Origin: Escherichia phage vB_EcoS_HSE2 | Length of the DNA stretch: 41,317 nt | Strand: one strand, 5' to 3' | Sequence record: MG252615.1 | Shown: positions 1-41,317 of the stretch, piece by piece | Numbering within the stretch: the first letter of the stretch is position 1 | Layout of the letters: the number at the start of each line of letters is the position of its first letter | Translations under genes and position numbers: made by a program | The notes under the pieces: generated by a model | What the model saw: the letters and a program-made list of their open reading frames with translations, nothing else | What the model was told of the DNA's origin: nothing | Databases searched by the model: none

Positions 1-71
1 TCAGTTGCGCATGGTGGTAACGGAAATGGCGTACAAGTATCTTGGTAACGGTGTTTTTGACTCCGTAAGAA
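1..71. repeat. Window-end overlap, copy 1 (identical to 41247..41317); indicates a circular or permuted genome, unit length 41,246 bp
   Basis: First 71 nt match the last 71 nt exactly; the repeat lies inside a continuous coding frame. Confidence 0.85.
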
Positions 72-1093
72 CGCCAAACACACAGGCCGTACAGTCTCTG
101 ATTCGCCTTGCCCGCGACCCGGATGTCGGAGCATTAAATCTGACAACAGCAAATATGGATAAGCTGTTGGCTGTGCAAAACGAAATTGAGAGTTATTTTG
201 GTAGCGCATCCGCCGGCGAGTTTTGCTATACGTTTGATGACTACAAAACTACGATGCAGGACATAGTAACTACGATAGCGGAAGCAATTTTCTGCACCCC
301 ATATCGGAGAGGCGCTGACATTCTTCTTGACTTTGAACGCCCGCGGATTGGTCCCGAGATGGTATTTACCCACCGCAGCAAAACTACCGCTACGGAGAAG
401 TGGACACGCACGTTTAACGACGCTCAGGTATACGATAGTCTCAAGTTCTCTTACATCGACCCAGATACTAACGTCAAAGAGACAATCAGCATCCCAGCCG
501 AAGGTGGGGTTAATACTGAAACGTACGATTCTAAAGGTATCCGTAACTATCGACAGGCATACTGGGCTGCATACCGCCGCTATCAGAAAAACCTGTTGAA
601 GAAGGTGACAGTATCATTCACGGCGACAGAAGAAGGGATTTTTGCAATGCCTGGACGAGCAGTAAGTGTGGTTAAAGGGTCGCGTATGGCCCCACAGGAT
701 GGTTATGTTATCGCCGTTAATGGCCTTACTCTGACGTTATCACAACCGGTTAAGTTCACACCAGGAGACGACCATTCACTCATCCTTAAGAAGCGTGATG
801 GCGGAGTTCAGAGTGTTGCAGTTGTGCCGGGAAGTCACGACCGTGAAGTGATTATGTTATCTGCGCCGCAAGAGGCAATTTACACAGGGAATAGCGCGCT
901 AAAAACTGAGTTTTCATTCGGCAACGAAGCAAGGCATAATGCTCAGATGATTCTTGTTTCTACAGTTGACCCCGGGGATGACAGAACAGTTAAGATTACC
1001 GGTATTAACTACGAAGCGGATTTCTACAAATACGACGGCGTCGCGCCTTTCGGCAGCGGTTTCTCCGACGGATTCAGCAATGGTTTTAGTTAA
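2..1093 (+). CDS. Tail tip / host-specificity protein (lambda J-like), C-terminal part; same ORF as 39775..41317 across the junction
   Basis: Frame open from window start to stop at 1091-1093 and in phase with the ORF that runs off the window end; position after the K-like tail assembly gene. Confidence 0.6.
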   Translation, partial: QLRMVVTEMAYKYLGNGVFDSVRTPNTQAVQSLIRLARDPDVGALNLTTANMDKLLAVQNEIESYFGSASAGEFCYTFDDYKTTMQDIVTTIAEAIFCTPYRRGADILLDFERPRIGPEMVFTHRSKTTATEKWTRTFNDAQVYDSLKFSYIDPDTNVKETISIPAEGGVNTETYDSKGIRNYRQAYWAAYRRYQKNLLKKVTVSFTATEEGIFAMPGRAVSVVKGSRMAPQDGYVIAVNGLTLTLSQPVKFTPGDDHSLILKKRDGGVQSVAVVPGSHDREVIMLSAPQEAIYTGNSALKTEFSFGNEARHNAQMILVSTVDPGDDRTVKITGINYEADFYKYDGVAPFGSGFSDGFSNGFS

Positions 1094-1105
1094 AGAGGAC
1101 TCTAT

Positions 1106-3313
1106 ATGTCAAGCGGATGCGGTGACGTTTTAAGCCTGGCGGATTTACAGACCGCCAAGAAACACCAGATTTTCGAAGCTGAGGTTATCACCGGTAAATC
1201 CGGCGGCGTTGCTGGTGGCGCTAATATTGATTACGCGACAAATCAGGTTACCGGACAGGCACAAAAGACGCTACCGGCTGTTATTGCGGACGCCAACGCG
1301 GATTTCGACGCCCAGATTCTGAACATGGGGTTTACTCGCGTCGGAACCTTTGCAGCAGGCGCAACACTTACCAATCCGCGCCAGACTCTGCTGTGGGACG
1401 TTGCCGATGGGGGCGACGGCCAGGAATACGGATGGAGCGGCGCGTTCCCGAAAGTCGTACCCGCGGCCAGCACCCCGGCATCAACTGGTGGAATTTCTGT
1501 TGGAGCTTGGATTAGCCGATTCGACCCTGAATTACGCATTGCTGTGCGCGAAGTCTTGCGCCGCTCCTACGCCGAGACTGGATATAATCTGGTTGCTGGC
1601 AGCTTCGAGGCTGGTGGCACGGTAACGACCGCCACCGATGTGCTGCTATATGAATCGAAAGGCAAAGCCTACTCCTACTCCGGCACTCTGCCGCACACTG
1701 TTGCGGCTGGCTCCACCCCCAGCGCAGAGCCGGAGGTGTGGCTTGATAGGAGCGATGAGTTAAACGCCGTCAAACAAGTTGGGGCTGTATCTATCGCAAC
1801 AATTAACACTTCCATCGCTGGAATGGCGGATGGCGAGCTAACAATACCCCCCGGTGAATACGCAATCAACGGCGATGTGATAATCCAGTTGAAGAACAAC
1901 GAAAGCACTACCGGGCCTTTTGGGTCGTTTCGCTTAAATGCCGAAGGGGTCCGGTTTACAGGTAGCGGAAATATTATTGTCGATAGCTGCAAGAGACTGA
2001 CTATTGTCGGTATCGATGCGCCAAATCACAATCTTATTTTGCGCGGTTGCTGGTGGAGCAACTTCGAAGGGATGCGATTTAAATACCTAATGCTCGCTGA
2101 TGTGGCGGGAACTGCATTTACAAGCAACTACTGGTGTCAGTGGACAAACTGCCAATTCCAATCCATTAAAACTGGCGCGGCTTCAACGTTCAATAATAAG
2201 TTTGATTGGTATTCATGCTCAATGCGGGGTAACGCAAACCAAGGTTTTTCTGGCCCAGCAGACTATGCATTCGAGTTCAACGCTAACGCAAACGCACAAG
2301 CATGGGTTTTCTGGGGAGGGGATATTAGTTATCACAATATTGCTGTTTACAATGTTGGCGCTGGAAACACAAATGGAGACATTGAGTTGACGTTAGACGG
2401 GACGTATTTCGACACGCTGACCCCCGCTCCAATCAATCGCGCTAGAAGCAGAGTTCAAACAAAGAAGTGTCACTACTCAAACAGTACAACAAGCCTTCCG
2501 AACTCTGCAAAAATGCAGGCTGTTGCTCGCGGCGGGCAGGATATGTTTCGCCAAGACCGCTCCGCCGGTTGGGCGCAATTCTCAGCCATCAACTTCATCC
2601 CTGATGGGGATTTCCGCGTAGGTCTTCCGACTTATGCCGGAGCTGGACGTCCTATCGGAGCATCTGGTGGCGCGGTGATCACCGAAGCGTCCGGTGCAAT
2701 ATCCGGCAGATATCTGAACATCAATCAAGCTGGAACAAGTGGCACCACTCGATTTAGGCCGGTGCCGCTCCCGTTCACAGGCAGATACACCGCAGCAATA
2801 ATCATCCGCAATGCCGACCCTGGAGCTAGAACAATCCGCCTTGGTTTTAACAATCTTTACGAAGTCGCAGAGATTAGCAACACGGACTGGACTTTCTGGA
2901 CTCTGACGGTGGGTGCAGACATTGCAGCAGGGCAGCAGCCAGACATCCAAATCCTGACAAATGACGCAACCCCGTTCAACGTTGATGTTTGCTATGCCGC
3001 AGTAACATTTGGTGAGGGTGGGCAGCCCATGGTGGCGGCCCCAGCAGTTAGTGAGCTACTTGGGTCTGTGTCGTACAATCCGCCGAGTATGGCGACTGGG
3101 ACGGGTGCTAGCACGACAATTACAGTAAACGGTGCGGAGCTTGGTGATTTCGCTATCCCCAGTTTCGGGATAGACCTGCAAGGCATTCAAATGTGGGCTC
3201 AGGTAACCAGCGCAAATACCGTTACTGTGTTTTTCAGAAATGAAACAGGGGCGACGATAGATTCGTTGTCATCAACATTGCGAGTACGTGTAGTGAAGGC
3301 CACGTATGTCTAA
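1106..3313 (+). CDS. Tailspike / tail fiber receptor-binding protein (735 aa)
   Basis: Large ORF after the J-like gene; AGAGGA Shine-Dalgarno; Gly/Asn/Thr-rich repetitive middle typical of beta-helix spikes; followed by a strong terminator. Confidence 0.6.
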   Translation: MSSGCGDVLSLADLQTAKKHQIFEAEVITGKSGGVAGGANIDYATNQVTGQAQKTLPAVIADANADFDAQILNMGFTRVGTFAAGATLTNPRQTLLWDVADGGDGQEYGWSGAFPKVVPAASTPASTGGISVGAWISRFDPELRIAVREVLRRSYAETGYNLVAGSFEAGGTVTTATDVLLYESKGKAYSYSGTLPHTVAAGSTPSAEPEVWLDRSDELNAVKQVGAVSIATINTSIAGMADGELTIPPGEYAINGDVIIQLKNNESTTGPFGSFRLNAEGVRFTGSGNIIVDSCKRLTIVGIDAPNHNLILRGCWWSNFEGMRFKYLMLADVAGTAFTSNYWCQWTNCQFQSIKTGAASTFNNKFDWYSCSMRGNANQGFSGPADYAFEFNANANAQAWVFWGGDISYHNIAVYNVGAGNTNGDIELTLDGTYFDTLTPAPINRARSRVQTKKCHYSNSTTSLPNSAKMQAVARGGQDMFRQDRSAGWAQFSAINFIPDGDFRVGLPTYAGAGRPIGASGGAVITEASGAISGRYLNINQAGTSGTTRFRPVPLPFTGRYTAAIIIRNADPGARTIRLGFNNLYEVAEISNTDWTFWTLTVGADIAAGQQPDIQILTNDATPFNVDVCYAAVTFGEGGQPMVAAPAVSELLGSVSYNPPSMATGTGASTTITVNGAELGDFAIPSFGIDLQGIQMWAQVTSANTVTVFFRNETGATIDSLSSTLRVRVVKATYV

Positions 3314-3360
3314 TTTAGCTCAAGCGGAATGGCATCAAGTTGCTGGATAAGAACTATTTA

Positions 3361-3387
3361 AAACTAAGGCCCCGAACGGGGCCTTTT
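3361..3387. terminator. Bidirectional rho-independent terminator at the convergent junction of tailspike and early operon
   Basis: Stem AAGGCCCC/GGGGCCTT with 4-nt loop, T-run after and A-run before. Confidence 0.7.
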
Positions 3388-3526
3388 CTCTACTCTTCGG
3401 ATAACTTCTCCAGTACAAACGCCAGTTGCGCATTAGCGGCATCTCTCTGTTGCCGTAGTCGTAGAACCTCCTCCTCAAGTTCCTTGATACGTTTTTGCAA
3501 TGCCGGAATCGGGGCTATGATGTTCA

Positions 3527-3718
3527 TCATTCGAACTCCATAAAATCACCATTTACCGACTCTGTGTAAATTAGTCCTGTTCTATCATCGTAACACGCGC
3601 CCCAACGATTGGCGGTGTTATCCATCACCACGAATTGCCCGCCACCCTTGTACTCCGCGACGTAATAATTACCTTCATCGAAAACACCTATAGTAGAACT
3701 TACGCAAAACAGTTTCAT
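3527..3718 (-). CDS. Hypothetical protein (63 aa), last gene of leftward early operon
   Basis: ORF with ATGA overlap to the upstream helicase gene. Confidence 0.4.
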   Translation of the reverse strand: MKLFCVSSTIGVFDEGNYYVAEYKGGGQFVVMDNTANRWGACYDDRTGLIYTESVNGDFMEFE

Positions 3719-5145
3719 TTCTTACCTCGTCTCTTCATGTAATTAAGCAACTCTTCTTGGACAGATTTCTTCTCGTCTGTACGCGCGGCAACAACCTCGT
3801 CCAGCGTGTCTTTAGCAACGATATGATACAGGAACACCGGGCGCTCGTGGCCCGCCTGTTTCTGGCGTACCGGGCCTATACGCTCGACAACCTGCAAATA
3901 GTGCTCAAGGTTCCAGCCTTGCGAAATAAACGCCAGATGATGTCCGCCGTCCTGTAAATTCAAACCATGGCCGGCTGACGCGGGGTGCACGCATAGGATT
4001 TCGATTTCGCCACGGTTCCACGCTTCCATCTGCTTATTGCCCTTCGCGCCTTTTGCAAAAGCCTGTGCCTGAGGGAATCGCTTAAGGATGCGCTCCAGTT
4101 CGTGCTTAAACTGATAGGCTACCAGTAACGGCGCACCCTGCAACTCCTCGGCAATGGACTCCAGCGCGTCCAGTTTCGTGTCGTGCACTTTCTCCCAGTC
4201 TTTGGTTGCCTCACCGTCTGGCCCCGACACATATACGGCACCGGAGGCAATCTGCAAACACTTTGACGTCTTCGCCGCCGCGTTAGCCGCTTCAACTTCT
4301 CCGCTCTCCAGTTCCGCGAATAACTTCTCCTCCATATCGATGTACGCCTGACGCGCCTTCTTCGGCAGGTCGATTTCAACCTGCACTATAATAGGCGCTT
4401 CACATCCGAACCACTCAGCGGCGTCAATCGTGAGACTAATGTCCTTCATCTTCTGGTGGATCTCATTATCTGCACCAGGACGCGCATGATACTCCCGCGC
4501 CATCGCCGACTTACCTTTTTGCACAGAGTTGAACCAGCGGTCGGTGAACGCAGTGTACGATGAACCGAGGCGCTCGCCAGCGTCGATAAACCAGTTCTGG
4601 CCCCACAGGTCTTTGAGGCCGTTAGGCGACGGTGTACCAGTCAGGTTGATAAAACGCTTAACCTTTCCGAACGCCACTTTACTTAGCGCCTTCGCCCTCT
4701 TGCTACCGCCAGACCGGCTACGGAATGATTTAAGCTTCGTGCTTTCATCGGCAACAATAACAGTAAAAGGCCAGTCGTCTTTGCCATAGTAGTCAATCAG
4801 CCACTCGATAACTTCGTAGTTCGTGCATACCACGTTAGCGTCCGACTCCAGCGCCGCGATGCGGCGCTTCTCCGAACCAGTTGCGTCTACGACACTCAGA
4901 CAAGGGAAATTCCAACGTGCCTGTTCCGCGGGCCATGTGCCAGACGCAACTCGCAGCGGGGCGAGGATTAACACTCGGTCGTCGTCATTAAGTTGCCCAT
5001 TACGGAACAGTCGATTGAGAACCCACATTGTCGACGAGGTCTTGCCGCCGCCCATACCGCACCAGATATTGCAACGTGGGTGCTGTAGCATAAACGACGT
5101 CATGAGCTTCTGGTACTCTCGACGGATAAATTTAGACATAATCAA
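3715..5145 (-). CDS. Superfamily 2 (SNF2/DEAD-like) DNA helicase
   Basis: Walker A GMGGGKT near N-terminus, DExx box (IVADEST), helicase C-terminal region. Confidence 0.7.
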   Translation of the reverse strand: MIMSKFIRREYQKLMTSFMLQHPRCNIWCGMGGGKTSSTMWVLNRLFRNGQLNDDDRVLILAPLRVASGTWPAEQARWNFPCLSVVDATGSEKRRIAALESDANVVCTNYEVIEWLIDYYGKDDWPFTVIVADESTKLKSFRSRSGGSKRAKALSKVAFGKVKRFINLTGTPSPNGLKDLWGQNWFIDAGERLGSSYTAFTDRWFNSVQKGKSAMAREYHARPGADNEIHQKMKDISLTIDAAEWFGCEAPIIVQVEIDLPKKARQAYIDMEEKLFAELESGEVEAANAAAKTSKCLQIASGAVYVSGPDGEATKDWEKVHDTKLDALESIAEELQGAPLLVAYQFKHELERILKRFPQAQAFAKGAKGNKQMEAWNRGEIEILCVHPASAGHGLNLQDGGHHLAFISQGWNLEHYLQVVERIGPVRQKQAGHERPVFLYHIVAKDTLDEVVAARTDEKKSVQEELLNYMKRRGKK

Positions 5146-5336
5146 CCCTTAACGTAGAGCACCAGCTCTTTACGCCCAAACGCCGTAACGTTGCCGGTTA
5201 CATCTTCAATAACCAGTTTACCGTTCGACTCTACGTACACCGTATCAACGGCAACAGGGCGACGGGTCTTAACGTTGAAAATCATGTCGCCCGGTACGAT
5301 GTCGCGTGCTGGTTTGCGGTCATATTCGTGTTTCAT
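5142..5336 (-). CDS. Hypothetical protein (64 aa)
   Basis: ORF directly downstream of the early promoter at 5370..5398; overlaps helicase start. Confidence 0.4.
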   Translation of the reverse strand: MKHEYDRKPARDIVPGDMIFNVKTRRPVAVDTVYVESNGKLVIEDVTGNVTAFGRKELVLYVKG

Positions 5337-5366
5337 TTCTCAATTCCTTATATTGTTGGTGTGTGA

Positions 5367-5651
5367 CTAACTATAATAGCTCGCTATTAGGGTGTCAACC
5401 TGTTTAAACGAACCGACGACAAAAACATTCGCACCACGTTTACGCATCCGCTCGTGCTCGCGTAACTGGTGCGGGTCAGGCTTCGTGTTTTCGTCTTTCT
5501 TAACCTCGACGAACCAGACGATGCCGCCTGGGAGAATTGCCAGCAGGTCGGGGGCGCCGGAACGTCCTTCGTAGGAGAGCTTACGAACGAGGCCGCCAAT
5601 GGCCTCGAATCGCTCTTTTGCGTATTTCTGAATCTTGCCTTCCGGGGTCAT
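5367..5651 (-). CDS. VRR-NUC domain nuclease (PD-(D/E)XK fold)
   Basis: GAPDLL...VWFVEVKK motif pattern, about 94 aa. Confidence 0.6.
   Translation of the reverse strand: MTPEGKIQKYAKERFEAIGGLVRKLSYEGRSGAPDLLAILPGGIVWFVEVKKDENTKPDPHQLREHERMRKRGANVFVVGSFKQVDTLIASYYS
5370..5398 (-). promoter_or_regulatory. Sigma70-type early promoter with palindromic operator in spacer
   Basis: Minus strand TTGACA, 17-nt spacer, TATAGT; spacer carries AATAGC-TC-GCTATT (plus-strand 5375..5388). Confidence 0.6.
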
Positions 5652-5810
5652 CAGTCCGTTACCTTACACAAAACGGCGACACCTAAAAACACGGCTACGA
5701 TTACCATAATAACGGTAAGCATTGTCATAATATGCACCCCTCACGTTTCGTATGCTCAATCCCGCAGCGCGGACAGATTCGGTAGTCTTCTTCGTAGAAC
5801 CAGTAAATTT

Positions 5811-5942
5811 TCATTCCATCACCCACAGATAAATTGCGATGAACATGCCCAATACGGCTGCCATCATGCCGTATTGGCCCTCGTGACAGTAGACACCGGC
5901 AGCAAATCCCGCCAGTACCGCGATAATCAGTTTACTTGGCAT
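5811..5942 (-). CDS. Small hydrophobic membrane protein (43 aa)
   Basis: Hand-translated MPSKLIIAVLAGFAAGVYCHEGQYGMMAAVLGMFIAIYLWVME; GGAGA Shine-Dalgarno; below ORF-track size cutoff. Confidence 0.3.
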   Translation of the reverse strand: MPSKLIIAVLAGFAAGVYCHEGQYGMMAAVLGMFIAIYLWVME

Positions 5943-8136
5943 AACGCTTCATCTCCGCGCCTTCTGCTACAAGAGGGAACCCATCGGCCCACTCCGGCAA
6001 TGCGCACATTAATTTTTCCAGTTCAGCCACCGTATACTCAGGGGTGTCTGGAGTTTCACATACCAGTTCATCGTGTACCGAAAGCACGATTGGATACCCG
6101 CCGCCCTCAACATTAATCATCGCATACGCAAGTAAATCACGGCACAGCGCCTGAACAATGTTTTCGCAGGCTTTGCCGCCGTGTGTGTACAGGGTAGTCC
6201 ATTGGCGGGTTAACTGGTTTTCGCCTTGGTACTTGATTCGCACATTCGTGTTTACCCGTCCGTCTTCGTCTGTTTCCTTTGTCACACTAACACCGATTCC
6301 AGGATACGAGAGGACGCGACCTGACGGCAACTCCATGCATAACCACCAACCAGGAACCTTCCTGCCGGATGAATCAAATTCTACCGTACGCCATATGCGG
6401 ATAGCCCTTCCCCCCTTCCTGCGCAAGTGTGCTCCCGCCCAAAATTCACGACCAGGATTACGAACAGCGGCTAAAATTCCGTCTTTAAGGTCGCGCCAGA
6501 ACGCTACTGTTTCGGGGTGTGACTCGCGCCACATACGCTTGATTGCGTCACATGTGCGCCACACTTTCTTATCAAGAATATACGATGGTCTGTCATCCTT
6601 TTCACCCGGATGCGGCGGTCGCTTTGCTTCCTGAATACGCGCCCACTCATACCCACGTGCGGTAGCGGCCCAGATGTGGTCGGGGAATGTACCGTCCATT
6701 GTTTTTGCCATCTCAATAAGGTCAAGACCTAAGTTTTTAGCGAACGTAACGAACGCTCCGACGCCCCCCTCATAGCCGAGGCCAAGCTCGCAGGCCTTGC
6801 CTATCTGTCTGATTTCCTTGAAGTTTTTCTTAATATCGTCGGGGTCCATGCCGAACATCTTACCTGCGGTTACGCAGTAAATATCCAGCCCTGCACGGAA
6901 CGTATCGAGCGCAGTTTCTTCTCCCGCCAGCCACGCTAAACCACGGCCTTCGACGTTAGAGTAATCGGCGACGACAAACTTATGTCCGGCTTCCGGGATA
7001 ATGCAGCTACGAACCGTAGATGCCGTTAGCTTGGCTACATCAAAACGGCGATGCGCTCGGCCCTTAAGTAACGCTGAAATGCCTTTATCCAGTTCATCAT
7101 CGTGATAGTAACCGCGCGCCAGGTTCTGCGGCTGGAAGCCTTTACCCGCCCATCGCAGAGTACGTTTTGCCCCGCCGTACTGCAAGCAACCGCGGCGTCG
7201 GTCGTCCGATGAGCGGCCTAACAGTAGCGGGTTATATTTCGTTGATGCTGTGGATGCCGCCCCGAGGCGCATTTCGATAATCGTGCGCGCGTCGTCCGGT
7301 AAATCATCGTCGGCCAGCAGGTCATTCAGCGTTGACTTCTGTGCGTTGTGGATTCGGTGCGCAGGAGCCAGTTCACGCAGAATTGGCAGGAAGTCTTTAC
7401 CGGTAAGCGAGCCGCCGTATTTGCGTTGGGCTTCTTCCTGTAACTGCGCTTTGTGTTTCTCCACGGCTTCAATCGCGGCTTCCGCCAGTGCAACGTCAAC
7501 CTTAAACCCGCGGTCATTGATTAACTGGTCCAGTTCCAGTACACGGTCCTCGAACTCAGAGTTACCCCAACGCGGCAGCTTATGGAATACTTCACGCATC
7601 GCAGTGATGTCGCTCACGGCGTACTTGATGAACAGCGCCCACTCGTCCGGGTGTGTTTCAGCGGTGTAGCGGCGGATTTTGTAGTTCTTCGGTGTTGGTT
7701 TAGAGAAACGCTGAATCAGCGCCTTGCCGCGTTTGTCTTTCGCGTTGTCTGCGGACACGCCCAGCACTTCGCACAAGGCATCAAGAGAACCCGGCAGCGC
7801 GTGGCGAAACGCCCAAATCATCGTATCAATAGTGTTGCTTACCGGTATATCGAAGCCCCAGCAGTGTTTCATGATTAGGCGATCGAACATTGAACCGTTG
7901 TGCCACGCCATCTTAATACGGCTGTTTGGCTTCACCAGGCGGCGTAACGCGCGGTGCAAATCTCCAGGCATGTCGCTGCCGTCGGTGCAATCCCATACCT
8001 GCACAGGTTCGTCGTCAAAAGCGTATGTGCAGATAAGCACTTCGGTTGACGGGTGTTCAGCGTAAGCGTAGGAACCGACTTTCTTTAAATCTATGCCGCT
8101 GTAGGTTTCAAAGTCTAAGTAAAGCAATGTGTTCAT
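5932..8136 (-). CDS. DNA polymerase, family A, with N-terminal 3'-5' exonuclease domain
   Basis: Exo motif LDFETYS; polymerase motifs DYSNVEGR (A), KxxxKxxNFGxxYG-like (B), VHDEL (C); ATG at 8136 overlaps upstream stop (ATGA). Confidence 0.85.
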   Translation of the reverse strand: MNTLLYLDFETYSGIDLKKVGSYAYAEHPSTEVLICTYAFDDEPVQVWDCTDGSDMPGDLHRALRRLVKPNSRIKMAWHNGSMFDRLIMKHCWGFDIPVSNTIDTMIWAFRHALPGSLDALCEVLGVSADNAKDKRGKALIQRFSKPTPKNYKIRRYTAETHPDEWALFIKYAVSDITAMREVFHKLPRWGNSEFEDRVLELDQLINDRGFKVDVALAEAAIEAVEKHKAQLQEEAQRKYGGSLTGKDFLPILRELAPAHRIHNAQKSTLNDLLADDDLPDDARTIIEMRLGAASTASTKYNPLLLGRSSDDRRRGCLQYGGAKRTLRWAGKGFQPQNLARGYYHDDELDKGISALLKGRAHRRFDVAKLTASTVRSCIIPEAGHKFVVADYSNVEGRGLAWLAGEETALDTFRAGLDIYCVTAGKMFGMDPDDIKKNFKEIRQIGKACELGLGYEGGVGAFVTFAKNLGLDLIEMAKTMDGTFPDHIWAATARGYEWARIQEAKRPPHPGEKDDRPSYILDKKVWRTCDAIKRMWRESHPETVAFWRDLKDGILAAVRNPGREFWAGAHLRRKGGRAIRIWRTVEFDSSGRKVPGWWLCMELPSGRVLSYPGIGVSVTKETDEDGRVNTNVRIKYQGENQLTRQWTTLYTHGGKACENIVQALCRDLLAYAMINVEGGGYPIVLSVHDELVCETPDTPEYTVAELEKLMCALPEWADGFPLVAEGAEMKRYAK

Positions 8137-8411
8137 AGTCCGTACCACGTCTGATAGTCTGCTTCTGTTAGATGGTCGTCGCGTTCTGGTTTCTTGTTTT
8201 TACCACGTTCTATTATTTCCGCCCGAGTCCGGTCTGGGTCTGTGTCCTCTATTAAGTGTTTATGTTCCTCGCATGCATAGTGTTTATACCAGTCTCGTAC
8301 CTTGTAAGCGGGAGGGTATTTAGTCATCCAAATTGCTCTAACTTTTTTACCTTCTGCCTTGCAAAATTTGCAGTAGGTGACGTGTCTGTATCTCTTAAGT
8401 TCCGCTGCCAT
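8133..8411 (-). CDS. Hypothetical Cys/His-rich protein (92 aa)
   Basis: CKFC and CEEH pairs suggest a zinc-binding fold. Confidence 0.45.
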   Translation of the reverse strand: MAAELKRYRHVTYCKFCKAEGKKVRAIWMTKYPPAYKVRDWYKHYACEEHKHLIEDTDPDRTRAEIIERGKNKKPERDDHLTEADYQTWYGL

Positions 8412-8427
8412 TATTTTCGACCCTTAG

Positions 8428-8450
8428 TAAAAAGGCCCTTCATTGGGCCT
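8428..8450 (-). terminator. Intrinsic terminator/attenuator after the SSB-like gene
   Basis: Stem AGGCCC/GGGCCT with 6-nt loop, then T-run on the minus strand. Confidence 0.5.
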
Positions 8451-8470
8451 TAGTTAAATTGATTCAGATA

Positions 8471-9097
8471 TTAGCGGCGGCGACGTTCGCGGCGCGGTGC
8501 TTCATCTTCTTCGTCGTCTTCCAGGTCATTGACGCTTGCAGCGACTTTAGAACCCCCGAACGCTTTACCCTCACCAACGTATTTAATTGCCAGCAGGTTA
8601 ACCCCGAGGACTTTGTATTTCTGGCTGAACCAGATTTCGACGCTTACGTTAGCAACGCAGCCGCTGTAAACCTGTTCGCCTTCAATCTGTTCGCCGTCTA
8701 CGTTGAAGTCCTGTTCTACCTGAGTCTCACCTTTTTTAGAGGTTACAATCAGTGGCTGTTTCTGTGCCTTTGCTTTGAAGTAGAAGCCTTCCGGGAAGTC
8801 TTCAAACGGATTGTCGCGCTCGGCGATGTCTTTAATCGCGCATTTATCCATGTGCTTACCTTCGCCGTAGTTGGACTTCATCCACTTCTCGGCGGCGGCT
8901 GCACCTAATGCTTCTTCAACTACAGCGTAGACTGTGTCGTAGAGCGCATCGATTTGCGCGTGGTCAGACGGCAGGATGATAGTTGCGCTATACTGACCTT
9001 TAGTGATTGAGCCATCATCGTTTTCACGGTCTTTTTCGCGTTCGAATACGTTAACCCAAGCAGTGTTTACTTTACGCAGATTTAATTTCAGTCCCAT
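8471..9097 (-). CDS. Putative ssDNA-binding protein (phage SSB-like, acidic C-terminal region)
   Basis: About 208 aa, acidic stretch DLEDDEEDE near C-terminus, placed inside the replication module; fold not verified. Confidence 0.4.
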   Translation of the reverse strand: MGLKLNLRKVNTAWVNVFEREKDRENDDGSITKGQYSATIILPSDHAQIDALYDTVYAVVEEALGAAAAEKWMKSNYGEGKHMDKCAIKDIAERDNPFEDFPEGFYFKAKAQKQPLIVTSKKGETQVEQDFNVDGEQIEGEQVYSGCVANVSVEIWFSQKYKVLGVNLLAIKYVGEGKAFGGSKVAASVNDLEDDEEDEAPRRERRRR

Positions 9098-9150
9098 CTT
9101 GATTTCTCGCTTTTAAGTTTACTCCGGGAACCGCCCGGCCAGTGATTAGA

Positions 9151-9179
9151 ACTATAATAGCTTACTATTCAGGTGTCAA
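9151..9179 (-). promoter_or_regulatory. Sigma70-type early promoter with palindromic operator in spacer
   Basis: TTGACA, 17-nt spacer, TATAGT on minus strand; spacer has AATAGC-TT-ACTATT (9156..9169). Confidence 0.6.
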
Positions 9180-9183
9180 CACT

Positions 9184-9675
9184 TTATTTGCCGTGGTTTT
9201 CGTGGAAACCGTACTTAACTTCTGCAGCCTTTCTCGCGGCTATTGCGTCGTCGATAGTTTCGAAACGTCCGAGATGAATTACTCGCTTCTTAACTTTTAT
9301 CTCAGCTCGCCATTTTCCGCGGCTTTTATCAAACCTAACACCCGTCACACCGGACGTGTTGTTGCGAGCTAAAGATAAATTACGGCTGTTCTCTTTTCGG
9401 GTTGTTTTCCTCAAATTAGAAAGAAGATTATTTTCTCGATTATGGTCGATATGGTCTATCTCCTCTCCGGGTTGAAGTTTATTTTCAGGCTTCATCATAT
9501 CCCATATAATTCTATGCGCCTGAAATGTCCTTCCGTGTAAACGGACGCACACATAACCCCAATTACGAACAGCAGCAACTTCGCTCCCGGCGGGCGCGCG
9601 ATTGCTGTTAGTTACGCGCCAATATAACTTACCAGTGTTGGTGTCATACCTAAAATAATCTCCCCATTTAATCAT
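9184..9675 (-). CDS. HNH homing endonuclease with C-terminal AP2 DNA-binding domain
   Basis: HNH motif IDHIDHNRENN...N; AP2-like GVTGVRFDKSRGKWRAEIKV...HLGRFETIDDAIAARKAAEVKYG; ATGA overlap with upstream gene. Confidence 0.75.
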   Translation of the reverse strand: MIKWGDYFRYDTNTGKLYWRVTNSNRAPAGSEVAAVRNWGYVCVRLHGRTFQAHRIIWDMMKPENKLQPGEEIDHIDHNRENNLLSNLRKTTRKENSRNLSLARNNTSGVTGVRFDKSRGKWRAEIKVKKRVIHLGRFETIDDAIAARKAAEVKYGFHENHGK

Positions 9676-10928
9676 TCCAAATCCTCCTCTGTTACCCCTT
9701 TCCACTCAGGTCGTTTGTCGTCTGCTGCGGCGATTGTCGGTCGACCAGGATTACGGATAATGAATTCCGTCAGTTCTTCTTCTGGGATAACTTTCACGGC
9801 TGCTGTAGGGGTAATGATTGACTTAGCCATAACTTTATCTCCAAATTTAGCAATAACTGCCTCTGGGTCCGCCCAGGAGCGATTGCCACCCCGCCCTTCA
9901 ACCAGTTTGTACCCCGGCACTTTCTTACCGGAATGCAACGCAGTAGCCATAGCTTTTTCAACCTTGTCGATGTGCTGGCGCAACAACGGCAACTTCTCAT
10001 ACTCAGCTACTAGTTGCTCCGGCGTAAGCTCAAGTGCAAAGTCGTCCTCCAGTTCTTCCGCCAGCACAGAATTAACCGTCTTTGTACGCGCGGCGCATTG
10101 TTCTGAGAACCGACACCACTGACAACCATCGACCGACGGTTTGAAATCCGACGCTTTAAGGTTCTTCTTACCGCGGAAATAAGCATCAAGCGCTAACAGC
10201 GCGCGTTTCTGTGCGAACTTAGCGAACAGTTCCAGACCTTCAACCGAGATGTCCCACTCCGACGCACCGCCCGCGTATGGCTGGAAGATGACCAGACGAA
10301 CCACGGTGATGTTATAACGTCTCTTGAGTCGGCGATAAACACCAAGAGCGTAAAGCATGAGCTGCTTGTTTTCTTTCGCTTCGACACGATGCCGTCCAGT
10401 TTTCAGGTCGCCGATAATGAGCATGTGCTCGTCGGAGTTAGCCAGTTCCCGCACGGCAACAAGGTCAGCCGTTCCGAACGTCTCAACGCCTTCGTACCCT
10501 GGGTGCAATACCTCAGTAAGATTGACGCGCATTTCCAGCTTGGCGTATGTCGCTACATCGATAATCGCTTTGCAGTAGTCGGTGTACTTTCGCACCTGTT
10601 CAATCATGTCCGCCGTAATCAGTACCGCACCTTTCATCGGGCTGATAAGCGCCTTAATCTGGCCTTTACCCTCATCCAGCACGTAAGTACCGACTTCGCG
10701 CTCTAACGGCAACGCAGTTCCGCGAATATAAGCGTTGAGGTGGACCTCCGCTATTGTGTGGCACGCGGTCCCTGTAACGGCGGATTTACCAGACGTGTTG
10801 GGGATATCTTTTTCGCATGCCAGTGATGCAGCACAACTCAGCCACTTTTTAGCACCTGACGGCGACAGTAAGGCGTGCACGTCATTATTGCCGCCGCGTT
10901 CTTTTAAAATCATGCCCTGTTCTCCCAC
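9672..10928 (-). CDS. PD-(D/E)XK nuclease, Cas4/RecB-like, with 4-Cys cluster
   Basis: DLKTGRH...E.K...QLMLYALG nuclease motifs; N-terminal Cys plus C-terminal CQWCRFSEQC. Confidence 0.6.
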   Translation of the reverse strand: MGEQGMILKERGGNNDVHALLSPSGAKKWLSCAASLACEKDIPNTSGKSAVTGTACHTIAEVHLNAYIRGTALPLEREVGTYVLDEGKGQIKALISPMKGAVLITADMIEQVRKYTDYCKAIIDVATYAKLEMRVNLTEVLHPGYEGVETFGTADLVAVRELANSDEHMLIIGDLKTGRHRVEAKENKQLMLYALGVYRRLKRRYNITVVRLVIFQPYAGGASEWDISVEGLELFAKFAQKRALLALDAYFRGKKNLKASDFKPSVDGCQWCRFSEQCAARTKTVNSVLAEELEDDFALELTPEQLVAEYEKLPLLRQHIDKVEKAMATALHSGKKVPGYKLVEGRGGNRSWADPEAVIAKFGDKVMAKSIITPTAAVKVIPEEELTEFIIRNPGRPTIAAADDKRPEWKGVTEEDLE

Positions 10929-11182
10929 TGGTCAATTAGATGTCTGGTCTGGTGCTGGCAATGCATAGCCCAGCTATACATCGACTCGAAGACATAAAAG
11001 TCAGGTTTTGCGAAAGTCGTGCGCTTAATCTGCGACACGTGACGGCCTATATCTTTAGGCCGCGGTACTTTGCCTAAGTACGCCATCTCTTCCATCTGGT
11101 GCGCACCGGACGGCGCACGCAATAGCCATAGCGCCTCTGTGTTATCCCGCCTGTCTACGGCGCGATAGAGTTGGTAAATCAT
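10910..11182 (-). CDS. Hypothetical protein (90 aa)
   Basis: ORF in early operon. Confidence 0.4.
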   Translation of the reverse strand: MIYQLYRAVDRRDNTEALWLLRAPSGAHQMEEMAYLGKVPRPKDIGRHVSQIKRTTFAKPDFYVFESMYSWAMHCQHQTRHLIDQWENRA

Positions 11183-11225
11183 ATTTCCGACCCTCAGTTA
11201 AAGCGGCCCGAAGGCCGCCAGATAG

Positions 11226-11726
11226 TTATTCTTCTTCGAAATACTTGTTCTTGATCGCCGTCAGGCGTTCCAGGTACTCTGCCAGGTCTTCATCTTTAAT
11301 CGCGGCAATCTTCATCTTCTTACCGGTGAACTCTTCCAGCAGTTCGTCAGAATCGTCGCACGCGGCATCGCTTGGACCTTCGTTAATCGCATCGTCGATA
11401 GCCTGAATCTGGTCCCGAAGAGACTGGTAATCGACTTCTTCTTTCTCTTCTTCCGGCTCTGGCGTAGGCTCCTCTGCTTTAGCTTTACGCGGCTTGCGTT
11501 TAGGCTTCTCGTCTTCCGCCGGTTTAGTGTCGACGATGTTTTCACCTTCGACCGGGATTTCTTTTGTTGCTTCTTCGGTGCACTCGGCTACCGCTTCTTT
11601 GGCATACACTACCGTCTCTACTTCCAGCGGCGCGGCAACCTGAACAACCTGTTTCACACTGTTCGCAGCAATCAGTTCATGCGCAACTACGAAACGTTCC
11701 AGTAATTTCAGAAATTGTTCTAACAT
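11226..11726 (-). CDS. Highly acidic, low-complexity early protein (166 aa), first gene after the early promoter
   Basis: Glu/Asp-rich with PEPEEEKEE and C-terminal FEEE; promoter-proximal position. Confidence 0.5.
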   Translation of the reverse strand: MLEQFLKLLERFVVAHELIAANSVKQVVQVAAPLEVETVVYAKEAVAECTEEATKEIPVEGENIVDTKPAEDEKPKRKPRKAKAEEPTPEPEEEKEEVDYQSLRDQIQAIDDAINEGPSDAACDDSDELLEEFTGKKMKIAAIKDEDLAEYLERLTAIKNKYFEEE

Positions 11727-11757
11727 TTGTTTCTCTCCTCTCGTTTGGTATGGGCTA

Positions 11758-11786
11758 ACTATAATAGCGAACTATTCACATGTCAA
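11758..11786 (-). promoter_or_regulatory. Sigma70-type early promoter with palindromic operator in spacer
   Basis: TTGACA, 17-nt spacer, TATAGT; spacer has AATAGC-GA-ACTATT (11763..11776). Confidence 0.6.
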
Positions 11787-11790
11787 TGGG

Positions 11791-11819
11791 TTTTTCTAAA
11801 ATAATTAATATGGTACTAT
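11791..11819 (+). promoter_or_regulatory. Putative promoter of the XRE regulator gene with operator-like palindrome
   Basis: -10 TACTAT at 11814..11819, weak A/T-rich -35; AATATG-GT-ACTATT at 11807..11820; divergent from the early promoter. Confidence 0.4.
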
Positions 11820-11850
11820 TCGCATATCAACTAACTAAGGAGTAATTGAT

Positions 11851-12066
11851 ATGCAACCCTCTGAACTAGGCATCCGTGTAGAACAACGCCGCAAAGAACT
11901 CGGCATCTCCCAGCGCCGTCTGGCTGTCCTGACCGGCGTTTCCCAGGGCGCAATTAACCAGCTGGCACTTGGGGTAACTCAGGATGTCCGCCCGGCGACG
12001 CTGTTTAAACTGGCGGAAGTGCTGCAAGTAGACGCTAAGTGGCTGGCGTTGGGTGAAGGGGCTTAA
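11851..12066 (+). CDS. XRE-family helix-turn-helix transcriptional regulator (Cro-like, 71 aa)
   Basis: HTH signature ELGISQRRLAVLTGVSQGAINQL; AAGGAG Shine-Dalgarno; lone plus-strand gene inside minus-strand block. Confidence 0.75.
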   Translation: MQPSELGIRVEQRRKELGISQRRLAVLTGVSQGAINQLALGVTQDVRPATLFKLAEVLQVDAKWLALGEGA

Positions 12067-12081
12067 CGCCCCCTTTCTTTT
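12056..12081 (+). terminator. Intrinsic terminator overlapping the XRE stop codon
   Basis: Stem GGGGC/GCCCC with loop TTAAC, followed by TTTCTTTTT. Confidence 0.6.
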
Positions 12082-12084
12082 TAC

Positions 12085-14322
12085 CTATTCCAAATCCTCC
12101 TCTGTCACCACCAGCATTTCATTCGGTTCGTATATTGTCTTCGGCCTTAATCTATCCCCTATTCTTTCGGGTATACGATATGTTCTCGGTACTACTTCGC
12201 CGTTAGCATCGCAACCAAGCATTAGTTCTCCGTCTTTCAGCATTTTATCAAGATGGGTGTTAGTCACAGAAAAGTCACCGGAACGAGCCACTATCTGCTG
12301 CTGAGTAAAACCGCGACCTGTATCATCCGACTGTTGCAGGTCTTCCAGTGCCGAAAGTATTGACTCCTTCCTTACTTCATCCCTGCCGCGTTTAACTTCT
12401 TCCTTTACTTTTTCTTTACCTTTATCAGATAGCCCTTCTTCCCGCTCTTTCTCCTCGTCGGTCTTGAACGGTTCGAAACCCCACGGCATCAGCACAAGTG
12501 CCTTATGCGGCTCAGGAAGGTCCAGGTTTACGATTGTACCGTATTCCTCCGTGCTGCCCAGGAACTCAACCGCGCGGTATTCTTTCGGCGGCGGGGCTTC
12601 ACGGAACTGTACAGACTCAAGCACCATGCCGACGGTTTTCTGTTGAGGCCCGTGCTTAAATTTCGAGTGGTATACGTTTATCTGGCGGTCGGTAGCGCGT
12701 TCGATTGTCAGCTCGACGTCGACACCTGCATACAGTGCCCCGCTGCCACGGGCTTTCTTTCCACCCTTCGGCGTATGGTGGACAACGCCCACCGCGGCTT
12801 TAGTCGCATCACGTACTTCTTTCAGGATGGCGATAACTTTACCCATACCGATTGCCGTGGACGAACTGTTCTCGTCGAACTTATCAATCGTCAGGGCTAG
12901 CGTCTGGTTAAGGGTATCAAACGCGACCACCCCAATTGGCTCATCGCCAGCAGTTTCACGCATTAACTTAATCAGGCTTTTCAGTTTTCCGACTTCGCCC
13001 ATATCGATAACATGTACATAATCTTTACCTTCCTCGCCATATTTAGCCGCTAGCGCATCAATACGTGTACGTGTAGCTGCACCGCCTTCGCCATCGATAT
13101 AGAAATGGTGGCAACGCTGGGTATCCGCCCCTGCAAACCGGTATCCGGCGGCGCTCAGGTACATCATCCCCAGCGTATAGAATGATTTGTACGTACCAGA
13201 TTCACCGACAATATCCCATATGCAATCTGACGGCATGTAACCTTCTACTACGAAATCAGCCTTTACCGGTTCCGGTAGCTCGTCCTCTTCTGAGCCCTCG
13301 TCTTCCAGGTCGTCGAGGCTGCATGAAACAGATTCACGCGCACCCCATCCGATAGCCTCGGCGACTTCACTGAACGGCAGTCCGGTCGCATCACACGCGT
13401 ATTTCCACACTTCTTTCGGGGGCATTCCTTCGGTCGCGGCAATGTCGGTGTCGTGAATCATGGTTACGTTCGGCGCTTCGTATCCCTCGCGCGGGAAACA
13501 TAACAGGAAGTCGTCCGGGCGTGGTGTCGGGTCGCTGTAGTTTTCTGCGTGTTCTGGCGTAGCTGGCATCTTAAGGCCACGCGGCGTCATGATGCCGCCG
13601 TACTCGAATGCCAGTGCTTCAAACGCATCTGTAAACGCGGTGCGCAGTTCTTCCGGTATCTGGTAATCAGATGCGCTGCTGATGTCAACGGCTGGGACGC
13701 CTTCCAGTAACTCATCAGGGTCAATCAGGTCGTTGCGGCGCGACCAGATAACGGTAGCGCCGACAGGAGGCAAGTACATCGGCTGCGAAAGAGTGAACCC
13801 GCTGCGGTCGGCACCCATGCCTTTGAAGAAGTGCTCCAGTAATCCATGGCGAACACGGATGATGTTGCCGCCTTCGACCGGGCGGGCCAGCGGCATGACG
13901 ACGCGAAAGCGCGGGGCTTCGTCTGTGTGTGATGCCGTGGTATAGAGGCACATCGCCCGCCGGCTGCGCTTAACCAGGCGCACAGCTTCCTGATACTCTT
14001 CCAGGGTTGCACTGTCAAAGTCCAGGTACGCCAGCGACGATTTGCTTACAGACGCGTCGCAGCGATAGAAAAAGCCTTTACGCGCTTGCTTAAAGTCACC
14101 TGTTTCCGGGTCTTTTACGGTGCTGTGCGTAGAGTCGCACGCAGCGGTGATGTAACCAGGTGCGGTCTTCGGGTTAATTCCGTCACGGACAGCATCAAGC
14201 GGCTGGATTAAATCTTTCAGGTCGTCCAGCGTTGCCGTGTGTGTGGTTCTGACGTTTATATCCTTTTTCTCGGCCCGCGCGTTGCGACGAGACCACGAGT
14301 AGGATAAAATTACATCGGACAT
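12085..14322 (-). CDS. Primase-helicase (N-terminal primase-like region, C-terminal RecA-like ATPase)
   Basis: 745 aa; Walker A-like GESGTYKS and RecA/DnaB-like core in C-terminal half; replication-module position. Confidence 0.65.
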   Translation of the reverse strand: MSDVILSYSWSRRNARAEKKDINVRTTHTATLDDLKDLIQPLDAVRDGINPKTAPGYITAACDSTHSTVKDPETGDFKQARKGFFYRCDASVSKSSLAYLDFDSATLEEYQEAVRLVKRSRRAMCLYTTASHTDEAPRFRVVMPLARPVEGGNIIRVRHGLLEHFFKGMGADRSGFTLSQPMYLPPVGATVIWSRRNDLIDPDELLEGVPAVDISSASDYQIPEELRTAFTDAFEALAFEYGGIMTPRGLKMPATPEHAENYSDPTPRPDDFLLCFPREGYEAPNVTMIHDTDIAATEGMPPKEVWKYACDATGLPFSEVAEAIGWGARESVSCSLDDLEDEGSEEDELPEPVKADFVVEGYMPSDCIWDIVGESGTYKSFYTLGMMYLSAAGYRFAGADTQRCHHFYIDGEGGAATRTRIDALAAKYGEEGKDYVHVIDMGEVGKLKSLIKLMRETAGDEPIGVVAFDTLNQTLALTIDKFDENSSSTAIGMGKVIAILKEVRDATKAAVGVVHHTPKGGKKARGSGALYAGVDVELTIERATDRQINVYHSKFKHGPQQKTVGMVLESVQFREAPPPKEYRAVEFLGSTEEYGTIVNLDLPEPHKALVLMPWGFEPFKTDEEKEREEGLSDKGKEKVKEEVKRGRDEVRKESILSALEDLQQSDDTGRGFTQQQIVARSGDFSVTNTHLDKMLKDGELMLGCDANGEVVPRTYRIPERIGDRLRPKTIYEPNEMLVVTEEDLE

Positions 14323-14380
14323 GTTGTATTTCCTTCAGCAAGTAATTTGGCCTCGGCGTTCACCGCGTCGGGGCTTTCTT

Positions 14381-14614
14381 TTATTCCAGGTCTTCTAAAG
14401 TGGCTGCCATTCCGCGAACTTCTGCAACGGCGCTATATTTCCCGCCAACGTTTTTCACGACACCGGATTTAACCAGCACCTTTAACGACCCCTCAATAAT
14501 GGCGGAACTATAGTACTTAAAATAACTACGACGCAAGTCGATAACGCTGCACGACCCTTTTTTACGCGTCAACGAAACGACCGCCGTAAATACGCGTAAC
14601 TGGAACTCGGTCAT
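14381..14614 (-). CDS. Small winged-helix-like protein (77 aa) ending in TLEDLE
   Basis: ORF between HTH gene and primase; C-terminal motif shared with two other replication proteins. Confidence 0.45.
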   Translation of the reverse strand: MTEFQLRVFTAVVSLTRKKGSCSVIDLRRSYFKYYSSAIIEGSLKVLVKSGVVKNVGGKYSAVAEVRGMAATLEDLE

Positions 14615-14781
14615 TTTACATTCTCCTTAATCCACGCCTCTACTTTCTCCGGGTCAAATGTACCTGGCTGCCGGCGCCCCATAATGCGGATACAACAATC
14701 CGGGAACTTACCGCTCTTTAACCAGTTATTCAGCGTGCGACGAGTAACCCCGATACGCTCTGCTACCTCGTTCTGTGTCAT
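14611..14781 (-). CDS. Small HTH DNA-binding protein (AlpA/excisionase-like fold), first gene of the primase operon
   Basis: MTQNEVAERIGVTRRTLNNWLKSGKFP; GAGG Shine-Dalgarno 8 nt before ATG at 14781. Confidence 0.55.
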   Translation of the reverse strand: MTQNEVAERIGVTRRTLNNWLKSGKFPDCCIRIMGRRQPGTFDPEKVEAWIKENVK

Positions 14782-14813
14782 TCTCAAACCCTCATTATCA
14801 GTTAACGAAACCA

Positions 14814-14842
14814 AGTATACATTGCGAATAATGGGAAATCAA
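14814..14842 (-). promoter_or_regulatory. Sigma70-type promoter for the primase operon
   Basis: Minus strand TTGATT, 17 nt, TATACT. Confidence 0.5.
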
Positions 14843-14857
14843 ACATAATTGCACCTA

Positions 14858-14886
14858 TTGACATTATGAAAATCTTCGTTTAAGAT
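14858..14886 (+). promoter_or_regulatory. Sigma70-type promoter pointing into the noncoding region
   Basis: TTGACA, 17 nt, TAAGAT; divergent from the 14814..14842 promoter. Confidence 0.45.
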
Positions 14887-15129
14887 GCTTCTATATCTTA
14901 GTTACTTTGATTCCTGTTCACCTTGTAAGAATGTTTAACCCGTGCGTCAAGCAAAGGGTTAAACACAGGCTTACTGAACATGAGAATTATCGTAACTTTC
15001 CTTCCTAAGTATCTCCGGTTGCCCTGGGCAAGCTCTATTCTCATCGGCGGCATATCTCTTAAGTATCTGATTTTCTTAATGTGCCGTAGATTCGCAACCG
15101 TAAAAATGTAACGATTATTGGGCAGGCTT

Positions 15130-15153
15130 AAGGCCTGCCCTTTAGTTACCAAG
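15130..15153 (+). terminator. Hairpin terminator-like element in noncoding region
   Basis: Stem GGGCAGGC/GCCTGCCC, loop TTAAG, then TTTAGTT. Confidence 0.4.
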
Positions 15154-15222
15154 TAATAAGAATAAAGGCACAACACTACCTGAAGAATCACAACGGCAAC
15201 GTAACCATTTTCAATGAATCTC

Positions 15223-15251
15223 TTGCACACCCCAACATAATAGGTTACTAT
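15223..15251 (+). promoter_or_regulatory. Middle-class promoter (conserved 30-nt family) with operator palindrome
   Basis: TTGCAC-ACCCCAACATAATAGGT-TACTAT; palindrome AATAGG-TT-ACTATT (15239..15252). Confidence 0.6.
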
Positions 15252-15370
15252 TCACTTATCGAGGCGAGGCAGGGAGCCAACCTTTAATAAGGTCAGTAGC
15301 GGCGACGAGCATACGAAGAGTCGATAAGCCCGGTAAGCAGAACCTAAATTAACTAAGAGAGAAAAGCTGG

Positions 15371-15688
15371 ATGAAAAAGTTAATCGCAGCAGTAGCAATT
15401 TTATTTTCAGTAAACGCAACGGCAGTGGATATGGATGCATGTGAAGCATTCGCGGATATTACTAAATGGGTTGGAGTGCAGCGTGATATGGGGATTAGTC
15501 AGTCTACTATTTATATGGAACTGCTGGATATTACCTCGAAGAAGAACACAAGCAAAGAAGTTAAAAAACTTCTTAATACAACCGCTTTTAGCGCGACAAA
15601 AATAGCATTTGCGTTGAGCGATAAGTCGCCAGGGGAACTTTATACATGGACATACAACGAATGTGTAAAACACAACGGCAGCGAATAA
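15371..15688 (+). CDS. Secreted/periplasmic protein with signal peptide (105 aa)
   Basis: N-terminal MKKLIAAVAILFSVNATA signal-like sequence; first gene after the middle promoter. Confidence 0.5.
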   Translation: MKKLIAAVAILFSVNATAVDMDACEAFADITKWVGVQRDMGISQSTIYMELLDITSKKNTSKEVKKLLNTTAFSATKIAFALSDKSPGELYTWTYNECVKHNGSE

Positions 15689-15727
15689 TGATGCTCGTGC
15701 CGACGACTCTGAGGGAGGTTGCCGTGA

Positions 15728-15919
15728 ATGAGAATTCGAATAACTGATGTCGATTATATGCGCCTGCGCGATGGCGACTATTTGTCGCTTAGTTACTGGG
15801 GCGTTGCCGTAGGGGATGAATTTAATGTCACCCGCGCCTATCCAGATATGTTCATTATCAAATGCAACGCTGGGTATGTAGTTGTGTACCCAAGTGAATG
15901 CGAAGTTCTGGAGGACTAA
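15728..15919 (+). CDS. Hypothetical protein (63 aa)
   Basis: ORF with GGGAGG upstream. Confidence 0.4.
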   Translation: MRIRITDVDYMRLRDGDYLSLSYWGVAVGDEFNVTRAYPDMFIIKCNAGYVVVYPSECEVLED

Positions 15920-15922
15920 GTT

Positions 15923-16066
15923 ATGAGAGAAGCATTCGAACGGTGGGCTGTCGTCGAGGGTCTGCCGGTTAACAAAGGTTCAAAGAAAGAGTACCTGAAC
16001 GTTAAGACGCGTCTGGCGTGGCGGGCGTGGAAAGCTGGTGTGCAAGCTGTGATGAATACGAGGTGA
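15923..16066 (+). CDS. Hypothetical protein (47 aa)
   Basis: Hand-translated ORF in the same operon. Confidence 0.3.
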   Translation: MREAFERWAVVEGLPVNKGSKKEYLNVKTRLAWRAWKAGVQAVMNTR

Positions 16067-16069
16067 TTT

Positions 16070-16270
16070 ATGAGTAAGTGGATTAAGTGTAGTGAGCGGA
16101 TGCCCGCTCCTTTCTCTCATGTACTTGTGACTGATGGGGGAGAGGTTGAGATTAAATGGTTCGATGATGATTCGGATGAGTGGGATAGTTGGGATGAATT
16201 CAACTCTGTCATAGACAACGAGGATATAACGCACTGGAGGAAATTGCCTAAACCGCCGAAACTGGTGTAA
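16070..16270 (+). CDS. Hypothetical protein, possibly DUF551-like (66 aa)
   Basis: Acidic Trp-rich C-terminal region with THWRKLP. Confidence 0.4.
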   Translation: MSKWIKCSERMPAPFSHVLVTDGGEVEIKWFDDDSDEWDSWDEFNSVIDNEDITHWRKLPKPPKLV

Positions 16271-16405
16271 CAGGTCAATAGGTTACTATTTGACTGAGTG
16301 ACTTACGCTGCTACACAGCAGCGTACAACTTTAGATTAGTGTCGTCAAAAAGCGACACTTTCACCGAACGCAACAATAGAAGCGATTATTGCAGGAGATG
16401 CAACA

Positions 16406-16576
16406 ATGAAACTGAATGACATCGTGACCTGGGCCGGTAGAAACGGAGAAAAGCGATTCGGGCTTATTGTTGCGTCAGACGGCAACAAGTACCGTGTTAT
16501 GCGATGGCGTCAGTGGGCGCGACGCCCGAGGTACTACTGGATTCGCAGTGAACGATTATCTTTAAAACACCAATAA
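16406..16576 (+). CDS. Hypothetical basic protein (56 aa)
   Basis: Hand-translated ORF preceded by GGAGA. Confidence 0.35.
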   Translation: MKLNDIVTWAGRNGEKRFGLIVASDGNKYRVMRWRQWARRPRYYWIRSERLSLKHQ

Positions 16577-16583
16577 AATTTAC

Positions 16584-16612
16584 TTGCACACTAAGATAGA
16601 ATAGGCTACTAT
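16584..16612 (+). promoter_or_regulatory. Middle-class promoter with operator palindrome
   Basis: TTGCAC, 17-nt spacer, TACTAT; AATAGG-CT-ACTATT (16600..16613). Confidence 0.6.
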
Positions 16613-16643
16613 TCATTTACACAAACGAGAAGAGAGACAGAAG

Positions 16644-16811
16644 ATGAAAGCAGTAACTAAAGATGAGTTTTTCAGCACAGTAGAAGGTCTTATGTATCAC
16701 ATGGTTATTAATGCGGGTACGCCAGAGTCTATCTACATAGATAGCGGTAATAATCTTGTCGCTAAAGCAACATGGGGTTACCCGGAAACTTTGTATGAGG
16801 TTGCGCAATGA
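16644..16811 (+). CDS. Hypothetical protein (55 aa)
   Basis: Hand-translated ORF; ATGA overlap to next gene. Confidence 0.35.
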   Translation: MKAVTKDEFFSTVEGLMYHMVINAGTPESIYIDSGNNLVAKATWGYPETLYEVAQ

Positions 16812-17035
16812 CCCCCGCAAAAGCACGTGCGCTGTTACGCCGCAAGGGGATTCTCGATGAGGTGGACATCCTTGTAGAGAGATACGGCATCCACATGATA
16901 GGTCGCCAGTCGAAAGGTGATATGCGTTGGATGGCGGGTATCCCTGGTACGCCAGGCGTGTCATACGGCGACACATTAACCCATGCGGTCCATACTTACA
17001 TTATTGAGTCGGTGTTAGGAGAAACCAATGAGTAA
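16808..17035 (+). CDS. Hypothetical protein (75 aa)
   Basis: ORF track. Confidence 0.4.
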   Translation: MTPAKARALLRRKGILDEVDILVERYGIHMIGRQSKGDMRWMAGIPGTPGVSYGDTLTHAVHTYIIESVLGETNE

Positions 17036-17384
17036 CAAAAACGAAGTATTCAAGTACCTGATTGACCGGCTACGGCAGCAGGTAATTAACAACCCATACA
17101 AACAACAGTGTGAAGACCTGGCGCATGAGGTGCAGTCACTTAAGAATCAGTTACGTGATGCTTCGGTGCAGATTAAGGAGCTACATCTGGCGCTGGTTAA
17201 GGCTGCCGGTGATGTAGAGGCTTACAAACTTATCCGCAAGGGTGGGTACGTCAATGGCGGTCGGCGATATGTAGTAGGTGAGCACGGGCTGGAGCAATCC
17301 GGTTGCCAAATAGGTGAGCATGATTGGGTGTTAGACGCCGACGAGGATTATTTTGTGTGCCGCAGATGTGGGGAAACGACATGA
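17028..17384 (+). CDS. Hypothetical coiled-coil protein with C-terminal CxxC zinc ribbon (118 aa)
   Basis: Heptad-like region and CRRCGE. Confidence 0.4.
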   Translation: MSNKNEVFKYLIDRLRQQVINNPYKQQCEDLAHEVQSLKNQLRDASVQIKELHLALVKAAGDVEAYKLIRKGGYVNGGRRYVVGEHGLEQSGCQIGEHDWVLDADEDYFVCRRCGETT

Positions 17385-17584
17385 CCAGCATCTTATTTAT
17401 ATGGGTACTGTCCGCGGGCCAGATGCAACTCGCGGCAGCAGAAACGTTTTACTCGATGGAGGCGTGCCAGTCAGCGGCACGTGCCGCAGAGAACGCGCAC
17501 TTTCTGTTTCAGGGTGATAAGCCCAACGATTCAGAGGTACGCGCTATCTGCTCACTTAAGCGACTTGGTAAACAGGAGAAGTGA
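17381..17584 (+). CDS. Hypothetical small protein with hydrophobic N-terminus (67 aa)
   Basis: ATG at 17381 overlaps upstream stop (ATGA). Confidence 0.35.
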   Translation: MTSILFIWVLSAGQMQLAAAETFYSMEACQSAARAAENAHFLFQGDKPNDSEVRAICSLKRLGKQEK

Positions 17585-17586
17585 TT

Positions 17587-17841
17587 ATGGTACAGAGATA
17601 TAACGCTTCATATAACGACTATTATGAAAACGATGCCGGTGAGTTTGTAAGTTATGAAGACTATGCGAAACTCGAAGCAGATTTTAAGGCGTACAAAGCC
17701 TCTGCTTACATGGTTGCAGAGCAGTATGCGGGGGTGATTAAGGAACTCGAAGCCGAGTTACAGAAATACAAAGACCAGTTCCCGGATTACGTCGAGTGCG
17801 CGAACTGTGGGTCAGTTACACATGTGGAAGAGGTGGAGTGA
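17587..17841 (+). CDS. Small Zn-ribbon protein, paralog A (MVQRY...YEDYAKLEA)
   Basis: AGGAGAA Shine-Dalgarno; shares N-terminal motif and a 15-nt start-region repeat with the next gene. Confidence 0.45.
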   Translation: MVQRYNASYNDYYENDAGEFVSYEDYAKLEADFKAYKASAYMVAEQYAGVIKELEAELQKYKDQFPDYVECANCGSVTHVEEVE

Positions 17842-18044
17842 TGGTACAGAGATATGAAAACGACCACGGCGATATGTTTCAGGCCACGGAAGGTGATTTT
17901 GTCCGCTATGAAGATTACGCAAAACTTGAGGCCGCCGTTATCGCATTACTCGTGGATATAAATCGACGCTACCCGGGTGAAGGATTTAAGTGCCCGTTAA
18001 TACTTAAACTTGCGGAGATTGTGGAACATGAGCCTCGCAACTGA
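17841..18044 (+). CDS. Small protein, paralog B (MVQRY...YEDYAKLEA)
   Basis: Starts with the same ATGGTACAGAGATAT as paralog A. Confidence 0.45.
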   Translation: MVQRYENDHGDMFQATEGDFVRYEDYAKLEAAVIALLVDINRRYPGEGFKCPLILKLAEIVEHEPRN

Positions 18045-18309
18045 CATCCTGAAACGAAGCGGCCTTGCGCCGCTGTCGCCTAAAGTTAAGACGCGAGCGC
18101 GTAACGCAACTTACAATGAACTGGCAGAACGGCGTAAAGCTGTCCGCGCCTGTGGATTCCAGAACGGGAAGGCCGTGAATCTCGGTGAGTTTAAAACACA
18201 GGAACGCGCAGCTATCGCTAATCGGCTATTTAATTACTGGAAATCGCTGGGGTACGATGATATTCCAACGAAACCGCAGAGACGACAATACATCTGGAGA
18301 CATAAATAA
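18028..18309 (+). CDS. Hypothetical basic protein
   Basis: ORF track; start site uncertain (18010 or 18028). Confidence 0.35.
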   Translation: MSLATDILKRSGLAPLSPKVKTRARNATYNELAERRKAVRACGFQNGKAVNLGEFKTQERAAIANRLFNYWKSLGYDDIPTKPQRRQYIWRHK

Positions 18310-18384
18310 ACCGTTATTAAGATAATTCTTACACGTGGTATCCTCCAGTTACCGCATACTTAATACGCACCTGGAGGATTCATC

Positions 18385-18693
18385 TTGGATAAATTTACTG
18401 AAACAGTGACAGGCTGGCTTCTCGCTGCCGCACTCGCCGGTGGGGTAATAGGACTAAGGCAACATAAGTCCGTTATTTCTGGCCCCATCGACGGCTTCTG
18501 CTTTATCGCAACTGGCTTCACCTGCGCCGTGTTTGGCGCACCTCTTGCCGCCCAATGGTTCGGCATTACGGGTGAGCGTGAGATAGCCGGCCTCGGATTT
18601 ATCATCGCTATTCTCTGGATGCCTATCTATTCCCGCCTCTCTGGTATCGTTGCCGGAGAATACATCGCACGCCGAGGGGGTACAGATGAATGA
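18385..18693 (+). CDS. Putative holin (three hydrophobic segments, TTG start)
   Basis: GGAGGA then 6 nt then TTG; three predicted TM-like stretches; just upstream of endolysin. Confidence 0.45.
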   Translation: MDKFTETVTGWLLAAALAGGVIGLRQHKSVISGPIDGFCFIATGFTCAVFGAPLAAQWFGITGEREIAGLGFIIAILWMPIYSRLSGIVAGEYIARRGGTDE

Positions 18694-18958
18694 GTTATTC
18701 TGGTTCGGCGGTATGCTGGCAATCGGAGGCACATCGCTGTTTAATGTGTACCACCCCAGCGTGGACGACGGGCTGTTTGGTCGGGTGCTCTATATCCTGA
18801 CCGCTATCGTCTGCGTCGCCGGATGCATCCACCTGTTACAGGGCAGCATGTCCCCGACGTTGCCTGAGACATTAATCACATTAGTTGCGCTGCGTCAGAT
18901 TCGCCAGGCGTGGCTGTCGTATGGAGGACATAAGCGTGTCTCGAAATATTTCAGATAA
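18686..18958 (+). CDS. Putative holin/antiholin membrane protein (two hydrophobic segments)
   Basis: GAGGGGG Shine-Dalgarno; hydrophobic; overlaps both neighbours. Confidence 0.45.
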   Translation: MNELFWFGGMLAIGGTSLFNVYHPSVDDGLFGRVLYILTAIVCVAGCIHLLQGSMSPTLPETLITLVALRQIRQAWLSYGGHKRVSKYFR

Positions 18959-19421
18959 TGGATTGCATTTTACCGCTGCGTTCGAGGGGTTCCGTGGAAC
19001 CGCGTATCGCGCGACACCGAACGAGAAGTACCTGACTATAGGCTATGGTCACTACGGACCTGACGTAACGCCCGGCAAGACCATCACCCCAGGGCAGGGT
19101 CTCCTGCTACTGAATCGCGATATGGCTAAGGCTGTAGCTGCGGTTGACGCTGCGGCGCACCATTCACTGACACAGGCGCAGTTCGACGCTGTTTGCGACC
19201 TGGTGTATAACGCGGGCGCCGGTGTGATTGCAGCTACCACCGGCACGGGTAAGGCACTGCGTTCTGGTGATACTGCAACACTGCGGGCTAAGCTGGCACT
19301 GTTCATCAACCAGAACGGCAAACCACTACTTGGCCTACGTCGCCGTACAGCCGGGCGGCTGGCATTGTTCAACGGTAAACCGTGGCAAGAGGCGGAGGCT
19401 ATTGGGAGGGCCGTTAAATGA
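18936..19421 (+). CDS. Endolysin, T4-lysozyme-like (glycoside hydrolase family 24)
   Basis: Catalytic region FEGFRG..Y...T.GYGH characteristic of phage lysozymes; GGAGGA before GTG 18936. Confidence 0.8.
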   Translation: MSRNISDNGLHFTAAFEGFRGTAYRATPNEKYLTIGYGHYGPDVTPGKTITPGQGLLLLNRDMAKAVAAVDAAAHHSLTQAQFDAVCDLVYNAGAGVIAATTGTGKALRSGDTATLRAKLALFINQNGKPLLGLRRRTAGRLALFNGKPWQEAEAIGRAVK

Positions 19422-19498
19422 CAGAGTTTGACTTCATTTTCCTGGCTATTGGAGCTGGTGCGATTTGGGGTGTGATTGACGCTCTCCGTAAAGGTTGA
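19418..19498 (+). CDS. Tiny hydrophobic peptide (26 aa) overlapping endolysin stop
   Basis: Verified by hand: MTEFDFIFLAIGAGAIWGVIDALRKG; ATGA overlap. Confidence 0.3.
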   Translation: MTEFDFIFLAIGAGAIWGVIDALRKG

Positions 19499-19562
19499 CA
19501 CCTAAGACTAATCCGACGATACTTAAATCACCTCCTGTTCCATCCCTCTGCTCTCCAGTTTT

Positions 19563-19594
19563 ATCCCGGCCCTGACCCAGCCGGGATTTTTTTT
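19563..19594 (+). terminator. Rho-independent terminator after the lysis genes
   Basis: Stem ATCCCGGC/GCCGGGAT followed by an 8-T run. Confidence 0.75.
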
Positions 19595-19616
19595 ATCTAT
19601 TTTCTGTAATGACTAG

Positions 19617-19645
19617 TTGACTATTACCTACGACCCTACTATATT
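19617..19645 (+). promoter_or_regulatory. Sigma70-type promoter for the small-gene chain
   Basis: TTGACT, 17 nt, TATATT. Confidence 0.55.
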
Positions 19646-19678
19646 TACTTCATAGACAACGAGAACGGAGTAGAGAAG

Positions 19679-19828
19679 ATGAAAATCACAGATATCGAAG
19701 CATTCAAAGACGCACAACTGATGGCTCGCATCGCCGTTAGTAACCTGAGCAACAGTATTCCAGCGGACGCGTTCTGGTTCGCTGCGATGCAGACACTAAA
19801 AGCAGCTTATGCAGGAGAGAAGAAATGA
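19679..19828 (+). CDS. Hypothetical small protein (49 aa)
   Basis: Codon-by-codon check; ATGA coupling to next ORF. Confidence 0.4.
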   Translation: MKITDIEAFKDAQLMARIAVSNLSNSIPADAFWFAAMQTLKAAYAGEKK

Positions 19829-19977
19829 CAGTCTATGTCGTAGAAGGGCGTAACGAATATGAAGACCCCGAGGTATTGGGTGTGTTCGGTGCCGAGAAAT
19901 CGGCGAAGCACTTTGTTGACATGGAACAGGGCACTTACGACTTTTTCTCAGTTACAGAATGGGAGGTACAACAATGA
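19825..19977 (+). CDS. Hypothetical small protein (50 aa)
   Basis: Codon-by-codon check; ATGA coupling. Confidence 0.4.
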   Translation: MTVYVVEGRNEYEDPEVLGVFGAEKSAKHFVDMEQGTYDFFSVTEWEVQQ

Positions 19978-20132
19978 GTGAACACGGTGAAGTAAGTCAA
20001 CCATTACGAGTAGGGCGTAAAGTCAGTCACACCCCGTTCCCGACACGCGAGGAACTGATGAAACGTAACAGTTTCCCCGGGCCGGACAAGAACAAGTATC
20101 TCAATCGCATGTGGGGAGAGCGTAAAGAATGA
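19974..20132 (+). CDS. Hypothetical small protein (52 aa)
   Basis: ATGA coupling. Confidence 0.4.
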   Translation: MSEHGEVSQPLRVGRKVSHTPFPTREELMKRNSFPGPDKNKYLNRMWGERKE

Positions 20133-20302
20133 CTAACAACGAATATGAGAAAGCATGCGTCGAATCCGCGACCGGTGAATCTGAAATAGCGTGGATTGAC
20201 GCCAACATCGAGCACTACCTACGGCAAGTAGACATCCTTATGGAACGACGCCGTGAACTGATTAACCGCATCAACCTGAACAAAGGTGATACTAATGCCT
20301 AA
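20129..20302 (+). CDS. Hypothetical small protein (57 aa)
   Basis: ATGA coupling. Confidence 0.4.
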   Translation: MTNNEYEKACVESATGESEIAWIDANIEHYLRQVDILMERRRELINRINLNKGDTNA

Positions 20303-20534
20303 AATCACAATCGCGTCACTCGAGCGCCGTATTATGGTGCTTGAGTCAGAGAAACAGACGTTAGGCGGGCAACTGTCAATTAACGGTGAGTTTCAACTGG
20401 AGGCGTTTAAGTTGTTGCTTGAGCGCATGAAAGCGGACGAAAAGCCTTGCGTACATGACTACTACCTACATGTGGTTGGTGGACTACGTAGAGCAACGTG
20501 CATTAAGTGCGGTGAAACGTATGGGGTCGCCTGA
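20295..20534 (+). CDS. Hypothetical coiled-coil protein with CxxC...C.KC zinc ribbon (79 aa)
   Basis: ORF track; overlapping start. Confidence 0.4.
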   Translation: MPKITIASLERRIMVLESEKQTLGGQLSINGEFQLEAFKLLLERMKADEKPCVHDYYLHVVGGLRRATCIKCGETYGVA

Positions 20535-20703
20535 GCCAGTAGTTATCGATGGCGTCCTGTGGAAACCTTACTCGGTTAACCACATCGACGCCGACGGGAA
20601 GAAGTTCAGCTTCTACATTTTTGCAATTAGCCGTGAGCACGCCGCCTGTGTGGTAGATGATATACGAGAAACGGCGTGGCTTGGTGATGAGATAGTGGGG
20701 TGA
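20521..20703 (+). CDS. Hypothetical small protein (60 aa)
   Basis: ORF track; start chosen at internal ATG. Confidence 0.35.
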   Translation: MGSPEPVVIDGVLWKPYSVNHIDADGKKFSFYIFAISREHAACVVDDIRETAWLGDEIVG

Positions 20704-20705
20704 GT

Positions 20706-20876
20706 ATGTTCAGTGACATTAACGCAGCAATCGAAGAAGCAATCTGGCGTCGCTACAACGGCGAGCAGCAACGGCACTTTTGCCTTGTGCAACGTGGGAA
20801 CATGATTGCCGTAGTGCAGGACCGCGATAACAAATATCCGAATGCGATGTGGACAACGAGGAATTTCTTAGGATGA
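20706..20876 (+). CDS. Hypothetical small protein (56 aa)
   Basis: Hand-translated; ATGA coupling to next. Confidence 0.35.
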   Translation: MFSDINAAIEEAIWRRYNGEQQRHFCLVQRGNMIAVVQDRDNKYPNAMWTTRNFLG

Positions 20877-21109
20877 TTACCAGCATTCCGAACCTGATTA
20901 AAGAATTTGGCACGATGGCGGAGACATGCCGACAAACCGGCATCAACGAAATGACGATTGCGAAGTACAGCAAAGACGTTGACTGCGAGCGCCACGTAAT
21001 TTATAACAACCGTCTTATGACGCACGTTAAGACAAGCCCGGTGTTATTCACGCGCCGGGGCATCACTAAAACTGAGCAACGTATTGCTAAAGAGGAGAGT
21101 GGGGAATGA
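20873..21109 (+). CDS. Hypothetical protein with HTH-like segment (78 aa)
   Basis: AETCRQTGINEMTIAKYSKD resembles a helix-turn-helix. Confidence 0.4.
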   Translation: MITSIPNLIKEFGTMAETCRQTGINEMTIAKYSKDVDCERHVIYNNRLMTHVKTSPVLFTRRGITKTEQRIAKEESGE

Positions 21110-21255
21110 TTGAATTTGATGATGTTTTATTTGAGGAATACCGCGGAACGGTGTTTTTGACTGTGATGTACGGTGTTTACTCAAAGTCCTTTAACGGGTT
21201 TTCGAAAGCAGATTGCATAAATCAATTACTGCAATGGGTGGTAAGCCGAAAATAG
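21106..21255 (+). CDS. Hypothetical small protein (49 aa)
   Basis: Hand-translated; ATGA coupling; followed by terminator. Confidence 0.35.
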   Translation: MIEFDDVLFEEYRGTVFLTVMYGVYSKSFNGFSKADCINQLLQWVVSRK

Positions 21256-21264
21256 CCACACCAC

Positions 21265-21287
21265 AAGCCCTCTACGGAGGGCTTTTC
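21265..21287 (+). terminator. Rho-independent terminator
   Basis: Stem AAGCCCTC/GAGGGCTT, loop TACG, then TTTT. Confidence 0.65.
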
Positions 21288-21382
21288 TGTACATCCCGCC
21301 CAATTCCCTTATATAATCCCTTTAGACGCGTAGGGCGCGTCTGGTGCGCTCTGATGGTCAGACGCATATGCAAGGGGATTCT

Positions 21383-21928
21383 ATGAAGCTGAAACTTAAG
21401 CAGCCATCGCCAGAGGTGGTGCAAGCTGCACATGAAGAAGCTGTTAGCGCAAACCGTCGCCGTAAACGACCGCGCGGCAAACAGAGTCTTTATCAATCAT
21501 CCCGTAATTCCGCCGCGTTGTGGGACCCGGGCTATTGCGATGCATTAATCAAGTTCTTCGACCGCACGTCATGGGAACTTGTGCCTACATCTAAGGGTGA
21601 CGAACGTCCGCTGATTCAGGATAAACCGCCGTCACTGGCCCGCTTCGCCTTGCACATCGGCGTCACTATCCCGATTATTAAGCTGTGGCTGCGTGAGATT
21701 CCCGCATTTGCCGAAGCCTATGAAACAGCGCAGGCACTTGAAGAGGCATACTTCACCGAGACAGGCGCGGCGGGTATCTCTGCTACGTTTGCCGCAGCTA
21801 AGCTAGGCCTTAGCAAAGAGAAACCAGTTGAATCCACCGAAGAAACAGCACCGACTGAGATTGTTTTCAGTGTTGCAGAGCCTGTAGGTAAAATCGTAAC
21901 AACGAATATGGGCGAGGTAGAGGAATGA
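21383..21928 (+). CDS. Putative terminase small subunit
   Basis: Immediately upstream of, and overlapping, the large terminase; AAGGGGA Shine-Dalgarno; basic N-terminal region. Confidence 0.5.
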   Translation: MKLKLKQPSPEVVQAAHEEAVSANRRRKRPRGKQSLYQSSRNSAALWDPGYCDALIKFFDRTSWELVPTSKGDERPLIQDKPPSLARFALHIGVTIPIIKLWLREIPAFAEAYETAQALEEAYFTETGAAGISATFAAAKLGLSKEKPVESTEETAPTEIVFSVAEPVGKIVTTNMGEVEE

Positions 21929-23175
21929 GTATTCAGCTATCGGCCCCGCAGGCATTGTTCCTGAATTGTGATAACAAGTACAAGGCCTACGTCGGCGGCT
22001 TCGGAAGTGGCAAGACATTTGTTGGCTGCCTTGACCTGCTTACGTTTATGCTCAAGCACCCAAGTACGCGCCTGGGCTACTTCGGCCCGACCTATCCCGC
22101 CATCCGTGACATCTTCTACCCAACATTCGAGGAAGCGGCTAACCTGCTCGGCCTTGATGTGCTGGTTAAATCCGGCGACAAAGAGGTTGTGGTTACGCGC
22201 GGTAAGACTGTGCTCGGGACCGTTATCTGCCGTTCGATGGATAACCCGGGGTCTATCGTTGGTTTCAAAATCGCTGCGGCAGTCGTCGATGAGCTGGACG
22301 TATTGAGCCGTGAAAAAGCTGAACTGGCGTGGAACAAAATTGTGGCCCGTATGCGTCTGGTTATCCCCGGCGTAACTAACCACATCTCTGTCACCACGAC
22401 ACCGGAAGGGTTCAAGTTCGTCTATGCCAAGTTCAAAGAGAACCCGACGCCGAGTTACTCGATGGTGCAGGCTTCTACACACGAGAACGCGCGATTCCTG
22501 CCGCCTGACTACATTAGCTCACTGACCGAGACTTACCCCGCGCAACTGATTAACGCGTACCTGAACGGTGAGTTCGTTAACCTGACATCCGGCAGCGTGT
22601 ATTATGCGTATGACCGTCGCAAGCACCGCAGCAAAGAGACAATTCAACCGGGCGATACACTGTACATCGGGCAGGACTTCAACGTTACGAAGAACGCCAG
22701 CGCCGTGTATGTGCAACGTAAAGACGGCTGGCACGCGGTGGCAGAACTGAAAGGCCTGTTCGATACGCCGGACACCGTGCGCGTAATTACAGAGAAGTGG
22801 AAGTCACAAGGCCACCGCATCGTCGTTTACCCGGATGCCAGCGGCAAGAACCGCAAGACTAACTCGGCGTCAATCTCTGATATTGCGTTACTACAGCAGG
22901 CAGGGTTTGATGTTCGCGCTAAATCTGCCAACCCCCCGGTTAAAGACCGTGTTTTAGCGGTGAATACCGCGCTGGAAAAAGGTAAGCTGTGGATTAACGA
23001 CCACTTATGCCCTGAGATAGCGAAGACGCTGGAACAGCAGGCATACGACGATAACGGAGAGCCAGCTAAAGACGGCGTCATTGACCATATGGCGGATGCT
23101 CTCGGCTATCCTGTAGTTTACGAGATGCCGGTGGTTAAACCAGTAATCAACATCCCGGTGACTTTCGCACTTTAA
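21925..23175 (+). CDS. terL: Terminase large subunit
   Basis: Walker A GGFGSGKT, Walker B VVDELD, C-terminal nuclease-like acidic residues. Confidence 0.85.
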   Translation: MSIQLSAPQALFLNCDNKYKAYVGGFGSGKTFVGCLDLLTFMLKHPSTRLGYFGPTYPAIRDIFYPTFEEAANLLGLDVLVKSGDKEVVVTRGKTVLGTVICRSMDNPGSIVGFKIAAAVVDELDVLSREKAELAWNKIVARMRLVIPGVTNHISVTTTPEGFKFVYAKFKENPTPSYSMVQASTHENARFLPPDYISSLTETYPAQLINAYLNGEFVNLTSGSVYYAYDRRKHRSKETIQPGDTLYIGQDFNVTKNASAVYVQRKDGWHAVAELKGLFDTPDTVRVITEKWKSQGHRIVVYPDASGKNRKTNSASISDIALLQQAGFDVRAKSANPPVKDRVLAVNTALEKGKLWINDHLCPEIAKTLEQQAYDDNGEPAKDGVIDHMADALGYPVVYEMPVVKPVINIPVTFAL

Positions 23176-23186
23176 GAGGACAACAA

Positions 23187-24680
23187 ATGGTTTCCGCAAA
23201 CATTAACGCAGGGCAAGGGCAGAACGTTAAAACCCGCCACCGCCAGTACGAAGAGTATTTCCCTAAGTGGCAGAAGGTGCGACATGCGCTTTCTGGCGAC
23301 CTGACATCGTATCTACGTGACGTCGGTAAGAATGAGCCGGACCCGGTTTACGGTCGCCAGCGTCAGGCTGAATACGAAGCGGGGGCAATTTGCTACAACT
23401 TCACCAAGCGAACGCTTTCAGGCATGGTCGGCAGCGTAATGCGCAAAGACCCCGAGATGATTATTCCGTCTCAGATGGAATACCTGACCACTAACTGTGA
23501 CGGGTCGGGCGTTGGCCTGTGGCAGCACGCACAGGATACTCTGTATGAGATTGATGCTGTTGGTCGCGGTGGTTTGCTGGTTGACGCCCCCGCGGTAGAA
23601 GTAGCTACCATGGCAGAGCAAAACGAGGGTTTACTAAACCCAACAATCGCTTTCTACACCGCAGAGAACATCATCAACTGGCGTCTCCAGCGCGTCGGGT
23701 CTGTTAATCGTGTGGTTATGGTTGTATTGCGTGAGGAATACGAGTACACCGATGGCGCGGATGAGTTCAGCCCCAACTACGGCGAGCAATACCGAGTCCT
23801 TGATATTTTCGAAGGCCAGTATCGCCAGCGTCTGTACCGCTTTAACCAGAAAGGTGCACTGATGGAAGGTGGCTATATCGAAATATTCCCGAAACTCGGT
23901 AATATTCCGGTCGGGGTGATTCCGTTCACATTCATTGGTGCAGGGAATAACGACTCAACCCCTGACGATGCACCTTTGCTGCCGTTGGCTGAACTAAACA
24001 TAGGACATTTCCGCAACAGCGCAGACAATGAGGAGTCCAGTTTCGTTGTAGGTCAGCCAACTCTGTTCATCGCCCCGGGTGAGAACATGAGCATGGAACA
24101 GTGGAAAGAAGCCAACCCACACGGCGTGCGCATGGGGTCGCGTTCAGGCCATAACATTGGTTACGGCGGCAATGCGTTTCTGGTCCAGGCCGGTGAGAAC
24201 AACCTAGCCAAGCAGAACATGTTGGATAAAGAGAACCAGGCAATCCAGATTGGTGCACAGCTTATTACCCCGACGCAGCAAATCACCGCGGAATCGGCAC
24301 GCCTGCAACGTGGTGCCGACACGTCCGTTATGGCGACAATTGCACGTAACGTAAGCATGGCGTATACCGATGCGCTGAAGTGGGTTGCTGGTATGCTTGG
24401 GCTTAGTGACGGCACTGAAATTGAGTTCAAACTGAACATGGAGTTCTTCCTGCAACCAATGACCGCCCAGGACCGCGCTCAGTGGATGGCGGACATTAAC
24501 GCCGGCTTGCTACCCGCCACCGCTTATTATGCTGCGTTGCGTAAGGCCGGTGTAACTGACTGGACCGACGAGGATATTCAGAACGCTATCGAAGACGCGC
24601 CGCTGCCGTTAGGTGCAAATACTCAGGTAGCGGGGGAGATTCCGCCGTCGGCGCAGCAACAAGATACCATTCAGCGGTAA
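23187..24680 (+). CDS. Portal protein
   Basis: About 497 aa directly after terL; conserved gene order. Confidence 0.7.
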   Translation: MVSANINAGQGQNVKTRHRQYEEYFPKWQKVRHALSGDLTSYLRDVGKNEPDPVYGRQRQAEYEAGAICYNFTKRTLSGMVGSVMRKDPEMIIPSQMEYLTTNCDGSGVGLWQHAQDTLYEIDAVGRGGLLVDAPAVEVATMAEQNEGLLNPTIAFYTAENIINWRLQRVGSVNRVVMVVLREEYEYTDGADEFSPNYGEQYRVLDIFEGQYRQRLYRFNQKGALMEGGYIEIFPKLGNIPVGVIPFTFIGAGNNDSTPDDAPLLPLAELNIGHFRNSADNEESSFVVGQPTLFIAPGENMSMEQWKEANPHGVRMGSRSGHNIGYGGNAFLVQAGENNLAKQNMLDKENQAIQIGAQLITPTQQITAESARLQRGADTSVMATIARNVSMAYTDALKWVAGMLGLSDGTEIEFKLNMEFFLQPMTAQDRAQWMADINAGLLPATAYYAALRKAGVTDWTDEDIQNAIEDAPLPLGANTQVAGEIPPSAQQQDTIQR

Positions 24681-24688
24681 GTTCACAT

Positions 24689-24712
24689 ATAGCCCCGAAA
24701 GGGGCTTTCTTA
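24689..24712 (+). terminator. Hairpin terminator/attenuator after portal
   Basis: Stem AGCCCC/GGGGCT with GAAA loop, then TTCTT. Confidence 0.5.
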
Positions 24713-24716
24713 TAGT

Positions 24717-25793
24717 ATGCTATTAACTTTAGCGCCACAGGGTTTATCTATGAGCTTACTTACATCCCTAATCAGCCACCAGATTTGGCTGCAACGCACC
24801 GCATCCGGCGAAGTGAAAGACCTCGCACCGTTCGTCCAGGAGATGCGGGACGAAATAAAACGGCAGGTGCTGTTATTTGGCGACGACGGGCGAAGCACCG
24901 CGCGACTGAATAAACTGTTACGCGACCTCGAAGAAGCACTGGCAGGACTTACCGGTGACTGGCAAACAAAACTGACAGAAGACCTTAAGGAACTGGTGGC
25001 ATATGAGGCTGAGTGGAACGTAAAGACGCTGACGGCTAACGTTAACGCGGAATTTGTTACGCCTACCGCAGAACAGGTGTGGGCCGCTGCCGAGTTTCAA
25101 CCCTTATCGTTAAGCGACAAACCTGTCGACTTCACCAAGCTGATGTCTGGCTGGGGTGAAACCGAAGTCGCGCGCCTTGTAACCGGCGTTAAGATGGGCT
25201 TCGTACAAGGCCAAACCACACGGCAGATTGTTAAGAATGTCGTAGGCGCTGGTGGGCTGGCGGACATTTCAGAACGCAACGCGGCTACAGTAATCCGCAC
25301 TGCGCTGTCCCACGTATCCAACGAAGCCCGCAACGAGACGTACCGCCAGAACGACGACATCATCGAGAAATACGAATGGGTGTCAACTCTGGACAGCCGT
25401 ACAAGCACGATTTGCAGAGCCAGGGACGGGATGACGTGGGAAATTGGTAAAGGGCCAATGCCCCCCGCCCATCCGAATTGTCGAAGTACCACTGCACCAG
25501 TAATCAGTTCCGAGTTCGACTTCCTCGATAAAGGCGCAAAACGCGCGGCTAAGGGCGCAGAAGGCGGTACTCAGGTAAGCGCAGACACCACTTACTACGA
25601 GTTCCTGAAACAACAACCAGCATGGTTTCAGGATGAAGCACTCGGCCCTGTTCGCGGTAAGATTTTCCGTAACAGCGGTATATCGCCGGAAGAGTTTCGC
25701 GTAATATCTGTAGATGGTTTCGGGAATCCACTGACACTTAAGCAGATGGCGGAACTCGATAAACGTGTTGCTGAATATCTGAAAGGGGATTAA
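24717..25793 (+). CDS. Head morphogenesis protein (Mu F / SPP1 gp7-like)
   Basis: Conserved DSRTS..C...HPNCR segment typical of this family; start may be the internal ATG at 24750. Confidence 0.65.
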   Translation: MLLTLAPQGLSMSLLTSLISHQIWLQRTASGEVKDLAPFVQEMRDEIKRQVLLFGDDGRSTARLNKLLRDLEEALAGLTGDWQTKLTEDLKELVAYEAEWNVKTLTANVNAEFVTPTAEQVWAAAEFQPLSLSDKPVDFTKLMSGWGETEVARLVTGVKMGFVQGQTTRQIVKNVVGAGGLADISERNAATVIRTALSHVSNEARNETYRQNDDIIEKYEWVSTLDSRTSTICRARDGMTWEIGKGPMPPAHPNCRSTTAPVISSEFDFLDKGAKRAAKGAEGGTQVSADTTYYEFLKQQPAWFQDEALGPVRGKIFRNSGISPEEFRVISVDGFGNPLTLKQMAELDKRVAEYLKGD

Positions 25794-26254
25794 TGATGGG
25801 CTTTTTCAAAGTAACTGATGTACCGTCACGCCGCGTAGTCCAGTACGCCCGCGTGTCTGGTTCTGGCGAGAACGTGGTGTTTATTGAAGATGAAAGTGTA
25901 CTGGGATCACCTGTAGACGATATGCCGTTTGCAGACAAGACCGGTATCGCGCTACCAGCGGCGGGTATGCTTTATGAGATTCCGTATCTGGCGGACGCTG
26001 GCGACGTGTATTTCTCTGTGCAGCCGCAGGGCGCTGAACTGGCGGACGGCAGCGCAACCATCACTGTAGACGTTAAGGCTGGCAAAGCACCATATGCGTT
26101 GACCTGGTACAAAGACGGGAAGGAAGTGGTAAACGCCCCGGAAGAGGCTCTGTCTCTGACGGTTAACGCGGTGGGTGAATACTTCGTTAAAGTCACCGAT
26201 GCCGATGGGGTAGAGGCCGTCAGTAAAGCGGCGAAGGTTACTAAGCCGGAATGA
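25793..26254 (+). CDS. Structural protein with C-terminal Ig-like domain
   Basis: C-terminal YALTWYKDGKEV...EYFVKVTDADG resembles bacterial Ig-like folds. Confidence 0.45.
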   Translation: MMGFFKVTDVPSRRVVQYARVSGSGENVVFIEDESVLGSPVDDMPFADKTGIALPAAGMLYEIPYLADAGDVYFSVQPQGAELADGSATITVDVKAGKAPYALTWYKDGKEVVNAPEEALSLTVNAVGEYFVKVTDADGVEAVSKAAKVTKPE

Positions 26255-26255
26255 T

Positions 26256-26285
26256 AAAAAGCCCCGCTATGGGGCTTTATTTTTA
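26256..26285. terminator. Bidirectional intrinsic terminator
   Basis: Stem AAAAGCCCC/GGGGCTTTT, loop GCTAT, A-run before and T-run after. Confidence 0.7.
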
Positions 26286-26354
26286 TATGAACATCGCGGT
26301 GATAGCCGCAGCCGATACCCACAAAACAAAATAAAACATCACACTATTTGTCAT
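26283..26354 (-). CDS. Hydrophobic peptide (23 aa), third gene of lipoprotein cassette
   Basis: Verified by hand: MTNSVMFYFVLWVSAAAITAMFI; ATGA overlap with lipoprotein stop. Confidence 0.25.
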   Translation of the reverse strand: MTNSVMFYFVLWVSAAAITAMFI

Positions 26355-26695
26355 TTGCATTTCTCGTCGTATGTTTGTTGTAACTGCGACAGACGATTAC
26401 CGGCTGTCATCTCGTCCATAGAAGGCCCGGCGCCCGTGTCCATAAAGAACAGCGGAACAATCAGGAATGCGCCTGTAACACCGAGTACAACGTTAGTACC
26501 TATTTGCTTATTAACACGGTGCGTAGCGTTGGCTTGAGCTTGTTTTGTCGTGGCGATTCTCGATAGTAACTGATTACATGTTGCCGTTGTATCCCCTGCC
26601 TGATAAACCTGTAAAGCCGGGTCTGGCAACGACCTTACGCAACCACTCAAACAAACGGCTACAACACCCGCTACTGCTAATTTAATATATTTCAT
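26351..26695 (-). CDS. Lipoprotein (114 aa) in a moron cassette; candidate superinfection-exclusion / receptor-masking factor
   Basis: Signal peptide with lipobox L-S-G-C; opposite strand to flanking head genes; own promoter and terminator. Confidence 0.55.
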   Translation of the reverse strand: MKYIKLAVAGVVAVCLSGCVRSLPDPALQVYQAGDTTATCNQLLSRIATTKQAQANATHRVNKQIGTNVVLGVTGAFLIVPLFFMDTGAGPSMDEMTAGNRLSQLQQTYDEKCK

Positions 26696-26793
26696 AGTTC
26701 ACCATTACCCGTGTCAATTTCACCAATACCACTACAAGCCCAAAGAAACATCACCGCATCAACTGCAATTACTACTGAAATAACGACTAACAT
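26692..26793 (-). CDS. Small transmembrane peptide (33 aa), first gene of lipoprotein cassette
   Basis: Verified by hand: MLVVISVVIAVDAVMFLWACSGIGEIDTGNGEL; GAGGAGG Shine-Dalgarno; ATGA overlap. Confidence 0.3.
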   Translation of the reverse strand: MLVVISVVIAVDAVMFLWACSGIGEIDTGNGEL

Positions 26794-26820
26794 GACGGCC
26801 TCCTCGGTTCGATAGAATGA

Positions 26821-26849
26821 ATAGTACCCTATTATATTGGGGTGCGCAA
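26821..26849 (-). promoter_or_regulatory. Middle-class promoter driving the lipoprotein cassette
   Basis: Minus strand TTGCGC-ACCCCAATATAATAGGG-TACTAT; 30-nt core identical to the promoter at 35165..35193. Confidence 0.6.
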
Positions 26850-26915
26850 ACTATTTGTTTATGTATTCCAGTTATTCCACCAAATTGTAAATATTGGAAT
26901 AAACTATTCGAATAG

Positions 26916-26944
26916 TTGACTTTTCACCAAAAATGTGCTAAGCT
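26916..26944 (+). promoter_or_regulatory. Sigma70-type promoter preceded by 16-bp palindrome AACTATTCGAATAGTT
   Basis: TTGACT, 17 nt, TAAGCT; palindrome at 26902..26917. Confidence 0.45.
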
Positions 26945-27150
26945 CCACCTGAGCTTGTGAAGTATGAACAAGCGACCGCGGCGTGGCAGGTAACGGAGCC
27001 GGACGTTAAGTCCGAGTGTAGTTACGCTGACGCGTTCGGAAGGGCCATACTCTATTGCTTGTGTAAAAAGTAACTGGTTTACTGAGATTACGCCGTTTCT
27101 ATGTTTAAATGATAAGGACTAGCGCCCCGCTTTATGGCGGGGCTTTACTT
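26945..27150 (+). ncRNA. Candidate small RNA or structured leader (about 200 nt) between promoter and terminator-like hairpin
   Basis: No ORF longer than 9 codons; starts after the 26916..26944 promoter and ends at hairpin 27124..27143 plus U-rich tail. Confidence 0.3.
27121..27150 (+). terminator. Terminator-like hairpin just upstream of the spanin RBS
   Basis: Stem GCCCCGC/GCGGGGC, loop TTTATG, then TTTACTTAT. Confidence 0.45.
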
Positions 27151-27167
27151 ATCGAGAAAGGAGAAAC

Positions 27168-27554
27168 ATGAATCTTAAAGCAACTGTCGTAGCGGGAGCA
27201 TGTTTCATCATCCTGGCTTACGCACACGGCATCTACCAGTACCGCAGCGGCTGGAACGAAGGCCGGGCGAATCTCGTTTCGCAGCAACAGCAGGAAGCAC
27301 AGGCTGAGTTAGCGAAGAAAACACAACGGCAGCAGCAGGACGAATCAAAGGCCGCAGCCGCTGGCAACGAAGGCAAGACGAAATCAGAGGTGATTACCCG
27401 TGAAGTCGTTAAGTACATTAAAACACCTGGCCGTAGCGTGTGCACTTTTGACGATGCTCGCGTCCTGCTCAAGTCCCGCGCCGTCGCAAACGCCAATTCC
27501 ATCCCCGGATACGACGATGATGCAGCCGCCGTGCAAACTGGCGCCGCCAAGTAG
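27168..27554 (+). CDS. i-spanin (Rz-like)
   Basis: N-terminal TM segment followed by Gln/Ala-rich coiled-coil periplasmic region; embedded lipoprotein ORF in +1 frame. Confidence 0.6.
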   Translation: MNLKATVVAGACFIILAYAHGIYQYRSGWNEGRANLVSQQQQEAQAELAKKTQRQQQDESKAAAAGNEGKTKSEVITREVVKYIKTPGRSVCTFDDARVLLKSRAVANANSIPGYDDDAAAVQTGAAK

Positions 27555-27663
27555 CGACGCGGACGAGGATTTGGCTATCGACGTTCAGAACGCCGAATGT
27601 GTGCGGCAACTGAGGCTGAAAGTGTTCATGCTGCAGGATTACGTGAGGAATATTCTGGAATAG
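27400..27663 (+). CDS. o-spanin (Rz1-like outer-membrane lipoprotein), overlapping Rz
   Basis: Lipobox L-A-S-C followed by Pro-rich mature region; starts inside Rz in another frame and extends beyond its stop. Confidence 0.55.
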   Translation: MKSLSTLKHLAVACALLTMLASCSSPAPSQTPIPSPDTTMMQPPCKLAPPSSDADEDLAIDVQNAECVRQLRLKVFMLQDYVRNILE

Positions 27664-27742
27664 TTGCCTTGCATGTTGGAATAATTTATTCTTGACATGT
27701 AAATCCGGGTGGCCCGGGTTCCAACGTCCAGGGGACATACTG

Positions 27743-28369
27743 ATGAGCGAAGAAGTGAAAGACGAAACTATCGAACAACAAGAGACTAAGACCACGTTTA
27801 CCAAAGAAGAAGTTGACGCGCTGGTATCCGGTCTTAAAGCTAACAACGAGAAACTCTTGTCTGAAAAGAAAGCTGCTGCCGCTGCCGCTAAAGAAGCCGC
27901 AGATGCGAAGCTGAAAGCCGAACAGGAACGCGCAAAACAGAACGGCGAACTTGAGGCATTCGAGAAAACGTTGCGCAGTCAGTATGAGCCAGTACTCGCC
28001 GAGAAAGACGGTAAGATTAGCAAAATGGCTGAGCGTATCCTCGGCGCAGAACGTAAATCAGTTATCAGCCAGTTGTCTGGCATGTTGATTGATGAGAGCG
28101 CAGCAGATATCATCGCTATGATGGTCAAGACCGAATTTGACGGCGATGACGTTGTGACCAAGTTCACAGGTGCAGACGGTAATGTCATCACCACCGACGC
28201 AGAGCAATTTAAAAAGTATCTGCGTGAGCACAAAGCATTTTCGCATCTGATTAAAGCAGATGCAGCAACCGGCGGCGGGGCTTCCGGTAACAAGAATTCT
28301 ACTGGCGGGGCCGGTGGTGCGGACGTAATCCAGCAAAAACTTAACGCCAAATACGGCAAACGAGGATAA
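27743..28369 (+). CDS. Scaffolding protein
   Basis: Ala/Lys/Glu-rich helical protein immediately upstream of major capsid gene; AGGGGA Shine-Dalgarno. Confidence 0.55.
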   Translation: MSEEVKDETIEQQETKTTFTKEEVDALVSGLKANNEKLLSEKKAAAAAAKEAADAKLKAEQERAKQNGELEAFEKTLRSQYEPVLAEKDGKISKMAERILGAERKSVISQLSGMLIDESAADIIAMMVKTEFDGDDVVTKFTGADGNVITTDAEQFKKYLREHKAFSHLIKADAATGGGASGNKNSTGGAGGADVIQQKLNAKYGKRG

Positions 28370-28375
28370 CAGAAT

Positions 28376-29344
28376 ATGTCTCTGTCAGATATGAAGGTTT
28401 ATAACGACGACATCGTCGGTACTACTATCGAACTTCTTGGCCAGAAAACTGACCAGTTTAACGCAGCCTCCGGTGGTGCAATTGTACTGTCTACCGCTTC
28501 ATGGCGCGGTGACTTCTCCCGTGAGTCTTTCTTTAACCAGATTGCCTCCGCTAAACGCCGCGTCGACCGTTACGCCGCTATCGCGTCTCAGGCAGCTACC
28601 GCGCTGACTCAGGGCGAGCATGTAGGCGTTAAAGTCGCTGGCGGCTTCGGACCGGTACTGTTCGAGCCTGCGCAAATGACCTGGCTTAACGAAGACCCGG
28701 CAAGCGCGATTCGTGCTATTTCCGAAGGCTTCTCTGACGCGCTGTTAGCTGACCAGCTTAACACTGCTGTTGGTGCCGCTGTTGCCGCGGTCTCCGGTCA
28801 GACAGCACTGGTTAACGATGTATCTGCATCCGCAGGCCTGTCTCTGAACGTGTTGAACAACAGCCACGCTAAATTCGGCGACCAGTCTCAGTTGCTGATT
28901 ACCGACATCATGACCGGCGCTGCTTACCACACTCTGGTGGACAAAGCGCTGACCAACGCAAACCAGTTGTTCGTTGCCGGTAACGTTATGGTTGTTGATG
29001 TCCTCGGTAAGCGTTATGTAATCTCCGACATCCCTGCACTATACGAAGCTGGTACCCCGAACAAGACTAAGGTCCTGTCCGTAGTTGCAAACGGAATCAT
29101 CGTAGATAATGCTTCTGACATTATCAGCAACATTGACACCAGCAACGGTAACACCCGCATCCAGACCACCTGGCAGGCGGACTACAGCTTCGGCCTGAAA
29201 CTGAAAGGCTATAGCTGGGATGTTACCAACGGCGGTAAATCTCCGCTGGATGCAGAACTGTTCACTGCGTCCAACTGGGACAAAGCTGTTGCCGAGAACA
29301 AGCACACCCTCGGTACTCTGGCAATCGCCGACGCAGACCTGTAA
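28376..29344 (+). CDS. Major capsid protein
   Basis: 322-aa ORF between scaffold and a strong terminator; position and size fit an HK97-fold capsid. Confidence 0.7.
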   Translation: MSLSDMKVYNDDIVGTTIELLGQKTDQFNAASGGAIVLSTASWRGDFSRESFFNQIASAKRRVDRYAAIASQAATALTQGEHVGVKVAGGFGPVLFEPAQMTWLNEDPASAIRAISEGFSDALLADQLNTAVGAAVAAVSGQTALVNDVSASAGLSLNVLNNSHAKFGDQSQLLITDIMTGAAYHTLVDKALTNANQLFVAGNVMVVDVLGKRYVISDIPALYEAGTPNKTKVLSVVANGIIVDNASDIISNIDTSNGNTRIQTTWQADYSFGLKLKGYSWDVTNGGKSPLDAELFTASNWDKAVAENKHTLGTLAIADADL

Positions 29345-29363
29345 CACGGTTAGTAGTAAAAAC

Positions 29364-29386
29364 AAAGGGGCTTCGGCCCCTTTTTA
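29364..29386 (+). terminator. Rho-independent terminator (UUCG tetraloop hairpin)
   Basis: GGGGC-TTCG-GCCCC flanked by AAA/TTTTT. Confidence 0.7.
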
Positions 29387-29401
29387 CTAGGAGAAATTAA
29401 A

Positions 29402-29569
29402 GTGGAAATTAAATACGTACCAATGCCGATTACCGTTGAGCAGAAGCGAGAATATAACCGTCAGGGGTTCCGTGTGGTAGATGCTCGTTTCGCGCCAGAA
29501 GGTGCCGTGGTAGAATCGACTAAAGAAGAGACACCACGCCGCCAGCGCCGGGTTAAATCAGAGGAATAA
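29402..29569 (+). CDS. Hypothetical protein (55 aa, GTG start)
   Basis: AGGAGA 7 nt upstream of GTG; basic C-terminus. Confidence 0.35.
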   Translation: MEIKYVPMPITVEQKREYNRQGFRVVDARFAPEGAVVESTKEETPRRQRRVKSEE

Positions 29570-29572
29570 TTT

Positions 29573-30085
29573 ATGCCGCTAATCGTGGAAACGGGGGCAA
29601 TCGTCCCGAATGCCGACAGTTACGTTAGTCTGGCTGACGCCCGCGCGTTAGCGGCTAATTATGGCCTTGAGCTACCTGCGGATGGTACCGCCGCCGAAGT
29701 CGCCTTGCGCAACGGCGCAACTTATGTCGGGCTTGCGGAACCGCAGATGTGTGGTCGTCGTGTATCCGCCGAACAGTCTCTGGCATATCCTCGCACCGGG
29801 GTAACGTTAAACGGATTCCCGGTAGCGGATAATGTTATCCCGAAACAGGTAATTCTTGCGCAGGTAATCGCCTCCGCCACATATGGCGCGGGCACGGAAG
29901 TGCGGGCCAACTCTGACGGGCGTTCCGTGCAGACTGAGCGTGTTGAGGGCGCAGTAACAGTGACATACTTCAACAACGGCAGCAGTGGCGCTACAACCGC
30001 GATTACCGCTGCGGACGACGCCTTACGCCCGTTACTGTGTGGTGGTCTTAACAATGGCTTCTCATTTAATGTGTACCGGGGTTAA
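29573..30085 (+). CDS. Putative head-tail connector/adaptor protein
   Basis: Gene order after capsid; size 170 aa. Confidence 0.45.
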   Translation: MPLIVETGAIVPNADSYVSLADARALAANYGLELPADGTAAEVALRNGATYVGLAEPQMCGRRVSAEQSLAYPRTGVTLNGFPVADNVIPKQVILAQVIASATYGAGTEVRANSDGRSVQTERVEGAVTVTYFNNGSSGATTAITAADDALRPLLCGGLNNGFSFNVYRG

Positions 30086-30087
30086 AA

Positions 30088-30702
30088 ATGGCGAAGACTA
30101 AATCAGAGATGTTCACCCTCATCGGCGCGAATCTCCCCGATAACACCAACGGTGCCATCACACCCGCGAAGCTACGCGAGGTAATGACGCAGATGGCGGA
30201 CTCACCTATTTACGCCACTCCCGGTGTTAAAGAGGTTGAAGTTCTCCGCGCAGCGTCGACCGTGATACAAGTGCCCACCGCAACGAACACGGCGTTGCAG
30301 TTAACTTTTGGCTCCGCTCAGGGCAGCGCGTCTGACCCGGTAATGATTAATGCCGCGGGGCTGGTCACATTCAACGCCGCAGGTAACTACGCCGTTCGCA
30401 TCAAGTTACAGGCTGGTCGTACAGGGGCAAGTGGCACGTCCATACTGTTATCGCGCATTCTCCTTAACGGTGCTCAGTACGGCTCGCCCGCCGCCACGAA
30501 ACTGGTAAGCGCGGACACCACAATCCCGATTGAGTCCCGCGTAGTTATTAACCCCACCGCGGGCCAGACGTTTGCCGTTCAGATTATGCGAGATAGCGCC
30601 GGAAGCAACTTCGGAGGCGTATACCCGCAAGCGGCTACCGTAACCGCATGGGGTACAGCGCCGTCCGCATTACTGGTTATCTCTAGACTGGAGGCCGCCT
30701 GA
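30088..30702 (+). CDS. Hypothetical structural protein (204 aa)
   Basis: Gene order in head/neck module. Confidence 0.4.
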   Translation: MAKTKSEMFTLIGANLPDNTNGAITPAKLREVMTQMADSPIYATPGVKEVEVLRAASTVIQVPTATNTALQLTFGSAQGSASDPVMINAAGLVTFNAAGNYAVRIKLQAGRTGASGTSILLSRILLNGAQYGSPAATKLVSADTTIPIESRVVINPTAGQTFAVQIMRDSAGSNFGGVYPQAATVTAWGTAPSALLVISRLEAA

Positions 30703-31061
30703 TGAGCACCGCTTTCAGTAAACGTATGCAGGGCGTTGGTACACGCCTGTTAACCAAATTCGGTAGCACAGTATCTCTTGTTCGTGCTGGCTCTAAAGTG
30801 TGGGATGAAGTTCTCGGTGAGTACGTCTGGTCCGACGATGAAGTGCTGCCGTTGAAGGCCGTTCCGGTTCCGGTAAACGCTGGGCTGGTGAACGGTACGA
30901 CGATTCAGGCTGGTGACATGATTGTTAAAGCGGATTACAGCGTCGTTCCGAAGATGGAAGACAAGGTGCAATTCGGCGGCGAGCAATGGTCTGTTGTCGC
31001 CATTGAGAAGAAGATGGTTAACGATGATGTCGTGGCCTACTTTATCCAGGTGAGAAAATGA
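30702..31061 (+). CDS. Putative head-tail joining (head closure) protein
   Basis: Gene order and size (119 aa). Confidence 0.4.
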   Translation: MSTAFSKRMQGVGTRLLTKFGSTVSLVRAGSKVWDEVLGEYVWSDDEVLPLKAVPVPVNAGLVNGTTIQAGDMIVKADYSVVPKMEDKVQFGGEQWSVVAIEKKMVNDDVVAYFIQVRK

Positions 31062-31453
31062 GTTTCGCGCTTGATGTCTCTAAGTTCGTGGAAAAGGCGA
31101 AGAAGAATCCCGAGAAGGTGATGCGTCAGGTGTCTATCAAGCTGTTTTCCGCTATCATAAAGGCGAGTCCGGTGGATACAGGCCGCTTTCGTATGAACTG
31201 GATGGCATCTGGCGGTACTCCTGCTTCCTGGATTACGGACGCCACCGATAAATCAGGAAATACGGCAGCCGGAAACGCTACAAGTTTCGTGCTGAAAGCC
31301 GCTGACTGGCACGAGTTCACGCTGACAAATAATCTACCGTATGCGCAACGGCTGGAGTATGGTTGGTCGCAACAGGCCCCCGCCGGGGTTGTCAGGACTA
31401 ACGTGTCCCGCTTCCAGCAACTCATTAACGAAGAAGCCAACAAGGTGAAATGA
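31058..31453 (+). CDS. Neck/tail-completion protein (HK97 gp10-like)
   Basis: Motif PVDTGRFRMNW typical of this family. Confidence 0.5.
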   Translation: MSFALDVSKFVEKAKKNPEKVMRQVSIKLFSAIIKASPVDTGRFRMNWMASGGTPASWITDATDKSGNTAAGNATSFVLKAADWHEFTLTNNLPYAQRLEYGWSQQAPAGVVRTNVSRFQQLINEEANKVK

Positions 31454-31866
31454 TGGGCTACTTTGAGGACTTAACAAAAGCGTTCGATGTGCCGCTGGTA
31501 GCATTCGGGGCTGCAAACAGCATCAAGGTTGCGCTTGAAAACATCGACGCGCCGACGTCAACCGATACGCCGTATCTGGCAAGTTACATGTTGCTGGCAG
31601 ATACCGAGCAGGCGGATTTGTTCTTCACGGAACAACGCTCAGGTGTTTATCAGGTCGACATTAACTACGCATCGGTGAAAGGTAGCGCGCCAATCAATAA
31701 AATGGCAGACTTACTTAACACGGCGTTTAAAGCAGGTAAGTCATTTTCGCGTAACGACATCTGCGCCGAGGTTCAATCGGTTAGCCTGGGGCCGCTGATT
31801 GTAGAAAACGGATGGGCCAAACGACCATTGTCAATTAACTTTATTGCATTCACCAAGAGGCTGTGA
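31450..31866 (+). CDS. Putative tail terminator protein
   Basis: Gene order immediately upstream of major tail protein. Confidence 0.4.
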   Translation: MMGYFEDLTKAFDVPLVAFGAANSIKVALENIDAPTSTDTPYLASYMLLADTEQADLFFTEQRSGVYQVDINYASVKGSAPINKMADLLNTAFKAGKSFSRNDICAEVQSVSLGPLIVENGWAKRPLSINFIAFTKRL

Positions 31867-33035
31867 ATATGGCTACAACTCCTTTTAAGGGCGCGAATAC
31901 CGCGCAATTCTATGTGGCGGAAGTGACCCCCGGCGTAACACCAAGTAACCCGGTATGGTCGCCGCTGCGTAACACAGGCGGCGTTCCTGCCATCACCCGT
32001 GACACGCTGACCTCCAACGAACTGGACGGCAGCCGCGAAACTACATCCATCCGCACCGGTAACAAGCAGGTTAGCGGTGAATATGCTATTGAGCTTAGCT
32101 CGAAAAGCCAGGATGACTGGCTAGCCGGGGCTTTAGGCTCTACGTGGCAGGCTGGCGTATCTCTGTCAGGGCTATCGATTACCGTCGCACCGGCTGGCAA
32201 GACGTTCACACGCGCTACCGGCAGTTTTATCACTGACGGAGTTGGGGTAGGCGACCTGATTGCGTTTACCGACTTAACAGGCGATAACGCAAAACCATTT
32301 ATTGTTACTGCAGTAACGGATACGGTTGTTACTGGTGCAGGCATCCAACACACCCTGACCACCGGGACAAAAACTAGTAAGGCTAAAACTGGCGACACGT
32401 TGGAAACCGGTAACGCGTGTAAGACGTTCTCTATCCTTACCTGGTACAAAGGCCAGTGCGGCGGTACTGATGCGTACACGTTAACCAAAGGCGTGGAAGT
32501 TTCTGGTTTTACCATCGAACAGGCTGTTAACGCGATGGTAACTGGCAGCTTCCCATTCATCGGTCGCAGTCAGGAGATTCTCACCACGCCGCCGACCGGT
32601 TCCAACTTCTCATCTGTTACTTTTGGTGATGAGCCGTTCTCTTCGGTTGACGTTTCCGTATTCGATGGTTCTACACCGTTGCGTTGCGACAGCCTAACCA
32701 TCACCAACGACAACAGCGCGTCCGCACAGTTCGAACTCGGCAACACTAACGTTGCGTTTGTGGAGCGTAGCCGCGCAGCTAACACCTTTTCCATCTCCGG
32801 TAAGTTGTACGACATGGCGATGATTCAGAAGTTTATCAACGAGCAACAGGTTGAGATTAACTCTATTCTGGCGGGGGTAAACGGGGCTATGTCTTTCAGC
32901 CTGAAACGCGCAGAGCTTACGGCGGTTACGCCAGAAATATCTGGCCCGGAATCAATTACCCAAAGTATAGAAGGGCAGTCCACAGGCAACCAGTATCAGT
33001 CGTCTATCGTAATTCAACGTATTAGTTACGTATAA
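31863..33035 (+). CDS. Major tail (tube) protein
   Basis: 390-aa Thr/Gly/Ser-rich ORF followed by strong terminator; upstream of chaperone and tape-measure genes. Confidence 0.6.
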   Translation: MNMATTPFKGANTAQFYVAEVTPGVTPSNPVWSPLRNTGGVPAITRDTLTSNELDGSRETTSIRTGNKQVSGEYAIELSSKSQDDWLAGALGSTWQAGVSLSGLSITVAPAGKTFTRATGSFITDGVGVGDLIAFTDLTGDNAKPFIVTAVTDTVVTGAGIQHTLTTGTKTSKAKTGDTLETGNACKTFSILTWYKGQCGGTDAYTLTKGVEVSGFTIEQAVNAMVTGSFPFIGRSQEILTTPPTGSNFSSVTFGDEPFSSVDVSVFDGSTPLRCDSLTITNDNSASAQFELGNTNVAFVERSRAANTFSISGKLYDMAMIQKFINEQQVEINSILAGVNGAMSFSLKRAELTAVTPEISGPESITQSIEGQSTGNQYQSSIVIQRISYV

Positions 33036-33062
33036 AACTAAGGCCCCGAAAGGGGCCTTTTC
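33036..33062. terminator. Bidirectional terminator, near-identical to the one at 3361..3387
   Basis: AAGGCCCC-GAAA-GGGGCCTT plus T-run; A-rich upstream. Confidence 0.7.
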
Positions 33063-33293
33063 TCACTCATCAATGTTACTCCTGTATTCTCGTAACTTCT
33101 CCAGGCTTTCAATTGCTTCTGCTAAGTCGGTTCCAGTGTCCTTGTGCCCTCGAAGGCCCATACACAATAGCTTCTTCAATGCGTGCTGTAACGCAGGGTC
33201 GCGGATGTCGAAAGCACGTAGCACATCGTAAACGTCTACAGTCATAGTGCTGCCGTGAGTGTTTGTCATTGTGCGGTTGTATTTTGAAGTCAT
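33063..33293 (-). CDS. Hypothetical protein (76 aa), last gene of leftward cassette
   Basis: ORF track. Confidence 0.4.
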   Translation of the reverse strand: MTSKYNRTMTNTHGSTMTVDVYDVLRAFDIRDPALQHALKKLLCMGLRGHKDTGTDLAEAIESLEKLREYRSNIDE

Positions 33294-33306
33294 AAATCAC
33301 TTTTCC

Positions 33307-33777
33307 CTACTCATGGTTTTCATGGAAACCGTATTTACTCTCGGCGGCTTTACGCGCAGCAACCGCTACATCAAAATCGTCGTAAAGCCCTAAATGCACT
33401 TGTTTGTAGTTAACTTTTATAAACGCGCGCCACTTACCCGCGGCTTTGTGGAAACTTACGCCTGTAGCCCCGGATTTATTTATCTTTCGCATAGTTTTAT
33501 TTTTACTGTTCCCTGTATTGTCGGTGGCGCGTAGATTTTCTATTCTATTGTCTAGCCTGTTATGGTTTATGTGGTCTATTTGAGTTTTCCTGTCTAAGTT
33601 GCATTTATTATAAAGACACCATGCTATGCGGTGGACATACACTGTTTTACCACCCATACCGCAGCACAGATAACCTCTTACACCAACCGTACCAACCTCA
33701 GCACCAGTAGATAACCTGGTAACCCTCCCAGTCTCAGGGCAGTATTTAAATTGTTTTGAAACATCAAGATATTTCAT
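33307..33777 (-). CDS. HNH homing endonuclease with AP2 domain (paralog of 9184..9675)
   Basis: HNH motif IDHINHNRLDNRIEN; AP2-like GATGVSFHKAAGKWRAFIKV...AARKAAESKYGFHENHE. Confidence 0.75.
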   Translation of the reverse strand: MKYLDVSKQFKYCPETGRVTRLSTGAEVGTVGVRGYLCCGMGGKTVYVHRIAWCLYNKCNLDRKTQIDHINHNRLDNRIENLRATDNTGNSKNKTMRKINKSGATGVSFHKAAGKWRAFIKVNYKQVHLGLYDDFDVAVAARKAAESKYGFHENHE

Positions 33778-34904
33778 CTTAGCATCTCCGGTGAGATTGA
33801 AAGCCTACCTACTTCCCCGAACTCTGAACTATAGGTTATGACATTAGCGGACCTCTTAGACATCCACCCGCCGCGAGAAGCATATGCATCTTTCGCCGCG
33901 AGAGTGCGATGCTGCTCCACTACCATATTCCTACTTTCTACGATCTTTTGGTGGTGGAGATGCCCAACATGTGCATAACTGTACTCGCTTTCGCCGAATG
34001 CTTTTCTGAACTTAGCTATCATAATGGGTTCGACCACCTCAAACCGGCATTTATGCCCGTGTGTAAAGAACAGAGTCGTTTTGCCGTGTTGCACCATCTT
34101 GTAAACATCCGGCGACGTATCGACGAACACACGCGGCTCATTGTCATATAGCGTGCTGAACATCTCAGCTAACCAAATCATTCCGCTTTCGTCGTGGTTA
34201 CCTTGAACGATTAAAAGTTTTACTGTGTGATGCTTAACCAGCGCCATATCGACAACACGACGCACCATACGAATCATGTAGCGAACTAGTTTCTGATAGC
34301 GAGTATCGGCGTCTAACACATGACGCGACTCAGGGGTAACGGCATCAAGACTATCGAAGTGCGCGAAGTCTCCTAGCAGATTAATAACTCCTGTTCCCGC
34401 GTCCGGTGCTTTCTGAAACGCCGCGTCGAACCATCGAGAGAACAGGTCTTCTGCAATCTTCATGTCCCAGTCGTCGCCGCTCTCGTCTGCCCATGCAAGC
34501 ATACCGAGATGGAAATCAGACACAGTGTAAAGATTGAGAAGTTTATCGTCGCGTTTGGCGCGAGTCGCTTTAACAGGCGCAACAGGTGTAATCTCTGACT
34601 TCATGCCTTCAATTACGGCTTTCATCAACTCGACCTGACGTTCAGCATCGGTGTCAGTCTTAACCCATTGCAACTTAGTGTTGCCGAACTCGTCCACCAG
34701 GGACGACGTGCCTTTAATCTTGTAGCCGTCCGGCACAAGGTGACTAACGTCGCGCCCGTGGCCTACACCTTTCTTAGCCAGCTTCGCTTTACGGATACGA
34801 ATAACGCGGTCTGAGATGCCGTATTTACGGGCGATATCAATAATCTTCATCCCGGCGTTCAATTCTTCCTGTAACTGTTCGTCGGTTATTTTCTTCTGGG
34901 CCAT
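33774..34904 (-). CDS. Calcineurin-like metallophosphoesterase with N-terminal HTH domain
   Basis: Phosphoesterase motifs DFHLG, GDFAHFD, GNHDE, THGH, GHLHH in canonical order; N-terminal IIDIARKYGISDRVIRIRKAKL helix-turn-helix; GAGGAAG Shine-Dalgarno. Confidence 0.65.
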   Translation of the reverse strand: MAQKKITDEQLQEELNAGMKIIDIARKYGISDRVIRIRKAKLAKKGVGHGRDVSHLVPDGYKIKGTSSLVDEFGNTKLQWVKTDTDAERQVELMKAVIEGMKSEITPVAPVKATRAKRDDKLLNLYTVSDFHLGMLAWADESGDDWDMKIAEDLFSRWFDAAFQKAPDAGTGVINLLGDFAHFDSLDAVTPESRHVLDADTRYQKLVRYMIRMVRRVVDMALVKHHTVKLLIVQGNHDESGMIWLAEMFSTLYDNEPRVFVDTSPDVYKMVQHGKTTLFFTHGHKCRFEVVEPIMIAKFRKAFGESEYSYAHVGHLHHQKIVESRNMVVEQHRTLAAKDAYASRGGWMSKRSANVITYSSEFGEVGRLSISPEMLR

Positions 34905-34942
34905 GCTTACTTCCTCGTGTTTAGGATTTGTCTTATAGTAGC

Positions 34943-35149
34943 CTACTTCTCTTTCACGTTCGAGTTGCAAGCCCAGATTAAAATAAATACCCACGGCAGC
35001 AGAACCCAGCCAAGAAACAGGTTAGCCATGAATATAGCTAACTTCGCTTTATGGTTACGGAAGTACGCAACCAGGAAAGGTGCGAAATAAGCGAGCAGTG
35101 CAAACAGAATTAAGGAAACTGGTAAACTGGACATTTTAAACCCCTTCAT
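34943..35149 (-). CDS. Superinfection-immunity-like small membrane protein (Imm family-like)
   Basis: Two TM segments with R.H..KLAIF..NLFLGW...PW...LIWA, matching my recollection of the Imm-superinfection family consensus. Confidence 0.55.
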   Translation of the reverse strand: MKGFKMSSLPVSLILFALLAYFAPFLVAYFRNHKAKLAIFMANLFLGWVLLPWVFILIWACNSNVKEK

Positions 35150-35164
35150 TGTTGGTGTAAGTGA

Positions 35165-35193
35165 ATAGTACCCTATTATATTGGGGTGTGCAA
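35165..35193 (-). promoter_or_regulatory. Middle-class promoter driving the Imm/phosphoesterase/HNH cassette
   Basis: Minus strand TTGCAC-ACCCCAATATAATAGGG-TACTAT; transcription start only about 9 nt before the Imm ATG. Confidence 0.6.
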
Positions 35194-35301
35194 GTAATGT
35201 GATAGAATAATTTTGCGCCTAGTGTCGCACATGAAAAGCGGGTGGTTCCCGTCTGGCGCATTTACCATTAACCTGTAACCTCTTAACCAAAGGATTAAAG
35301 A

Positions 35302-35718
35302 ATGAAACTTTCTGATTTTTATTACGAAGCTGAGGCAGAAAAAGGCGCCCGTATGCCGATCCCACTGAAAGACGGCACCGATTCAGGGGAGTGGCTGAAC
35401 GTTGTTTCACCGGAGGCAGACGTTGCGGTTAAAGCCATGCGTGCATTTACCCTGGCGTACCGCGCGTCGTTAGGTAAACTGAAGCCGCTTCGTGATAAAT
35501 GCGAGGAACTGAAAGATTTCTCGGAATATAACATTAAGATGGAAGACGCCGCGACGGACCTTAACCGCCAGTTAGCACTTGAACTGGTTAACGGTTGGAG
35601 TCTCGACGATGAATTTAATAAAGAGAACCTGAATACTCTTTTTTCACAATATAAACGCCTCGCTGAACACGTTGTTGTTTTCCACAACGAACAGCTTCAC
35701 CAATTGCAGGAAAAGTAG
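35302..35718 (+). CDS. Tail assembly chaperone (G-like)
   Basis: Acidic 138-aa protein upstream of tape measure with overlapping downstream ORF in -1 frame. Confidence 0.5.
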   Translation: MKLSDFYYEAEAEKGARMPIPLKDGTDSGEWLNVVSPEADVAVKAMRAFTLAYRASLGKLKPLRDKCEELKDFSEYNIKMEDAATDLNRQLALELVNGWSLDDEFNKENLNTLFSQYKRLAEHVVVFHNEQLHQLQEK

Positions 35719-36083
35719 ACGCGTTGCTCCAGTTTGCCCGTTGGAACTTCATAGCCCGCCACAAACGGCGGGAGTTTGACAGTATTGCCGACGGGCATAA
35801 AGCCGCGCTAATTGCTATGGGGGTTATGCAAGATGCGCCGGAAGCAACGCAGGACACCGGGCCGGAATGCCCCCCTGAACTATTAACCACCTTCGAGAAG
35901 TACCGGGAAATCAAATTTACCCGCCGAGTGGATGACGATGGCATCAAGATGTACCCGCGCGAACAGTTAAGATGGTCGGATTTAGTGGCATACAGCACCG
36001 TTTCAGGCCAGAATATAGGCATGTTTGAATCTGACATCATCATGAGCTTAGACGCTATTTTCGAGGGTAGAAACGATGGCTGA
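35667..36083 (+). CDS. T-like extension reached by probable -1 frameshift from the chaperone (GT product)
   Basis: -1 frame open from 35667, overlapping the last 17 codons of the G-like ORF and ending at the tape-measure start. Confidence 0.4.
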   Translation, partial: TRCCFPQRTASPIAGKVDALLQFARWNFIARHKRREFDSIADGHKAALIAMGVMQDAPEATQDTGPECPPELLTTFEKYREIKFTRRVDDDGIKMYPREQLRWSDLVAYSTVSGQNIGMFESDIIMSLDAIFEGRNDG

Positions 36084-38412
36084 TGTAGCTAGTTTAGTTG
36101 TAAAAGTATCAGAGCAAGGCGCGAAAGCTACATCAGACCGTCTTGATAACCTTTCCAAGTCTGCAAAGGTAGCCGGAGCTGCGGTAGCGGGCCTCGCTTC
36201 CATCGTCGCCGCTACCGCTTACAAGGCCGCACAGGAACTGGTAGAATCCCAACGGCAACTGGACAAGATGTCCGCCAGCCTGAAAACACTAACCGGAAGC
36301 ACGCAGGGTGCAAGACAGGCGTTAAGCATCCTGCAAGACTTCGCGCGCGACACTCCGTATGGCCTTGAACAGGCGGTAGAGGGATTCCGTAAACTTGTGG
36401 CGCTTGGTCTTACACCGTCAGAAGAAGCGTTGCGTTCCTACGGAAACACCGCCGCTGCTATGGGTAAAGACCTGAATCAGATGATTGAGGCGGTTGCAGA
36501 CGCTAGTACTTTTGAATTTGAGCGCCTTAAAGAATTTGGTATCAAGGCCAAACAGAACAAAAACGATGTTGAATTTACATTCCAGGGTACTACTACGGTA
36601 GTTAAGAAGAGCGCTGCCGACATCGAGCAATACCTGCTCAACATCGGTAACGTAAACTTCGCGGGGGCTATGGCGGACCAGGCCAACACACTTAACGGGG
36701 CCATCGCCAGTGCCAGCGACTCATGGTCGCAGTTAAAAATGACACTGGCTACCAGTCTTGATGTTGGTGCGCTCGCCGAACCTATCCGATACATCGATGA
36801 TTTAATCCAGGAACTTAACGCACAGGTTGCATCCGGTGAACTTGCCGCAGAGATGCGTATGTGGGGTGACATCGCGTCGGAAGTAGGAAGCGCAATAGAG
36901 ATGTCATTCGACGCGGCATTTGGTTTCGTGGGTGATGCGATAAACGGGCTAAATGAGCTTTGGGATTTTAGCAGCAAAAGTATCACGGATAGCGGCGAAC
37001 AAACGGCGACAACCATAGCGGAATCAGCCGCCGATGCGCTCGATTTCATCGCGGAAGAATTTACCGCGATGGAGCGCTTCTTTGAGGATATGGTTAAAGG
37101 GGCGCAGGATGCCGGTCGGCTGGTTAAGGCCGCCTTCACACCAGGGGAATCCGTAGACGTAGCAAAAAATATTAACTTCCAGCTGGGGATGGCACTGGAT
37201 ACTCAGCGCGACGTTGCGGACCTGACACGTAAAAGTTTCCGCGAACAGGTGGAGGCTCAGCAAAATATCGTCGCGCTTAAACGCGCAGCGTATGACATCG
37301 ACAAAGAAGCCGCTAAGGAAGAAGGGCTTAGTAAATTTAAGGTAACTGGTACCGGCGGCGGATCTGAAGATGATAGCGCGGGTGCAAAAGCCGCTAAGAA
37401 AGCAGCGGATGCGTTCGAGCGCCAGAAGAAAGCCGCGGAGGATTTCTACTATCAGTCAATTCATCTCAATGATGACGTATTCCAGAAAATAGAAGCCAAC
37501 CAGGAACAGCAGTTAACCAAGCTACAGGAGTTTTACGGCAATCAGCTTCTTAGCGACCAGCAGTACGAAAACGCCAAGACGCAGATTATGCTGGAAGCGG
37601 ACACTGCTCGCCAGGAGGAACTCGCTAAACGAGAGAAAGAACGGCAGGAAAAGAACCAGAAAGGTGACGACTTCATGGCTCAGATTATGGGCCAGAACGC
37701 TACTGAGCTTGAGCTTCTCGACATCCAGGAACAGCAGAAACTGGCTGTAGCAGATAAATACCGCGAACAGGGTCTGATTAACGAGGAACAGTATCAGGCG
37801 GCGCTTAACGCCATCAACGAGCAGTACGCCACGAAACGTGCGGATGCTTTAGGTAGTTCTTTCGGTGACATGGCGGCTAACGCTAAAACAGCATTTGGCG
37901 AGGCGTCCACCGCGTATAAAGCGTTCGCTATTGCTCAGGCCACAATCGCCACGTACACATCGGCTATTGAGGCGTATAAGTCAACGGCTGCTATCCCTGT
38001 TGTCGGCCCATTCCTGGCTCCGGTTGCCGCGGCTACCGCCGTTGCTGCGGGGCTGGCTAATATCGCCAAAATCCGCTCGGCGCGTGAACAGGGCGGTCAG
38101 TTATCCGCGGGTCAGATGTCAACTATAGCGGAACGTGGTAAGCCAGAAGTTATCATGCCCGCGGGTGCATCGCGTGTGCGCACCGCGCAGCAGATGAAAG
38201 AAATCATGGGGCAAAACGGCGGCCAGTCCGGCGGTGATAACGTGACAATCGTCAACAACACCACCGGACGCGTTGATTCTGCCGTAACAGAACGTGACGA
38301 CGAAGGGCGGTTACGTATTATAATCAGTGAAACAGTAGCGTCGCAGTTACAGGATAACAACTCACCGATTTCTAAAGCTCGCCGCTCTACTCGCGGTCAG
38401 CCGGGGTACTAA
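36076..38412 (+). CDS. Tail tape measure protein
   Basis: 778 aa, Ala/Gln/Glu-rich helical repeats; canonical position. Confidence 0.85.
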   Translation: MADVASLVVKVSEQGAKATSDRLDNLSKSAKVAGAAVAGLASIVAATAYKAAQELVESQRQLDKMSASLKTLTGSTQGARQALSILQDFARDTPYGLEQAVEGFRKLVALGLTPSEEALRSYGNTAAAMGKDLNQMIEAVADASTFEFERLKEFGIKAKQNKNDVEFTFQGTTTVVKKSAADIEQYLLNIGNVNFAGAMADQANTLNGAIASASDSWSQLKMTLATSLDVGALAEPIRYIDDLIQELNAQVASGELAAEMRMWGDIASEVGSAIEMSFDAAFGFVGDAINGLNELWDFSSKSITDSGEQTATTIAESAADALDFIAEEFTAMERFFEDMVKGAQDAGRLVKAAFTPGESVDVAKNINFQLGMALDTQRDVADLTRKSFREQVEAQQNIVALKRAAYDIDKEAAKEEGLSKFKVTGTGGGSEDDSAGAKAAKKAADAFERQKKAAEDFYYQSIHLNDDVFQKIEANQEQQLTKLQEFYGNQLLSDQQYENAKTQIMLEADTARQEELAKREKERQEKNQKGDDFMAQIMGQNATELELLDIQEQQKLAVADKYREQGLINEEQYQAALNAINEQYATKRADALGSSFGDMAANAKTAFGEASTAYKAFAIAQATIATYTSAIEAYKSTAAIPVVGPFLAPVAAATAVAAGLANIAKIRSAREQGGQLSAGQMSTIAERGKPEVIMPAGASRVRTAQQMKEIMGQNGGQSGGDNVTIVNNTTGRVDSAVTERDDEGRLRIIISETVASQLQDNNSPISKARRSTRGQPGY

Positions 38413-38415
38413 TTA

Positions 38416-38910
38416 ATGAGCGATTTGAGATTCCCTATGTCCCTTCGCCCGATAGTGTCGAAGGGGTACTCCCAGACAAGGGGGAGTAATATCTGGCGCA
38501 CCGAGGTTCAGGGTGGCTTACCCCGGCAGGGGCGAGACACGTACTTTGAACCAGTGCCTATTAGTGTAACGCTTGTCGTGTCTTCTCTCGGGCGCCAGGC
38601 GTTTTATAGCTTCCTGAATCACATAGATGGCGGCGCATCGTCTTTCATAATGCCGCATGATACAGGTATGGGCATCGAGGACCACCAGGTACTCATCACA
38701 TCGACTATTAGTGACAGCACCGACGACGGCAAGAACTGGGTAATCTCGTTCACCGCAACAGCAGAACGCACAGCGATTCAGGAAGACACATGTCTTACGA
38801 AGAATCTGCCGGATTTGTTCGGCTGCTATGGGGATTGCTTAGGCGGATTCCTTAAAGCATACGGAACCGCGCAATCAACGTTTCCACGTATTTGGGACCC
38901 AATGCAATGA
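38416..38910 (+). CDS. Minor tail protein (lambda M-like)
   Basis: Gene order after tape measure. Confidence 0.55.
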   Translation: MSDLRFPMSLRPIVSKGYSQTRGSNIWRTEVQGGLPRQGRDTYFEPVPISVTLVVSSLGRQAFYSFLNHIDGGASSFIMPHDTGMGIEDHQVLITSTISDSTDDGKNWVISFTATAERTAIQEDTCLTKNLPDLFGCYGDCLGGFLKAYGTAQSTFPRIWDPMQ

Positions 38911-39422
38911 GCCAGGAATCAGTAGAAGCCGCATATCGTCGTAAACTGGCGTCTAACCCAGACGGCGAACTGGATTACATTACTCTTGAAATAACGCACC
39001 CGCTTCTCTCAAAGCGGTGGTTGCTCGTGCGCGGGACGTCTGACCTTACCGCTACGCTTGAGACTGGCGAAACCGTTACGTTCGAAGCAACCCCTATGGA
39101 CGCCAAGAACGCCGCGAACAATAATGACATGGACCAGACAGCTTCATTCTCACTGCCGGATGTTCTTAACATTCTCGATGAAGAGATGGACCGCATCCCC
39201 TACAGCAATACCGAGCTGCCTAAATTCATATTCCGCCGTTATGTAAGCACAGACCTGTCGTACCCGTGCGACGGCCCGGTGGTGTACGAGTTGCAGACGT
39301 TGACGCAAGAAAAAGGAGTGTTCACCGCAGAGACCGGAACGCCTATGCTCAACCAACGGCAGACAGGAATCCTGATGACGCCAGAAGAAATTCCGCTGCT
39401 GCGCGGGGTACTTTTGTCATGA
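38907..39422 (+). CDS. Minor tail protein (lambda L-like)
   Basis: Gene order; ATGA coupling. Confidence 0.55.
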   Translation: MSQESVEAAYRRKLASNPDGELDYITLEITHPLLSKRWLLVRGTSDLTATLETGETVTFEATPMDAKNAANNNDMDQTASFSLPDVLNILDEEMDRIPYSNTELPKFIFRRYVSTDLSYPCDGPVVYELQTLTQEKGVFTAETGTPMLNQRQTGILMTPEEIPLLRGVLLS

Positions 39423-39784
39423 GTATCACGGACTATACGGGTATCCCTTATGACTTCCGTCGTTACAATTGTTGGCATCACGTGCGCAGGGTACGCGGCG
39501 ATGTTGGCCTGCCTACGCCAACCTTCGATGTAACATCACCAACTGCGATAGCCTCGGCGTTTGACGCAGGGCACTCCGACCCGAAAGGTCTGGAACGCGC
39601 CACCAGTCCGCAGAATTATGACGCCGTGTTGCTGGGCACTTATCACAGATGGCGTGTAGTGTGGCACGCTGGCGTGTATTATGACGGTATGGTAAGCCAC
39701 TGCGAGTTGGCGTCCAGACAAGTGCGCCTTGACCGACTGGACGATTTACGTGACACATATCAGGAGATTGAATTTTGGCGATAG
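39419..39784 (+). CDS. Tail assembly protein (lambda K-like, NlpC/P60-type)
   Basis: Cys-His segment YNCWHHV; gene order between L-like and J-like. Confidence 0.5.
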   Translation: MSITDYTGIPYDFRRYNCWHHVRRVRGDVGLPTPTFDVTSPTAIASAFDAGHSDPKGLERATSPQNYDAVLLGTYHRWRVVWHAGVYYDGMVSHCELASRQVRLDRLDDLRDTYQEIEFWR

Positions 39785-41317
39785 TCATCCACTACACCCG
39801 CAACGAAGACGGGACATTCACACAAAAACGGCATAACGACTCGCCGCTGAATTTCGTCGTAAACCATATCCCTGATGGTGTGCCGTTCCGCGTTTTCCTC
39901 GAAGAGATAGGGGAGGATAACGACGTAACAGAAGATTTTGACGCATTAAAACAGGACGCCGTTTTTCACGTCCTGGAAGGTGCCGGCGGCGGTGTTATCA
40001 AAGGTGTGATGAAAGTGTTCAGCATAATCCTTAAACCGCTGGCTAAATTACTTACACCGTCAACGAAGGGTGCGTCTAACAATCTCGCTAACCAGCAAGC
40101 AGACTCCCCGAACAACAGTCTGACAGACAGGAATAACAAAGCTCGCCCATACGAGCGAACTTATGACATCTGCGGCCGCGTGCAGACGATACCCAATAAC
40201 CTTATGACCACTTATAAGGTTTTCGATAACGCAGGTCGTATCATCGAGTACGGCTACTATGATGCCGGTCGCGGGTATCTGGATGTTAAAGCAGAAGACA
40301 TCACCGACGGCGACACCAAAGTCCAGGAGATAACCGGAACTTCTGTTGCCGTGTATGCCCCGTACACATCACCCAATAACACAAGCTCCCCGCAAATTCT
40401 TGTCGGCGAACCTATCGGACAAGGGTTGTATATAACAATAGCGTCCAATGAAGTAGATGGTGTGGTTCTAAAAGCACCTAATGACCTGGCTAATAATGTT
40501 GGTAATTCTTCGCGTGCCAGACTTGTGGGGGCAACAGGGACCGTAACGGACCCTACAGGCGACTCGGCTTTTAATACATACATATCCCCGGGGGACCAGG
40601 CCACTTTTACGTGGATACGTCCGGAAGGTGGGGGTAACCTTGACGGAGTCTACACAGTATTAAGTGTGGACGAGTTCCAGATAACGGTAGATGCTTCACC
40701 AAAACTATCTGAGTGGCAGACCTTACCGGACCGCGGCGGCGGAATCCGCGAAGGGTACGTTACGGCAGATAAAGCGGCGACTATTGGCCCGACTGATACA
40801 TATAGCGCTAGCCTGACGGATTGGGTATCCCTTAACCGAATCCCGGTGGAACGTGTAGTTGCTAATTTCGCCGCCGCGAATGGGATGTTTAAGGATGACG
40901 GCAACAAACAAAGCGCATCGGCAACGATAGAAGTTCAGTACCAGCTAATTGGCGACGGCGGGGGTGCTTACGGCCCAATCTACACCAAACAGGGAACTAT
41001 TTCCGGCAGAAGCAGCGATTACACTGGGGTTACTGTCTACGCTGACCTTCCTGTTAAATCTAAGGTACGTGTTCGCTGCCGTCGTGTATCTGGCACTGAC
41101 CGCGACTTCTCCGGAACAGTGTCAGATGAAGTTTCGTACATAAATCTGTACGGGCAGTCTGTTGACCGAACCCCTCATTATGGCAACCGAACGACCGTGC
41201 ATTCCGCGCGCAAGCAGACGCCACGAGCCGCAGAGGTTAAGCAACCTCAGTTGCGCATGGTGGTAACGGAAATGGCGTACAAGTATCTTGGTAACGGTGT
41301 TTTTGACTCCGTAAGAA
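39775..41317 (+). CDS. Tail tip / host-specificity protein (J-like), N-terminal part; continues at 2..1093
   Basis: AGGAG 8 nt before TTG 39775; frame checked codon by codon to the window end with no stop. Confidence 0.6.
   Translation, partial: MAIVIHYTRNEDGTFTQKRHNDSPLNFVVNHIPDGVPFRVFLEEIGEDNDVTEDFDALKQDAVFHVLEGAGGGVIKGVMKVFSIILKPLAKLLTPSTKGASNNLANQQADSPNNSLTDRNNKARPYERTYDICGRVQTIPNNLMTTYKVFDNAGRIIEYGYYDAGRGYLDVKAEDITDGDTKVQEITGTSVAVYAPYTSPNNTSSPQILVGEPIGQGLYITIASNEVDGVVLKAPNDLANNVGNSSRARLVGATGTVTDPTGDSAFNTYISPGDQATFTWIRPEGGGNLDGVYTVLSVDEFQITVDASPKLSEWQTLPDRGGGIREGYVTADKAATIGPTDTYSASLTDWVSLNRIPVERVVANFAAANGMFKDDGNKQSASATIEVQYQLIGDGGGAYGPIYTKQGTISGRSSDYTGVTVYADLPVKSKVRVRCRRVSGTDRDFSGTVSDEVSYINLYGQSVDRTPHYGNRTTVHSARKQTPRAAEVKQPQLRMVVTEMAYKYLGNGVFDSVR
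41247..41317. repeat. Window-end overlap, copy 2 (identical to 1..71)
   Basis: Exact 71-nt identity with window start. Confidence 0.85.

Follow-up and report, generated by a model that had tools for sequence, protein, structure and literature searches.

In the 14-bp operators of phage 434, the outer 5+5 positions are contacted and the central 4 are not (PMC1636474). Restriction-modification controller (C) proteins, such as C.AhdI, C.BclI and C.PvuII, are small XRE-fold dimers, and they bind promoter dyads to time gene expression (PMC2647307). In the kagunaviruses fBC-Eco01 and Golestan, the motif tgAATAGTa-ccTATTat-T was listed by PHIRE as the 'phage-specific promoters' PP1-PP7. During the lytic growth of lambdoid phages Cro acts at OR and OL; lambda Cro, a small early dimer, represses early promoters, its own included, at PL and PR. 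The repressor gp71 of mycobacteriophage L5 has many dispersed genomic sites, the 'stoperators', in addition to one at its own promoter, and these are asymmetric 13-bp sites acting within transcription units of a temperate phage.

Herein, we analyzed a 41,317-nt stretch of DNA from Escherichia phage vB_EcoS_HSE2 (MG252615.1; the window), in which a 14-bp dyad, AATAG-N4-CTATT, recurs at promoters. The dyad resembles the 434 operators in its symmetry, in its conserved outer 5+5 and variable central 4 positions, in its overlap with predicted core promoter elements, and in the occurrence of one imperfect copy at the predicted promoter of the candidate regulator, an XRE protein homologous to 434 Cro over its full length in both sequence and fold (both 71 aa). 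It differs in that there is no cI partner, lysogeny module or tripartite OR/OL cluster, single putative operators being scattered over at least 8 promoters genome-wide, and in the half-site, which is AATAG here and ACAA in 434. A lambdoid immunity switch was rejected: the annotations of the related phages Bas70 and AG11 contain neither a cI nor an integrase gene, and the sites do not form three adjacent operators. The proposed logic is that of lambda Cro, but the lambda Cro fold differs from that of XRE, the phage is strictly virulent, and the putative operators lie genome-wide in a regulon spanning replication, accessory and membrane-protein operons. C proteins, in contrast, act on their own operon, where an activating and a repressing site are paired, one upstream of the -35 and one over it; the sites here are distributed over many promoters and overlap the spacer or the -10. 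With L5 gp71 the proposal shares one repressor with sites dispersed over the genome and at its own promoter, although those proposed here are symmetric promoter sites, and the phage is virulent.

Occurrence of the dyad at promoters

Three leftward promoters of replication operons (type F1) share TTGACA, a 17-bp spacer and TATAGT, with AATAG-N4-CTATT within the spacer. Positions relative to the start are counted from an assumed start site 7 nt past the -10 hexamer.

5370..5398, minus strand: P1, TTGACA ccctAATAGCGAGCTAT TATAGT, read from 5398 to 5370; dyad AATAGCGAGCTATT at 5375-5388 (about -25 to -12); downstream, 5142-5336 and the helicase operon
9151..9179, minus strand: P2, TTGACA cctgAATAGTAAGCTAT TATAGT, read from 9179 to 9151; dyad at 9156-9169; downstream, the SSB-like gene 8471-9097 and DNA polymerase
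11758..11786, minus strand: P3, TTGACA tgtgAATAGTTCGCTAT TATAGT, read from 11786 to 11758; dyad at 11763-11776; downstream, 11226-11726 and the exonuclease operon; the promoter and the XRE gene are divergent

The coordinates, strand, hexamers and spacer palindrome claimed for these promoters by the sequence-only reading were all borne out. The combined 29-nt F1 pattern had 3 matches against 0.00 expected in a scan of the window. P1-P3 are the best sigma70 matches in the window: each agrees with the consensus at 11/12 positions, they are the three best sites within 3000-20000, and the scan of 20000-39999 gave no site above 10/12. The dyad takes up spacer positions 5-17 and ends on the T that opens the -10 hexamer.

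The exact dyad AATAGNNNNCTATT occurs in 8 copies in the window, where 0.02 would be expected, and a de novo search returned AATAG-N4-CTATT as the most over-represented 5-N-5 palindrome (8 copies; next best, 3). All copies lie at promoter-like sites, either intergenic or at the 3' edge of a gene. A second promoter class, F2 (TTGCAC-17-TACTAT), carries the dyad over its -10, at 15239, 16600, 26820 and 35164; at F3-type sites a dyad-like sequence lies over the -35.

15223..15251, plus strand: F2 promoter TTGCAC-17-TACTAT; dyad AATAGGTTACTATT at 15239-15252 (about -19 to -6), overlapping the -10; downstream, the rightward small-gene cluster from 15371
16277..16290, plus strand: exact dyad AATAGGTTACTATT with a TACTAT hexamer, without a credible -35
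16584..16612, plus strand: F2 promoter TTGCAC-17-TACTAT; dyad at 16600-16613; downstream, genes from 16644 on
19612..19645, plus strand: F3-type site; dyad-like ACTAGTTGACTATT at 19612-19625, one arm mismatch
26821..26849, minus strand: F2 promoter TTGCGC-17-TACTAT; dyad at 26820-26833; downstream, genes (26351-26793) for a hydrophobic peptide of 33 aa and a lipoprotein of 114 aa
26911..26944, plus strand: F3-type site; dyad-like AATAGTTGACTTTT at 26911-26924, one arm mismatch
35165..35193, minus strand: F2 promoter TTGCAC-17-TACTAT; dyad at 35164-35177; downstream, the leftward exonuclease cluster 33063-35149

The dyad at 16277-16290, with the DUF551 gene on one side and a conserved hairpin on the other, may represent either a weak promoter or an operator standing alone. 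The dyad-like sequence at 19612-19625, a possible low-affinity operator, is centred on the -35 of TTGACT-17-TATATT; that at 26911-26924 lies over the -35 of TTGACT-17-TAAGCT, upstream of Rz-like and head genes. The element had been assigned to three replication promoters, but at least 8 to 11 sites carry it, the added ones including the rightward small-gene cluster, two leftward operons within the structural region and the promoter of XRE itself. The F2 promoters agree with the consensus at only 7 to 8/12 positions and were missed by the sigma70 scan; the spacing between their -35 and -10 is 17 bp, as in F1, and their homologous leaders are equidistant from the assigned -10.

PHIRE lists the motif as a repeated 20-mer, and for fBC-Eco01 it was published from that scan as the promoter of a phage-encoded RNA polymerase. 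The PHIRE promoters of fBC-Eco01 and Golestan represent the same repeated motif as the dyad described here, and the published account makes no link to dyads inside host-type TTGACA promoters or to XRE. That a phage polymerase reads this motif is barely credible, given that the dyad is embedded in sigma70-type -35/-10 pairs at 17-bp spacing and that neither the annotations of Bas70 and AG11 nor Pfam scans of small ORFs show a gene for an RNA polymerase or a sigma factor. The repeated motif was therefore already published, but it was misread; the gene content of Bas70 and AG11 contradicts promoters of a phage RNA polymerase.

Conservation and covariation among related phages

A comparison with about 70 related genomes, where the sequence-only reading had called for a motif scan, found the palindrome in related phages, with nearly invariant arms, a variable centre and a fixed position relative to the -10 hexamer. 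Among 92 F1-type sites drawn from 36 Kagunavirus loci, arm changes are all but absent (one AGTAG), and variation falls on the central 4 nt and on the 4 nt that separate the -35 from the dyad. The spacers of these promoters are 17 bp, occasionally 18 bp, and since the extra bases are inserted on the -35 side, the dyad is locked to the -10. Alignments that took the gene downstream, and not the motif, as their anchor also showed higher conservation in the arms than in the centre. AATAG-N4-CTATT, at 14 bp, has the form expected of a Cro/cI-type dyad operator, which is about 14-17 bp long with conserved outer half-sites and a variable centre. The dyad occupies three registers with respect to the -35 and -10, and both orientations with respect to transcription. 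In the AG11 (Jerseyvirus) orthologue of the 35164 promoter, the -35 and -10 retain their positions while the dyad is displaced by 3 bp; the dyad is therefore distinct from the hexamers recognized by polymerase.

Since the leaders 3' of the F1, F2 and F3 promoters are homologous to one another, the dyad promoters are paralogous cassettes. Moreover, one dyad arm is the -10 hexamer TACTAT itself in F2 and abuts the -10 in F1, so arm conservation may come partly from polymerase contacts. The element might then need no trans-acting factor, if promoter-leader cassettes share their descent or were homogenized by gene conversion and polymerase constrains the bases near the -10; the close relatives sampled are indeed highly similar overall. 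We regard this as improbable. The distal F1 arm (-25 to -21) is invariant beside variable neighbours, even though sigma70 does not recognize specific bases there; the registers and orientations of the dyad differ between sites; and arms and flanks switch genome-wide in different clades while the host polymerase stays unchanged.

The switch follows the phage XRE protein, whose recognition-helix classes each own an exclusive arm pair or flank variant (arm pairs AATAG/CTATT, AWTAC/CTAAT, AATAC/CTATT and TTTAGC/GCTAAT). Sites within one genome change arms together, and in one clade the change is symmetric, at dyad positions 2 and 13; at position 5, Cornellvirus and two further clades depart from strict symmetry of the arms. 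Genomes with a Jersey-type XRE have T-AATAG...CTATT-A at 84/84 flanks, and those with a Kaguna-type XRE have G at one flank of the dyad. Three mosaic genomes combine a Jersey XRE with a Kaguna-derived SSB-polymerase segment, and their P2 is Kaguna-like except for a T at the flank that distinguishes Jersey from Kaguna. The Kaguna and Jersey XRE proteins are 49% identical, with recognition helices SQGAINQ and SQSLITH, respectively; since these differing helices share identical 5-bp arms, there is no simple helix-to-operator code. The covariation of XRE and element is mostly confounded with phylogeny.

One divergent clade carries TTAGCnnGCTAA, which resembles the SlyA consensus, TTAGCAAGCTAA, as might be expected if the phage exploited a host transcription factor that binds the dyad. 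A host factor is nonetheless very improbable. Jerseyvirus and Cornellvirus are both Salmonella phages and have different elements, which argues against it; Kagunavirus (E. coli) and Jerseyvirus (Salmonella) have different hosts and identical arms; and the flank variant follows the phage XRE type.

Candidate binding proteins

The following features of the window help to judge which protein binds the dyad.

11807..11820: AATATGGTACTATT, a dyad with a single mismatch in its arms, located between P3 and the start codon of XRE
11851..12066, plus strand: XRE gene, 71-aa HTH_3 protein, followed by a hairpin at 12045-12076
14611..14814, minus strand: small HTH_17 (excisionase-like) DNA-binding protein, an alternative candidate binder
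14814-14842: HTH_17 promoter TTGATT-17-TATACT, without a dyad

XRE matched Pfam HTH_3 (E 1e-12) and 434 Cro (E 7e-6 over residues 6-68), and it aligns full-length to 434 Cro, the N-terminal domain of 434 cI and P22 C2. Its AF2 model has five helices in a small Cro/cI-type HTH fold, with 1pra and 2cro as the best PDB matches (TM about 0.7-0.77) and restriction-modification C proteins among its structural neighbours. Of the recognition-helix residues Q28, Q29 and Q33 of 434, the alignment with XRE keeps Q28 and Q33 and replaces Q29 with G. An XRE orthologue is present in 65/65 loci covering the region, and a Pfam scan of 20 small ORFs found no HTH protein beyond XRE and HTH_17.

The 125-bp region between P3 and XRE, across which XRE diverges from an ORF of the replication module, holds two dyad sites only, with centres 44 bp apart. 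The imperfect one, at 11807-11820, and the P3 dyad flank or overlap both candidate XRE promoters, TTCACA-16-TAAAAT (11775-11802) and the one with a TACTAT -10 (11814-11819). The imperfect site is conserved among relatives, corresponds to PP5 in Table S2 of PMC9825357, and would likely serve XRE as an autoregulatory operator.

The sequence-only reading had suggested an operator for a dimeric HTH repressor, with XRE as the candidate. The suggestion gained from the invariant arms, the variable centre, the 5-4-5 geometry, the homology to 434 Cro and the tracking of variants with XRE type; binding, the identity of the binder, repression as the sign of regulation, and the timing are what we infer. 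The dyad might instead be bound by another phage protein, either HTH_17 or an unrecognised small protein. HTH_17 is 85-100% conserved in precisely those two genera that have AATAG/CTATT in common, clades with other arms lack it, and its own promoter has no dyad, as would be expected of an upstream regulator. In the RNA-seq of K1B4, the sole Kagunavirus data set and too coarse for timing (MOI 100, 5-120 min), an HTH gene, taken to be HTH_17 and not XRE, is among the four earliest genes. We nevertheless consider a binder other than XRE quite unlikely: HTH_17 is missing in Cornellvirus and other divergent clades, where a variant element persists, and it leaves the flank switch that tracks XRE type unexplained. 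Excisionase-type HTH_17 proteins are typically monomers on direct repeats, a mode of binding that fits a 14-bp perfect dyad poorly.

Another reading concerns the sign of regulation. The binder could activate or re-specify the weak F2 promoters as 'middle' promoters and might repress F1, as a dual-function temporal switch. The F2 promoters, with their low match to the consensus, would suit such a role, and C proteins, the structural neighbours of XRE, both activate and repress. A strong promoter of the related virulent Salmonella phage MB78 reportedly lacks a -35 consensus and interacts with a phage-specific factor, which would favour activation at F2, as would the peaking of most K1B4 genes after 30 min in that coarse data set. 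Activation seems unlikely, however, since the F2 dyad covers -19 to -6, including the -10 hexamer, and no HTH activator is known to work from there; the near-consensus F1 promoters would need no activator. A site for a MerR-type spacer-binding activator was ruled out, as such activators need spacers of 19-20 bp with the dyad at their centre and the F2 spacers are 17 bp, those among the relatives being 17 bp and occasionally 18 bp.

Proposed regulation and its meaning

Taken as an operator, the dyad probably belongs to a phage dimeric HTH protein, most likely XRE, that would repress these promoters. Host sigma70 RNA polymerase would start at the near-consensus F1 promoters of the replication operons and also at the weaker F2 promoters of the rightward small genes, the lipoprotein operon and the exonuclease operon. 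XRE would meanwhile build up from its own weak promoter, itself operator-bearing, until its dimers fill operators at -25 to -12 (F1), -19 to -6 (F2) and possibly -40 to -27 (F3), an overlap with the core promoter that holds for the predicted -35 and -10 hexamers. Bound dimers would keep out RNA polymerase, the transcription units would be turned down, and XRE would restrict its own synthesis through the operator at its promoter. The regulon is best read from the sequence as a phage-wide set of putative operators of a Cro-type repressor, its own promoter included. A temporal shut-off of the replication operons had also been suggested; unlike what an early shut-off would predict, DNA polymerase is classed as late-peaking in the coarse K1B4 series at MOI 100.

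Repression by XRE would be a textbook way of turning transcription down, here in a virulent E. coli phage (Kagunavirus). A broader and rather doubtful proposal is that an 'orphan Cro' serves as master timer of the strictly virulent Guernseyvirinae, with operators in three registers and co-diversified specificity classes. If so, this one 434-Cro-type protein would tune how far almost all non-structural transcription units are shut down, and possibly activated. The specificity classes would be mutually exclusive, analogous to the heteroimmunity groups of temperate phages; their diversification may come from related phages that infect the same cell and regulate one another, and mosaic genomes would adapt the promoters they acquire to the regulator already present.

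Promoters carrying the dyad

The window corresponds to the near-complete genome of a virulent E. coli siphovirus from the genus Kagunavirus (Guernseyvirinae), and over positions 5000-12500 it shares 89-91% identity with phages including BCH953P1, 590B and Bas70. Gene modules were assigned via the Bas70 annotation and ORF maps, as listed here with the site next to the regulator gene.

3335-14322, leftward: replication module (helicase, DNA polymerase, SSB-like protein, exonuclease, primase-helicase)
11851-12066, +: XRE regulator gene, the sole rightward gene inside the leftward replication module
11807-11820: one-mismatch copy (AATATGGTACTATT) of the 14-bp dyad AATAG-N4-CTATT, 31 bp upstream of the XRE start codon
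15371-21109, rightward: small genes and lysis genes
Remaining genome: structural module, broken by two short leftward operons (26351-26793 and 33063-35149)

The sequence-only reading had described three leftward promoters (F1 type: P1, 5370-5398; P2, 9151-9179; P3, 11758-11786) with a palindrome in the spacer, and this description was confirmed. TTGACA, 17 nt and TATAGT are all present on the - strand, and at 3/3 sites AATAG(C/T)NN(G/A)CTATT begins at spacer position 5 and ends on the first -10 base. The composite of promoter and dyad was matched three times in the window against 0.00 expected. P1-P3 were the top three sigma70-type sites in 3000-20000 (11/12 each), and no sigma70-type site in 20000-39999 scored above 10/12. 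The bare dyad (AATAGNNNNCTATT) occurs in eight copies in the window against 0.02 expected, and an assumption-free search returned it as the most over-represented 5-N-5 palindrome (8 copies vs 3 for the runner-up). The dyad is not confined to the three replication promoters: five further exact copies are spread over the genome.

Four of these five copies (15239, 16600, 26820 and 35164) lie in a second promoter type (F2: cTTGCAC, 17 nt, TACTAT), where the dyad begins 10 nt past the -35 hexamer and takes in the -10 hexamer; at the fifth (16277) TACTAT is present with no credible -35. Reading F2 on the opposite strand (TGAATAGTAcCCTATTATATTGGGGTGTGCAAG) was rejected, because an SD sequence and ATG lie downstream in the assigned orientation, TTGCAC keeps its fixed 17-nt distance from TACTAT among F2 paralogues though the intervening sequence differs, and the leaders that follow F1 and F2 promoters show homology and lie equally far from the assigned -10 hexamers. 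Two more one-mismatch copies (19612 and 26911) have their centre on TTGACT, the -35 hexamer of rightward promoters (F3). With the start site assumed 7 nt after the -10 hexamer, the dyad occupies approximately -25 to -12 in F1, -19 to -6 in F2 and -40 to -27 in F3, and it is found in both orientations relative to transcription. Two other promoter assignments were discarded: an antisense promoter from the opposite-strand TATAAT at F1 sites, which has no acceptable -35, and ATCACA-17-TATAAT at 35203-35175, which is not conserved at paralogous sites.

The leaders at 5340-5369, 11727-11757, 16613-16643, 35120-35164 and 19646-19680 share ACACCAACAAT / CAAACGAGAGGAG, equally spaced from the -10 hexamer in each, so that the promoter-leader units of F1, F2 and F3 look like paralogous cassettes. 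Downstream of P2, the 5' UTR of the SSB-like gene contains a hairpin-forming leader (CACTGGCCGGGCGGTTCCCGGAGT, ~9105-9150, -) conserved across Kagunavirus and Jerseyvirus, the start of which (CACTGGCCGGGCAG) is conserved in Cornellvirus too; a role as translational or stability element is possible. Directly upstream of P2 lies a homing-endonuclease ORF with HNH_3 and AP2 domains (9184-9705, -), and the sequence upstream of the P2 -35 occurs in at least three variants among relatives, with promoter and dyad kept. The operon driven by the F2 promoter 26849->26821 (-) encodes, at 26351-26793 within the head-gene region, a hydrophobic peptide of 33 aa and a predicted lipoprotein of 114 aa (lipobox LSGC); the two may have superinfection-exclusion or membrane functions. 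Another one-mismatch dyad (TATAGTATGCTATT, 24711-24724, +) directly follows a terminator (24691-24706) and overlaps the ATG of a head-morphogenesis gene at 24717, with no convincing -35. A hairpin at 12045-12076, after the XRE stop and between the convergent XRE and primase-helicase genes, could be a bidirectional terminator that insulates XRE, an antisense unit inside the leftward replication module. At two places a rightward sigma70-like promoter precedes a leader of 200-250 nt, which ends in a strong intrinsic terminator shortly before the downstream genes.

26916-27150, +: TTGACT-17-TAAGCT with TGn extended -10; terminator 27124-27143
14858-15140, +: TTGACA-17-TAAGAT; terminator 15120-15140

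Their layout recalls lambda PR'-6S RNA-tR', and this analogy suggests antitermination-controlled late genes or small RNAs.

The dyad and its candidate binder

Several observations separate the dyad from polymerase-recognition elements. The motif scan in relatives that the sequence-only reading had proposed covered 92 F1-type sites in 36 Kagunavirus loci from IMG/VR, and, one AGTAG aside, the arms were kept throughout. At these sites free variation is seen in the four central bases and in the four that separate the -35 hexamer from the dyad, and 18-nt spacers carry their extra base on the -35 side, which indicates that the dyad is locked to the -10 hexamer. The distal arm in F1 (-25 to -21) lies in a region that sigma70 does not read base-specifically. 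In the Jerseyvirus AG11 orthologue of the 35164 promoter, the -35 hexamer, 17-nt spacer and -10 hexamer are kept and the dyad is displaced by 3 bp. A motif-anchored information profile was discarded as circular, and alignments anchored on the downstream gene were used instead; in these the arms were more conserved than the centre, with power limited by close relatives.

XRE is a 71-aa protein with a Pfam HTH_3 match. Its AlphaFold2 model (pLDDT 77, five helices) best matched 434 repressor (1pra) and 434 Cro (2cro) in the PDB, with TM scores of 0.69-0.77 and 36-40% identity, and a protein homologue search returned close relatives only. The 434 operators are 14 bp long; the dimer touches the outer 5+5 bases, of which the outer 4+4 are conserved, and leaves the central 4 uncontacted (PMC1636474). 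This layout is exactly that of AATAG-N4-CTATT. In the HMMER alignment the XRE recognition helix, SQGAINQ, keeps the equivalents of 434 Q28 and Q33, and Q29 is replaced by G. We take Q28 to read base 1 and Q33 base 4 in the 434 complexes, both bases being A in the 434 operator and in the dyad. The only other recognisable DNA-binding proteins were the excisionase-like HTH_17 protein (14611-14814, -), an alternative candidate binder the promoter of which is without the dyad, and a weak NinH match. Of the related loci spanning the region, 65/65 contain an XRE orthologue; HTH_17 is confined to Kagunavirus and Jerseyvirus.

Covariation of XRE and the dyad arms

XRE is unusually divergent: between Kagunavirus and Jerseyvirus the protein is 49% identical in amino acids, whereas replication-module DNA matches to Salmonella phages mostly show 80-90% nucleotide identity. 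When genomes were sorted by XRE recognition helix, the arm pairs formed an exclusive, diagonal table.

Recognition helix of XRE and dyad arms in the same genomes
SQGAINQ and SQSLITH: AATAG/CTATT
TQSAISH (Cornellvirus): A(A/T)TAC/CTAAT
SQGRVSH: AATAC/CTATT
SQGYISH: TTTAGC/GCTAAT

In the SQGYISH class positions 2 and 13 have changed symmetrically, and the variant recurs at 4 to 5 promoters per locus, which include the XRE promoter and cover F1-, F2- and F3-type registers. Within one genome all sites change together under a constant host polymerase, as predicted for a shared trans-acting reader. A host transcription factor was rejected as the binder, because Jerseyvirus and Cornellvirus both grow on Salmonella and their elements differ. 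In L067 and L068, two IMG/VR loci of a divergent clade, TTTAGC-NN-GCTAAT stands at promoters (e.g. L067:761-774, 2701-2714 and 9927-9940); its core, TTAGCnnGCTAA, resembles what we take to be the SlyA/RovA consensus (TTAGCAAGCTAA), a likeness that is probably coincidental.

The flanks also follow XRE. Genomes with Jersey-type XRE have T-AATAG...CTATT-A at 84/84 flanks, and those with Kaguna-type XRE have G at the flank on the unconstrained side. Three mosaic IMG/VR loci (L011, L013 and L031), which may reflect a single event, resemble Jerseyvirus overall, XRE, primase-helicase and tail genes included, but for a Kaguna-like SSB-DNA polymerase segment; their P2 combines Kaguna upstream sequence, -35-proximal spacer and TATAGT with flank T, not G. 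In L011 a recombination junction lies at the P3 -10/dyad boundary, indicating that XRE travels with its adjacent operator. Most of the XRE/element covariation tracks phylogeny. Kaguna and Jersey XRE have different recognition helices and the same 5-bp arms, the arms in some clades are asymmetric at position 5, and no simple recognition-helix-to-half-site code emerged across the XRE classes.

Proposed action and implications

A PHIRE scan of fBC-Eco01 yielded seven 'phage RNAP promoters' (PP1-PP7 in Table S2) with the consensus tgAATAGTa-ccTATTat-T (PMC9825357), and seven more such promoters have been reported for Golestan. PP1-PP7 comprise F2-type sites, the site upstream of XRE and a single F1-like one. 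We rejected the phage-RNAP reading, as the annotations of Bas70 and AG11 contain no RNA polymerase gene. The motif itself is already published; in the literature searched it was nowhere tied to the dyads in host-type TTGACA promoters and to a Cro-like protein. Searches on Guernseyvirinae transcription, Cro-like regulators in virulent phages and MB78 promoters returned nothing usable; in the 1990s MB78, a related virulent Salmonella phage, was reportedly found to have a strong promoter without -35 consensus that interacts with a phage-specific factor.

Collectively, a Cro-type pair of XRE and dyad is, on comparative grounds, the best explanation and somewhat more probable than all others together. 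The earlier proposal of a dimeric phage repressor site is supported in part, by the XRE/arm covariation and the 434-like layout; the putative regulon would be genome-wide, beyond the three replication promoters. In the mechanism we propose, host sigma70 polymerase would transcribe from the F1 and F2 promoters, and XRE would come from a weak promoter that the P3 operator and the imperfect 11807 site flank or overlap. As XRE built up, its dimer would sit over the spacer or -10 hexamer, perhaps the -35 at F3, shutting polymerase out. We infer repression from the position of the operators within the promoters. The function proposed is that of Cro in lambdoid lytic growth, here without a cI partner and with operators genome-wide.

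The only available transcriptome, of Kagunavirus K1B4 (MOI 100, 5-120 min), sorts genes by peak time, and the paper with its supplements gives coarse classes, with no per-gene phage table (PMC12645636). The earliest four genes include an HTH gene, which from gene order we infer to be HTH_17; a 'specific DNA binding' gene adjoining the AAA (primase-helicase) gene, probably XRE, is in the middle class; and DNA polymerase peaks late (PMC12645636). These classes neither support a shut-off nor exclude one. They leave room for a dual function, in which the dyad binder activates the weak F2 promoters and perhaps represses F1, a reading we consider improbable. With spacers of 17 bp a MerR-type mechanism is ruled out, and no HTH activator is known to work from -12 or -18.

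Kagunaviruses and Jerseyviruses are often isolated for phage therapy and food biocontrol. Cro-type regulator-operator systems are of a well-known kind. If true, a defined pair here would correct published annotations, in which the XRE gene is a 'repressor' or 'Cro' and the motif a 'phage RNAP promoter', and a 'repressor' gene in these genomes would be no sign of temperance, a recurring safety question for lytic therapeutic phages. It would also supply compact orthogonal repressor/operator/promoter parts in several natural specificity classes, and this series of co-evolved classes would make regulator-operator co-evolution tractable in virulent phages.

Follow-up and report, generated by a model that had tools for sequence, protein, structure and literature searches.

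Three proteins encoded on the minus strand of Escherichia phage vB_EcoS_HSE2 (Kagunavirus) end in the same acidic hexapeptide, and this peptide is one form of a motif that is conserved at the peptide level, has been acquired repeatedly, is specific to the replication/recombination module, and matches between the nuclease and the SSB of individual genomes. The shared tail had been noticed in the 41,317-nucleotide stretch of this phage's DNA analyzed here (the window); that observation is confirmed, and it extends further than was claimed. Our preferred interpretation, which we hold at a probability of about 60%, is that the hexapeptide is a portable docking short linear motif (SLiM) for one shared receptor; we infer both the protein-protein docking and its target. 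The consensus, [A/V]-[T/S]-[D/E]-x-D-L-[E/D/x], lies at the C-terminus or 0 to 3 residues from it and, behind linkers that vary, is attached to module proteins that are not otherwise related, namely the primase-helicase (twice), the DUF2800 nuclease, a winged-helix protein, the gp2.5-like SSB, and several small proteins, at least 6 unrelated families in all. The Asp-Leu of the motif is invariant and framed by acidic residues, and the motif probably forms a single helical turn capped by Thr.

The shared tail in the window

The primase-helicase and the nuclease both end in TEEDLE and the winged-helix protein in TLEDLE, exactly as the original prediction had them (Table 1); an example of the tail peptide sequence is NEMLVVTEEDLE. 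The first two tails have 19 identical nucleotides in common (ACAGAGGAGGATTTGGAAT), and the third, as had been stated, is written in different codons (ACT TTA GAA GAC CTG GAA). Given the amino-acid composition of the window, a single protein would end in EDLE with a probability of 1.6e-5, and the Poisson probability of at least 3 such ends among its ~70 proteins is 2e-10. A six-frame scan of the whole window for [DE]DLE returned only the three tails and one site inside the primase.

Table 1. Features of the window that bear on the shared tail motif.
Feature	Position	Strand	Remarks
Family A DNA polymerase gene	5932..8148	-	No motif (C-terminus ...MKRYAK); a candidate receptor only by analogy with T7
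gp2.5/Enc34-type SSB and annealing protein gene (DUF2815)	8471..9097	-	Motif carrier, candidate receptor
SSB basic extension APRRERRRR	8474-8500	-	Directly after the NDLEDDEEDE motif
SSB internal motif NDLEDDEEDE	8501-8530	-	Start of the SSB tail, just after the OB fold
HNH_3 + AP2 homing-endonuclease-like gene	9184..9675	-	Most relatives lack this gene
DUF2800 / PD-(D/E)XK nuclease gene	9672..10928	-	418 aa; RecB/AdnA/Cas4-like, four conserved cysteines
DUF2800 nuclease tail ...KGVTEEDLE	9675-9692 (tail codons)	-	Checked by translation
Primase-helicase gene	12085..14322	-	745 aa; AAA_25 helicase domain, phrog_3228
Primase-helicase tail ...LVVTEEDLE	12088-12105 (tail codons)	-	Checked by translation
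Second motif copy DDLEDE, residues 337-342	13297-13314	-	In the linker joining the primase and helicase domains
Winged-helix protein gene	14381..14614	-	77 aa; phrog_5169; polymorphic slot upstream of the primase gene
Winged-helix tail ...MAATLEDLE	14384-14401 (tail codons)	-	Checked by translation

Conservation across orthologs and lineages

Loss of the tail among orthologs had been named as a refutation of the original prediction, and the tail passes this check clearly: it is kept in every complete primase (TE[EDG]DLE, 39/39), in all winged helices (AT[LP]EDLE, 23/23), and in nearly all nucleases ([TS]E[ED]DLE). The exceptional nucleases end ...EEDL, ...DDLEA, or ...DDLEALTS, which shows that the motif does not strictly depend on a free carboxylate at a set distance. 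Nuclease alleles read either AGT GAA GAA GAT TTR GAA TAA (SEEDLE) or ACA GAG GAG GAT TTR GAA TGA (TEEDLE), and such synonymous changes across orthologs that keep the tail argue for selection on the peptide.

Farther out, at least 13 lineages (Kagunavirus, Jerseyvirus, SE1-like, Dhillonvirus, Eiauvirus, and others) have [acid]-D-L-x(0-3) at the end of both primase and nuclease, and the primase tail takes the form [acid]-D-L-x(1-2) in 13 lineages or more; across these, the helicase domain matches that of the window at only ~31-35% and the linkers are unalignable. Among 17 aligned DUF2800 representatives, whose mean column identity is 40%, neither the D nor the L varies. A conserved D-L island amid linkers that vary in sequence and length is a hallmark of SLiMs, as is its convergent appearance on unrelated proteins. 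Within the SE1-like group, one residue follows D-L in both primase and nuclease of L059, L127, and L106, and two residues in both proteins of L044, L084, L049, L051, and L050; in the sequences compared, the two tail lengths thus shift together. Among the six-frame ORFs of 50 aa or longer from 15 lineage-representative loci (1,696 in all), 28 end in [DENSTG][DENSG]DLx(0-3), and 26 of these 28 are the primase-helicase or the DUF2800 nuclease. Word-indexed homolog searches returned close relatives only, for both nuclease and winged helix; the distant tails came from an exhaustive representative search and pattern-based retrieval of loci. A few contigs were very short, one of 2.7 kb giving no gene context.

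Carriers of the motif

The labels that had been given to two of the carriers hold. The nuclease, described as Cas4-like, matches PF12705 (E 3.1e-8) and PF10926 (E 9.9e-70), its cysteines C32, C272, and C278 are invariant and C269 nearly so, and Foldseek matches its model to AdnA (E 7.5e-6), to MGME1, Dna2, Exo5, and AddB, to RecE (E 8.3e-4) and Cas4 (E 8.8e-4), and weakly to lambda Exo (E 0.0085). Sequence and predicted structure thus confirm it as a Cas4/RecB-family PD-(D/E)XK type with four conserved cysteines. The fold of the 77-aa protein, described as winged-helix-like, is predicted confidently by AlphaFold2, with the last ~10 residues flexible (pLDDT 66-72). Assignment of this protein to a specific family was given up, as its Foldseek matches (the LexA N-terminal domain, MotA, RPA32C, and cullin WHB) are generic only, at E >= 8e-3. 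It was also considered as a paralog of the primase C-terminus; BLASTP against the last 171 primase residues gave no alignment at E <= 100, so detectable domain duplication does not account for the common tail.

The winged-helix slot is variable. A 91-aa allele, 34% identical and with a different, longer linker, ends ...SRDLE, and in other Kagunaviruses the slot is occupied by unrelated proteins without the tail; the winged-helix protein is thus dispensable, which counts against the docking reading. Together with the 91-aa allele, three other small proteins of related phages bear the motif terminally: 62-aa and 67-aa proteins end ...ATDEDLE and a 70-aa protein ends ...KKEDLE.

Two carriers have the motif internally. 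The copy in the primase linker recurs at the equivalent position in Jerseyvirus-like phages (CDEEDLADEE), eiAU (CTDEDLEDEP), and L053 (CTDEDLDDDP). The SSB has the gp2.5 fold (PF10991 Enc34_ssDNA-bd, E 6.6e-16; phrog_112 "Gp2.5-like", E 2.2e-41), and SSBs from all lineages examined have [AT][TS]D-x-DL-x-DDD right behind the OB fold. In L084, the SSB string ATDSDLDD is identical over all 8 residues to the C-terminus of the nuclease. The motif was never found on the polymerase, in the window or in the lineages compared.

A second use of the tail codons

In the window, the nuclease tail is also a translation signal. The ATG of the HNH gene (9675..9673) overlaps the nuclease stop as ATGA, GAGGAGGA within the tail is a Shine-Dalgarno (SD) sequence for this downstream gene, and the junction, GGAGGA-TTTGGA-ATGA, has the features of translational coupling (SD 5-10 nt upstream, overlapping start, real ORF). 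Nuclease alleles with GAG-GAG and TGA are followed by an ATGA-overlapping ORF in 20/20 cases and those with GAA-GAA and TAA by an overlapping ORF in 0/18. The same arrangement occurs at primase 3' ends that bear inserted ORFs, and it couples a 62-aa ORF to the polymerase start. Glu-Glu-Asp-Leu-Glu-stop can be written GAG GAG GAT TTG GAA TGA, and so the tail can double as an SD and ATGA start; the tail codons thereby serve genes that insert right behind them, in the window the one for the HNH endonuclease. The 19-nt identity of the two TEEDLE tails is explained by this coupling allele, a second, DNA-level use.

If this use were primary, the sequence would be kept as an SD and ATGA start, or as a cassette recombination junction, and the peptide would be a by-product. 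The textbook order of SD, spacer, and start at the HNH gene (GAGGAGGA-TTTGGA-ATG-A), the perfect tie between the GAG-GAG/TGA allele and an overlapping ORF, and the coupling at primase 3' ends and at the polymerase start all point this way. The peptide is nevertheless kept where neither an SD nor a downstream gene exists, as in nucleases reading AGT GAA GAA ... TAA, which are followed by a promoter-like site. Coupling likewise does not cover the other two tails of the window: the primase codons are followed by TAG and a hairpin, with no minus-strand ORF downstream of the stop, and those of the winged helix, which contain no GGAG, by TAA and a 58-nt spacer. Moreover, Leu is invariant though coupling does not need it, the SSB and the primase linker carry the motif internally, and 1-3 residues follow D-L in many lineages. 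A DNA-level signal as the primary cause is thus largely refuted and now very improbable. The hairpins 3' of the primase and winged-helix stops were dropped as part of the finding; as coding-strand RNA they are no stabler than shuffles (z -0.5 and -0.6, respectively), and a terminator scan scores them as terminators of the opposite strand.

Distant DUF2800-SSB modules

A search with the window nuclease returned 11,727 cluster representatives at E <= 0.001. The duf2800-gp2.5-polA module has been described (PMC8093625), and in the distant loci DUF2800 and gp2.5-like genes adjoin in 78 of 80, usually with a family A polymerase alongside. Here, both nuclease and SSB bear DDF[ED]D[LV] (DDF-x-D-L) and a hydrophobic C-terminus. 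The tail is lacking on the AAA_25 primases of this clade, which counts against the docking reading. Between the two clades of modules compared, the hydrophobic anchor differs, being Leu in that of the enterobacterial phages and Phe in the distant one. Tail-end variants (EFI/EFV, DFM/DFM, GLV/GLV) co-vary inside single genomes, and some phage SSBs end ...QQDDLPY or ...DFTDIP. Once the set had been thinned to 25 clusters (50% identity), within-genome matches over the last four residues of nuclease and SSB came to 29/100, against 13.0 +/- 2.9 when shuffled, and none of 20,000 shuffles reached the observed value; these permutation tests correct only partly for shared ancestry.

Proteins of ~155-175 aa with acidic-hydrophobic tails in the distant loci were considered as further clients and dropped, being small-terminase-like by sequence reading. 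These small-terminase-like proteins end ...DDLLA and ...DGLV, and such tails are to this extent generic in phages, which is a caution against the docking reading.

Given that acidic C-termini are common in phage proteins, the small-terminase-like ends among them, the likeness of the tails might be a coincidence of acidic, low-complexity termini without function. The Poisson estimate for the window, the concentration of pattern matches in two families, and the invariance of D-L across deep divergence speak against this, and the conservation of the sequences compared leads us to consider it refuted, with a negligible residual chance.

Candidate receptors

If the motif is a docking peptide, the Leu of every copy (a Phe in distant relatives) would fit into a single receptor site, both basic and hydrophobic, and the carriers would thereby be recruited to the same spot in the replisome or recombination machine, where they would compete or hand over. 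We rank three candidates for this receptor: the ssDNA-binding groove of the gp2.5-like SSB, then, by analogy with T7, a basic patch on the family A polymerase, and last a pocket of the DUF2800 nuclease that its own tail would fill in cis. In the crystal of Enc34 ORF6 the tail lies in the groove of a neighboring molecule, its removal alters DNA specificity, and the gp2.5 tail has been implicated in polymerase and primase-helicase binding (PMC5686142); the front basic patch of T7 polymerase anchors the gp2.5 tail (10.1101/2025.03.07.642097).

The common hub partner of the original prediction gains from retention of the tail in orthologs, from the additional unrelated carriers, from nuclease/SSB matching, and from the motif on the gp2.5-like SSB, which is the T7 arrangement and supports a shared-partner logic; by the same token the SSB is a carrier and not simply the hub. 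The naming of polymerase or SSB as that hub fares less well on both counts, the SSB being itself a carrier, and two distant modules having a PolB-like polymerase instead of PolA and still retaining the shared motif, so that the polymerase is not secured as hub. We abandoned the transfer of the T7 basic patch onto the window polymerase: T7 gp5 is not among the 60 PDB matches listed for it (phmmer), which include Taq, Bst, Klenow, and apicoplast, and only a core of ~60-115 residues aligned to Taq, Bst, and Klenow.

Each acidic tail could instead fold onto the DNA-binding surface of its own protein as a DNA mimic or autoinhibitory plug, with no shared partner, and the likeness would then reflect similar physical demands for negative charge and one hydrophobic anchor. 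Every carrier is a DNA-binding protein, and AlphaFold2 places the nuclease tail confidently (mean pLDDT 85 over residues 411-418, a one-turn helix at 414-417), i.e., not as free disorder, which makes a purely intramolecular role possible for it; the winged-helix tail, on the other hand, is modeled at low confidence. Tail-less Enc34 ORF6 changes its DNA specificity (PMC5686142), and the title of ref. 14 in that paper has the gp2.5 tail and ssDNA competing for gp2.5's own surface. For the Bas14 DUF2800 homolog a disordered C-terminal region is predicted. Truncation of the homolog in a Dhillonvirus is tolerated (bioRxiv 10.64898/2026.07.14.737667), which counts against the docking reading. What makes an intramolecular role unlikely as the general explanation is that at least 4 unrelated folds would need the same A-T-x-[DE]-D-L-[E], with D-L invariant, that the SSB and nuclease of L084 share an identical 8-residue string, and that nuclease/SSB matching and coordinated primase and nuclease tail lengths are expected from a common receptor and not from separate cis surfaces.

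A receptor encoded by the host is another alternative, for instance a reader of the bacterial SSB C-terminal tip, by which the phage would recruit or obstruct replication or repair factors of the host. That tip reads ...DFDDDIPF, and the distant-clade DDFDDL... with its acidic-hydrophobic C-terminus resembles it, as do the phage SSB ends ...QQDDLPY and ...DFTDIP; the Leu or Phe flavor of the two clades is also in keeping with host mimicry. The Kagunavirus form, however, ends in Glu without Pro-Phe, and the within-genome variety of EFI/EFV, DFM/DFM, and GLV/GLV seems easier to reach with a fast-evolving receptor encoded by the phage, and we consider a host receptor quite unlikely.

Comparison with known tail systems

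In T7, the acidic tails of gp4 and gp2.5 bind at common sites, both on the DNA polymerase and on the DNA-binding cleft of gp2.5, and an aromatic terminal residue is critical in both of these tails and in the E. coli SSB tip. As in T7, the primase-helicase and a gp2.5-fold SSB of the window have similar acidic motifs, each with a single hydrophobic anchor, behind variable linkers, the module includes a family A polymerase, and the proposed logic would again have several clients exchanging at one site. Unlike the T7 tails with their terminal Phe, those of the window end in Glu and have Leu at -2 as the sole hydrophobic residue, so the chemistry is not the same as in the T7 and E. coli SSB tips; motif 1 of the distant relatives does contain Phe, and their C-terminus is hydrophobic. 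The SSB motif also differs in being internal and followed by a basic, Arg-rich extension, and the motif is carried additionally by a RecB/Cas4-like nuclease, a winged helix, and other small proteins, with two copies in the primase.

The bacterial SSB tip, ...DDDIPF, is read by many replication and repair proteins. Its acidic run with a hydrophobic end, on a disordered tail, acts as a hub element for protein interactions, and the distant-clade DDFDDL... followed by [DE]-x-L-[IVL]-COOH looks similar, but the topology is inverted: there one tail has many readers, and here many proteins have one tail. The window tails end D-L-E, the window SSB ends RRERRRR, and the Kagunavirus form has no Pro-Phe. 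Clamp-binding QL[SD]LF and PIP-box Qxx[LIM]xx[FY][FY] motifs occur on polymerases, nucleases, and ligases and offer a "tool-belt" logic, in which DNA enzymes take turns on a hub through a short, often C-terminal motif; the window tails, by inspection, lack Gln and paired hydrophobics, and no clamp gene was noticed among the annotated ORFs of the window. Like lambda Exo with the Red-beta C-terminal domain, and like RecE/RecT, the module places a resection nuclease and an ssDNA annealing or binding protein side by side, and an interaction is expected. The lambda Exo/Red-beta contact is between folded domains, whereas here nuclease and SSB have one linear motif in common, and this points to a pseudo-ligand arrangement or to both competing for a third site. 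The tail is best read, by analogy, as a variation on the principle of the T7 and SSB tails; literature searches found the module described but no description of the shared tail.

Implications for the module

TEEDLE may be a local dialect of a family-wide "tail code" in the DUF2800 nuclease/gp2.5-like SSB/polymerase module of thousands of phages, which would run by competitive tail exchange at a single receptor. We offer this broader idea as tentative and, taken whole, doubtful. The code would be a bipartite DD[F/L]xD[L/V], often followed by a hydrophobic C-terminus, co-evolving between SSB and nuclease and transferred time and again to helicases, primases, and small accessory proteins. Of the last, those that bear the tail (the winged helix and the 62-70-aa ORFs) could be adaptors, or competitive regulators that set the timing of replication relative to recombination.

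The reuse of tail codons as a ribosome-binding site shows how an acidic motif can turn a gene end into a favored site for the insertion of homing endonuclease and other genes. The nuclease is linked to phage defense as well: in a Dhillonvirus, the DUF2800 nuclease is the trigger of a type IX retron (bioRxiv 10.64898/2026.07.14.737667). This module is among the commonest replication-recombination cassettes of tailed phages, and a single transferable peptide would give a direct experimental handle on its organizing hub. Docking through such a peptide could explain why a resection nuclease travels with the replisome and could give the tail-bearing small "hypothetical" proteins a role.

A shared acidic ending in the replication module

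The three C-termini named in the original prediction are present exactly as described, with the primase-helicase ending ...LVVTEEDLE, the DUF2800 nuclease ...KGVTEEDLE, and the 77-aa protein ...MAATLEDLE. The first two tails have 19 identical bases in common (ACAGAGGAGGATTTGGAAT), and the third is indeed written in different codons (ACT TTA GAA GAC CTG GAA). Given the amino-acid composition of the window, the probability of one protein ending in EDLE is 1.6e-5, and for 3 or more such endings among approximately 70 proteins the Poisson probability is about 2e-10. When the entire window was scanned in six frames, [DE]DLE turned up in the three tails, in one copy inside the primase, and nowhere else. 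That the endings coincide by chance is an explanation of negligible probability. Many Kagunavirus genomes (subfamily Guernseyvirinae) are about 90% identical in DNA to the window, where the replication module occupies the minus strand.

Features of the replication module in the window and of related loci, with tail or motif peptides (12-16 residues for the window proteins)
Feature	Coordinates	Strand	Family	Peptide
Xis-like HTH protein	14611..14814	minus		
77-aa winged-helix protein	14381..14614	minus	phrog_5169	VRGMAATLEDLE
Terminator-like hairpin past winged-helix stop	14349-14375	plus		
Primase-helicase	12085..14322	minus	AAA_25, phrog_3228	NEMLVVTEEDLE
Terminator-like hairpin past primase stop	12045-12076	plus		
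XRE repressor, convergent	11851..12066	plus		
Promoter-like site upstream of 166-aa gene	11786..11758	minus		
166-aa acidic protein	11226..11726	minus	phrog_3127	
C-terminus of 166-aa protein	11229-11246	minus		
90-aa protein	10910..11182	minus		
Nuclease	9672..10928	minus	DUF2800/PD-(D/E)XK	RPEWKGVTEEDLE
Inserted endonuclease	9184..9675	minus	HNH_3+AP2	
Promoter-like site upstream of SSB gene	9179..9151	minus		
SSB, gp2.5/Enc34-type	8471..9097	minus	PF10991	AASVNDLEDDEEDE
SSB terminal basic run	8474-8500	minus		
92-aa protein, between SSB and polymerase in gene order		minus		
DNA polymerase	5932..8148	minus	family A	
62-67-aa protein, L053	12396-12584			...ATDEDLE
62-67-aa protein, L057	12409-12597			...ATDEDLE
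62-67-aa protein, L078	12538-12741			...ATDEDLE
PolB-like polymerase, L152	12639-14408			
PolB-like polymerase, L165	14053-15843			

Structure prediction bears out the protein labels. In its AlphaFold2 model (mean pLDDT 89), the 77-aa protein has the canonical winged-helix fold of three helices plus a beta-hairpin; Foldseek returned generic winged helices only, and the last 10 or so residues are of lower confidence (pLDDT 66-72). "Cas4-like" is a fair description of the nuclease, whose model (mean pLDDT 92) matches AdnA, MGME1, Dna2, Exo5, AddB, RecE, and Cas4 and has four conserved cysteines. The last eight residues of the nuclease were, unexpectedly, modeled at a mean pLDDT of 85, with residues 414-417 (E-E-D-L) forming a single helical turn and Thr413 at the N-cap position before it, and in this model the tail may dock on the nuclease's own body. 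As an account of the tails in general, purely cis autoinhibition is unlikely.

The 166-aa acidic protein has a conserved aromatic-acidic ending of its own in most lineages examined (KYFEEE, KYYEIEE, KYYELED, TYFELED, EFFEFEEE, and EEFYDAE). It is closer in look to the aromatic tip of the T7/SSB type than TEEDLE is, and judging from its sequence this ending may serve the same module as a further docking tail.

Conservation among orthologs

The close-relative sample consisted of 42 related loci from IMG/VR. All complete primase orthologs in it end in TE[E/D/G]DLE, nearly all nuclease orthologs end in [T/S]E[E/D]DLE (the few variants being ...EEDL, ...DDLEA, and ...DDLEALTS), and 23/23 orthologs of the 77-aa protein end in AT[L/P]EDLE, so the lack of conservation that the original prediction named as its refutation is not what these loci contain. 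Codons within the tails vary synonymously among relatives. Jerseyvirus-like primases only 64% identical to that of the window keep the tail, and the residues before it differ (...NDNIKTTEGDLE versus ...NEMLVVTEEDLE).

A tblastn search of GenBank phages with the primase found more distant phages (helicase domain approximately 31-35% match to that of the window), and pattern searches with a DUF2800 alignment added 80 further loci. An acidic D-L motif lies 0-3 residues from the C-terminus of both primase and nuclease in at least 13 lineages. The linkers preceding the tails are unalignable between these lineages, and the D and L of the tail are invariant even though they lie outside the Pfam domain (17 DUF2800 representatives aligned, 40% mean column identity). 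Among SE1-like phages, primase and nuclease change together from two residues after D-L to one. The pattern is specific, with 28 of 1,696 six-frame ORFs matching and 26 of these belonging to the primase or nuclease families. The polymerase never has the motif in the lineages examined, always ending in ...RY[A/R]K.

C-terminal motifs of primase and nuclease by lineage (L numbers are related phage loci)
Lineage	Primase	Nuclease
Kagunavirus	TEEDLE	[ST]EEDLE
Jerseyvirus	TEGDLE	TE[ED]DLE(A)
L059	AADEDLE	VSDEDLA
L084	SEEDDLEN	ATDSDLDD
L049	QEDDDLSD	VADADLSD
Eiauvirus	ATNSDLED	VKDDDLVD
Dhillonvirus	ATDDDLKD	ATDEDLSNE
L126	ATDDDLAD	ATDEDLE
L053	ASDEDLNS	A[ST]DEDLS
L051	GDEDLEN	ASDDDLAN
SE1 (L044)	SEEEDLEN	ATDNDLAN
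L050	VADDLGD	VSDDDLSN

Further carriers of the motif

The SSBs of all lineages examined carry the motif immediately behind the OB fold (for example ...GGAGEVATDSDLDDDDD... and ...ETATDDDLGDDDD...), and in L084 the SSB string ATDSDLDD is identical to the nuclease C-terminus. The motif of the window SSB is followed by a terminal basic run, APRRERRRR, and SSB tails of all enterobacterial-phage lineages examined alternate acidic and Arg/Lys-rich blocks; in this they differ from T7 gp2.5 and Enc34 ORF6, the tails of which are purely acidic.

The primase has a second copy, DDLEDE (residues 337-342 in the window), between its primase and helicase domains, with copies at the equivalent place in Jerseyvirus-like phages, eiAU, and L053. 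In phage fKuEco01, the N-terminal half of the primase is swapped and the TEEDLE tail is retained.

The slot between the Xis-like HTH and primase genes is polymorphic among the window and 42 relatives (L001-L042). Some carry the 77-aa winged helix and others a divergent 91-aa allele from the same PHROG, and the rest have unrelated proteins (96, 149, or 70 aa) that lack the tail. At just 34% identity, and with a linker that is both different and longer, the 91-aa allele still ends in ...ISRDLE. Other small carriers without a PHROG match are 62-aa proteins ending in ...TATDEDLE and a 67-aa protein ending in ...DATDEDLE. Their stop codons form an ATGA overlap with an ORF that begins MKFDHLFLDTET, read from its sequence as a putative DNA polymerase N-terminus. 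These small proteins come in two versions, with a common N-terminus (MYK.NRNRPHETRIPVG) and different middles. A further carrier without a PHROG match, 70 aa long and inserted behind the nuclease, ends in ...KKEDLE and is coupled to no gene.

Matching tails in the wider DUF2800 family

With an E cutoff of 0.001, an exhaustive search with the nuclease returned 11,727 representatives. Among the best 150 of these, the D-L motif is present in the close clade, and more distant members have an acidic-aromatic motif, DDF[E/D]D[L/V], after a conserved ...SDKRPAL..., often with a second, terminal motif, [D/E]-x-[L/F/M]-[I/V/L/A]. The Kagunavirus TEEDLE corresponds to the first of these motifs, with Leu replacing Phe. 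In the distant clade (80 loci), the gp2.5-like SSB adjoining the nuclease has the same bipartite tail, and variants match within genomes (ESLI/ESLI, AEFI/GEFV, DDFM/EDFM, EGLV/EGLV, and SDMI/ADMI). Identities between the last four residues of nuclease and SSB number 88/272, against 47.9 +/- 5.2 with shuffled partners; once the set is thinned to 25 clusters (50% identity), which only partly removes shared ancestry, they number 29/100 against 13.0 +/- 2.9, a value reached by 0 of 20,000 shuffles. At one locus, an 805-aa primase of another type ends in ...QDDFEDIP and the adjoining SSB in ...DPDFTDIP. The AAA_25 primases of the distant clade are without this tail.

Loci L152 and L165 have an approximately 590-aa PolB-like polymerase in place of the usual family A enzyme, a reading based on a weak PF10108 match and the motifs KITINGSFGKFG and SANTDG, and from sequence this looks like a swap inside an otherwise conserved module. 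Six loci (L131, L147, L149, L164, L165, and L201) have minus-strand ORFs of 152-175 aa with acidic-hydrophobic tails (...DDLLA, ...LDGLV, ...GSDLL, and ...FGDLA), which in some cases match the tail of the nuclease encoded in the same genome. By eye we take these to be small terminase subunits, whose ending probably serves generically to bind the large subunit, and they caution against over-reading such tails.

A DNA-level overlay on the tails

The nuclease tail occurs as two alleles. The first, AGT GAA GAA GAT TTR GAA TAA (SEEDLE), precedes a promoter-like site (TTGACA-17-TATAGT) in an intergenic stretch, and the second, ACA GAG GAG GAT TTR GAA TGA (TEEDLE), directly precedes an inserted ORF starting at the ATG of an ATGA overlap, an association that is perfect in this sample (20/20 versus 0/18). 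In the window, the ATG of the inserted HNH_3+AP2 gene (9675..9673) overlaps the nuclease stop, with GGAGGA 6 nt upstream. Newcomer ORFs at primase 3' ends likewise start at an ATGA overlap. The first two tails are identical over 19 nt because the peptide is written in SD-containing codons. The peptide persists with or without SD function, which reduces the DNA-level signal to an overlay and leaves the explanation of the peptide as its by-product very improbable.

The inserted gene, homing-endonuclease-like, separates the nuclease from the SSB promoter and is missing from most relatives, in which the site is empty or holds other small ORFs; in relatives without it, the SSB promoter-like site is directly 3' of the nuclease stop codon. 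The two promoter-like sites of the window have identical, near-consensus hexamers (TTGACA-17-TATAGT, 11/12 matches). Two plus-strand hairpins, each a stem then a T-run overlapping tail codons, score as intrinsic terminators; the one past the primase stop would be the terminator of the convergent XRE repressor gene, and the one past the winged-helix stop would block antisense transcription through the primase gene.

Relation to known systems and possible function

The closest precedent for a shared tail is T7, in which the gp2.5 tail binds the front basic patch of the polymerase (10.1101/2025.03.07.642097) and is also implicated in the primase-helicase interaction (PMC5686142). When the Enc34 SSB is crystallized, its acidic tail occupies the groove of a neighboring molecule (PMC5686142), and the duf2800-gp2.5-polA module has already been described (PMC8093625). 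The C-terminal aromatic residue that defines T7 tails is missing from TEEDLE, and the motif therefore falls outside the T7 motif family. The principle has precedents in T7 tails, the SSB tip, and clamp-binding motifs. In the literature searched we found no description of a tail common to these proteins; the new elements are the sequence of the motif, the fact that a resection nuclease and small accessory proteins carry it, and the matching of nuclease and SSB tails.

Strict conservation behind variable linkers, repeated acquisition by unrelated proteins that handle DNA within one module, occurrence on the SSB, and matching within genomes are together the mark of a short linear motif for docking to a single receptor. 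This is the reading that we favor, with a probability of roughly 0.6, and all that concerns binding is inference. Candidate receptors are the SSB groove, the polymerase, and a nuclease pocket, with no clear winner. Two distant loci with a PolB-like polymerase in place of PolA still keep the common nuclease/SSB motif, which weakens the polymerase as sole receptor, and the nuclease itself is a candidate because its tail is modeled confidently. A receptor supplied by the host is quite unlikely.

Follow-up and report, generated by a model that had tools for sequence, protein, structure and literature searches.

Overlapping protein-tail and translation-initiation constraints as the probable source of a 19-nt repeat in Escherichia phage vB_EcoS_HSE2

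Acidic tails in replication systems

Short acidic-hydrophobic motifs, such as the C-terminus of E. coli SSB (SSB-Ct) and the acidic domain of T4 gp32, act as hubs that serve many proteins of DNA metabolism by one binding mode. In phage T7, gp2.5 and gp4 carry a C-terminal aromatic residue (Phe), which is essential. The tail of T7 gp2.5 contacts further replication proteins, and competes with ssDNA for a common binding surface. The acidic C-terminal tails of T7 gp4 bind basic patches of gp5 (PMC12593628). In the crystal of the Enc34 DUF2815 SSB the tails lie in the groove of a neighbouring molecule (PMC5686142). The genes duf2800, gp2.5 and polA have been recognised as a module (PMC8093625).

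The replication module of HSE2

The window, the whole stretch of 41,317 nt analysed here, is the complete genome of Escherichia phage vB_EcoS_HSE2 (Kagunavirus). Its minus strand encodes a family A DNA polymerase (5932..8148; 738 aa, Pfam match), a gp2.5-like SSB (Enc34_ssDNA-bd/DUF2815; 8471..9097, 208 aa) preceded by a sigma-70-like promoter (TTGACA-17-TATAGT, 9151..9179), a free-standing HNH_3 + AP2 endonuclease (9184..9675; 163 aa, domain matches), a DUF2800 / PD-(D/E)XK (RecB/Cas4-like) nuclease (9672..10913; 413 aa, Pfam matches) with the C-terminus ...DDKRPEWKGVTEEDLE, a helicase-primase (AAA_25; phrog_3228; 12085..14322, 745 aa) and a 77-aa ORF (phrog_5169; 14381..14614) predicted to be winged-helix-like. 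The nuclease protein is identical to a vB_EcoS_HSE2 protein; its AlphaFold2 model (mean pLDDT 91.9) matches the folds of AdnAB, Cas4, Dna2 and AddB.

Two exact copies of the 19-mer ATTCCAAATCCTCCTCTGT occur in the whole genome, at 9674-9692 and 12087-12105, and no third copy with up to two mismatches is present in the window. The repeat is not random; none of 100 dinucleotide shuffles gave a match, and by our own estimate, about 0.003 exact direct repeats of this length are expected in 41 kb. Read on the minus strand, the sequence ACA GAG GAG GAT TTG GAA T encodes T-E-E-D-L-E and supplies the first base of a stop codon. Copy 1 (9674..9692) thereby ends the nuclease gene and copy 2 (12087..12105) the helicase-primase gene, the latter with the first base of TAG (12087-12085). 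Exact repeat and translation agree with the original prediction, which had described identical sequences at two 3' ends encoding TEEDLE tails. It had also assigned to copy 1 the Shine-Dalgarno sequence and the ATGA-coupled start of the HNH-AP2 gene, and both GAGGAGGA and ATGA are found there: copy 1 includes GGAGG (9687-9683), 7 nt upstream of the HNH start codon ATG (9675-9673), as well as the A and T of that codon (9675-9674), and the nuclease stop codon TGA (9674-9672) overlaps the ATG. At the second site of HSE2 the terminator of a convergent HTH gene (11851-12066) comes immediately after the TAG codon; it is a hairpin with a T-run that resembles an intrinsic terminator (12058..12082, plus strand). 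No coupled gene and, as had been noted, no endonuclease is located there; 'empty' applies to HSE2, since relatives have ATGA-coupled genes at this position.

The shared tail motif

The nuclease ends in GVTEEDLE, the helicase-primase in VVTEEDLE and the 77-aa ORF in ATLEDLE, the latter encoded by different codons (TTA GAA GAC CTG GAA TAA) without a Shine-Dalgarno sequence or a coupled gene. Among the 72 ORFs of the phage (12,760 aa), [DE]DLE occurs four times, solely in these three proteins, and three of the four occurrences are at the extreme C-terminus. The linker of the helicase-primase contains a second copy of the motif, CSLDDLEDE, encoded around 13298-13320. This stretch forms a second, weaker DNA repeat with 8514-8536, around which the internal motif of the SSB (...AASVNDLEDDEEDEAPRRERRRR) is encoded; the two segments are translated as SLDDLEDE and SVNDLEDD, respectively. 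The SSB motif is followed by an acidic run and PRRERRRR, such that the protein reads ...VNDLEDDEEDE before its basic end. The tail of the 77-aa ORF, the restriction of [DE]DLE to three proteins and the second repeat had been overlooked in the original prediction.

The best reading of the tail is that of a shared acidic docking tail analogous to those of T7 gp4 and gp2.5. In both phages at least two replisome proteins, including the helicase-primase and the gp2.5-type SSB, carry similar short acidic segments, which in HSE2 are located at the C-terminus of the helicase-primase, and the cast of the HSE2 module, with a gp2.5-like SSB, a family A polymerase and a helicase-primase, is that of T7, although binding by the HSE2 tails is putative. 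Unlike the T7 tails, those of HSE2 end in D-L-E and lack the terminal aromatic residue. HSE2 further differs from T7 in that a recombination nuclease of the RecB/Cas4 type and a small winged-helix-like protein bear the motif as well, in that the SSB copy is internal and followed by the acidic run and basic end, and in that the helicase-primase linker holds a second copy. The motif resembles the SSB-Ct and gp32 hubs in being a short acidic-hydrophobic linear motif (textbook knowledge; for Enc34, PMC5686142). In those systems a single tail carrier, the SSB, is bound by many readers, whereas in HSE2 several different proteins carry the same tail.

Conservation and covariation in relatives

About 125 loci of related phages keep the peptide, even where nuclease identity falls to 44%, but the nucleotides are not conserved; 32 nucleotide haplotypes were found for the nuclease tails and 23 for the helicase tails. 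In only 7 of 49 genomes are the two 19-mers identical. The other 42 relatives lack the exact repeat, which is the outcome that the original prediction, in interpreting the repeat as a pair of homing targets, had named as counting against it, yet they retain the peptide. The two 19-mers differ on average by 4.71 nt within a genome versus 4.77 nt between genomes, and neither gene conversion nor concerted evolution of the two copies is evident in the 49 genomes.

The motif is retained in Dhillonvirus and a Klebsiella-phage clade, with nuclease identities of 44-56%. The helicase-primase gene of these clades lies on the opposite strand, and its product still ends in ...SDEDLNS or ...TDDDLKD. In the distant clades an ORF of 62-67 aa ends in ATDEDLE and the linker copy is also present, as C-[TSQ]-D-x-DL. 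Each of four clades carries the motif on three to four proteins. In the wider family, DUF2800 proteins end in ...DKRPAL-linker-DDFxDL...DL[IV]; in the wider DUF2800/gp2.5 family the F of DDFxDL is nearly invariant and some tails end in DF[MI]. The gp2.5-like SSB encoded beside the DUF2800 gene has the same clade-specific ending as the nuclease: both proteins end in DFM at locus L173 and in DFI at L195, and at L121 ADEFADV..EDLV is paired with EDEFDDI..DDLV. Across 43 non-redundant distant loci, the sharing of the last four residues between nuclease and SSB amounted to 1.07 within the same genome versus 0.64 after shuffling, and none of 10,000 shuffles reached the observed value, in a statistic that ignores kinship. 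As in T7, the tails of one phage are thus alike and co-evolve. Their covariation clade by clade points to a shared, co-evolving reader. In a broad metagenomic set the helicases were without an obvious tail of the nuclease/SSB type, and the helicase part of the tail story appears to be specific to the enterobacterial clades.

Alternatively, the motif might act within each protein, as a folded-back, DNA-mimicking autoinhibitory helix or as a structural cap, or it might mark the proteins for degradation or regulation by a host protease, instead of docking to a common partner. The AlphaFold2 models are in line with an intramolecular element, which the motif could be, in that residues 401-413 of the nuclease are predicted with confidence (pLDDT 82-91) and form a one-turn helix at 409-412, with no disorder predicted; the tail of the 77-aa ORF likewise forms a one-turn helix (pLDDT about 78-80). 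Moreover, the tails of gp2.5 and of the Enc34 SSB are known to occupy DNA-binding grooves. Arguing against this possibility is the occurrence of the same ending on three unrelated folds, a RecB-like nuclease, a P-loop helicase-primase and a winged helix, with no detectable homology of the 77-aa ORF to the helicase C-terminus, and also the covariation of the nuclease and SSB tails by clade. To our knowledge, the HSE2 ending is unlike the known C-terminal tags for ClpX or Lon. An action within each protein or in turnover is therefore considered unlikely.

Codon choice and accessory-gene slots

In the nuclease tails, GGAGG was present at 25 coupled and 3 uncoupled loci and absent at 8 coupled and 41 uncoupled loci (Fisher p = 2e-10, in a test that ignores kinship). 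The uncoupled alleles, AGT GAA GAA GAT TTR GAA TAA, still encode SEEDLE. The choice of the GAGGAGGA...ATGA codons thus tracks whether a gene is translationally coupled downstream. HSE2 resembles other ATGA coupling systems in its overlap of stop and start and in its GGAGG within the upstream gene, at 7 nt from the ATG and hence within the 5-9 nt of coupled pairs. Two features are unusual: the Shine-Dalgarno codons also encode a conserved, putatively functional peptide, and different genes can take the coupled position (an HNH gene, genes for small membrane proteins or further small ORFs).

Both gene ends are slots for variable accessory genes. At least six unrelated types of occupant follow the nuclease and at least five the helicase-primase, all of them joined at ...GGAAT|GA; those behind the helicase-primase tail of relatives are ATGA-coupled genes of 36-191 aa. 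The right-hand junctions are formed by a promoter or a terminator; only in the relative L015 does the site recur there. In HSE2 the promoter of the SSB gene forms the right-hand edge of the nuclease slot, and the terminator-like hairpin that adjoins the helicase-primase stop codon that of the second slot. No cassette is common to both sites (0 cross-site matches). L015 has a cassette of 60 aa, with acagaggaggatttagaaTGA on the left and a relic of the uncoupled allele, aagaagatttagaaTAA, on the right. As a consequence of the flanking relic, the accessory protein itself ends in KKEDLE. The cassette of this single case has no relative among GenBank phages.

These junctions could also be taken to mean that the 19-mer is primarily a portable DNA or RNA element, comprising the Shine-Dalgarno sequence and ATGA, that moves along with cassettes and lets them insert by short homology, with TEEDLE merely its translation. 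The many unrelated occupants joined at the same point at both sites, and the tail-coding DNA on both sides of the L015 cassette, fit such an element. However, the peptide is kept where neither a Shine-Dalgarno sequence nor a coupled gene is present, namely in the SEEDLE/TAA alleles, in the 77-aa ORF and in the helicase-primases of distant clades, which are divergently transcribed, and internal copies of the motif exist in the SSB and the helicase linker. Furthermore, the two copies are not homogenised within genomes, the same cassette was not seen at different sites and L015 stands alone, all of which render a portable element quite improbable. The same observations bear on the proposal of a recombination hotspot in the original prediction. 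Variable genes at both sites and tail DNA on both sides of the L015 cassette lend it weak support, whereas the lack of a common cassette and of concerted evolution speaks against it.

The HNH gene as one occupant

The HNH gene is one rare occupant among several alternatives in the nuclease slot. Its cassette fits exactly between the nuclease stop codon and the -35 region of the SSB promoter, and besides HSE2 only 3 of the 447 related GenBank records have it; it sits exactly at the nuclease stop codon. Like the free-standing HNH homing endonucleases of phages, it combines HNH_3 with AP2 and is located sporadically between two core genes, and the endonuclease-bearing genomes have a divergent flanking allele. 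These genomes share about 200 nt of divergent nuclease 3' sequence even where their SSB alleles differ, consistent with co-conversion during homing. In relatives, HNH paralogs lie scattered over many further positions, a pattern expected of mobile endonuclease genes.

The original prediction extended this to the repeat: the 19-mer would be recognised by HNH-AP2, with site 1 occupied and site 2 an empty or ectopic target. These features notwithstanding, nothing ties the HSE2 19-mer to recognition. The 19-mer is identical in genomes with the HNH gene (the window, L002 and L003, with two copies each) and in L001, which lacks it, instead of being intact in the latter and altered in the former. Its presence twice in HNH-bearing genomes and also in an HNH-less genome makes it insufficient as a target unless the enzyme tolerates cleavage of its own genome. 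An HNH gene directly behind the helicase-primase, where the second site was proposed, was found in none of the 51 relatives; the closest case is L047, whose paralog lies 0.8 kb beyond. The two junctions are common in their left half only, the right flanks being AAAGTGTTGACA and AGGTAAAAAGAAAGGGG, and the peptide motif together with the Shine-Dalgarno constraint already accounts for the identity of the 19-mers. The true empty site of the HSE2 HNH gene is the junction between nuclease and SSB genes in relatives that lack the HNH gene, GGAA TAA AGTGTTGACA, and homing at the 19-mer is thus very improbable. A better candidate for any HNH target in the vicinity would be the divergent block, which lies about 120-210 nt upstream of the point of insertion.

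Two probable constraints on the same codons

The 19-nt repeat is probably not a DNA element in itself but a by-product of two overlapping constraints, a protein docking motif and translation initiation. According to this model, the acidic-hydrophobic [ST]-x-[DE]-D-L-E, with which the nuclease, the helicase-primase and the winged-helix-like protein end and of which the SSB and the linker have internal copies, would be a short linear docking motif through which the proteins of the module bind one common site. The most likely partner would be the family A polymerase, in analogy to T7 gp5; alternatively, the tails may bind the OB-fold cleft of the gp2.5-like SSB. The tail codons would double as the translation-initiation region of the accessory gene in the slot behind each core gene: E-E-D written as GAG GAG GAT yields the Shine-Dalgarno sequence GGAGG, and the overlapping ATGA start arises where TGA comes after GAA. 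Since these choices fix most of the synonymous positions, the two gene ends would become identical in some Kagunavirus genomes, including HSE2. The presence of the same tail on several different proteins implies that these would compete for a single reader.

The 19-nt repeat and its two gene ends

The complete 41,317-bp genome of the Escherichia phage vB_EcoS_HSE2 (HSE2), a Kagunavirus of the Guernseyvirinae, contains two exact copies of ATTCCAAATCCTCCTCTGT, at 9674-9692 (site 1) and 12087-12105 (site 2). No third copy was found in the window at up to two mismatches, and 100 dinucleotide shuffles gave 0 matches. Read on the minus strand, the repeat is ACA GAG GAG GAT TTG GAA T, which comprises the codons for TEEDLE and the first base of a stop codon. 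Copy 1 ends the gene of a DUF2800/PD-(D/E)XK nuclease (9672-10913, minus strand), whose stop codon TGA overlaps the ATG of an HNH_3+AP2 gene (9184-9675, minus strand), with GGAGG located 7 nt upstream of that ATG. Copy 2 ends the gene of an AAA_25 helicase-primase (12085-14322, minus strand), whose stop codon TAG adjoins the terminator of a convergent HTH gene. The original prediction was therefore accurate in its description of a repeat that encodes both TEEDLE ends, supplies the Shine-Dalgarno (SD) sequence and the ATGA-coupled start of the HNH gene at site 1, and is not followed by an endonuclease gene at site 2.

Other repeats are present in the window. Its ends (1-71 and 41247-41317) form an exact 71-nt direct repeat, explained by terminal redundancy or else by overlapping assembly where the genome is circularly permuted. 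Of two near-identical 32-nt pairs (3359-3390/33033-33064 and 26818-26849/35162-35193), one is a terminator-like GC hairpin and the other resembles the promoter spacer block described next. Three near-identical sigma-70-like promoter blocks (TTGACA-17-TATAGT with a common spacer), all on the minus strand, lie before the SSB gene (9151-9179), before a 166-aa ORF (11758-11786) and downstream of the polymerase gene (~5367-5405), which suggests a phage-specific family of early or middle promoters.

Codon choice in the tails

The codons of the nuclease tail vary with what stands downstream. Tails coupled to a gene that starts at the ATGA overlap read ACA GAG GAG GAT TTR GAA TGA, whereas those with the SSB promoter directly 3' read AGT GAA GAA GAT TTR GAA TAA, which encodes SEEDLE and contains no SD sequence. 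Tails with GGAGG were coupled in 25 cases and uncoupled in 3, versus 8 and 41 for tails without it (Fisher p = 2e-10, uncorrected for phylogeny); the helicase site displays the same trend in weaker form (p = 0.02). Since the SD sequence sets E-E-D as GAGGAGGAT and the ATGA overlap sets the last Glu as GAA, only the third positions of Thr, Asp and Leu are free. The DNA repeat itself is an ordinary outcome of this dual coding, in which coding and translation-initiation constraints meet in the same bases. Gene conversion of the two copies is ruled out, because in 49 genomes the two 19-mers differ as much within a genome (4.71 nt) as between genomes (4.77 nt) and the Leu codons chosen at sites 1 and 2 do not correlate. 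Conservation does not extend to the exact repeat: in only 7 of the 49 genomes do the two 19-mers match fully.

Conservation of the tail peptide

The tail peptide was followed through 75 IMG/VR loci that surround homologues of the nuclease (identity 91-44%), 3 GenBank relatives and 42 helicase-primase loci. With few exceptions it is retained, as V[ST]E[ED]DLE at the end of the nuclease, VTEEDLE or TTEGDLE at that of the helicase-primase and AT[LP]EDLE at that of a small ORF. The synonymous positions are free: the last seven codons occur in 32 haplotypes for the nuclease, 23 for the helicase-primase and 8 for the small ORF. In HSE2 the small ORF encodes 77 aa (14381-14614, minus strand) and ends in ATLEDLE, with codons (TTA GAA GAC CTG GAA TAA) unlike those of the 19-mer and with neither an SD sequence nor a coupled gene at its 3' end. 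In Dhillonvirus and a Klebsiella-phage clade, nuclease identity is only 44-56% and the helicase-primase is divergently transcribed and beyond BLAST at the threshold used; the helicase-primase query reached only Guernseyvirinae, and the distant helicase-primases were taken as opposite-strand ORFs in the nuclease loci. Their endings are ...ASDEDLNS, ...ATDDDLKD and ...ATDDDLAD, those of the nucleases ...ASDEDLS and ...ATDEDLSNE, and a 62-67 aa ORF sited between the SSB and polymerase genes ends in ATDEDLE. The retention of the peptide, also in these distant clades, while the synonymous DNA varies reflects purifying selection on a short peptide borne by unrelated folds.

In a greedy set of 72 HSE2 ORFs (12,760 aa), [DE]DLE occurs four times, always in the nuclease, the helicase-primase or the 77-aa ORF, and three of the four are at the extreme C-terminus. 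The fourth, CSLDDLEDE, lies in the linker that joins the primase and helicase parts of the helicase-primase, and this copy is kept as C-[TSQ]-D-x-DL in Dhillonvirus and the Klebsiella-phage clade. The gp2.5-like SSB (Enc34_ssDNA-bd; 8471-9097, minus strand) carries ...AASVNDLEDDEEDEAPRRERRRR; its copy and the helicase linker copy constitute a second, weaker DNA repeat (8514-8536/13298-13320, 87% identity). The predicted structure of the nuclease matches RecB/Cas4/AddB-type nucleases, and the 77-aa ORF is predicted to be winged-helix-like; its derivation as a duplicate of the helicase C-terminal domain was rejected, as similarity was not detectable. In PDB sequence searches, neither the nuclease nor the helicase-primase had a close relative of solved structure. 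The AlphaFold2 models show the tails as short helical segments, at fairly high confidence, and not as disordered, a caveat for the docking role proposed below.

The SSBs of the superclade (in the window 8471-8560, minus strand; related loci L053-L077) have an acidic run followed by P-R-R-E-R-R-R-R at the end, which in Dhillonvirus and the Klebsiella-phage clade is enlarged to alternating acidic and basic repeats. SSBs of the gp2.5 type normally end acidic, and such an ending is unusual for them.

Accessory genes behind the tails

The original prediction also considered a recombination hotspot. This holds only weakly, insofar as each of the two gene ends is a slot for accessory genes. The nuclease slot extends exactly from the stop codon to the -35 hexamer of the SSB promoter: its empty form is GGAA TAA AGTG TTGACA and its HNH form GGAA TGA TTAAATGG ... 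GGCAAA TAA AGTG TTGACA. Other occupants are ORFs of 67, 57 and 60 aa and predicted membrane proteins of 52-84 aa. The latter are translationally coupled to the nuclease in several clades (loci L021, L026, L031, L054-L061 and L062-L077), the distant ones included, and several of them end in ...KITGWKG or ...KITGVKV; before the HNH gene of HSE2, this slot was probably home to such a small predicted membrane protein in the ancestral state. In two Jerseyvirus-like loci (L033 and L044) the TGA that stops the nuclease gene is part of the SSB promoter's -35 hexamer, TTGACA, a position that adds one residue to the tail (...DLEA). The helicase-primase slot extends from the stop codon to the terminator of the convergent HTH gene, with GGAA TAG GT AAAAAGAAAGGGG as the empty form and GGAA TGA GCGG ... 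GCAA TAA AAAGAAAGGGG as one occupied form, and receives unrelated ORFs of 36, 65, 104, 135 and 191 aa.

No occupant common to both slots was found, and cassette exchange between them was rejected; together with the lack of gene conversion, this speaks against a hotspot in any stronger sense. One observation favors a recombination role of the tail DNA. In locus L015 (IMG/VR 3300045988_026399, 7209-7421), the nuclease is followed by a 60-aa ORF whose 3' end is left over from the uncoupled nuclease allele (aagaagatttagaaTAAagtgttgac); the ORF therefore terminates in ...CKKEDLE, and tail-coding DNA flanks the cassette left and right. L015 stands alone in this respect; among GenBank phages no relative of the cassette interior was found, and the tail-flanked arrangement could not be generalized.

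The proposal that the two copies are the occupied and the empty target site of a homing endonuclease is not supported. The 19-mer is identical in genomes with and without the HNH gene and occurs twice in an HNH-bearing genome, and so cannot be a sufficient target; moreover, in the relatives examined no HNH gene lies directly behind the helicase-primase tail. The gene is rare (3 of 447 related GenBank records), and HNH paralogs occupy many other positions in relatives. HSE2 itself has a second HNH-AP2 paralog (33313-33750, minus strand), 48% identical to that at 9184-9675. Homing as such is consistent with another feature. The HNH-bearing genomes (HSE2, SHAK7693 and Ivi) have in common a divergent nuclease block ~120-210 nt upstream of the insertion point (window 9800-10000, minus strand; residues ~343-375), with 62-73% nucleotide identity to HNH-less alleles, even where their SSB alleles differ. 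Such sharing fits homing with co-conversion. The block may be a co-conversion tract or the region that the HNH enzyme targets, and it is more likely the target region than the 19-mer. The repeat does not belong in a catalogue of homing sites.

The tail in the DUF2800-SSB module

A search for nuclease homologues returned only relatives of at least 90% identity, and tail diversity was therefore sampled by a 50%-representative search. In a search of 1.84 billion cluster representatives, DUF2800 proteins generally display ...DKRPAL, a short linker and DDFxDL, often ending in ...[DE]DL[IV]-COOH; in an alignment of 40 sequences, conservation of the F of DDFxDL is 90% or more. In 80 diverse IMG/VR loci, the same clade-specific ending recurs on the gp2.5-like SSB, whose gene comes directly after that of the nuclease. 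Examples of nuclease/SSB pairs are ADEFADVTDTGEDLV versus EDEFDDIAEGATADDLV in locus L121, DFM on both proteins in L173 and DFI on both in L195. In 43 non-redundant loci, sharing of the last four residues was 1.07 for same-genome pairs versus 0.64 for shuffled pairs, and 0 of 10,000 shuffles reached the observed value. The like endings and the shuffle test indicate that the nuclease's mimicry of the SSB tail is general to the duf2800-gp2.5-polA module, itself described as a unit (PMC8093625).

A proposed docking peptide of the replication module

The closest precedent for docking tails is T7, although the HSE2 motif differs in that it has no terminal aromatic residue. The DUF2815 SSB of phage Enc34 has an acidic tail, which in the crystal lies in a groove of the neighboring molecule (PMC5686142). 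Based on these two cases, [ST]x[DE]DLE may be a docking peptide that would bring nuclease, helicase-primase, winged-helix protein and SSB to one site, with the family A polymerase as its most likely bearer and the SSB OB-fold as the alternative. A more far-reaching reading is a clade-specific 'tail code' of the module, which would place the motif on the nuclease and the SSB and, in enterobacterial phages, also twice on the helicase-primase and on the winged-helix protein, all co-evolving across phage clades and taking turns at one hub site on the polymerase or in the SSB cleft; in Guernseyvirinae its codons would double as the ribosome-binding site of exchangeable accessory genes and perhaps occasionally, as in L015, as insertion homology. 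We regard the complete scheme as tentative and give it somewhat less than an even chance.

Searches of the literature on DUF2800/DUF2815, Guernseyvirinae homing endonucleases and T7 tails yielded no account of a tail motif common to the proteins of this module, and the co-evolving motif is a modestly novel lead. The module of DUF2800 nuclease, gp2.5-like SSB, PolA and helicase-primase is very common and biochemically unstudied. It appears to be a replication/recombination module wired together by one shared short motif, which would carry the idea of T7 gp4/gp2.5 tails over to a recombination nuclease, and the 7-residue peptide offers a direct experimental handle on its assembly. The case also illustrates how one stretch of bases, at the margin of an accessory-gene slot, can specify both a functional peptide and a ribosome-binding site.

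Follow-up and report, generated by a model that had tools for sequence, protein, structure and literature searches.

I-HmuI of phage SPO1 (PDB 1U3E) is an intron-encoded endonuclease with C-terminal modules of the helix-turn-helix type, and Shen et al. are said to have described it in 2004 as a nickase. The SegG and MobE genes of phage T4 are intergenic, intron-less homing endonuclease genes that are inherited with neighbouring markers; the Seg enzymes are GIY-YIG proteins and the Mob enzymes are HNH proteins without an AP2 domain. For SegG, co-conversion from a cleavage site distant from its own gene was reportedly found by Liu et al. in 2003. Closest in architecture are the HNN-AP2 proteins, a class of free-standing phage endonucleases (PMC2248197, there citing Magnani et al. 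2004) with members in T5, T1 and RB-type phages and in the Xanthomonas phages Xp10, OP1 and Xop411. In the Xanthomonas phages no conserved flanks were found, and the authors proposed sequence-independent spread and decay (PMC2248197). HNH and AP2 domains are also combined in nucleases of ICP1, a Vibrio myovirus, where they lie at the borders of conserved and swapped segments (PMC10448857).

The Escherichia phage vB_EcoS_HSE2 is a Kagunavirus (Guernseyvirinae), and its nearest genomes in GenBank are other Kagunavirus members at ~90% nucleotide identity, with Salmonella Jerseyvirus genomes at ~80% or less. Its sequence record (MG252615.1, 41,317 nucleotides, referred to here as the window) contains two genes, HNH1 (9184..9675, minus strand, 163 aa plus TAA) and HNH2 (33307..33777, minus strand, 156 aa plus TAG), that are already annotated "HNH endonuclease". 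The paper on HSE2 mentions only "two alleles of HNH endonuclease" (PMC5967307), and the Kagunavirus and Jerseyvirus papers that we consulted contain no analysis of the homing of either gene. We propose that HNH1 and HNH2 are likely to be free-standing HNH(N)-AP2 homing endonuclease genes that vB_EcoS_HSE2 acquired independently and that spread by homing. The family is textbook material, and the pair is a tidy case of familiar, unexceptional phage biology, in which both genes come and go, dragging neighbouring DNA along; added here are the base-level anatomy of the inserts, a gradient of identity toward one insert and a patch of DNA that crosses phage genera. The G+C content is 44% for HNH1 and 42% for HNH2, as compared to 51% for the window. 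A tblastn search of the window (E≤10) found no third paralogue and no decayed HNH copy.

The HNH1 and HNH2 proteins are 48% identical over 154 residues (E = 4e-45). Both exceed the Pfam HNH_3 gathering cut-off of 24.8 bits (44.5 bits for HNH1, 38.7 bits for HNH2), with the domain at aa 52-98 of HNH1 (nt 9522-9382, minus strand) and aa 46-90 of HNH2 (nt 33642-33508, minus strand), and both match phrog_99 "HNH endonuclease" (E = 7e-61 and 7e-56). I-HmuI (1u3e) was matched at E = 7e-5 in a phmmer search against PDB sequences, with D74, H75 and N96 of HNH1 aligned to the same-numbered I-HmuI residues. The predicted catalytic residues are D74/H75/N87/N96 in HNH1 and D68/H69/N81/N90 in HNH2. An alignment of 91 family members shows no variation at the D, the H or the structural N, and a conservation of at least 90% at the second, metal-binding N. 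Confident AlphaFold models (pLDDT 87.6 and 92.6) contain a beta-beta-alpha-metal fold that superposes on I-HmuI, preceded in HNH1 by an N-terminal beta region (aa 1-52). The likeness to I-HmuI lies in the fold and active site, whereas HNH1 and HNH2 are free-standing and end in an AP2 domain. The Pfam AP2 matches (E = 5e-7 and 9e-4) score 30.3 and 19.9 bits against a gathering score of 33.3 bits, which neither reaches, and a precomputed PF00847 match is present on many homologues. Because the models show the AP2 fold, a three-stranded sheet packed on a helix, where the Pfam score falls short (aa 108-152 of HNH1, nt 9354-9220, minus strand; aa 105-149 of HNH2, nt 33465-33331, minus strand), the AP2 assignment is confirmed.

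Judged by sequence and model, HNH1 and HNH2 are endonucleases of the HNN variant of His-Me finger group 2 (I-HmuI-like; classification in PMC5714182) with a C-terminal AP2 domain. They have the same domain order as the Xanthomonas phage genes (PMC2248197) and the same architecture as the free-standing enzymes of T5, T1 and RB-type phages. The HRxxW, DH, DNR, NLR and EN boxes of the Xanthomonas genes are all present, and as in those genes there are no CX2C zinc dyads in the HNH1 or HNH2 sequence. The HNH domains of the ICP1 nucleases are too divergent for Pfam HNH_3, whereas those of HNH1 and HNH2, found in Guernseyvirinae siphoviruses rather than a myovirus, are canonical HNH_3 domains. The proteins close with a C-terminal motif, A..R......GFH.NHG, in which A, R, H, N and H are invariant in 91/91 family members. 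The GFH-x-NHG tail that follows the AP2 helix (window 9184-9215 and 33307-33335) is modelled with low confidence.

HNH1 sits in the operon polA - small ORF - SSB - HNH1 - exonuclease. The upstream gene encodes a DUF2800 / PD-(D/E)XK exonuclease (9672..10928, minus strand; relatives annotate a 1242-nt version) and the downstream gene an Enc34-type ssDNA-binding protein (SSB, DUF2815; 8471..9097, minus strand). The start of HNH1 overlaps the exonuclease stop in an ATGA (GAATGATT, 9677-9670), and a Shine-Dalgarno sequence for the coupled downstream ORF, GAGGAGGA, lies within the last exonuclease codons. Directly after the HNH1 stop is the SSB promoter, a sigma-70-like TTGACA-17-TATAGT (9151..9179, minus strand, 11/12 matches) whose sequence, conserved throughout the relatives, makes up the homology arm on the downstream side of the slot. 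Aligned with empty alleles (L011, L017, L032, L036 and L050), the insert spans 9187..9674 (minus strand, 488 nt), with a boundary that is ambiguous by 1-2 A. The empty alleles read ..GAAGAAGATTTGGAA followed directly by TAAAGTGTTGACA.., and the window reads ..GAGGAGGATTTGGAA, then the insert from TGATTAAATGG to GGCAAA, then TAAAGTGTTGACA.. again. The insert gives the exonuclease a new TGA stop, and the TAA that ends HNH1 is the ancestral exonuclease stop, after which comes AGTGTTGACA.

In other loci (L013-L047, gap of 233-333 nt after the exonuclease gene) the place of HNH1 is taken by one of at least five different small ORFs. All are ATGA-coupled, with the starts ATGATTCGTA, ATGATGGTTT, ATGATTCAAG (orf67, phrog_6314), ATGAGTAAAT and ATGATTAGTA. 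In 21/21 occupied exonuclease-SSB slots (loci L010-L060) the end of the exonuclease gene reads ..ACAG(A/C)GGAGGATTTRGAATGA and carries the Shine-Dalgarno sequence, and in 21/21 empty slots it reads ..GAAGA(A/C)GATTT(R)GAATAA or ..GAAGACGATTTAG. Slot occupancy and the Shine-Dalgarno sequence in the last exonuclease codons (window 9676-9700) therefore covary perfectly, and both versions encode ..EED(L)E. Many relatives have a 67-aa ORF in place of HNH1; we considered whether it is an HNH remnant and rejected this, since it has no HNH similarity and belongs to its own family, phrog_6314. Two further observations concern this operon. The window exonuclease has a private patch at ~9730-9770 (minus strand), TEFIIRNPGRPTIAA, at which all relatives, including the other HNH1 carriers, have K(N/D)FITRKPGAPCV(T/A)T. 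Between polA and SSB there is a 92-aa Cys/His-rich ORF (8133-8411, minus strand; ..YCKFCKAEG..HYACEEHKH..) with no Pfam match, which is absent from Ivi, BCH953P1, SHAK7693 and Bas74 and marks another variable slot.

HNH2 belongs to a minus-strand island, Imm - metallophosphoesterase - HNH2 - orf76, with the tail tube gene on one side and the chaperone/tape-measure genes on the other. The island is bounded by a promoter-like site (35203-35175) ahead of its first gene, the superinfection immunity gene Imm (34943..35149, minus strand), and by a GC-rich hairpin terminator (33040..33059, minus strand) that is convergent with the tail tube gene and is annotated as bidirectional in phage Sciku. Upstream of HNH2 is a calcineurin-like metallophosphoesterase gene (33774..34907, minus strand, with the ORF reaching 34994 if a GTG start is taken; "DNA repair exonuclease" in relatives), and downstream is the gene orf76 (phrog_2452; 33063..33293, minus strand). 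The HNH2 start overlaps the phosphoesterase stop in an ATGA (AGATGAAA, 33779-33772). In alignments with L086, L101, L104 and L144, the insert relative to the minimal allele spans 33291..33774 (minus strand, 484 nt), with a repeated ATG, one at either end. In the minimal allele ..GAGATGCTGGGATG is followed directly by ACTTCAAAATAC.., and the window reads ..GAGATGCTAAGATG, then the insert from AAATATC to GAGTAGGGAAAAGTGATTTATG, then ACTTCAAAATAC... In HNH-less alleles orf76 is the gene that is ATGA-coupled to the phosphoesterase. The insert, which consists of the HNH2 ORF after its ATG, its stop, a 17-nt spacer with a Shine-Dalgarno sequence and a new orf76 ATG, takes over this coupling and supplies orf76 with a new ribosome entry and start. 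orf76 aligns with longer PHROG families only at their C-terminal ends (for instance phrog_2452 positions 150-220 of 235) and may be a stand-alone domain or a remnant.

The two overlaps bear out the first-pass annotation, which had described both genes as ATGA-coupled to the gene upstream. Both inserts fall exactly on ATGA stop/start junctions and therefore take over translational coupling and disrupt nothing. Comparison of the two sets of alignments by eye revealed no evident insertion-site sequence common to loci 1 and 2.

The distribution of both genes is sporadic, and more than 90% of close relatives are without each of them. Among ~450 GenBank records that share the HNH1 flanks, three have an HNH1 orthologue (>90% aa), namely Ivi, BCH953P1 (OZ035754) and SHAK7693, all at the identical site. 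HNH1 was found in 0/72 IMG/VR loci that hold both exonuclease and SSB. Restricting these data to the 42 IMG/VR loci with an exonuclease at least 80% identical gives 21 empty slots (gap 85-102 nt) and 21 slots with one of at least five unrelated small ORFs. HNH2 (at least 96% aa) is present in 38 of ~460 flank-sharing GenBank records (9 Escherichia phages and 29 Salmonella phages) and overlaps the phosphoesterase gene wherever the annotation is informative. It was found in 0/43 complete IMG/VR loci, which hold orf76 alone, Sciku022 + orf76, PNK + dNMP kinase, a DNA-binding protein or other HNH lineages. Orthologues are thus not located at identical positions in all relatives. The earlier suggestion that the two genes mark mobile insertions survives this survey because HNH1 and HNH2 are absent from most flank-sharing relatives, and it agrees with the precision of the inserts relative to intact empty sites. 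As in the Xanthomonas phages, several dispersed copies per genome are combined with a patchy distribution (PMC2248197). Unlike in those phages, the HSE2 lineages are faithful to one junction, the empty sites are intact, linked tracts are visible and the window has no degenerate copies.

The sequence next to HNH2 travels with the gene. The tract from ~34100 to 33291 is 92-100% identical in all seven HNH2 carriers examined, including the Salmonella phage S104, and its phosphoesterase part (33778..34100, minus strand) is 64-82% identical to HNH2-less alleles, with mostly synonymous differences. Between the E. coli phage EC3-1 and S104, HNH2 is 98.5% identical at the nucleotide level and the last 300 nt of the phosphoesterase gene are 96.0% identical, as compared to 69-81% for the rest of the phosphoesterase gene, orf76, Imm, the tail tube gene and the chaperones. 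E. coli and Salmonella phages thus have in common a 771-nt patch of 96-98.5% identity in backbones of 69-81%. Divergence from HNH-less alleles increases toward the insert. Against the HNH-less L086, the identity of the window falls through 92, 90, 82, 75 and 67 to 64%. Against 43 HNH-less alleles it is 64.6% over the final 90 nt, 74.5% over the 200 nt before them and 82.0% farther upstream; HNH-less alleles compared among themselves give 87.7, 86.5 and 81.8% in the same three intervals. At 300-600 nt upstream the window differs from HNH-less alleles about as much as these differ from each other (82% identity in both comparisons). These comparisons provide strong sequence evidence for co-inheritance of the HNH2 flank and for spread across genera.

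The last 85-90 nt of the phosphoesterase gene are the most diverged part in HNH2 carriers. In HNH-less genomes the same segment has a mean pairwise identity of 0.84-0.88 versus 0.72-0.83 further upstream, and a third-position identity of 0.72 versus about 0.5-0.6 upstream. This segment as the HNH2 target was not upheld. One locus without HNH2, L085 (IMGVR_UViG_3300045988_014834), has the carrier-type phosphoesterase allele from ~34150 to 33858 and the HNH-less allele in the last 85 nt of the gene. Because the L085 allele is chimeric, the HNH2 target could lie in either part of the phosphoesterase gene; L085 itself has the form expected after partial co-conversion, and may be such a product or a resistant allele that lacks the HNH gene. 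Other HNH genes at the phosphoesterase junction come with ends of their own. The L094/L107/L137-type genes are 36-42% identical and have their own diverged phosphoesterase end, and the BUCT823-type gene is 33% identical and follows a phosphoesterase that is only 60% identical, again with its own diverged end. In BUCT823 the whole phosphoesterase-HNH unit appears to have been swapped. In the tail region no relative is closer than this Escherichia phage (L161, PQ729991; tail tube 98% aa, orf76 100% aa).

HNH1 likewise has a linked allele, the exonuclease 3' tract at 9676..9895 (minus strand), which is limited to HNH1-carrying genomes. The 225 nt upstream of HNH1 have a full-length match in the three carriers only, and the carriers share a block at ~9795-9895 as well as AAGGGG for ATCAGG ~20 nt upstream of the insert. 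The evidence for co-inheritance is weaker than for HNH2 because the 9795-9895 exonuclease block also varies among HNH-less alleles, and part of the linkage between HNH1 and its flank may be ordinary mosaicism. With so few carriers in GenBank, and those so alike (92-93% aa), a single acquisition followed by descent could explain them. The exonuclease-SSB slot is also occupied in distant phages. HNH1 homologues that are 80% and 69% identical reside there between an exonuclease that is 56-60% identical and an SSB that is 46-50% identical, so that genes of the HNH1 lineage are better conserved than their neighbours, and in the distant phage L059, whose exonuclease is 56% identical, the slot contains an HNH gene of 50% identity. 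In SHAK7693 (L157, OR594180) the identity to the window, ~95% up to the very 3' edge of HNH1, is 58-75% from there on, a mosaic breakpoint with HNH1 and exonuclease at 90-95% on one side and SSB at 58-75% nucleotide identity on the other. The GenBank taxonomy line of SHAK7693 (Autographiviridae; Kayfunavirus) is at odds with its Kagunavirus-like gene content. The first-pass annotation had raised the possibility that the two genes promote exchange of flanking sequence, and the linked tracts agree with it, HNH2 being accompanied by ~300 nt of phosphoesterase gene across genera and HNH1 by its own exonuclease 3' allele.

We infer nuclease activity, target location, a nick or a double-strand cut, and present-day homing from these patterns. 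Each protein would be a small monomer with an N-terminal beta-strand region, a zinc-less beta-beta-alpha-metal site (D-H...N...N) and an AP2 DNA-binding domain. In a mixed infection with a related phage that is without the gene, the enzyme would recognize a target in the HNH-less allele, within or close to the 3' end of the conserved upstream gene (the exonuclease gene for HNH1, the phosphoesterase gene for HNH2), and nick or cut the DNA there. Recombinational repair from the carrier would then copy the HNH gene, together with the stretch between the cut site and the insert, into the recipient. The carrier allele would be protected because this stretch has diverged. Such behaviour resembles that of T4 SegG and MobE, likewise intergenic, intron-less and inherited with neighbouring markers, and the one-sided HNH2-linked tract of ~300 nt matches the distant-site co-conversion described for SegG. 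The T4 enzymes differ in type from HNH1 and HNH2, which join HNH to AP2, and cleavage sites and marker exclusion have been demonstrated experimentally for Seg and Mob, whereas for HNH1 and HNH2 we infer them. The position of the ICP1 nucleases at segment borders is a further likeness.

Perhaps the HNH genes are mere passengers, inactive or without relevance, at two hot spots of recombination, and owe their patchiness and their linked flanks to ordinary homologous cassette exchange between co-infecting phages instead of to nuclease activity of their own. Because both slots are general hot spots with non-nuclease cargo, exchange at either needs no nuclease. The same conserved arms enclose small ORFs with the same Shine-Dalgarno and ATGA entry at locus 1, and PNK + dNMP kinase, Sciku022 or a DNA-binding protein at locus 2, and the swap of the whole unit in BUCT823 fits this explanation as well. 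We nevertheless consider it unlikely, since both proteins retain every invariant catalytic and structural residue and genes of the HNH1 lineage are more conserved than their essential neighbours. It also accounts poorly for an HNH2 gene that is nearly identical across genera within a tract that ends at the edge of the insert on one side and extends no more than ~300 nt on the other, the pattern expected of repair begun near the insert, and for at least three unrelated HNH lineages at one junction, each with its own diverged phosphoesterase 3' allele.

A domesticated function, as a terminase-associated packaging HNH, a recombination partner of the exonuclease and SSB, or an AP2 regulator of the adjacent promoter, appears highly improbable. 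The position of HNH1 inside a recombination/replication operon and directly upstream of the strong SSB promoter would suit such a role, as would the translational coupling of both genes to nuclease/phosphoesterase genes, and in other systems the DNA-binding domains of homing endonucleases are known to serve in regulation (PMC10448857). However, the great majority of close relatives do without each gene and are viable isolates, and neither gene is conserved with any partner beyond its site. A terminase-associated HNH of the HK97 gp74 type is rejected by position, as the HNH genes, at 9.2 kb and 33.3 kb, are not adjacent to the large terminase gene (21925-23175) or the portal-like gene (23187-24680), and at least 10 kb separates each HNH gene from the large terminase. 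Recent duplication within the genome, with one copy derived from the other and the C-terminus shared by gene conversion, is effectively refuted. The common architecture, the overall identity and the almost identical last 18 residues would be expected of it, but 56/89 family members are closer to HNH1 than HNH2 is, the C-terminal motif is invariant throughout the family, the 3' ends have only 67% DNA identity over 134 nt, and near-identical orthologues of each gene occupy its own site in other phages. The description of the two genes in the first-pass annotation as paralogs with shared HNH and AP2 domains and near-identical C-termini is therefore correct as to family, domains and the termini as written; the termini signify no special link between the copies, which are independent acquisitions rather than duplicates of each other.

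Returning to homing, we tentatively extend it to a more general proposal, whose chances we place a little short of even, that each HNH-AP2 lineage in the Guernseyvirinae is tied to one ATGA junction, cuts the 3' end of the upstream gene and forces replacement of that end. If this is true, HNH2 has recently swept a phosphoesterase allele of ~300 nt across the boundary between Escherichia Kagunavirus and Salmonella Jerseyvirus. Rival HNH lineages would then compete for one junction, each shielded by its own diverged allele, and genomes of the L085 type would be HNH-less resistant products of partial co-conversion. The phages would also offer a tractable natural system for target recognition by AP2-type enzymes and for inter-genus gene drive in small siphoviruses. 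The exact inserts, the identity gradient and the cross-genus patch, for their part, show HNH-AP2 elements carrying DNA from one phage genus to another, in genera that are used in therapy and biocontrol. Concrete predictions for target sites follow, and no concept is changed by the finding.

Relatives have additional HNH genes near both loci. The island between the phosphoesterase and tail tube genes contains several other HNH lineages (L094, L107, L137, L089, L110, L099; L008 = ORH_001) at three positions, directly after the phosphoesterase gene, after orf76 and on the opposite strand, and PNK + dNMP kinase cassettes also reside in this island. At neighbouring junctions of the replication operon there are HNH genes in L156 (BCH953P1, 772-1254) and L159 (5240-5743), one of them 46% identical and just upstream of the exonuclease gene, the other 32% identical and just upstream of polA.

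Follow-up and report, generated by a model that had tools for sequence, protein, structure and literature searches.

The xre locus and its divergent promoters

The window analyzed here is the whole 41,317-nucleotide stretch of Escherichia phage vB_EcoS_HSE2 (MG252615.1), which sequence comparison assigns to the genus Kagunavirus (Guernseyvirinae; virulent siphophages of approximately 41-45 kb). A 1.5-kb stretch around the locus matched more than 440 phage records. The best matches (approximately 92-93% identity) were the E. coli Kagunaviruses EM1, XY1, NTEC3, and BASEL Bas70-76; the Salmonella Jerseyviruses were 80-90% identical over this stretch. The locus comprises the gene xre, the dyads O1 and O2, the divergent promoters P_L1 and P_xre, and an intrinsic terminator facing the convergent primase operon (Table 1). 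Except for xre, no credible gene was found on the plus strand between 3715 and 14814. xre is monocistronic, with its own promoter, its own terminator, and neighbors on the opposite strand. It was found throughout the Guernseyvirinae (540 phage records), in which it is labeled "transcriptional repressor", "DicA", or "hypothetical protein", or is left out; one BASEL record lacks xre and carries an annotated 31-aa antisense ORF in its place. Among 34 alleles, variable columns numbered 12/2/52 by codon position, which indicates a real gene under purifying selection. Synonymous variants occurred at 56 codons and non-synonymous variants at 11.

Table 1. Features of the xre locus and dyad-bearing sites elsewhere in the window (., no strand given).
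Feature	Position	Strand	Basis
Class A dyad promoter; drives a 64-aa gene, then DNA helicase	5375..5388	-	context
Class A dyad promoter TTGACA-N4-AATAGTAAGCTAT-TATAGT; drives gp2.5-like SSB, then DNA polymerase	9156..9169	-	context
P_L1, leftward class A promoter TTGACA-17-TATAGT	11786..11758	-	consensus, 11/12 positions
O1, AATAGCGAACTATT; perfect 5-N4-5 dyad AATAG-CGAA-CTATT in the P_L1 spacer, roughly -25 to -12	11763..11776	.	sequence
O2, AATATGGTACTATT; imperfect dyad AATAT-GGTA-CTATT, 9/10 half-site positions, over the xre -10	11807..11820	.	sequence
P_xre core, extended -10 TGgTACTAT; -10 TACTAT 11814-19; poor -35 TTTTTC 11791-96	11811..11819	+	sequence
xre ribosome-binding site AAGGAG, 8 nt upstream of the start	11837..11842	+	sequence; kept in relatives
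xre, 71-aa Cro-like HTH_3 protein, recognition helix GVSQGAINQ	11851..12066	+	ORF list, Pfam, fold model
xre intrinsic terminator; hairpin 12045-12070 (10-bp stem, -16.2 kcal/mol), then T-run CCCTTTCTTTTT	12045..12082	+	sequence, folding
Helicase-primase gene, convergent, ends at 12085	12085..14322	-	ORF list
Xis/AlpA-like HTH gene, first in the primase operon (operon start near 14842)	14611..14814	-	homology
Class B dyad promoter TTGCAC-N10-AATAGGTTACTATT, -10 TACTAT within the dyad; small accessory genes rightward	15239..15252	+	
Eighth perfect dyad; no recognizable -35, hairpin after it	16277..16290	.	context
Class B dyad promoter; drives a hypervariable small-gene set	16600..16613	+	context
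One-mismatch dyad ACTAG-TTGA-CTATT over the -35 of TTGACT-17-TATATT; possibly a weak operator	19612..19625	+	
Class B dyad promoter; drives a 114-aa gene of unknown function (26695..26351)	26820..26833	-	context
One-mismatch dyad AATAG-TTGA-CTTTT over the -35 of TTGACT-17-TAAGCT, with the capsid genes downstream; possibly a weak operator	26911..26924	+	
Class B dyad promoter; drives SbcD-like DNA repair exonuclease and HNH genes	35164..35177	-	context

The protein carries an HTH_3 domain (Pfam PF01381, E = 1.1e-12; score 48.2 bits, cutoff 23). Among proteins of solved structure, the closest in sequence are 434 Cro and the N-terminal domain of the 434 repressor (E ~7e-6). An AlphaFold2 single-sequence model predicts five helices (pLDDT 82). 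The top Foldseek PDB matches of this model were 2cro, 1pra, 3cro, and P22 c2 (TM 0.67-0.80; 0.71-0.77 against 2cro and 1pra), and HipB, HigA, CapH, and C proteins were also among the fold matches. XRE is a Cro-like HTH protein, with a modeled five-helix fold of the 434 Cro/P22 C2 kind.

An earlier sequence-only reading had described the sole plus-strand gene of this block as coding for a 71-aa Cro-like protein, back-to-back with an early promoter and with an operator-like dyad at each promoter. The ORF list, the HTH_3 domain, and the match to 434 Cro agree with this description, and the consensus score of P_L1 marks it as a strong leftward promoter. Both dyads were confirmed by sequence, O1 in the P_L1 spacer and the weaker O2 on the xre -10. 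They are separated by 30 bp (44 bp center to center), not by the 20 bp first given. A 25-nt direct repeat (11762-11786 and 11806-11830) contains both.

P_L1 consists of a -35 element (TTGACA, 11786..11781) and a -10 element (TATAGT, 11763..11758) separated by a 17-bp spacer. The first gene that it drives encodes 166 aa (11726..11226), after which come the genes for a DUF2800 exonuclease and an HNH endonuclease. The 166-aa product is acidic, has no Pfam domain, and belongs to phrog_3127 (unknown function). On the xre side, O2 departs from the dyad by a G to T change at position 5, which makes the TG at -15/-14 of P_xre. This extended -10 offsets the poor -35. At the homologous place, Jerseyvirus has TTGCGT-17-TACTAT. 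The geometry of P_xre matches that of the class B promoters described below, and by sequence P_xre looks like a degenerate member of that class. Another candidate for the main xre promoter, TTCACA-16-TAAAAT (11775-11802), was rejected; its -35 is not conserved, and Jerseyvirus backs TACTAT with a -35 of its own. The second repeat copy, read leftward as TTGATA-18-AATTAT (9/12), has a weak -10 and was regarded as a remnant. The O2 half-sites match at 9/10 positions and are nearly invariant in Kagunavirus, and match at 8/10 in Jerseyvirus, in which the left half-site is weaker. By these features, the putative operator O1 should act strongly on P_L1, and O2 weakly on P_xre. Weak XRE autoregulation through the imperfect O2, which overlaps the inferred xre -10, is the best reading of this arrangement.

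Downstream, the xre TAA stop codon (12064-66) sits in the 3' arm of the terminator hairpin, which faces the end of the primase gene as proposed earlier. The corresponding position in fBC-Eco01 is predicted to be a terminator by ARNold. The hairpin is no more stable than shuffled sequence (z = -1.08). Read on the minus strand, it has no U-tract and so forms no leftward terminator, which makes antisense read-through from the primase operon into xre plausible, again in line with the earlier proposal.

Neither a long XRE ORF nor a long CI partner is present in the window ORF list, and PHROG matches, or a comparison of gene position with annotated relatives, assigned other functions to all window ORFs of 300-480 aa. 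No integrase is listed in the annotated relatives that are approximately 92% identical over the 1.5-kb query region, and the fBC-Eco01 genome paper states that integrase is absent. No toxin, restriction-modification, or defense gene adjoining xre was found among the ORFs and PHROG matches. The annotations of the relatives examined contain no RNA polymerase or sigma factor, and Rfam and tRNA scans of the window gave no match.

A dyad repeated in promoter cores and its conservation

The dyad AATAGNNNNCTATT, with at most one mismatch, occurred 13 times in the window against 0.95 expected, a number reached by none of 100 shuffles. Exact copies of AATAG-N4-CTATT numbered eight, against 0.05 expected. 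For a genome-wide comparison of motifs, all 5-mer dyads at spacings of 0-8 were enumerated; AATAG-N4 was the commonest among them and a clear outlier. Seven of the eight perfect dyads overlap a core promoter of the sigma-70 type, and the three best sigma-70 matches in the window (each 11/12) all contain the dyad. Outside the xre locus, no fewer than seven further sites, in promoters or between genes, contain the dyad, at distances of up to 23 kb. The earlier notion of a divergent switch region is therefore right in kind (a Cro-like gene with operators) but not in extent: the locus is not self-contained and would be one node of a genome-wide regulon. The dyad is absent from the promoter near 14842 of the operon formed by the AlpA-like HTH and primase genes.

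The dyad promoters fall into two classes. In class A, TTGACA-N4-AATAGnnnnCTAT-TATAGT (5375, 9156, and 11763, all leftward), the dyad fills the spacer, roughly from -25 to -12; these are the three best sigma-70 matches. In class B, TTGCAC-N10-AATAGGnTACTATT (15239+, 16600+, 26820-, and 35164-), the dyad covers the -10 element, roughly from -19 to -6, and the -10 TACTAT, 17 bp from the -35, is formed by dyad positions 8-13. In both classes, a conserved leader, AAACGAGAGGAGAGA, a ribosome-binding site, and an ATG follow at a fixed distance. The shared leader and the constant distance to the ATG support the promoter assignments. Beyond its 14-bp core the motif is asymmetric (TG AATAG...CTATT AT). 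The promoter cassettes, approximately 70 bp long, have the appearance of duplicated modules, and common descent could account for some of the similarity.

A scan of IMG/VR with the XRE alignment yielded 60 loci. Exact dyads were syntenic in 37 Kagunavirus and 11 Jerseyvirus contigs, with constant relative positions of about -6.5 kb, -2.5 kb, -88 bp, +3.5 kb, and +4.8 kb. None of the 10 half-site positions of O1 varied among 35 unique intergenic sequences of Kagunavirus, whereas three of the four central bases did; the -10 and -35 of P_L1 were essentially invariant, and three to four bases between O1 and the -35 varied, with one indel included. As this stretch of the spacer goes unread by RNA polymerase, polymerase contacts do not explain why CTATT is kept inside it. 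In the Jerseyvirus jersey, the same dyad is present in five promoters. At the Jerseyvirus homologue of the 35164 site (L003:5213), the dyad lies in register N7 from the -35. The dyad is thus constant while its distance from the -35 shifts (N4 in class A, N7 at this Jerseyvirus site, N10 in class B), which indicates an element separate from the -10 and -35. At the place homologous to the one-mismatch dyad at 19612, Jerseyvirus has AATAG-TTGA-CTAGT.

The recognition helix of Jerseyvirus XRE is different (SQSLITH), and its half-site is identical to that of Kagunavirus. In the Cornellviruses SP-031 and SE1, XRE is only approximately 40% identical, its helix is TQSAISH, and the exact AATAG-N4-CTATT is absent. 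At equivalent promoters of these Cornellviruses, AWTAS-N4-STAWT is enriched about ten-fold, and TATTA-N6-TAATA was found three times against 0 expected. As only a relaxed or shifted dyad is enriched there, the argument from covariation of helix and dyad draws on very few lineages. The primase module of the Cornellviruses is inverted and co-directional with xre.

Homologous repressors and the probable reader of the dyad

A second IMG/VR scan, keyed on the helix GV[ST]QG[LAT]IxQ, returned 33 non-Kagunavirus loci. The 23 closest non-Guernseyvirinae relatives that share this helix are long repressors of 150-413 aa, and in all 23 an ATTAG/AATAG-N4-CTAAT dyad lies within 250 bp upstream. Most of them have a second, OL-like pair of dyads approximately 25 bp apart, beyond the immunity genes. 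Altogether, 64 dyads were counted against 0.6 expected in 160 kb. Distant homologues include proteins of 150-230 aa (L058, L059, and L062-L064) and one of 72 aa (L066). In these six contigs, clusters of ATTAG/AATAG-N4-CTAAT are located upstream of the regulator gene, with further copies beyond it in four of the six. Two loci, L058 and L062, were examined in detail; each has a gene for a repressor of 229-230 aa, with a C-terminal domain of the LexA/S24 type, and a divergent Cro-like gene of 83-88 aa. No characterized phage was found in this temperate CI clade; the best named matches were VarioGold (44%) and 434 (31%).

As negative controls, homologues with other helices were inspected (phiP27, Stx1 phage, Mannheimia, Meifeng, and Acinetobacter), and no AWTAG dyads were found at them. 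Operators of other sequence accompany the homologues of phiP27, the Stx1 phage, the Mannheimia phage, and the Hafnia phage Meifeng; Meifeng, which has a 434-like QQS helix, carries ACAG-N6-CTGT operators. Among the more distant proteins with the helix GV[ST]QG.I.Q, 9 of 10 are without the dyad. Together with the changed helix and unchanged half-site of Jerseyvirus, this means that the helix motif alone does not predict the site. The association with homologous CI repressors is good evidence, from which we infer that XRE reads AATAG-N4-CTATT.

The motif itself has been described before. In the genome paper of fBC-Eco01, seven PHIRE sites of consensus tgAATAGTa-ccTATTat-T are listed as promoters of a "phage-encoded RNA polymerase", and no link is made to the HTH gene. 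No phage RNA polymerase is annotated in the fBC-Eco01 stretch or in the other relatives examined, and the literature searched contained no functional study of xre. The motif is already published as a promoter consensus; the link between regulator and operator is new, and the kind of system is ordinary.

A real dyad might nevertheless be read by a factor other than XRE, such as the Xis/AlpA-like HTH protein, a host protein, or RNA polymerase itself, for which it would be a phage promoter signature, with XRE acting elsewhere or at its own locus only. The published listing of the seven sites as a phage promoter consensus speaks for this view, as do the presence of a second HTH gene (14611..14814) that by gene order is apparently early in RNA-seq, the asymmetry of the extended motif, and the Jerseyvirus site that stays the same beside a changed XRE helix. 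We nonetheless regard it as unlikely. No RNA polymerase or sigma factor is annotated, and the promoters have ordinary -35 and -10 hexamers. If polymerase read the dyad directly, the dyad would not be expected to shift its register from the -35. Moreover, a 5-N4-5 palindrome suits a dimer of the Cro/CI type and not Xis-type proteins, and the same dyad stands beside 23 of 23 homologous CI repressors of unrelated temperate phages. Restricting XRE to the locus, as a two-operator divergent switch that times the neighboring early operon while the other copies are incidental, would account for the 25-nt direct repeat and for O1 and O2 flanking back-to-back promoters 44 bp apart. It would leave eight perfect copies against an expected 0.05, conserved and syntenic in two genera and seven of them in promoter cores, to chance, and the distal sites match the dyad better than O2 does; such a restriction is extremely improbable.

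XRE could also be mainly a relic or a weapon: the N-terminal domain of a CI repressor from a temperate ancestor, a determinant of cross-immunity or of a carrier state, or a regulator of the antitoxin or defense type. Its nearest relatives outside the subfamily are CI repressors, the operator is common to two genera, so that XRE would act in trans on incoming relatives, and HipB, HigA, CapH, and C proteins recur among the fold matches. We consider this quite improbable, as no toxin, restriction-modification, or defense gene adjoins xre, no integrase or S24 domain accompanies it, the operators lie on essential replication promoters of the phage itself, and strictly lytic isolates universally carry the gene. 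Immunity in trans would be a by-product of the same binding and not an alternative to it. In a broader scenario, a strictly virulent lineage may have kept the DNA-binding domain of a temperate-type CI repressor, and its operator may have spread to nearly all strong promoters of the early and middle classes. The vehicle would be a portable cassette of approximately 70 bp (-35, operator, -10, leader, and ribosome-binding site), which would also mark the mosaic junctions at which accessory genes are exchanged. Since the operator is common to Kaguna- and Jerseyviruses, XRE would confer cross-immunity in trans between co-infecting relatives. If this scenario, which we offer tentatively and think rather unlikely in full, were true, plasmid-expressed XRE would block plating of Kaguna- and Jerseyviruses and not of Cornellviruses.

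Proposed regulon and relation to known systems

Of the readings considered, we think it probable that XRE is a 434-Cro-type repressor of 71 aa, acting as a dimer on AATAG-N4-CTATT in at least eight promoter cores and exerting negative feedback on the transcription of DNA-metabolism and accessory genes. Binding, repression, and timing are inferred here from the anatomy of the sequence, its statistics, conservation, and homology. In the proposed mechanism, XRE would accumulate from the weak promoter P_xre. Dimers on the perfect dyads would then exclude host RNA polymerase (sigma-70) from the class A and class B promoters and repress the operons for helicase, SSB and polymerase, exonuclease, repair nuclease, and small accessory genes. 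Occupancy of O1 would shut down the strong divergent promoter P_L1. At higher XRE levels O2 would be filled and limit XRE synthesis; because the base that spoils O2 creates the extended -10 TG, autorepression would set in only at those levels. The net effect would resemble the turn-down of PL and PR by Cro in the lytic growth of lambdoid phages. The primase operon has neither the dyad nor a leftward terminator in its path; its transcription probably continues antisense across xre, whose expression it may reduce.

The sequence-only reading had suggested a lytic-cycle timing switch. In a published Kagunavirus RNA-seq time course, the probable xre gene is classed as "middle" and the DNA polymerase gene, which lies behind a dyad promoter, as "late"; the AlpA-like gene appears to be one of four early genes. 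Gene order was the basis for taking _004 to be xre, _005 the primase gene, and _008 the AlpA-like HTH gene. Samples were taken from 5 to 120 min of an asynchronous infection with a 30-min latent period. Given this coarse sampling, the time course neither supports nor excludes the regulon model; it does not speak for an early shut-off, and the timing function is conjectural.

Few phages are isolated more often for the biocontrol of Salmonella and E. coli than the Guernseyvirinae (Kaguna-, Jersey-, and Cornellviruses), and their "transcriptional repressor" gene is regularly flagged as a possible marker of lysogeny. Recognition that xre probably encodes a Cro-like regulator acting by feedback on a definable regulon, unaccompanied by a lysogeny module, should help safety assessment. 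It would also correct the label of the motif as a promoter of a phage RNA polymerase, as well as the records that leave out xre. The model is compact and testable, and would describe transcription control in a virulent siphophage that relies on the host polymerase. A 71-aa protein supplied in trans should be able to repress the operator-bearing promoters, which may therefore serve as ready-made parts in phage engineering.

Several known systems resemble this one in part. A lambdoid immunity region has a divergent long repressor of the S24 type, three adjacent operators, and an OL cluster; the window has instead a 166-aa protein without a Pfam domain, two sites 44 bp apart, and the rest dispersed. 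With long divergent repressor, clustered operators, and integrase all missing, the earlier judgment that this is not an immunity region, and that neither integrase nor long CI is present, agrees with the ORF list and the annotated relatives. XRE-type antitoxins (HigA and HipB) have a co-transcribed toxin adjoining, whereas xre is monocistronic and without one. The C proteins (C.AhdI, C.BclI, and C.Esp1396I), which are among the XRE fold matches, are small XRE dimers that act as delay and feedback devices. Unlike them, xre has no restriction-modification genes beside it and no C-box architecture. The "stoperator" system of mycobacteriophage L5 gp71 has one phage repressor for many genome-wide sites, as in the model for XRE. 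The L5 sites are asymmetric 13-mers, orientation-dependent and inside the transcription units of a temperate phage, whereas the XRE sites are palindromes in the promoter cores of a virulent one.

The recognition helix GV[ST]QG.I.Q is shared with the long CI-type clade (150-413 aa) of proteobacterial prophage-like contigs (IMG/VR L072-L094), which is 43-62% identical in the DNA-binding domain and has ATTAG/AATAG-N4-CTAAT operators. The two loci studied in detail have an S24-type C-terminal domain, a Cro-like partner, and OR- and OL-like operators approximately 24-25 bp apart, whereas XRE is the DNA-binding domain alone. Like XRE in the model, lambda Cro is a small repressor made early, with feedback on its own synthesis as well as on strong early promoters. 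It differs in fold; the XRE system would be without the bistable CI choice and would target many more promoters. The best structural parallel is with 434, in which the operators are 14-bp dyads; Cro/CI-type operators in general are dyads of about 14-18 bp over core promoter elements, a description that the AATAG-N4-CTATT dyad fits. The half-site differs (AATAG with a 4-bp center for XRE, ACAA with a 6-bp center for 434). Unlike 434, XRE is without a cI partner or a tripartite OR/OL, and its putative operators are dispersed over at least eight promoters of a virulent phage. In common with 434 Cro and the N-terminal domain of the 434 repressor (2cro, 3cro, and 1pra), XRE has the five-helix HTH_3 fold (36-41% identity in fold alignments), the 71-aa length of 434 Cro, a 14-bp dyad over promoter cores, and a conserved Gln starting the recognition helix. 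Judged by sequence, the best reading is a classical repressor-operator pair of the Cro/CI type that would work without a CI partner, in a virulent phage, and at eight or more promoters.

Further features and their coordinates
Position	Strand	Feature	Location or basis
9184-9705	-	HNH-type endonuclease ORF	
11822-11854		Inverted repeat GCATATCAACTA / TAATTGATATGC, 92% complementary	xre leader
14349-14385	+	Hairpin and T-run, GGCCTCGGCG...CGGGGCT TTCTTTTATT	Between the minus-strand primase and 77-aa genes
14858-14886	+ (rightward)	Strong promoter-like site, TTGACA-17-TAAGAT	Sequence
15120-15150	+	GC-rich hairpin, then T-run	Sequence
16277-16325		Perfect dyad, no recognisable -35, then hairpin TACGCTGCT-acac-AGCAGCGTA	
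16560-16645		Cassette of ~70 bp: -35, dyad, -10, leader AAACGAGAGGAGAGA, ATG	Homologous sites also in L007-L043
33307-33777	-	HNH-type endonuclease ORF	

Dyad-bearing cassette and mosaic genes

The cassette containing the dyad (AATAG-N4-CTATT, the putative XRE operator) was nearly identical across more than 30 Kagunavirus contigs (L007-L043), yet at 16560-16645 and its homologous sites at least 15 different genes occupied the first position behind it; its presence therefore flags a hypervariable accessory region or mosaic junction. In the related phages XY1 and Bas70, an extra 75-aa gene was inserted directly behind the leftward promoter P_L1. Immediately before the dyad at 16277 come a stop codon and GGTGTAACAGGT, a motif that occurs in two copies in some relatives; the whole arrangement was kept in approximately nine distinct relatives. 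A roadblock and a terminator-linked operator are both possibilities for this dyad and its hairpin. The two HNH-type ORFs interrupt the replication and repair operons, and one of them carries an AP2-like C-terminal region. Their presence differs among relatives, which fits homing endonucleases.

Primase module and rightward signals

The helicase-primase gene lies downstream of xre and co-directional with it in the Cornellviruses SP-031 (L004, 11098-13749) and SE1 (L005, 4112-7002), whereas it is convergent with xre in Kaguna- and Jerseyviruses; the orientation of the module is inverted between these genera. The hairpin at 14349-14385 would terminate only antisense, rightward transcripts. Further along, no convincing ORF was found in the ~230 nt after the promoter-like site, and the segment 14858-15150 (+) had no match in Rfam. 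The record of the relative fBC-Eco01 annotates an equal layout, "host promoter ... terminator". This segment could be transcribed early as a short RNA that acts as an sRNA or encodes a micro-peptide.

The xre leader and frame

The loop of the inverted repeat in the xre leader holds the Shine-Dalgarno sequence and the stem holds the AUG; the repeat, which is only partially conserved in relatives, may modulate translation. In Bas74 (L006, 20667-20762), xre is unannotated, and the record instead assigns an ORF of 31 aa to the opposite strand. Judged by sequence variation, which is distributed 12/2/52 by codon position, the comparison shows the plus-strand 71-aa xre frame to be the real gene at this locus.

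Operators of the temperate CI clade

The prophage-like IMG/VR contigs L072-L094 (GC 49-62%) carry a clade of long CI-type repressors of 150-413 aa, and their operator layout is very regular across the clade. One or two ATTAG-N4-CTAAT sites lie approximately 55-90 bp upstream of cI, with one contig having its site at -30. Most of these contigs have a further pair of sites beyond the immunity genes, usually ATTAGTTTCCTATT followed 25 bp on by ATTAGnnnnCTAAT.

Follow-up and report, generated by a model that had tools for sequence, protein, structure and literature searches.

A candidate structured noncoding RNA between the divergent gene blocks of a Kagunavirus-like coliphage

Introduction

The put element of phage HK022 acts in cis in antitermination; it spans about 70 nt, forms two stem-loops and is not directly followed by a terminator. 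In phage lambda, the 6S RNA running from pR' to tR' is a by-product of Q-dependent antitermination, and the oop RNA is antisense to cII. ColE1 RNA II and the T7 primary origin represent origins of replication that are primed or activated by a transcript. ToxI-like RNAs of type III toxin-antitoxin systems are built from tandem repeats of an antitoxin unit of about 36 nt, followed by a terminator and then by the toxin gene. In phage phiKZ, noncoding RNA candidates residing in 5'UTRs were described with ONT-cappable-seq and Grad-seq as short structured RNAs with premature terminators (PMC10914365).

In this study, we analyzed 41,317 nt of DNA from Escherichia phage vB_EcoS_HSE2 (MG252615.1; this whole stretch is called the window), a Kagunavirus-like coliphage of the Guernseyvirinae, and focused on the gap between its leftward and rightward genes. 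Like the phiKZ-type RNAs, this locus combines a promoter, a predicted short, structured, ORF-free transcript and a hairpin upstream of genes in a strictly lytic phage. In contrast to them, it has no sequence or Rfam kinship with those RNAs, it has a second conserved promoter/operator before the first gene, and it is known here from sequence. As with lambda 6S and oop, a host-polymerase promoter would give a short terminated RNA upstream of a long co-oriented lysis/structural block, but no Q-like gene or Q-like binding site was identified in this phage, and the predicted RNA, unlike oop, overlaps no gene. The locus resembles HK022 put in having a conserved stem-loop a few nucleotides downstream of divergent early promoters, whereas the element is about 250 nt long and ends in a terminator-like hairpin. 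A promoter-driven structured transcript beside replication genes is also a feature of ColE1 RNA II and the T7 primary origin, but there is no antisense partner promoter here. The gap does not have a ToxI-like organization, as it contains no tandem repeats and the downstream gene differs between phages.

Results

The original prediction described a noncoding control region at 14815-15370. This region is indeed non-coding, but its left bound was corrected to 14782 because the flanking HTH gene has its ATG at 14781 according to the annotation in relatives (Table 1). The HTH gene is annotated as 171 nt in K1ind1, XY1 and Bas73. It was reported as an early gene in Kagunavirus K1B4, the transcriptome of which was given as gene-level counts (PMC12645636) and has public reads (PRJCA028359 / PRJNA939978). 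The leftward operon, starting about 70 nt from the gap, comprises the HTH, p77 and primase-helicase genes; the last of these has its own start about 460 nt from the gap. The p77 protein consists of a winged-helix domain and a disordered C-terminal tail ending in EDLE, which are also the last four residues of the primase-helicase, an AAA_25 protein that is not P4-alpha-like. On the other side of the gap, the identity of the first rightward gene varies among phages (K1ind1, XY1 and Bas73 compared), and all genes downstream have the same orientation as far as 33 kb.

Table 1. Positions of the features at the locus, numbered from the first nucleotide of the window
Feature	Position	Strand	Description or basis
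HTH_17/excisionase-like DNA-binding protein	14611..14781	-	56 aa; Pfam HTH_17, E = 2e-7
Gap between leftward and rightward genes	14782-15370		Corrected bounds
P_L, sigma-70	14814..14842	-	-35 TTGATT 14842-14837, 17-nt spacer, -10 TATACT 14819-14814; promoter scan
P_R1, sigma-70	14858..14886	+	-35 TTGACA 14858-14863, 17-nt spacer, -10 TAAGAT 14881-14886; promoter scan
Predicted noncoding RNA	14893..15150	+	About 250-258 nt; inferred start to end of terminator tail
Mechanical ORF, not a gene	14898..15230	-	110 aa, GTG start
Stem-loop SL1	14900-14997	+	98 nt; covariance model R1, alignments A3 and A4
SL1 tip	14932..14965	+	Inverted repeat GTTTAACCC/GGGTTAAAC; ends in small GUCAA-type pentaloop hairpin
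Pyrimidine-rich linker	14998..15018	+	UUCCUUCCUAAGUAUCUCC; unpaired in MFE and consensus folds
Central hairpin	15019-15050	+	UUGCC.CUGGG ... CUCA..GGCGG; RNAalifold consensus
Conserved core block	15058-15100	+	CUUAAGUAUCUGAUUUUCUUAAUGUGCCGUAGAUUCGCAACCG; holds second TAAGTATCT
3' domain	15108..15150	+	Terminator-like site in plus-strand scan
Outer helix of 3' domain	15108-15112 with 15145-15149	+	GUAAC/GUUAC, around the GC hairpin
GC hairpin (hairpin 2)	15120-15127 with 15133-15140	+	GGGCAGGC/GCCTGCCC
Tail	15141-15150	+	TTTAGTTACC, directly after the GC hairpin
"Middle promoter"	15223..15252	+	TTGCAC 15223-15228, 17-nt spacer, TACTAT 15246-15251; overlaps palindrome
Leader of first rightward gene	15277..15370	+	Non-conserved; homology to relatives stops at about 15276
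First rightward gene	15371-15688	+	105 aa, signal-peptide-like N-terminus

No conserved ORF was found on either strand of the gap among the relatives compared. The plus-strand ORFs of 33, 43 and 10 aa were rejected as genes, as neither their frames nor their start codons are conserved in relatives, and the ATG at 14980 is likewise not conserved. The 110-aa minus-strand ORF, already dismissed as a gene in the original prediction, appears in a few records as a hypothetical protein (e.g., Bas73_0055). It is, however, truncated, shifted or absent in nine of the related loci, is disrupted in the majority of relatives by frameshifts, stop codons or indels, and starts with a GTG lacking a spaced Shine-Dalgarno sequence, and most of the 397 related records annotate nothing over the locus. 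We therefore regard a real gene at this position as extremely improbable.

The divergent promoters P_L and P_R1 are present exactly where they had been predicted, and their hexamers are conserved. A promoter scan alone works at chance level in this DNA (4 matches against 3.0 ± 1.8 in shuffles), and the two promoters stand above chance because of this conservation. Neither P_L hexamer changes among the Kagunavirus and Jerseyvirus relatives examined, while the spacer does, and P_L is the putative leftward promoter of the HTH, p77 and primase-helicase operon. P_R1 agrees with the sigma-70 consensus at 10 of 12 positions, and its transcription would start at about 14893. The pattern TTGACA-17-TAAGNT is present in 16 of 18 unique P_R1 variants, with a spacer sequence that has diverged between the genera, and the distance from the -10 hexamer to SL1 is 12-16 nt across the variants. 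In most relatives the P_R1 -10 hexamer is weak (TAAGGT or TAAGTT, 3 of 6 consensus positions) and is therefore missed by the promoter scan. The GC content falls to a minimum of 28-33% at 14780-14930, over the promoter pair.

SL1 is composed of four helices, one of them the base helix (AGUUAC/GUAACU), together with the internal loop CCUU and a tip that varies. The perfect inverted repeat that had been placed at about 14931..14962 exists in this tip, but it is 10 bp long instead of 9 bp, with 14932-14941 pairing with 14956-14965. At least five different and unrelated tip sequences occur in the relatives, all of them folding into a hairpin, and the plus strand of the tip is the more stable one in 17 of 19 cases. 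Among 18 distinct Kagunavirus sequences, 95.1% of the SL1 cells were paired, compared with 30-41% when the partners were slid, and both sides had changed in six pairs. The covariation score of 0.159 in this genus exceeded that of shuffles (0.074 ± 0.008) and was reached in 0 of 500 of them. When Kagunavirus and Jerseyvirus were taken together, 15 of 34 pairs showed two or more Watson-Crick types, and the cells comprised 1028 Watson-Crick, 50 G·U and 9 A·C combinations; the excess of G·U over A·C points to an RNA of the plus strand. Many SL1 pairs are invariant, much of the covariation represents the single split between Kagunavirus and Jerseyvirus, and fitting alignments A3 and A4 to the model structure favoured pairing. 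The predicted SL1 structure is conserved and is supported by the compensatory changes. A likeness between the SL1 tip and part of the HTH gene was discarded, since the tip varies and the HTH gene does not.

The linker and the core that follow SL1 each contain a copy of TAAGTATCT (15006-15014 and 15060-15068, 54 nt apart), and these two are the only exact copies in the whole window. In the central hairpin between them, 98.6% of the cells are paired and all changes are one-sided (U·G to C-G, U-A to U·G and G·U to A-U), with G·U at four positions (78 cells, in up to 33 of 33 sequences) against 3 C·A cells. The RNAalifold consensus predicts no structure in the core, and the core pieces TAAGTATCT, CTGAT, TGCCGTAG and AACCG recur in otherwise non-homologous cassettes. 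Two candidate interactions were rejected. A long-range pairing of 14861-14874 with 15069-15082 (93% complementary) is neither kept nor covarying in relatives. The linker was also considered as antisense to the ribosome-binding site of the gene at 33777, which among 225 start regions gave the most favourable pairing (14 of 15 positions, -22.5 kcal/mol, z = -3.5). We estimate about one chance occurrence of this strength, and the target is a sporadic HNH homing endonuclease gene missing from most relatives.

In the 3' domain, which has the tail UUUAGUUACC, the hairpin with a T-tail that had been described at 15130..15153 was recovered about 10 nt further left, and its T-run amounts to just 3+2, corresponding to the short U-tract UUUAGUU. 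Hairpin 2 carries one compensatory C-G to U-A change in eight loci, and its tail is invariant except for a last-base change in one locus. The same terminator-like site was called in a Jerseyvirus locus, and the hairpin of the type C cassette was likewise called terminator-like. An alternative 3' hairpin, GGGTGGGC...GCCCACCC (the h2b variant), has no adjacent T-run and was not called a terminator, and SETP3-type Jerseyviruses lack hairpin 2 entirely. Some phages have the loop of hairpin 2 in inverted orientation, a change at the level of the DNA.

The plus strand of 14892-15150 folds at -85 kcal/mol, compared with -56.9 ± 5.1 kcal/mol for shuffled sequences (z = -5.5); the corresponding z of the minus strand is -4.1. 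The plus strand also had the lower z in six of seven cassette representatives, with a tie in the seventh. The strand difference over the whole element is small, the plus strand being more stable in 13 of 17 sequences by a mean of 2.5 kcal/mol, and with z of -1.1 to -2.1, cassette types C and D do not stand out clearly from shuffled sequences in their degree of structure. With regard to a stand-alone sRNA gene, the element has no conserved frame, compensatory substitutions in SL1, and its own promoter with a -10 hexamer at only 3-4 of 6 consensus positions. A search of Rfam 15 with the whole window and eight related loci spanning all cassette types gave no family at the gathering threshold, whether 6S RNA, Y RNA-like, a C4/CI-type phage RNA or a known sRNA, and at E ≤ 10 it gave only terminator-driven chance matches, such as AS-pc01 (21.7 bits vs. 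79) and Hrs12 (19.4 vs. 70).

The element is carried by 397 records of related Escherichia and Salmonella phages. Positions 15001-15200 are 86-95% identical between Kagunavirus and Jerseyvirus, compared with 58-79% for the primase-helicase gene, and form the best-conserved stretch across the two genera within the 12.3-16 kb region compared. This high identity could come from recent module exchange instead of purifying selection. No matches to the element were found in E. coli genomes and plasmids, and scans with a 26-nt core pattern returned only four metagenome records and one genome record; collection scans with patterns that were too short gave mostly chance matches and added nothing.

At the same site, related phages carry non-homologous cassettes, the recombination joints of which fall in the conserved core near TAAGTATCTGAT. 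The p77 gene was restricted to phages with the type A 5' domain, and type D was accompanied by a 91-aa protein distantly related to p77. Type C cassettes are accompanied by one of two unrelated small proteins, p70 or p96, and two different primase N-termini are found with this type, so that cassette and protein are not strictly paired. A strict partnership with small proteins or primase alleles was rejected because p77 with type A and the 91-aa p77-like protein with type D are the only combinations to which it applies.

All cassette types share the conserved block 15183-15276, which contains the element predicted as a middle promoter. This element is present, but its sigma-70 match is weak (7 of 12 positions by our count) and was not returned by the scan. 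The palindrome AATAG-GTTA-CTATT at 15239-15252 is one copy of a genome-wide AATAG-N4-CTATT family with 8 exact copies, or 13 with up to one mismatch, against 0.95 expected, and it matches the repeated "phage promoter" consensus of fBC-Eco01 (PMC9825357). A third GTAAC/GTTAC helix around the middle promoter was rejected, as it is not kept in relatives (GGATAC or GGGTAC).

Discussion

Considering these results, we propose that a structured noncoding RNA of about 250 nt is encoded in the gap and transcribed early by the host polymerase, a reading to which we assign a probability of roughly 60%. The original prediction had left the choice between a noncoding RNA locus and a replication origin. The first half is supported by the lack of ORFs, the conserved P_R1 and hairpin, the compensatory changes in SL1 and the G·U asymmetry, while nothing positive was found for the second. 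The region does not code for protein, its promoter and hairpin are conserved, and its pairing is biased to the plus strand. In the proposed model, host RNA polymerase would start at P_R1 early in infection, in parallel with the divergent P_L driving the early HTH gene, and the transcript would fold at once into SL1, followed by the pyrimidine-rich linker, the central hairpin and the sequence-conserved unpaired core. Transcription would end at the GC hairpin and UUUAGUU tail (15120-15147). About 75 nt further downstream lies the AATAG-N4-CTATT promoter/operator, which would serve the rightward genes under separate control. The hairpins at the two ends would protect the RNA. The molecule would presumably act as a free RNA and not as a leader, and the conserved unpaired linker and core would be its likeliest working surface for any target, by base-pairing or protein binding.

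Alternatively, the RNA might act in cis, with the P_R1 transcripts as the 5' leader of the rightward operon and the short RNA as a by-product. The structure would then govern read-through of hairpin 2 and later terminators, through conditional termination or processive antitermination of the put/nut type. The presumed start and SL1 are only about 7 nt apart, and put-type elements, as in HK022, sit just downstream of early promoters. In addition, the terminator is imperfect and missing in SETP3-type phages, and co-oriented genes extend downstream up to 33 kb. Short RNAs from premature termination in 5' UTRs are also known in virulent phages (PMC10914365). However, the hairpin and the first gene are separated by the strongly conserved promoter/operator at 15223-15252, which belongs to the genome-wide family, and therefore the rightward operon does not need P_R1; moreover, no antiterminator gene was identified and no similarity to any Rfam cis-regulatory family was found, so we consider the leader unlikely. 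We likewise doubt, and to a somewhat greater degree, that the gap is a replication origin, at which the primase-helicase and/or p77 would start replication, with the P_R1 transcript opening or priming the DNA or with plus-strand DNA hairpins as loading sites. The nearby leftward operon with p77 and the primase-helicase, the winged helix of p77, the terminal EDLE shared by both proteins and the occurrence of p77 with type A and of its relative with type D are consistent with such an origin, and G·T wobble would be tolerated in a single-stranded DNA hairpin too. The low GC content at 14780-14930 and the cumulative GC-skew minimum at about 15 kb could be read in the same way, but the AT-rich stretch is simply the promoter pair, and the skew turn at about 15 kb coincides with the switch in gene strand; the skew flips again at 33-35 kb under minus-strand genes. 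The skew proposed as a check for an origin therefore follows gene orientation and is uninformative about replication. Furthermore, an iteron-type origin would have three or more direct repeats with an AT-rich element, whereas the gap has no tandem repeats or iteron array, only the two 9-mers 54 nt apart. The P4-type iteron TGTTCACC within SL1 was rejected as well, being not enriched (3 copies per 41 kb vs. 1.3 expected) beside a primase-helicase of another type, and the loose cassette/protein pairing of type C also speaks against an origin matched to its initiator.

Less probable still is control at the DNA level only, with the inverted repeats as operators for the HTH_17 or winged-helix proteins or as recombination linkers and without a functional RNA. 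The adjoining genes do encode two small DNA-binding proteins, GTAAC/GTTAC occurs six times within 14900-15250, AGTTAC is found genome-wide at twice its expected frequency, the recombination joints fall near TAAGTATCTGAT, and the inversion of the hairpin 2 loop is an event in the DNA. Operators, however, would keep their sequence, whereas SL1 keeps its pairing as the sequence changes, and the spacings of the GTAAC arms are unequal (86, 32 and 38 nt). The G·U excess in SL1 (50 to 9) and in the central hairpin (78 to 3) argues against double-stranded palindromes or cruciforms, which need pairing on both strands. Beyond the noncoding RNA reading itself, it is conceivable, though we hold it to be about as improbable as the leader, that the locus is a swappable RNA-cassette slot with the RNA as specificity determinant. 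In such a slot, a fixed frame (P_L/P_R1, core motif and AATAG-N4-CTATT, with the gap length held at 459-499 nt) would accommodate 5' and 3' RNA modules that exist in alternative, mostly non-homologous versions and are reassorted among phages, and the 5' module would travel with neighbouring small early protein alleles, such as p77 with type A. Such an RNA might be matched to an initiator and serve as its origin or primer RNA; alternatively, host defences or competing phages might impose diversifying selection on a decoy or immunity RNA. If this were true, hundreds of Jerseyvirus and Kagunavirus phages would carry an early RNA of a new class.

Phages of Jerseyvirus and Kagunavirus are widely isolated with a view to therapy and biocontrol of Salmonella and E. 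coli, and their early regulation is essentially unstudied. The minus-strand "hypothetical protein" annotated in the gap of a few records is spurious and can be removed. If the proposed noncoding RNA is made, it would constitute a new phage RNA family of about 400 members with a clear structure model for Rfam-style curation. Furthermore, SL1, the core and P_R1 would then offer a handle on the switch from early to later expression or on the start of replication in these phages.

A conserved noncoding gap

The gap between the leftward genes (HTH, p77 and primase-helicase) and the rightward genes was set at 14782-15370, because the HTH gene begins at ATG 14781. A similarity search returned 237 phage records matching 14600-15400 at 80-96% identity, which belong to Kagunavirus (Escherichia) and Jerseyvirus (Salmonella) of the subfamily Guernseyvirinae, with Escherichia phage BUCT823 nearest; a more sensitive search with 14850-15160 found 397 records, the majority without annotation over the match. 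In annotated relatives, the genes on the left are, counted from the gap, a 171-nt HTH gene, a 234-nt gene and that of the replicative helicase-primase, and the right side holds a series of small rightward genes that varies from phage to phage. The product of the first rightward gene of the window is 105 aa long and its N-terminus resembles a signal peptide (MKKLIAAVAILFSVNATAV); it had no Pfam match, and different genes occupy the position in other phages. In three loci (L015, L016 and L250) an additional short leftward ORF, about 140 nt long, separates the HTH gene from the gap (~14781, window equivalent).

Features of the gap and its surroundings (window positions unless a locus is named; identity is to Jerseyvirus)
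Feature	Position	Strand	Description	Identity
Primase-helicase gene	12085-14322	-		58-79%
p77 gene	14381-14614	-	77 aa; phrog_5169, function unknown	
HTH gene	14611-14781	-	starts at ATG 14781, not the longer TTG-started ORF	85-87%
P_L, leftward promoter	14842-14814	-	TTGATT, 17-nt spacer, TATACT	
P_R1, rightward promoter	14858-14886	+	TTGACA, 17-nt spacer, TAAGAT; 10/12 consensus positions	
Minus-strand ORF	14898-15230	-	110 aa	
SL1	14900-14997	+	98-nt stem-loop, 5' domain; tip is the inverted repeat	72-78%
Noncoding segment	15001-15200			86-95%
Central hairpin	15019-15050	+	sole consensus helix besides SL1	
Hairpin 2	15120-15140		3' GC hairpin	
"Middle promoter"	15223-15251		TTGCAC (15223-15228), 17-nt spacer, TACTAT (15246-15251)	
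First rightward gene	15371-15688	+	105 aa	
HNH endonuclease gene	33307-33777	-		
AATAG-N4-CTATT	5375, 9156, 11763, 11807, 15239, 16277, 16600, 26820, 35164			
AATAG-N4-CTATT, weaker copies	19612, 24711, 26911, 40988			
Small proteins after HTH gene	L032:2668-2880; L037:2668-2958; L125		91-aa ORF in L125	
5' type A	window and Jerseyvirus			
5' type B	L026		promoter TTGAAA-18-TATAAT	
5' type C	L032		promoter TTGACT-17-TAAGCT	
5' type D	L125		promoter TTGACA-16-TAAAAT (11/12)	
3' hairpin versions			GGGCAGGC; GGGTGGGC; GGTGCC	

All elements of the original prediction (promoters, inverted repeat, hairpin and minus-strand ORF) were located in the window. Judged by sequence comparison, the gap is not protein-coding: the minus-strand ORF, already doubted as a gene, is shortened, shifted or absent in most relatives, and indels between the genera are not multiples of three. 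A 43-aa plus-strand ORF was rejected as a gene, its ATG being lost in relatives (ACATGAG to ACATAAG, ACACAAG or ACATTAG).

The promoter scan gave 4 hits against 3.0 +/- 1.8 in shuffles, which is not above chance; P_L and P_R1 are credible through their conservation and not through the raw count. Both P_L hexamers are unchanged across the relatives examined, and 16 of the 18 unique P_R1 variants retain TTGACA-17-TAAGNT, with a spacer sequence that differs between Kagunavirus and Jerseyvirus. The hexamers of the proposed middle promoter are present, but they match sigma-70 only weakly and were missed by the scan. The window has 8 exact copies of the palindrome AATAG-N4-CTATT (extended form TATAATAGGnTACTATTCA), or 13 with at most one mismatch, against 0.95 expected. 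The palindrome agrees with tgAATAGTa-ccTATTat-T, a consensus described as a 'phage promoter' in fBC-Eco01 (PMC9825357), and probably serves as a middle or late promoter of the phage itself or as an operator bound by a dimeric regulator.

When the window was compared with three Jerseyvirus loci by identity per 100 nt, 15001-15200 was the best-conserved segment within the 12.3-16 kb compared. Such identity fits strong constraint, with recent exchange of modules between the genera as a possible alternative. A Jerseyvirus element was also found in an 18,987-bp scaffold of a Flavobacteriia-type assembly (Taishania pollutisoli scaffold22, NZ_JACVEL010000022.1; L254), identical to L018 over the 221 nt compared (SL1 and core), most likely as phage contamination of the assembly.

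Structure of the predicted RNA

The plus-strand fold of 14892-15150 reached -85 kcal/mol, where dinucleotide shuffles gave -56.9 +/- 5.1; z is -5.5 for this strand and -4.1 for the minus strand. From the inferred start (~14893) to the tail, the transcript would measure about 250-258 nt, in agreement with the predicted ~260 nt. The inverted repeat (14932-14941 with 14956-14965) is perfect, as described, and is 10 bp long instead of 9.

SL1, the 5' stem-loop, adopts the same fold in 30 of 30 distinct homologues. A covariance model built on 13 Kagunavirus sequences aligned 38 forward copies (33 unique) from both genera, with at least two Watson-Crick types at 15 of 34 pairs (the pair topping the GUAAG/CUUAC helix is G-C, A-U or U-A) and 1028 Watson-Crick, 50 G·U, 9 A·C and 34 other cells; many pairs are invariant, much of the signal is the single Kagunavirus/Jerseyvirus split, and model-fitted alignments are biased towards the model's structure. 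Within Kagunavirus (18 distinct rows), 95.1% of cells were paired against 30-41% with partners slid by 1-3 columns, six pairs showed both-sided changes, and the covariation score was 0.159 against 0.074 +/- 0.008, reached by none of 500 shuffles. A plain MAFFT alignment, with no structure fitting, gave 99.5% pairing and three compensatory pairs. The tip exists in at least five sequence versions and forms a hairpin in every one, the plus strand being more stable in 17 of 19. The hexamer AGTTAC/GTAACT has 37 copies in the whole window against 19.2 +/- 4.0 expected (0 of 100 shuffles reach 37), and three copies form helix bases of the predicted RNA.

Changes in the central hairpin are one-sided only. 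Four of its positions show G·U, in 78 cells, compared with 3 cells of C·A, which fits the plus strand, as in SL1. The following 15051-15108 is strongly conserved without supported pairing and contains the second of just two exact copies of TAAGTATCT in the window. The predicted GGGCAGGC/GCCTGCCC hairpin followed by TTTAGTTACC (hairpin 2) is present, but lies about 10 nt further left than claimed. It was called terminator-like in the window and one Jerseyvirus, shows one compensatory change (C-G to U-A, in 8 loci), and has a plus-strand tail that is invariant save one last-base change (L261). In L015, L261 and L263 the loop is reverse-complemented (CTTAA for TTAAG) with flanks unchanged, which looks like a palindrome-centre inversion at the DNA level.

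Mosaic cassettes and neighbouring proteins

In a pool of 38 unique gaps (IMG/VR, metagenomes and GenBank) there are at least four types of 5' cassette and three versions of the 3' hairpin, which are combined variously; the gap measures 459-499 nt unless an additional gene has been inserted. Common to all types are a rightward promoter, a stretch with few ORFs, a GC hairpin and the block at 15183-15276; the core pieces TAAGTATCT, CTGAT, TGCCGTAG and AACCG are present in every type, and the module joints are located there. Structure is clear in types A (z = -3.9 to -6.5) and B (z = -5.1) and unconvincing in types C and D (z = -1.1 to -2.1). In six of seven cassette representatives the lower z was that of the plus strand, with a tie in L032. 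The type C cassettes of L032, L028 and L111 carry a (CTCA)n tetranucleotide microsatellite just upstream of the 3' hairpin (~15100-15130, window equivalent); its copy number varies, with 3-4 in L032 and ~7 in L028 and L111.

The HTH protein matched HTH_17 and the primase-helicase contains an AAA_25 domain. For p77 the structure prediction (pLDDT 85) gives a winged-helix domain followed by a disordered tail; the nearest folds, all weak matches (E >= 1.7e-3), are the N-terminal domain of T4 MotA and the DNA-binding domains of LexA, MarR and IclR. Both the p77 tail and the primase-helicase end in EDLE (...TEEDLE); this acidic ending in both proteins suggests that they dock on the same partner, as with the tails of T7 gp4 and gp2.5. 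p77 accompanies type A cassettes only, type D has a distant 91-aa relative ending in DLE, and in types B and C its place is taken by unrelated proteins of 96 or 70 aa. These unrelated proteins and the different primase-helicase N-terminus of L032 (L032:3074-end) indicate that the early replication module is mosaic. The linkage of p77 to its cassette is a lead to a protein partner, for an origin or an RNA, and may equally be simple physical linkage; the pairing of type C cassettes with proteins is not one-to-one. Elsewhere, the HNH gene sits between conserved genes and, being present in a minority of relatives (38 of 260 records cover the junction), probably encodes a homing endonuclease; a 14/15 complementarity between the RNA linker and its ribosome-binding site was judged to be chance.

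Origin or structured RNA

The gap had been proposed as an origin or a noncoding RNA locus, and the comparative evidence supports the RNA half, while nothing positive was found for the origin. No tandem repeats or iteron arrays were found in the gap, and its most AT-rich stretch is the promoter pair. The suggested GC-skew check did not favour an origin here: the minimum coincides with the gene-strand switch, and the skew flips again under minus-strand genes at 33-35 kb. The idea is kept alive by the adjoining replication genes and the p77 linkage, and we consider an origin improbable.

We favour the reading that the plus-strand RNA is made and is the functional product (probability about 0.6). 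Neither the window nor any cassette type matched an Rfam family, searches of 5,426 E. coli genomes and 72,556 plasmids gave no match to the element, and the searchable Guernseyvirinae literature mentions neither the gap region nor an origin. The predicted layout also resembles that of the lambda pR'-tR' 6S RNA and of HK022 put. In the sole transcriptome found, gene-level and from Kagunavirus K1B4, the HTH gene is early and an AAA-domain gene, presumably the primase-helicase, is middle (PMC12645636). Among known kinds, the element comes closest to short structured RNAs ended by a premature terminator, which have been described in virulent Pseudomonas phages, phiKZ among them (PMC10914365). It is most suitably classed as a so far undescribed family of structured phage RNA.
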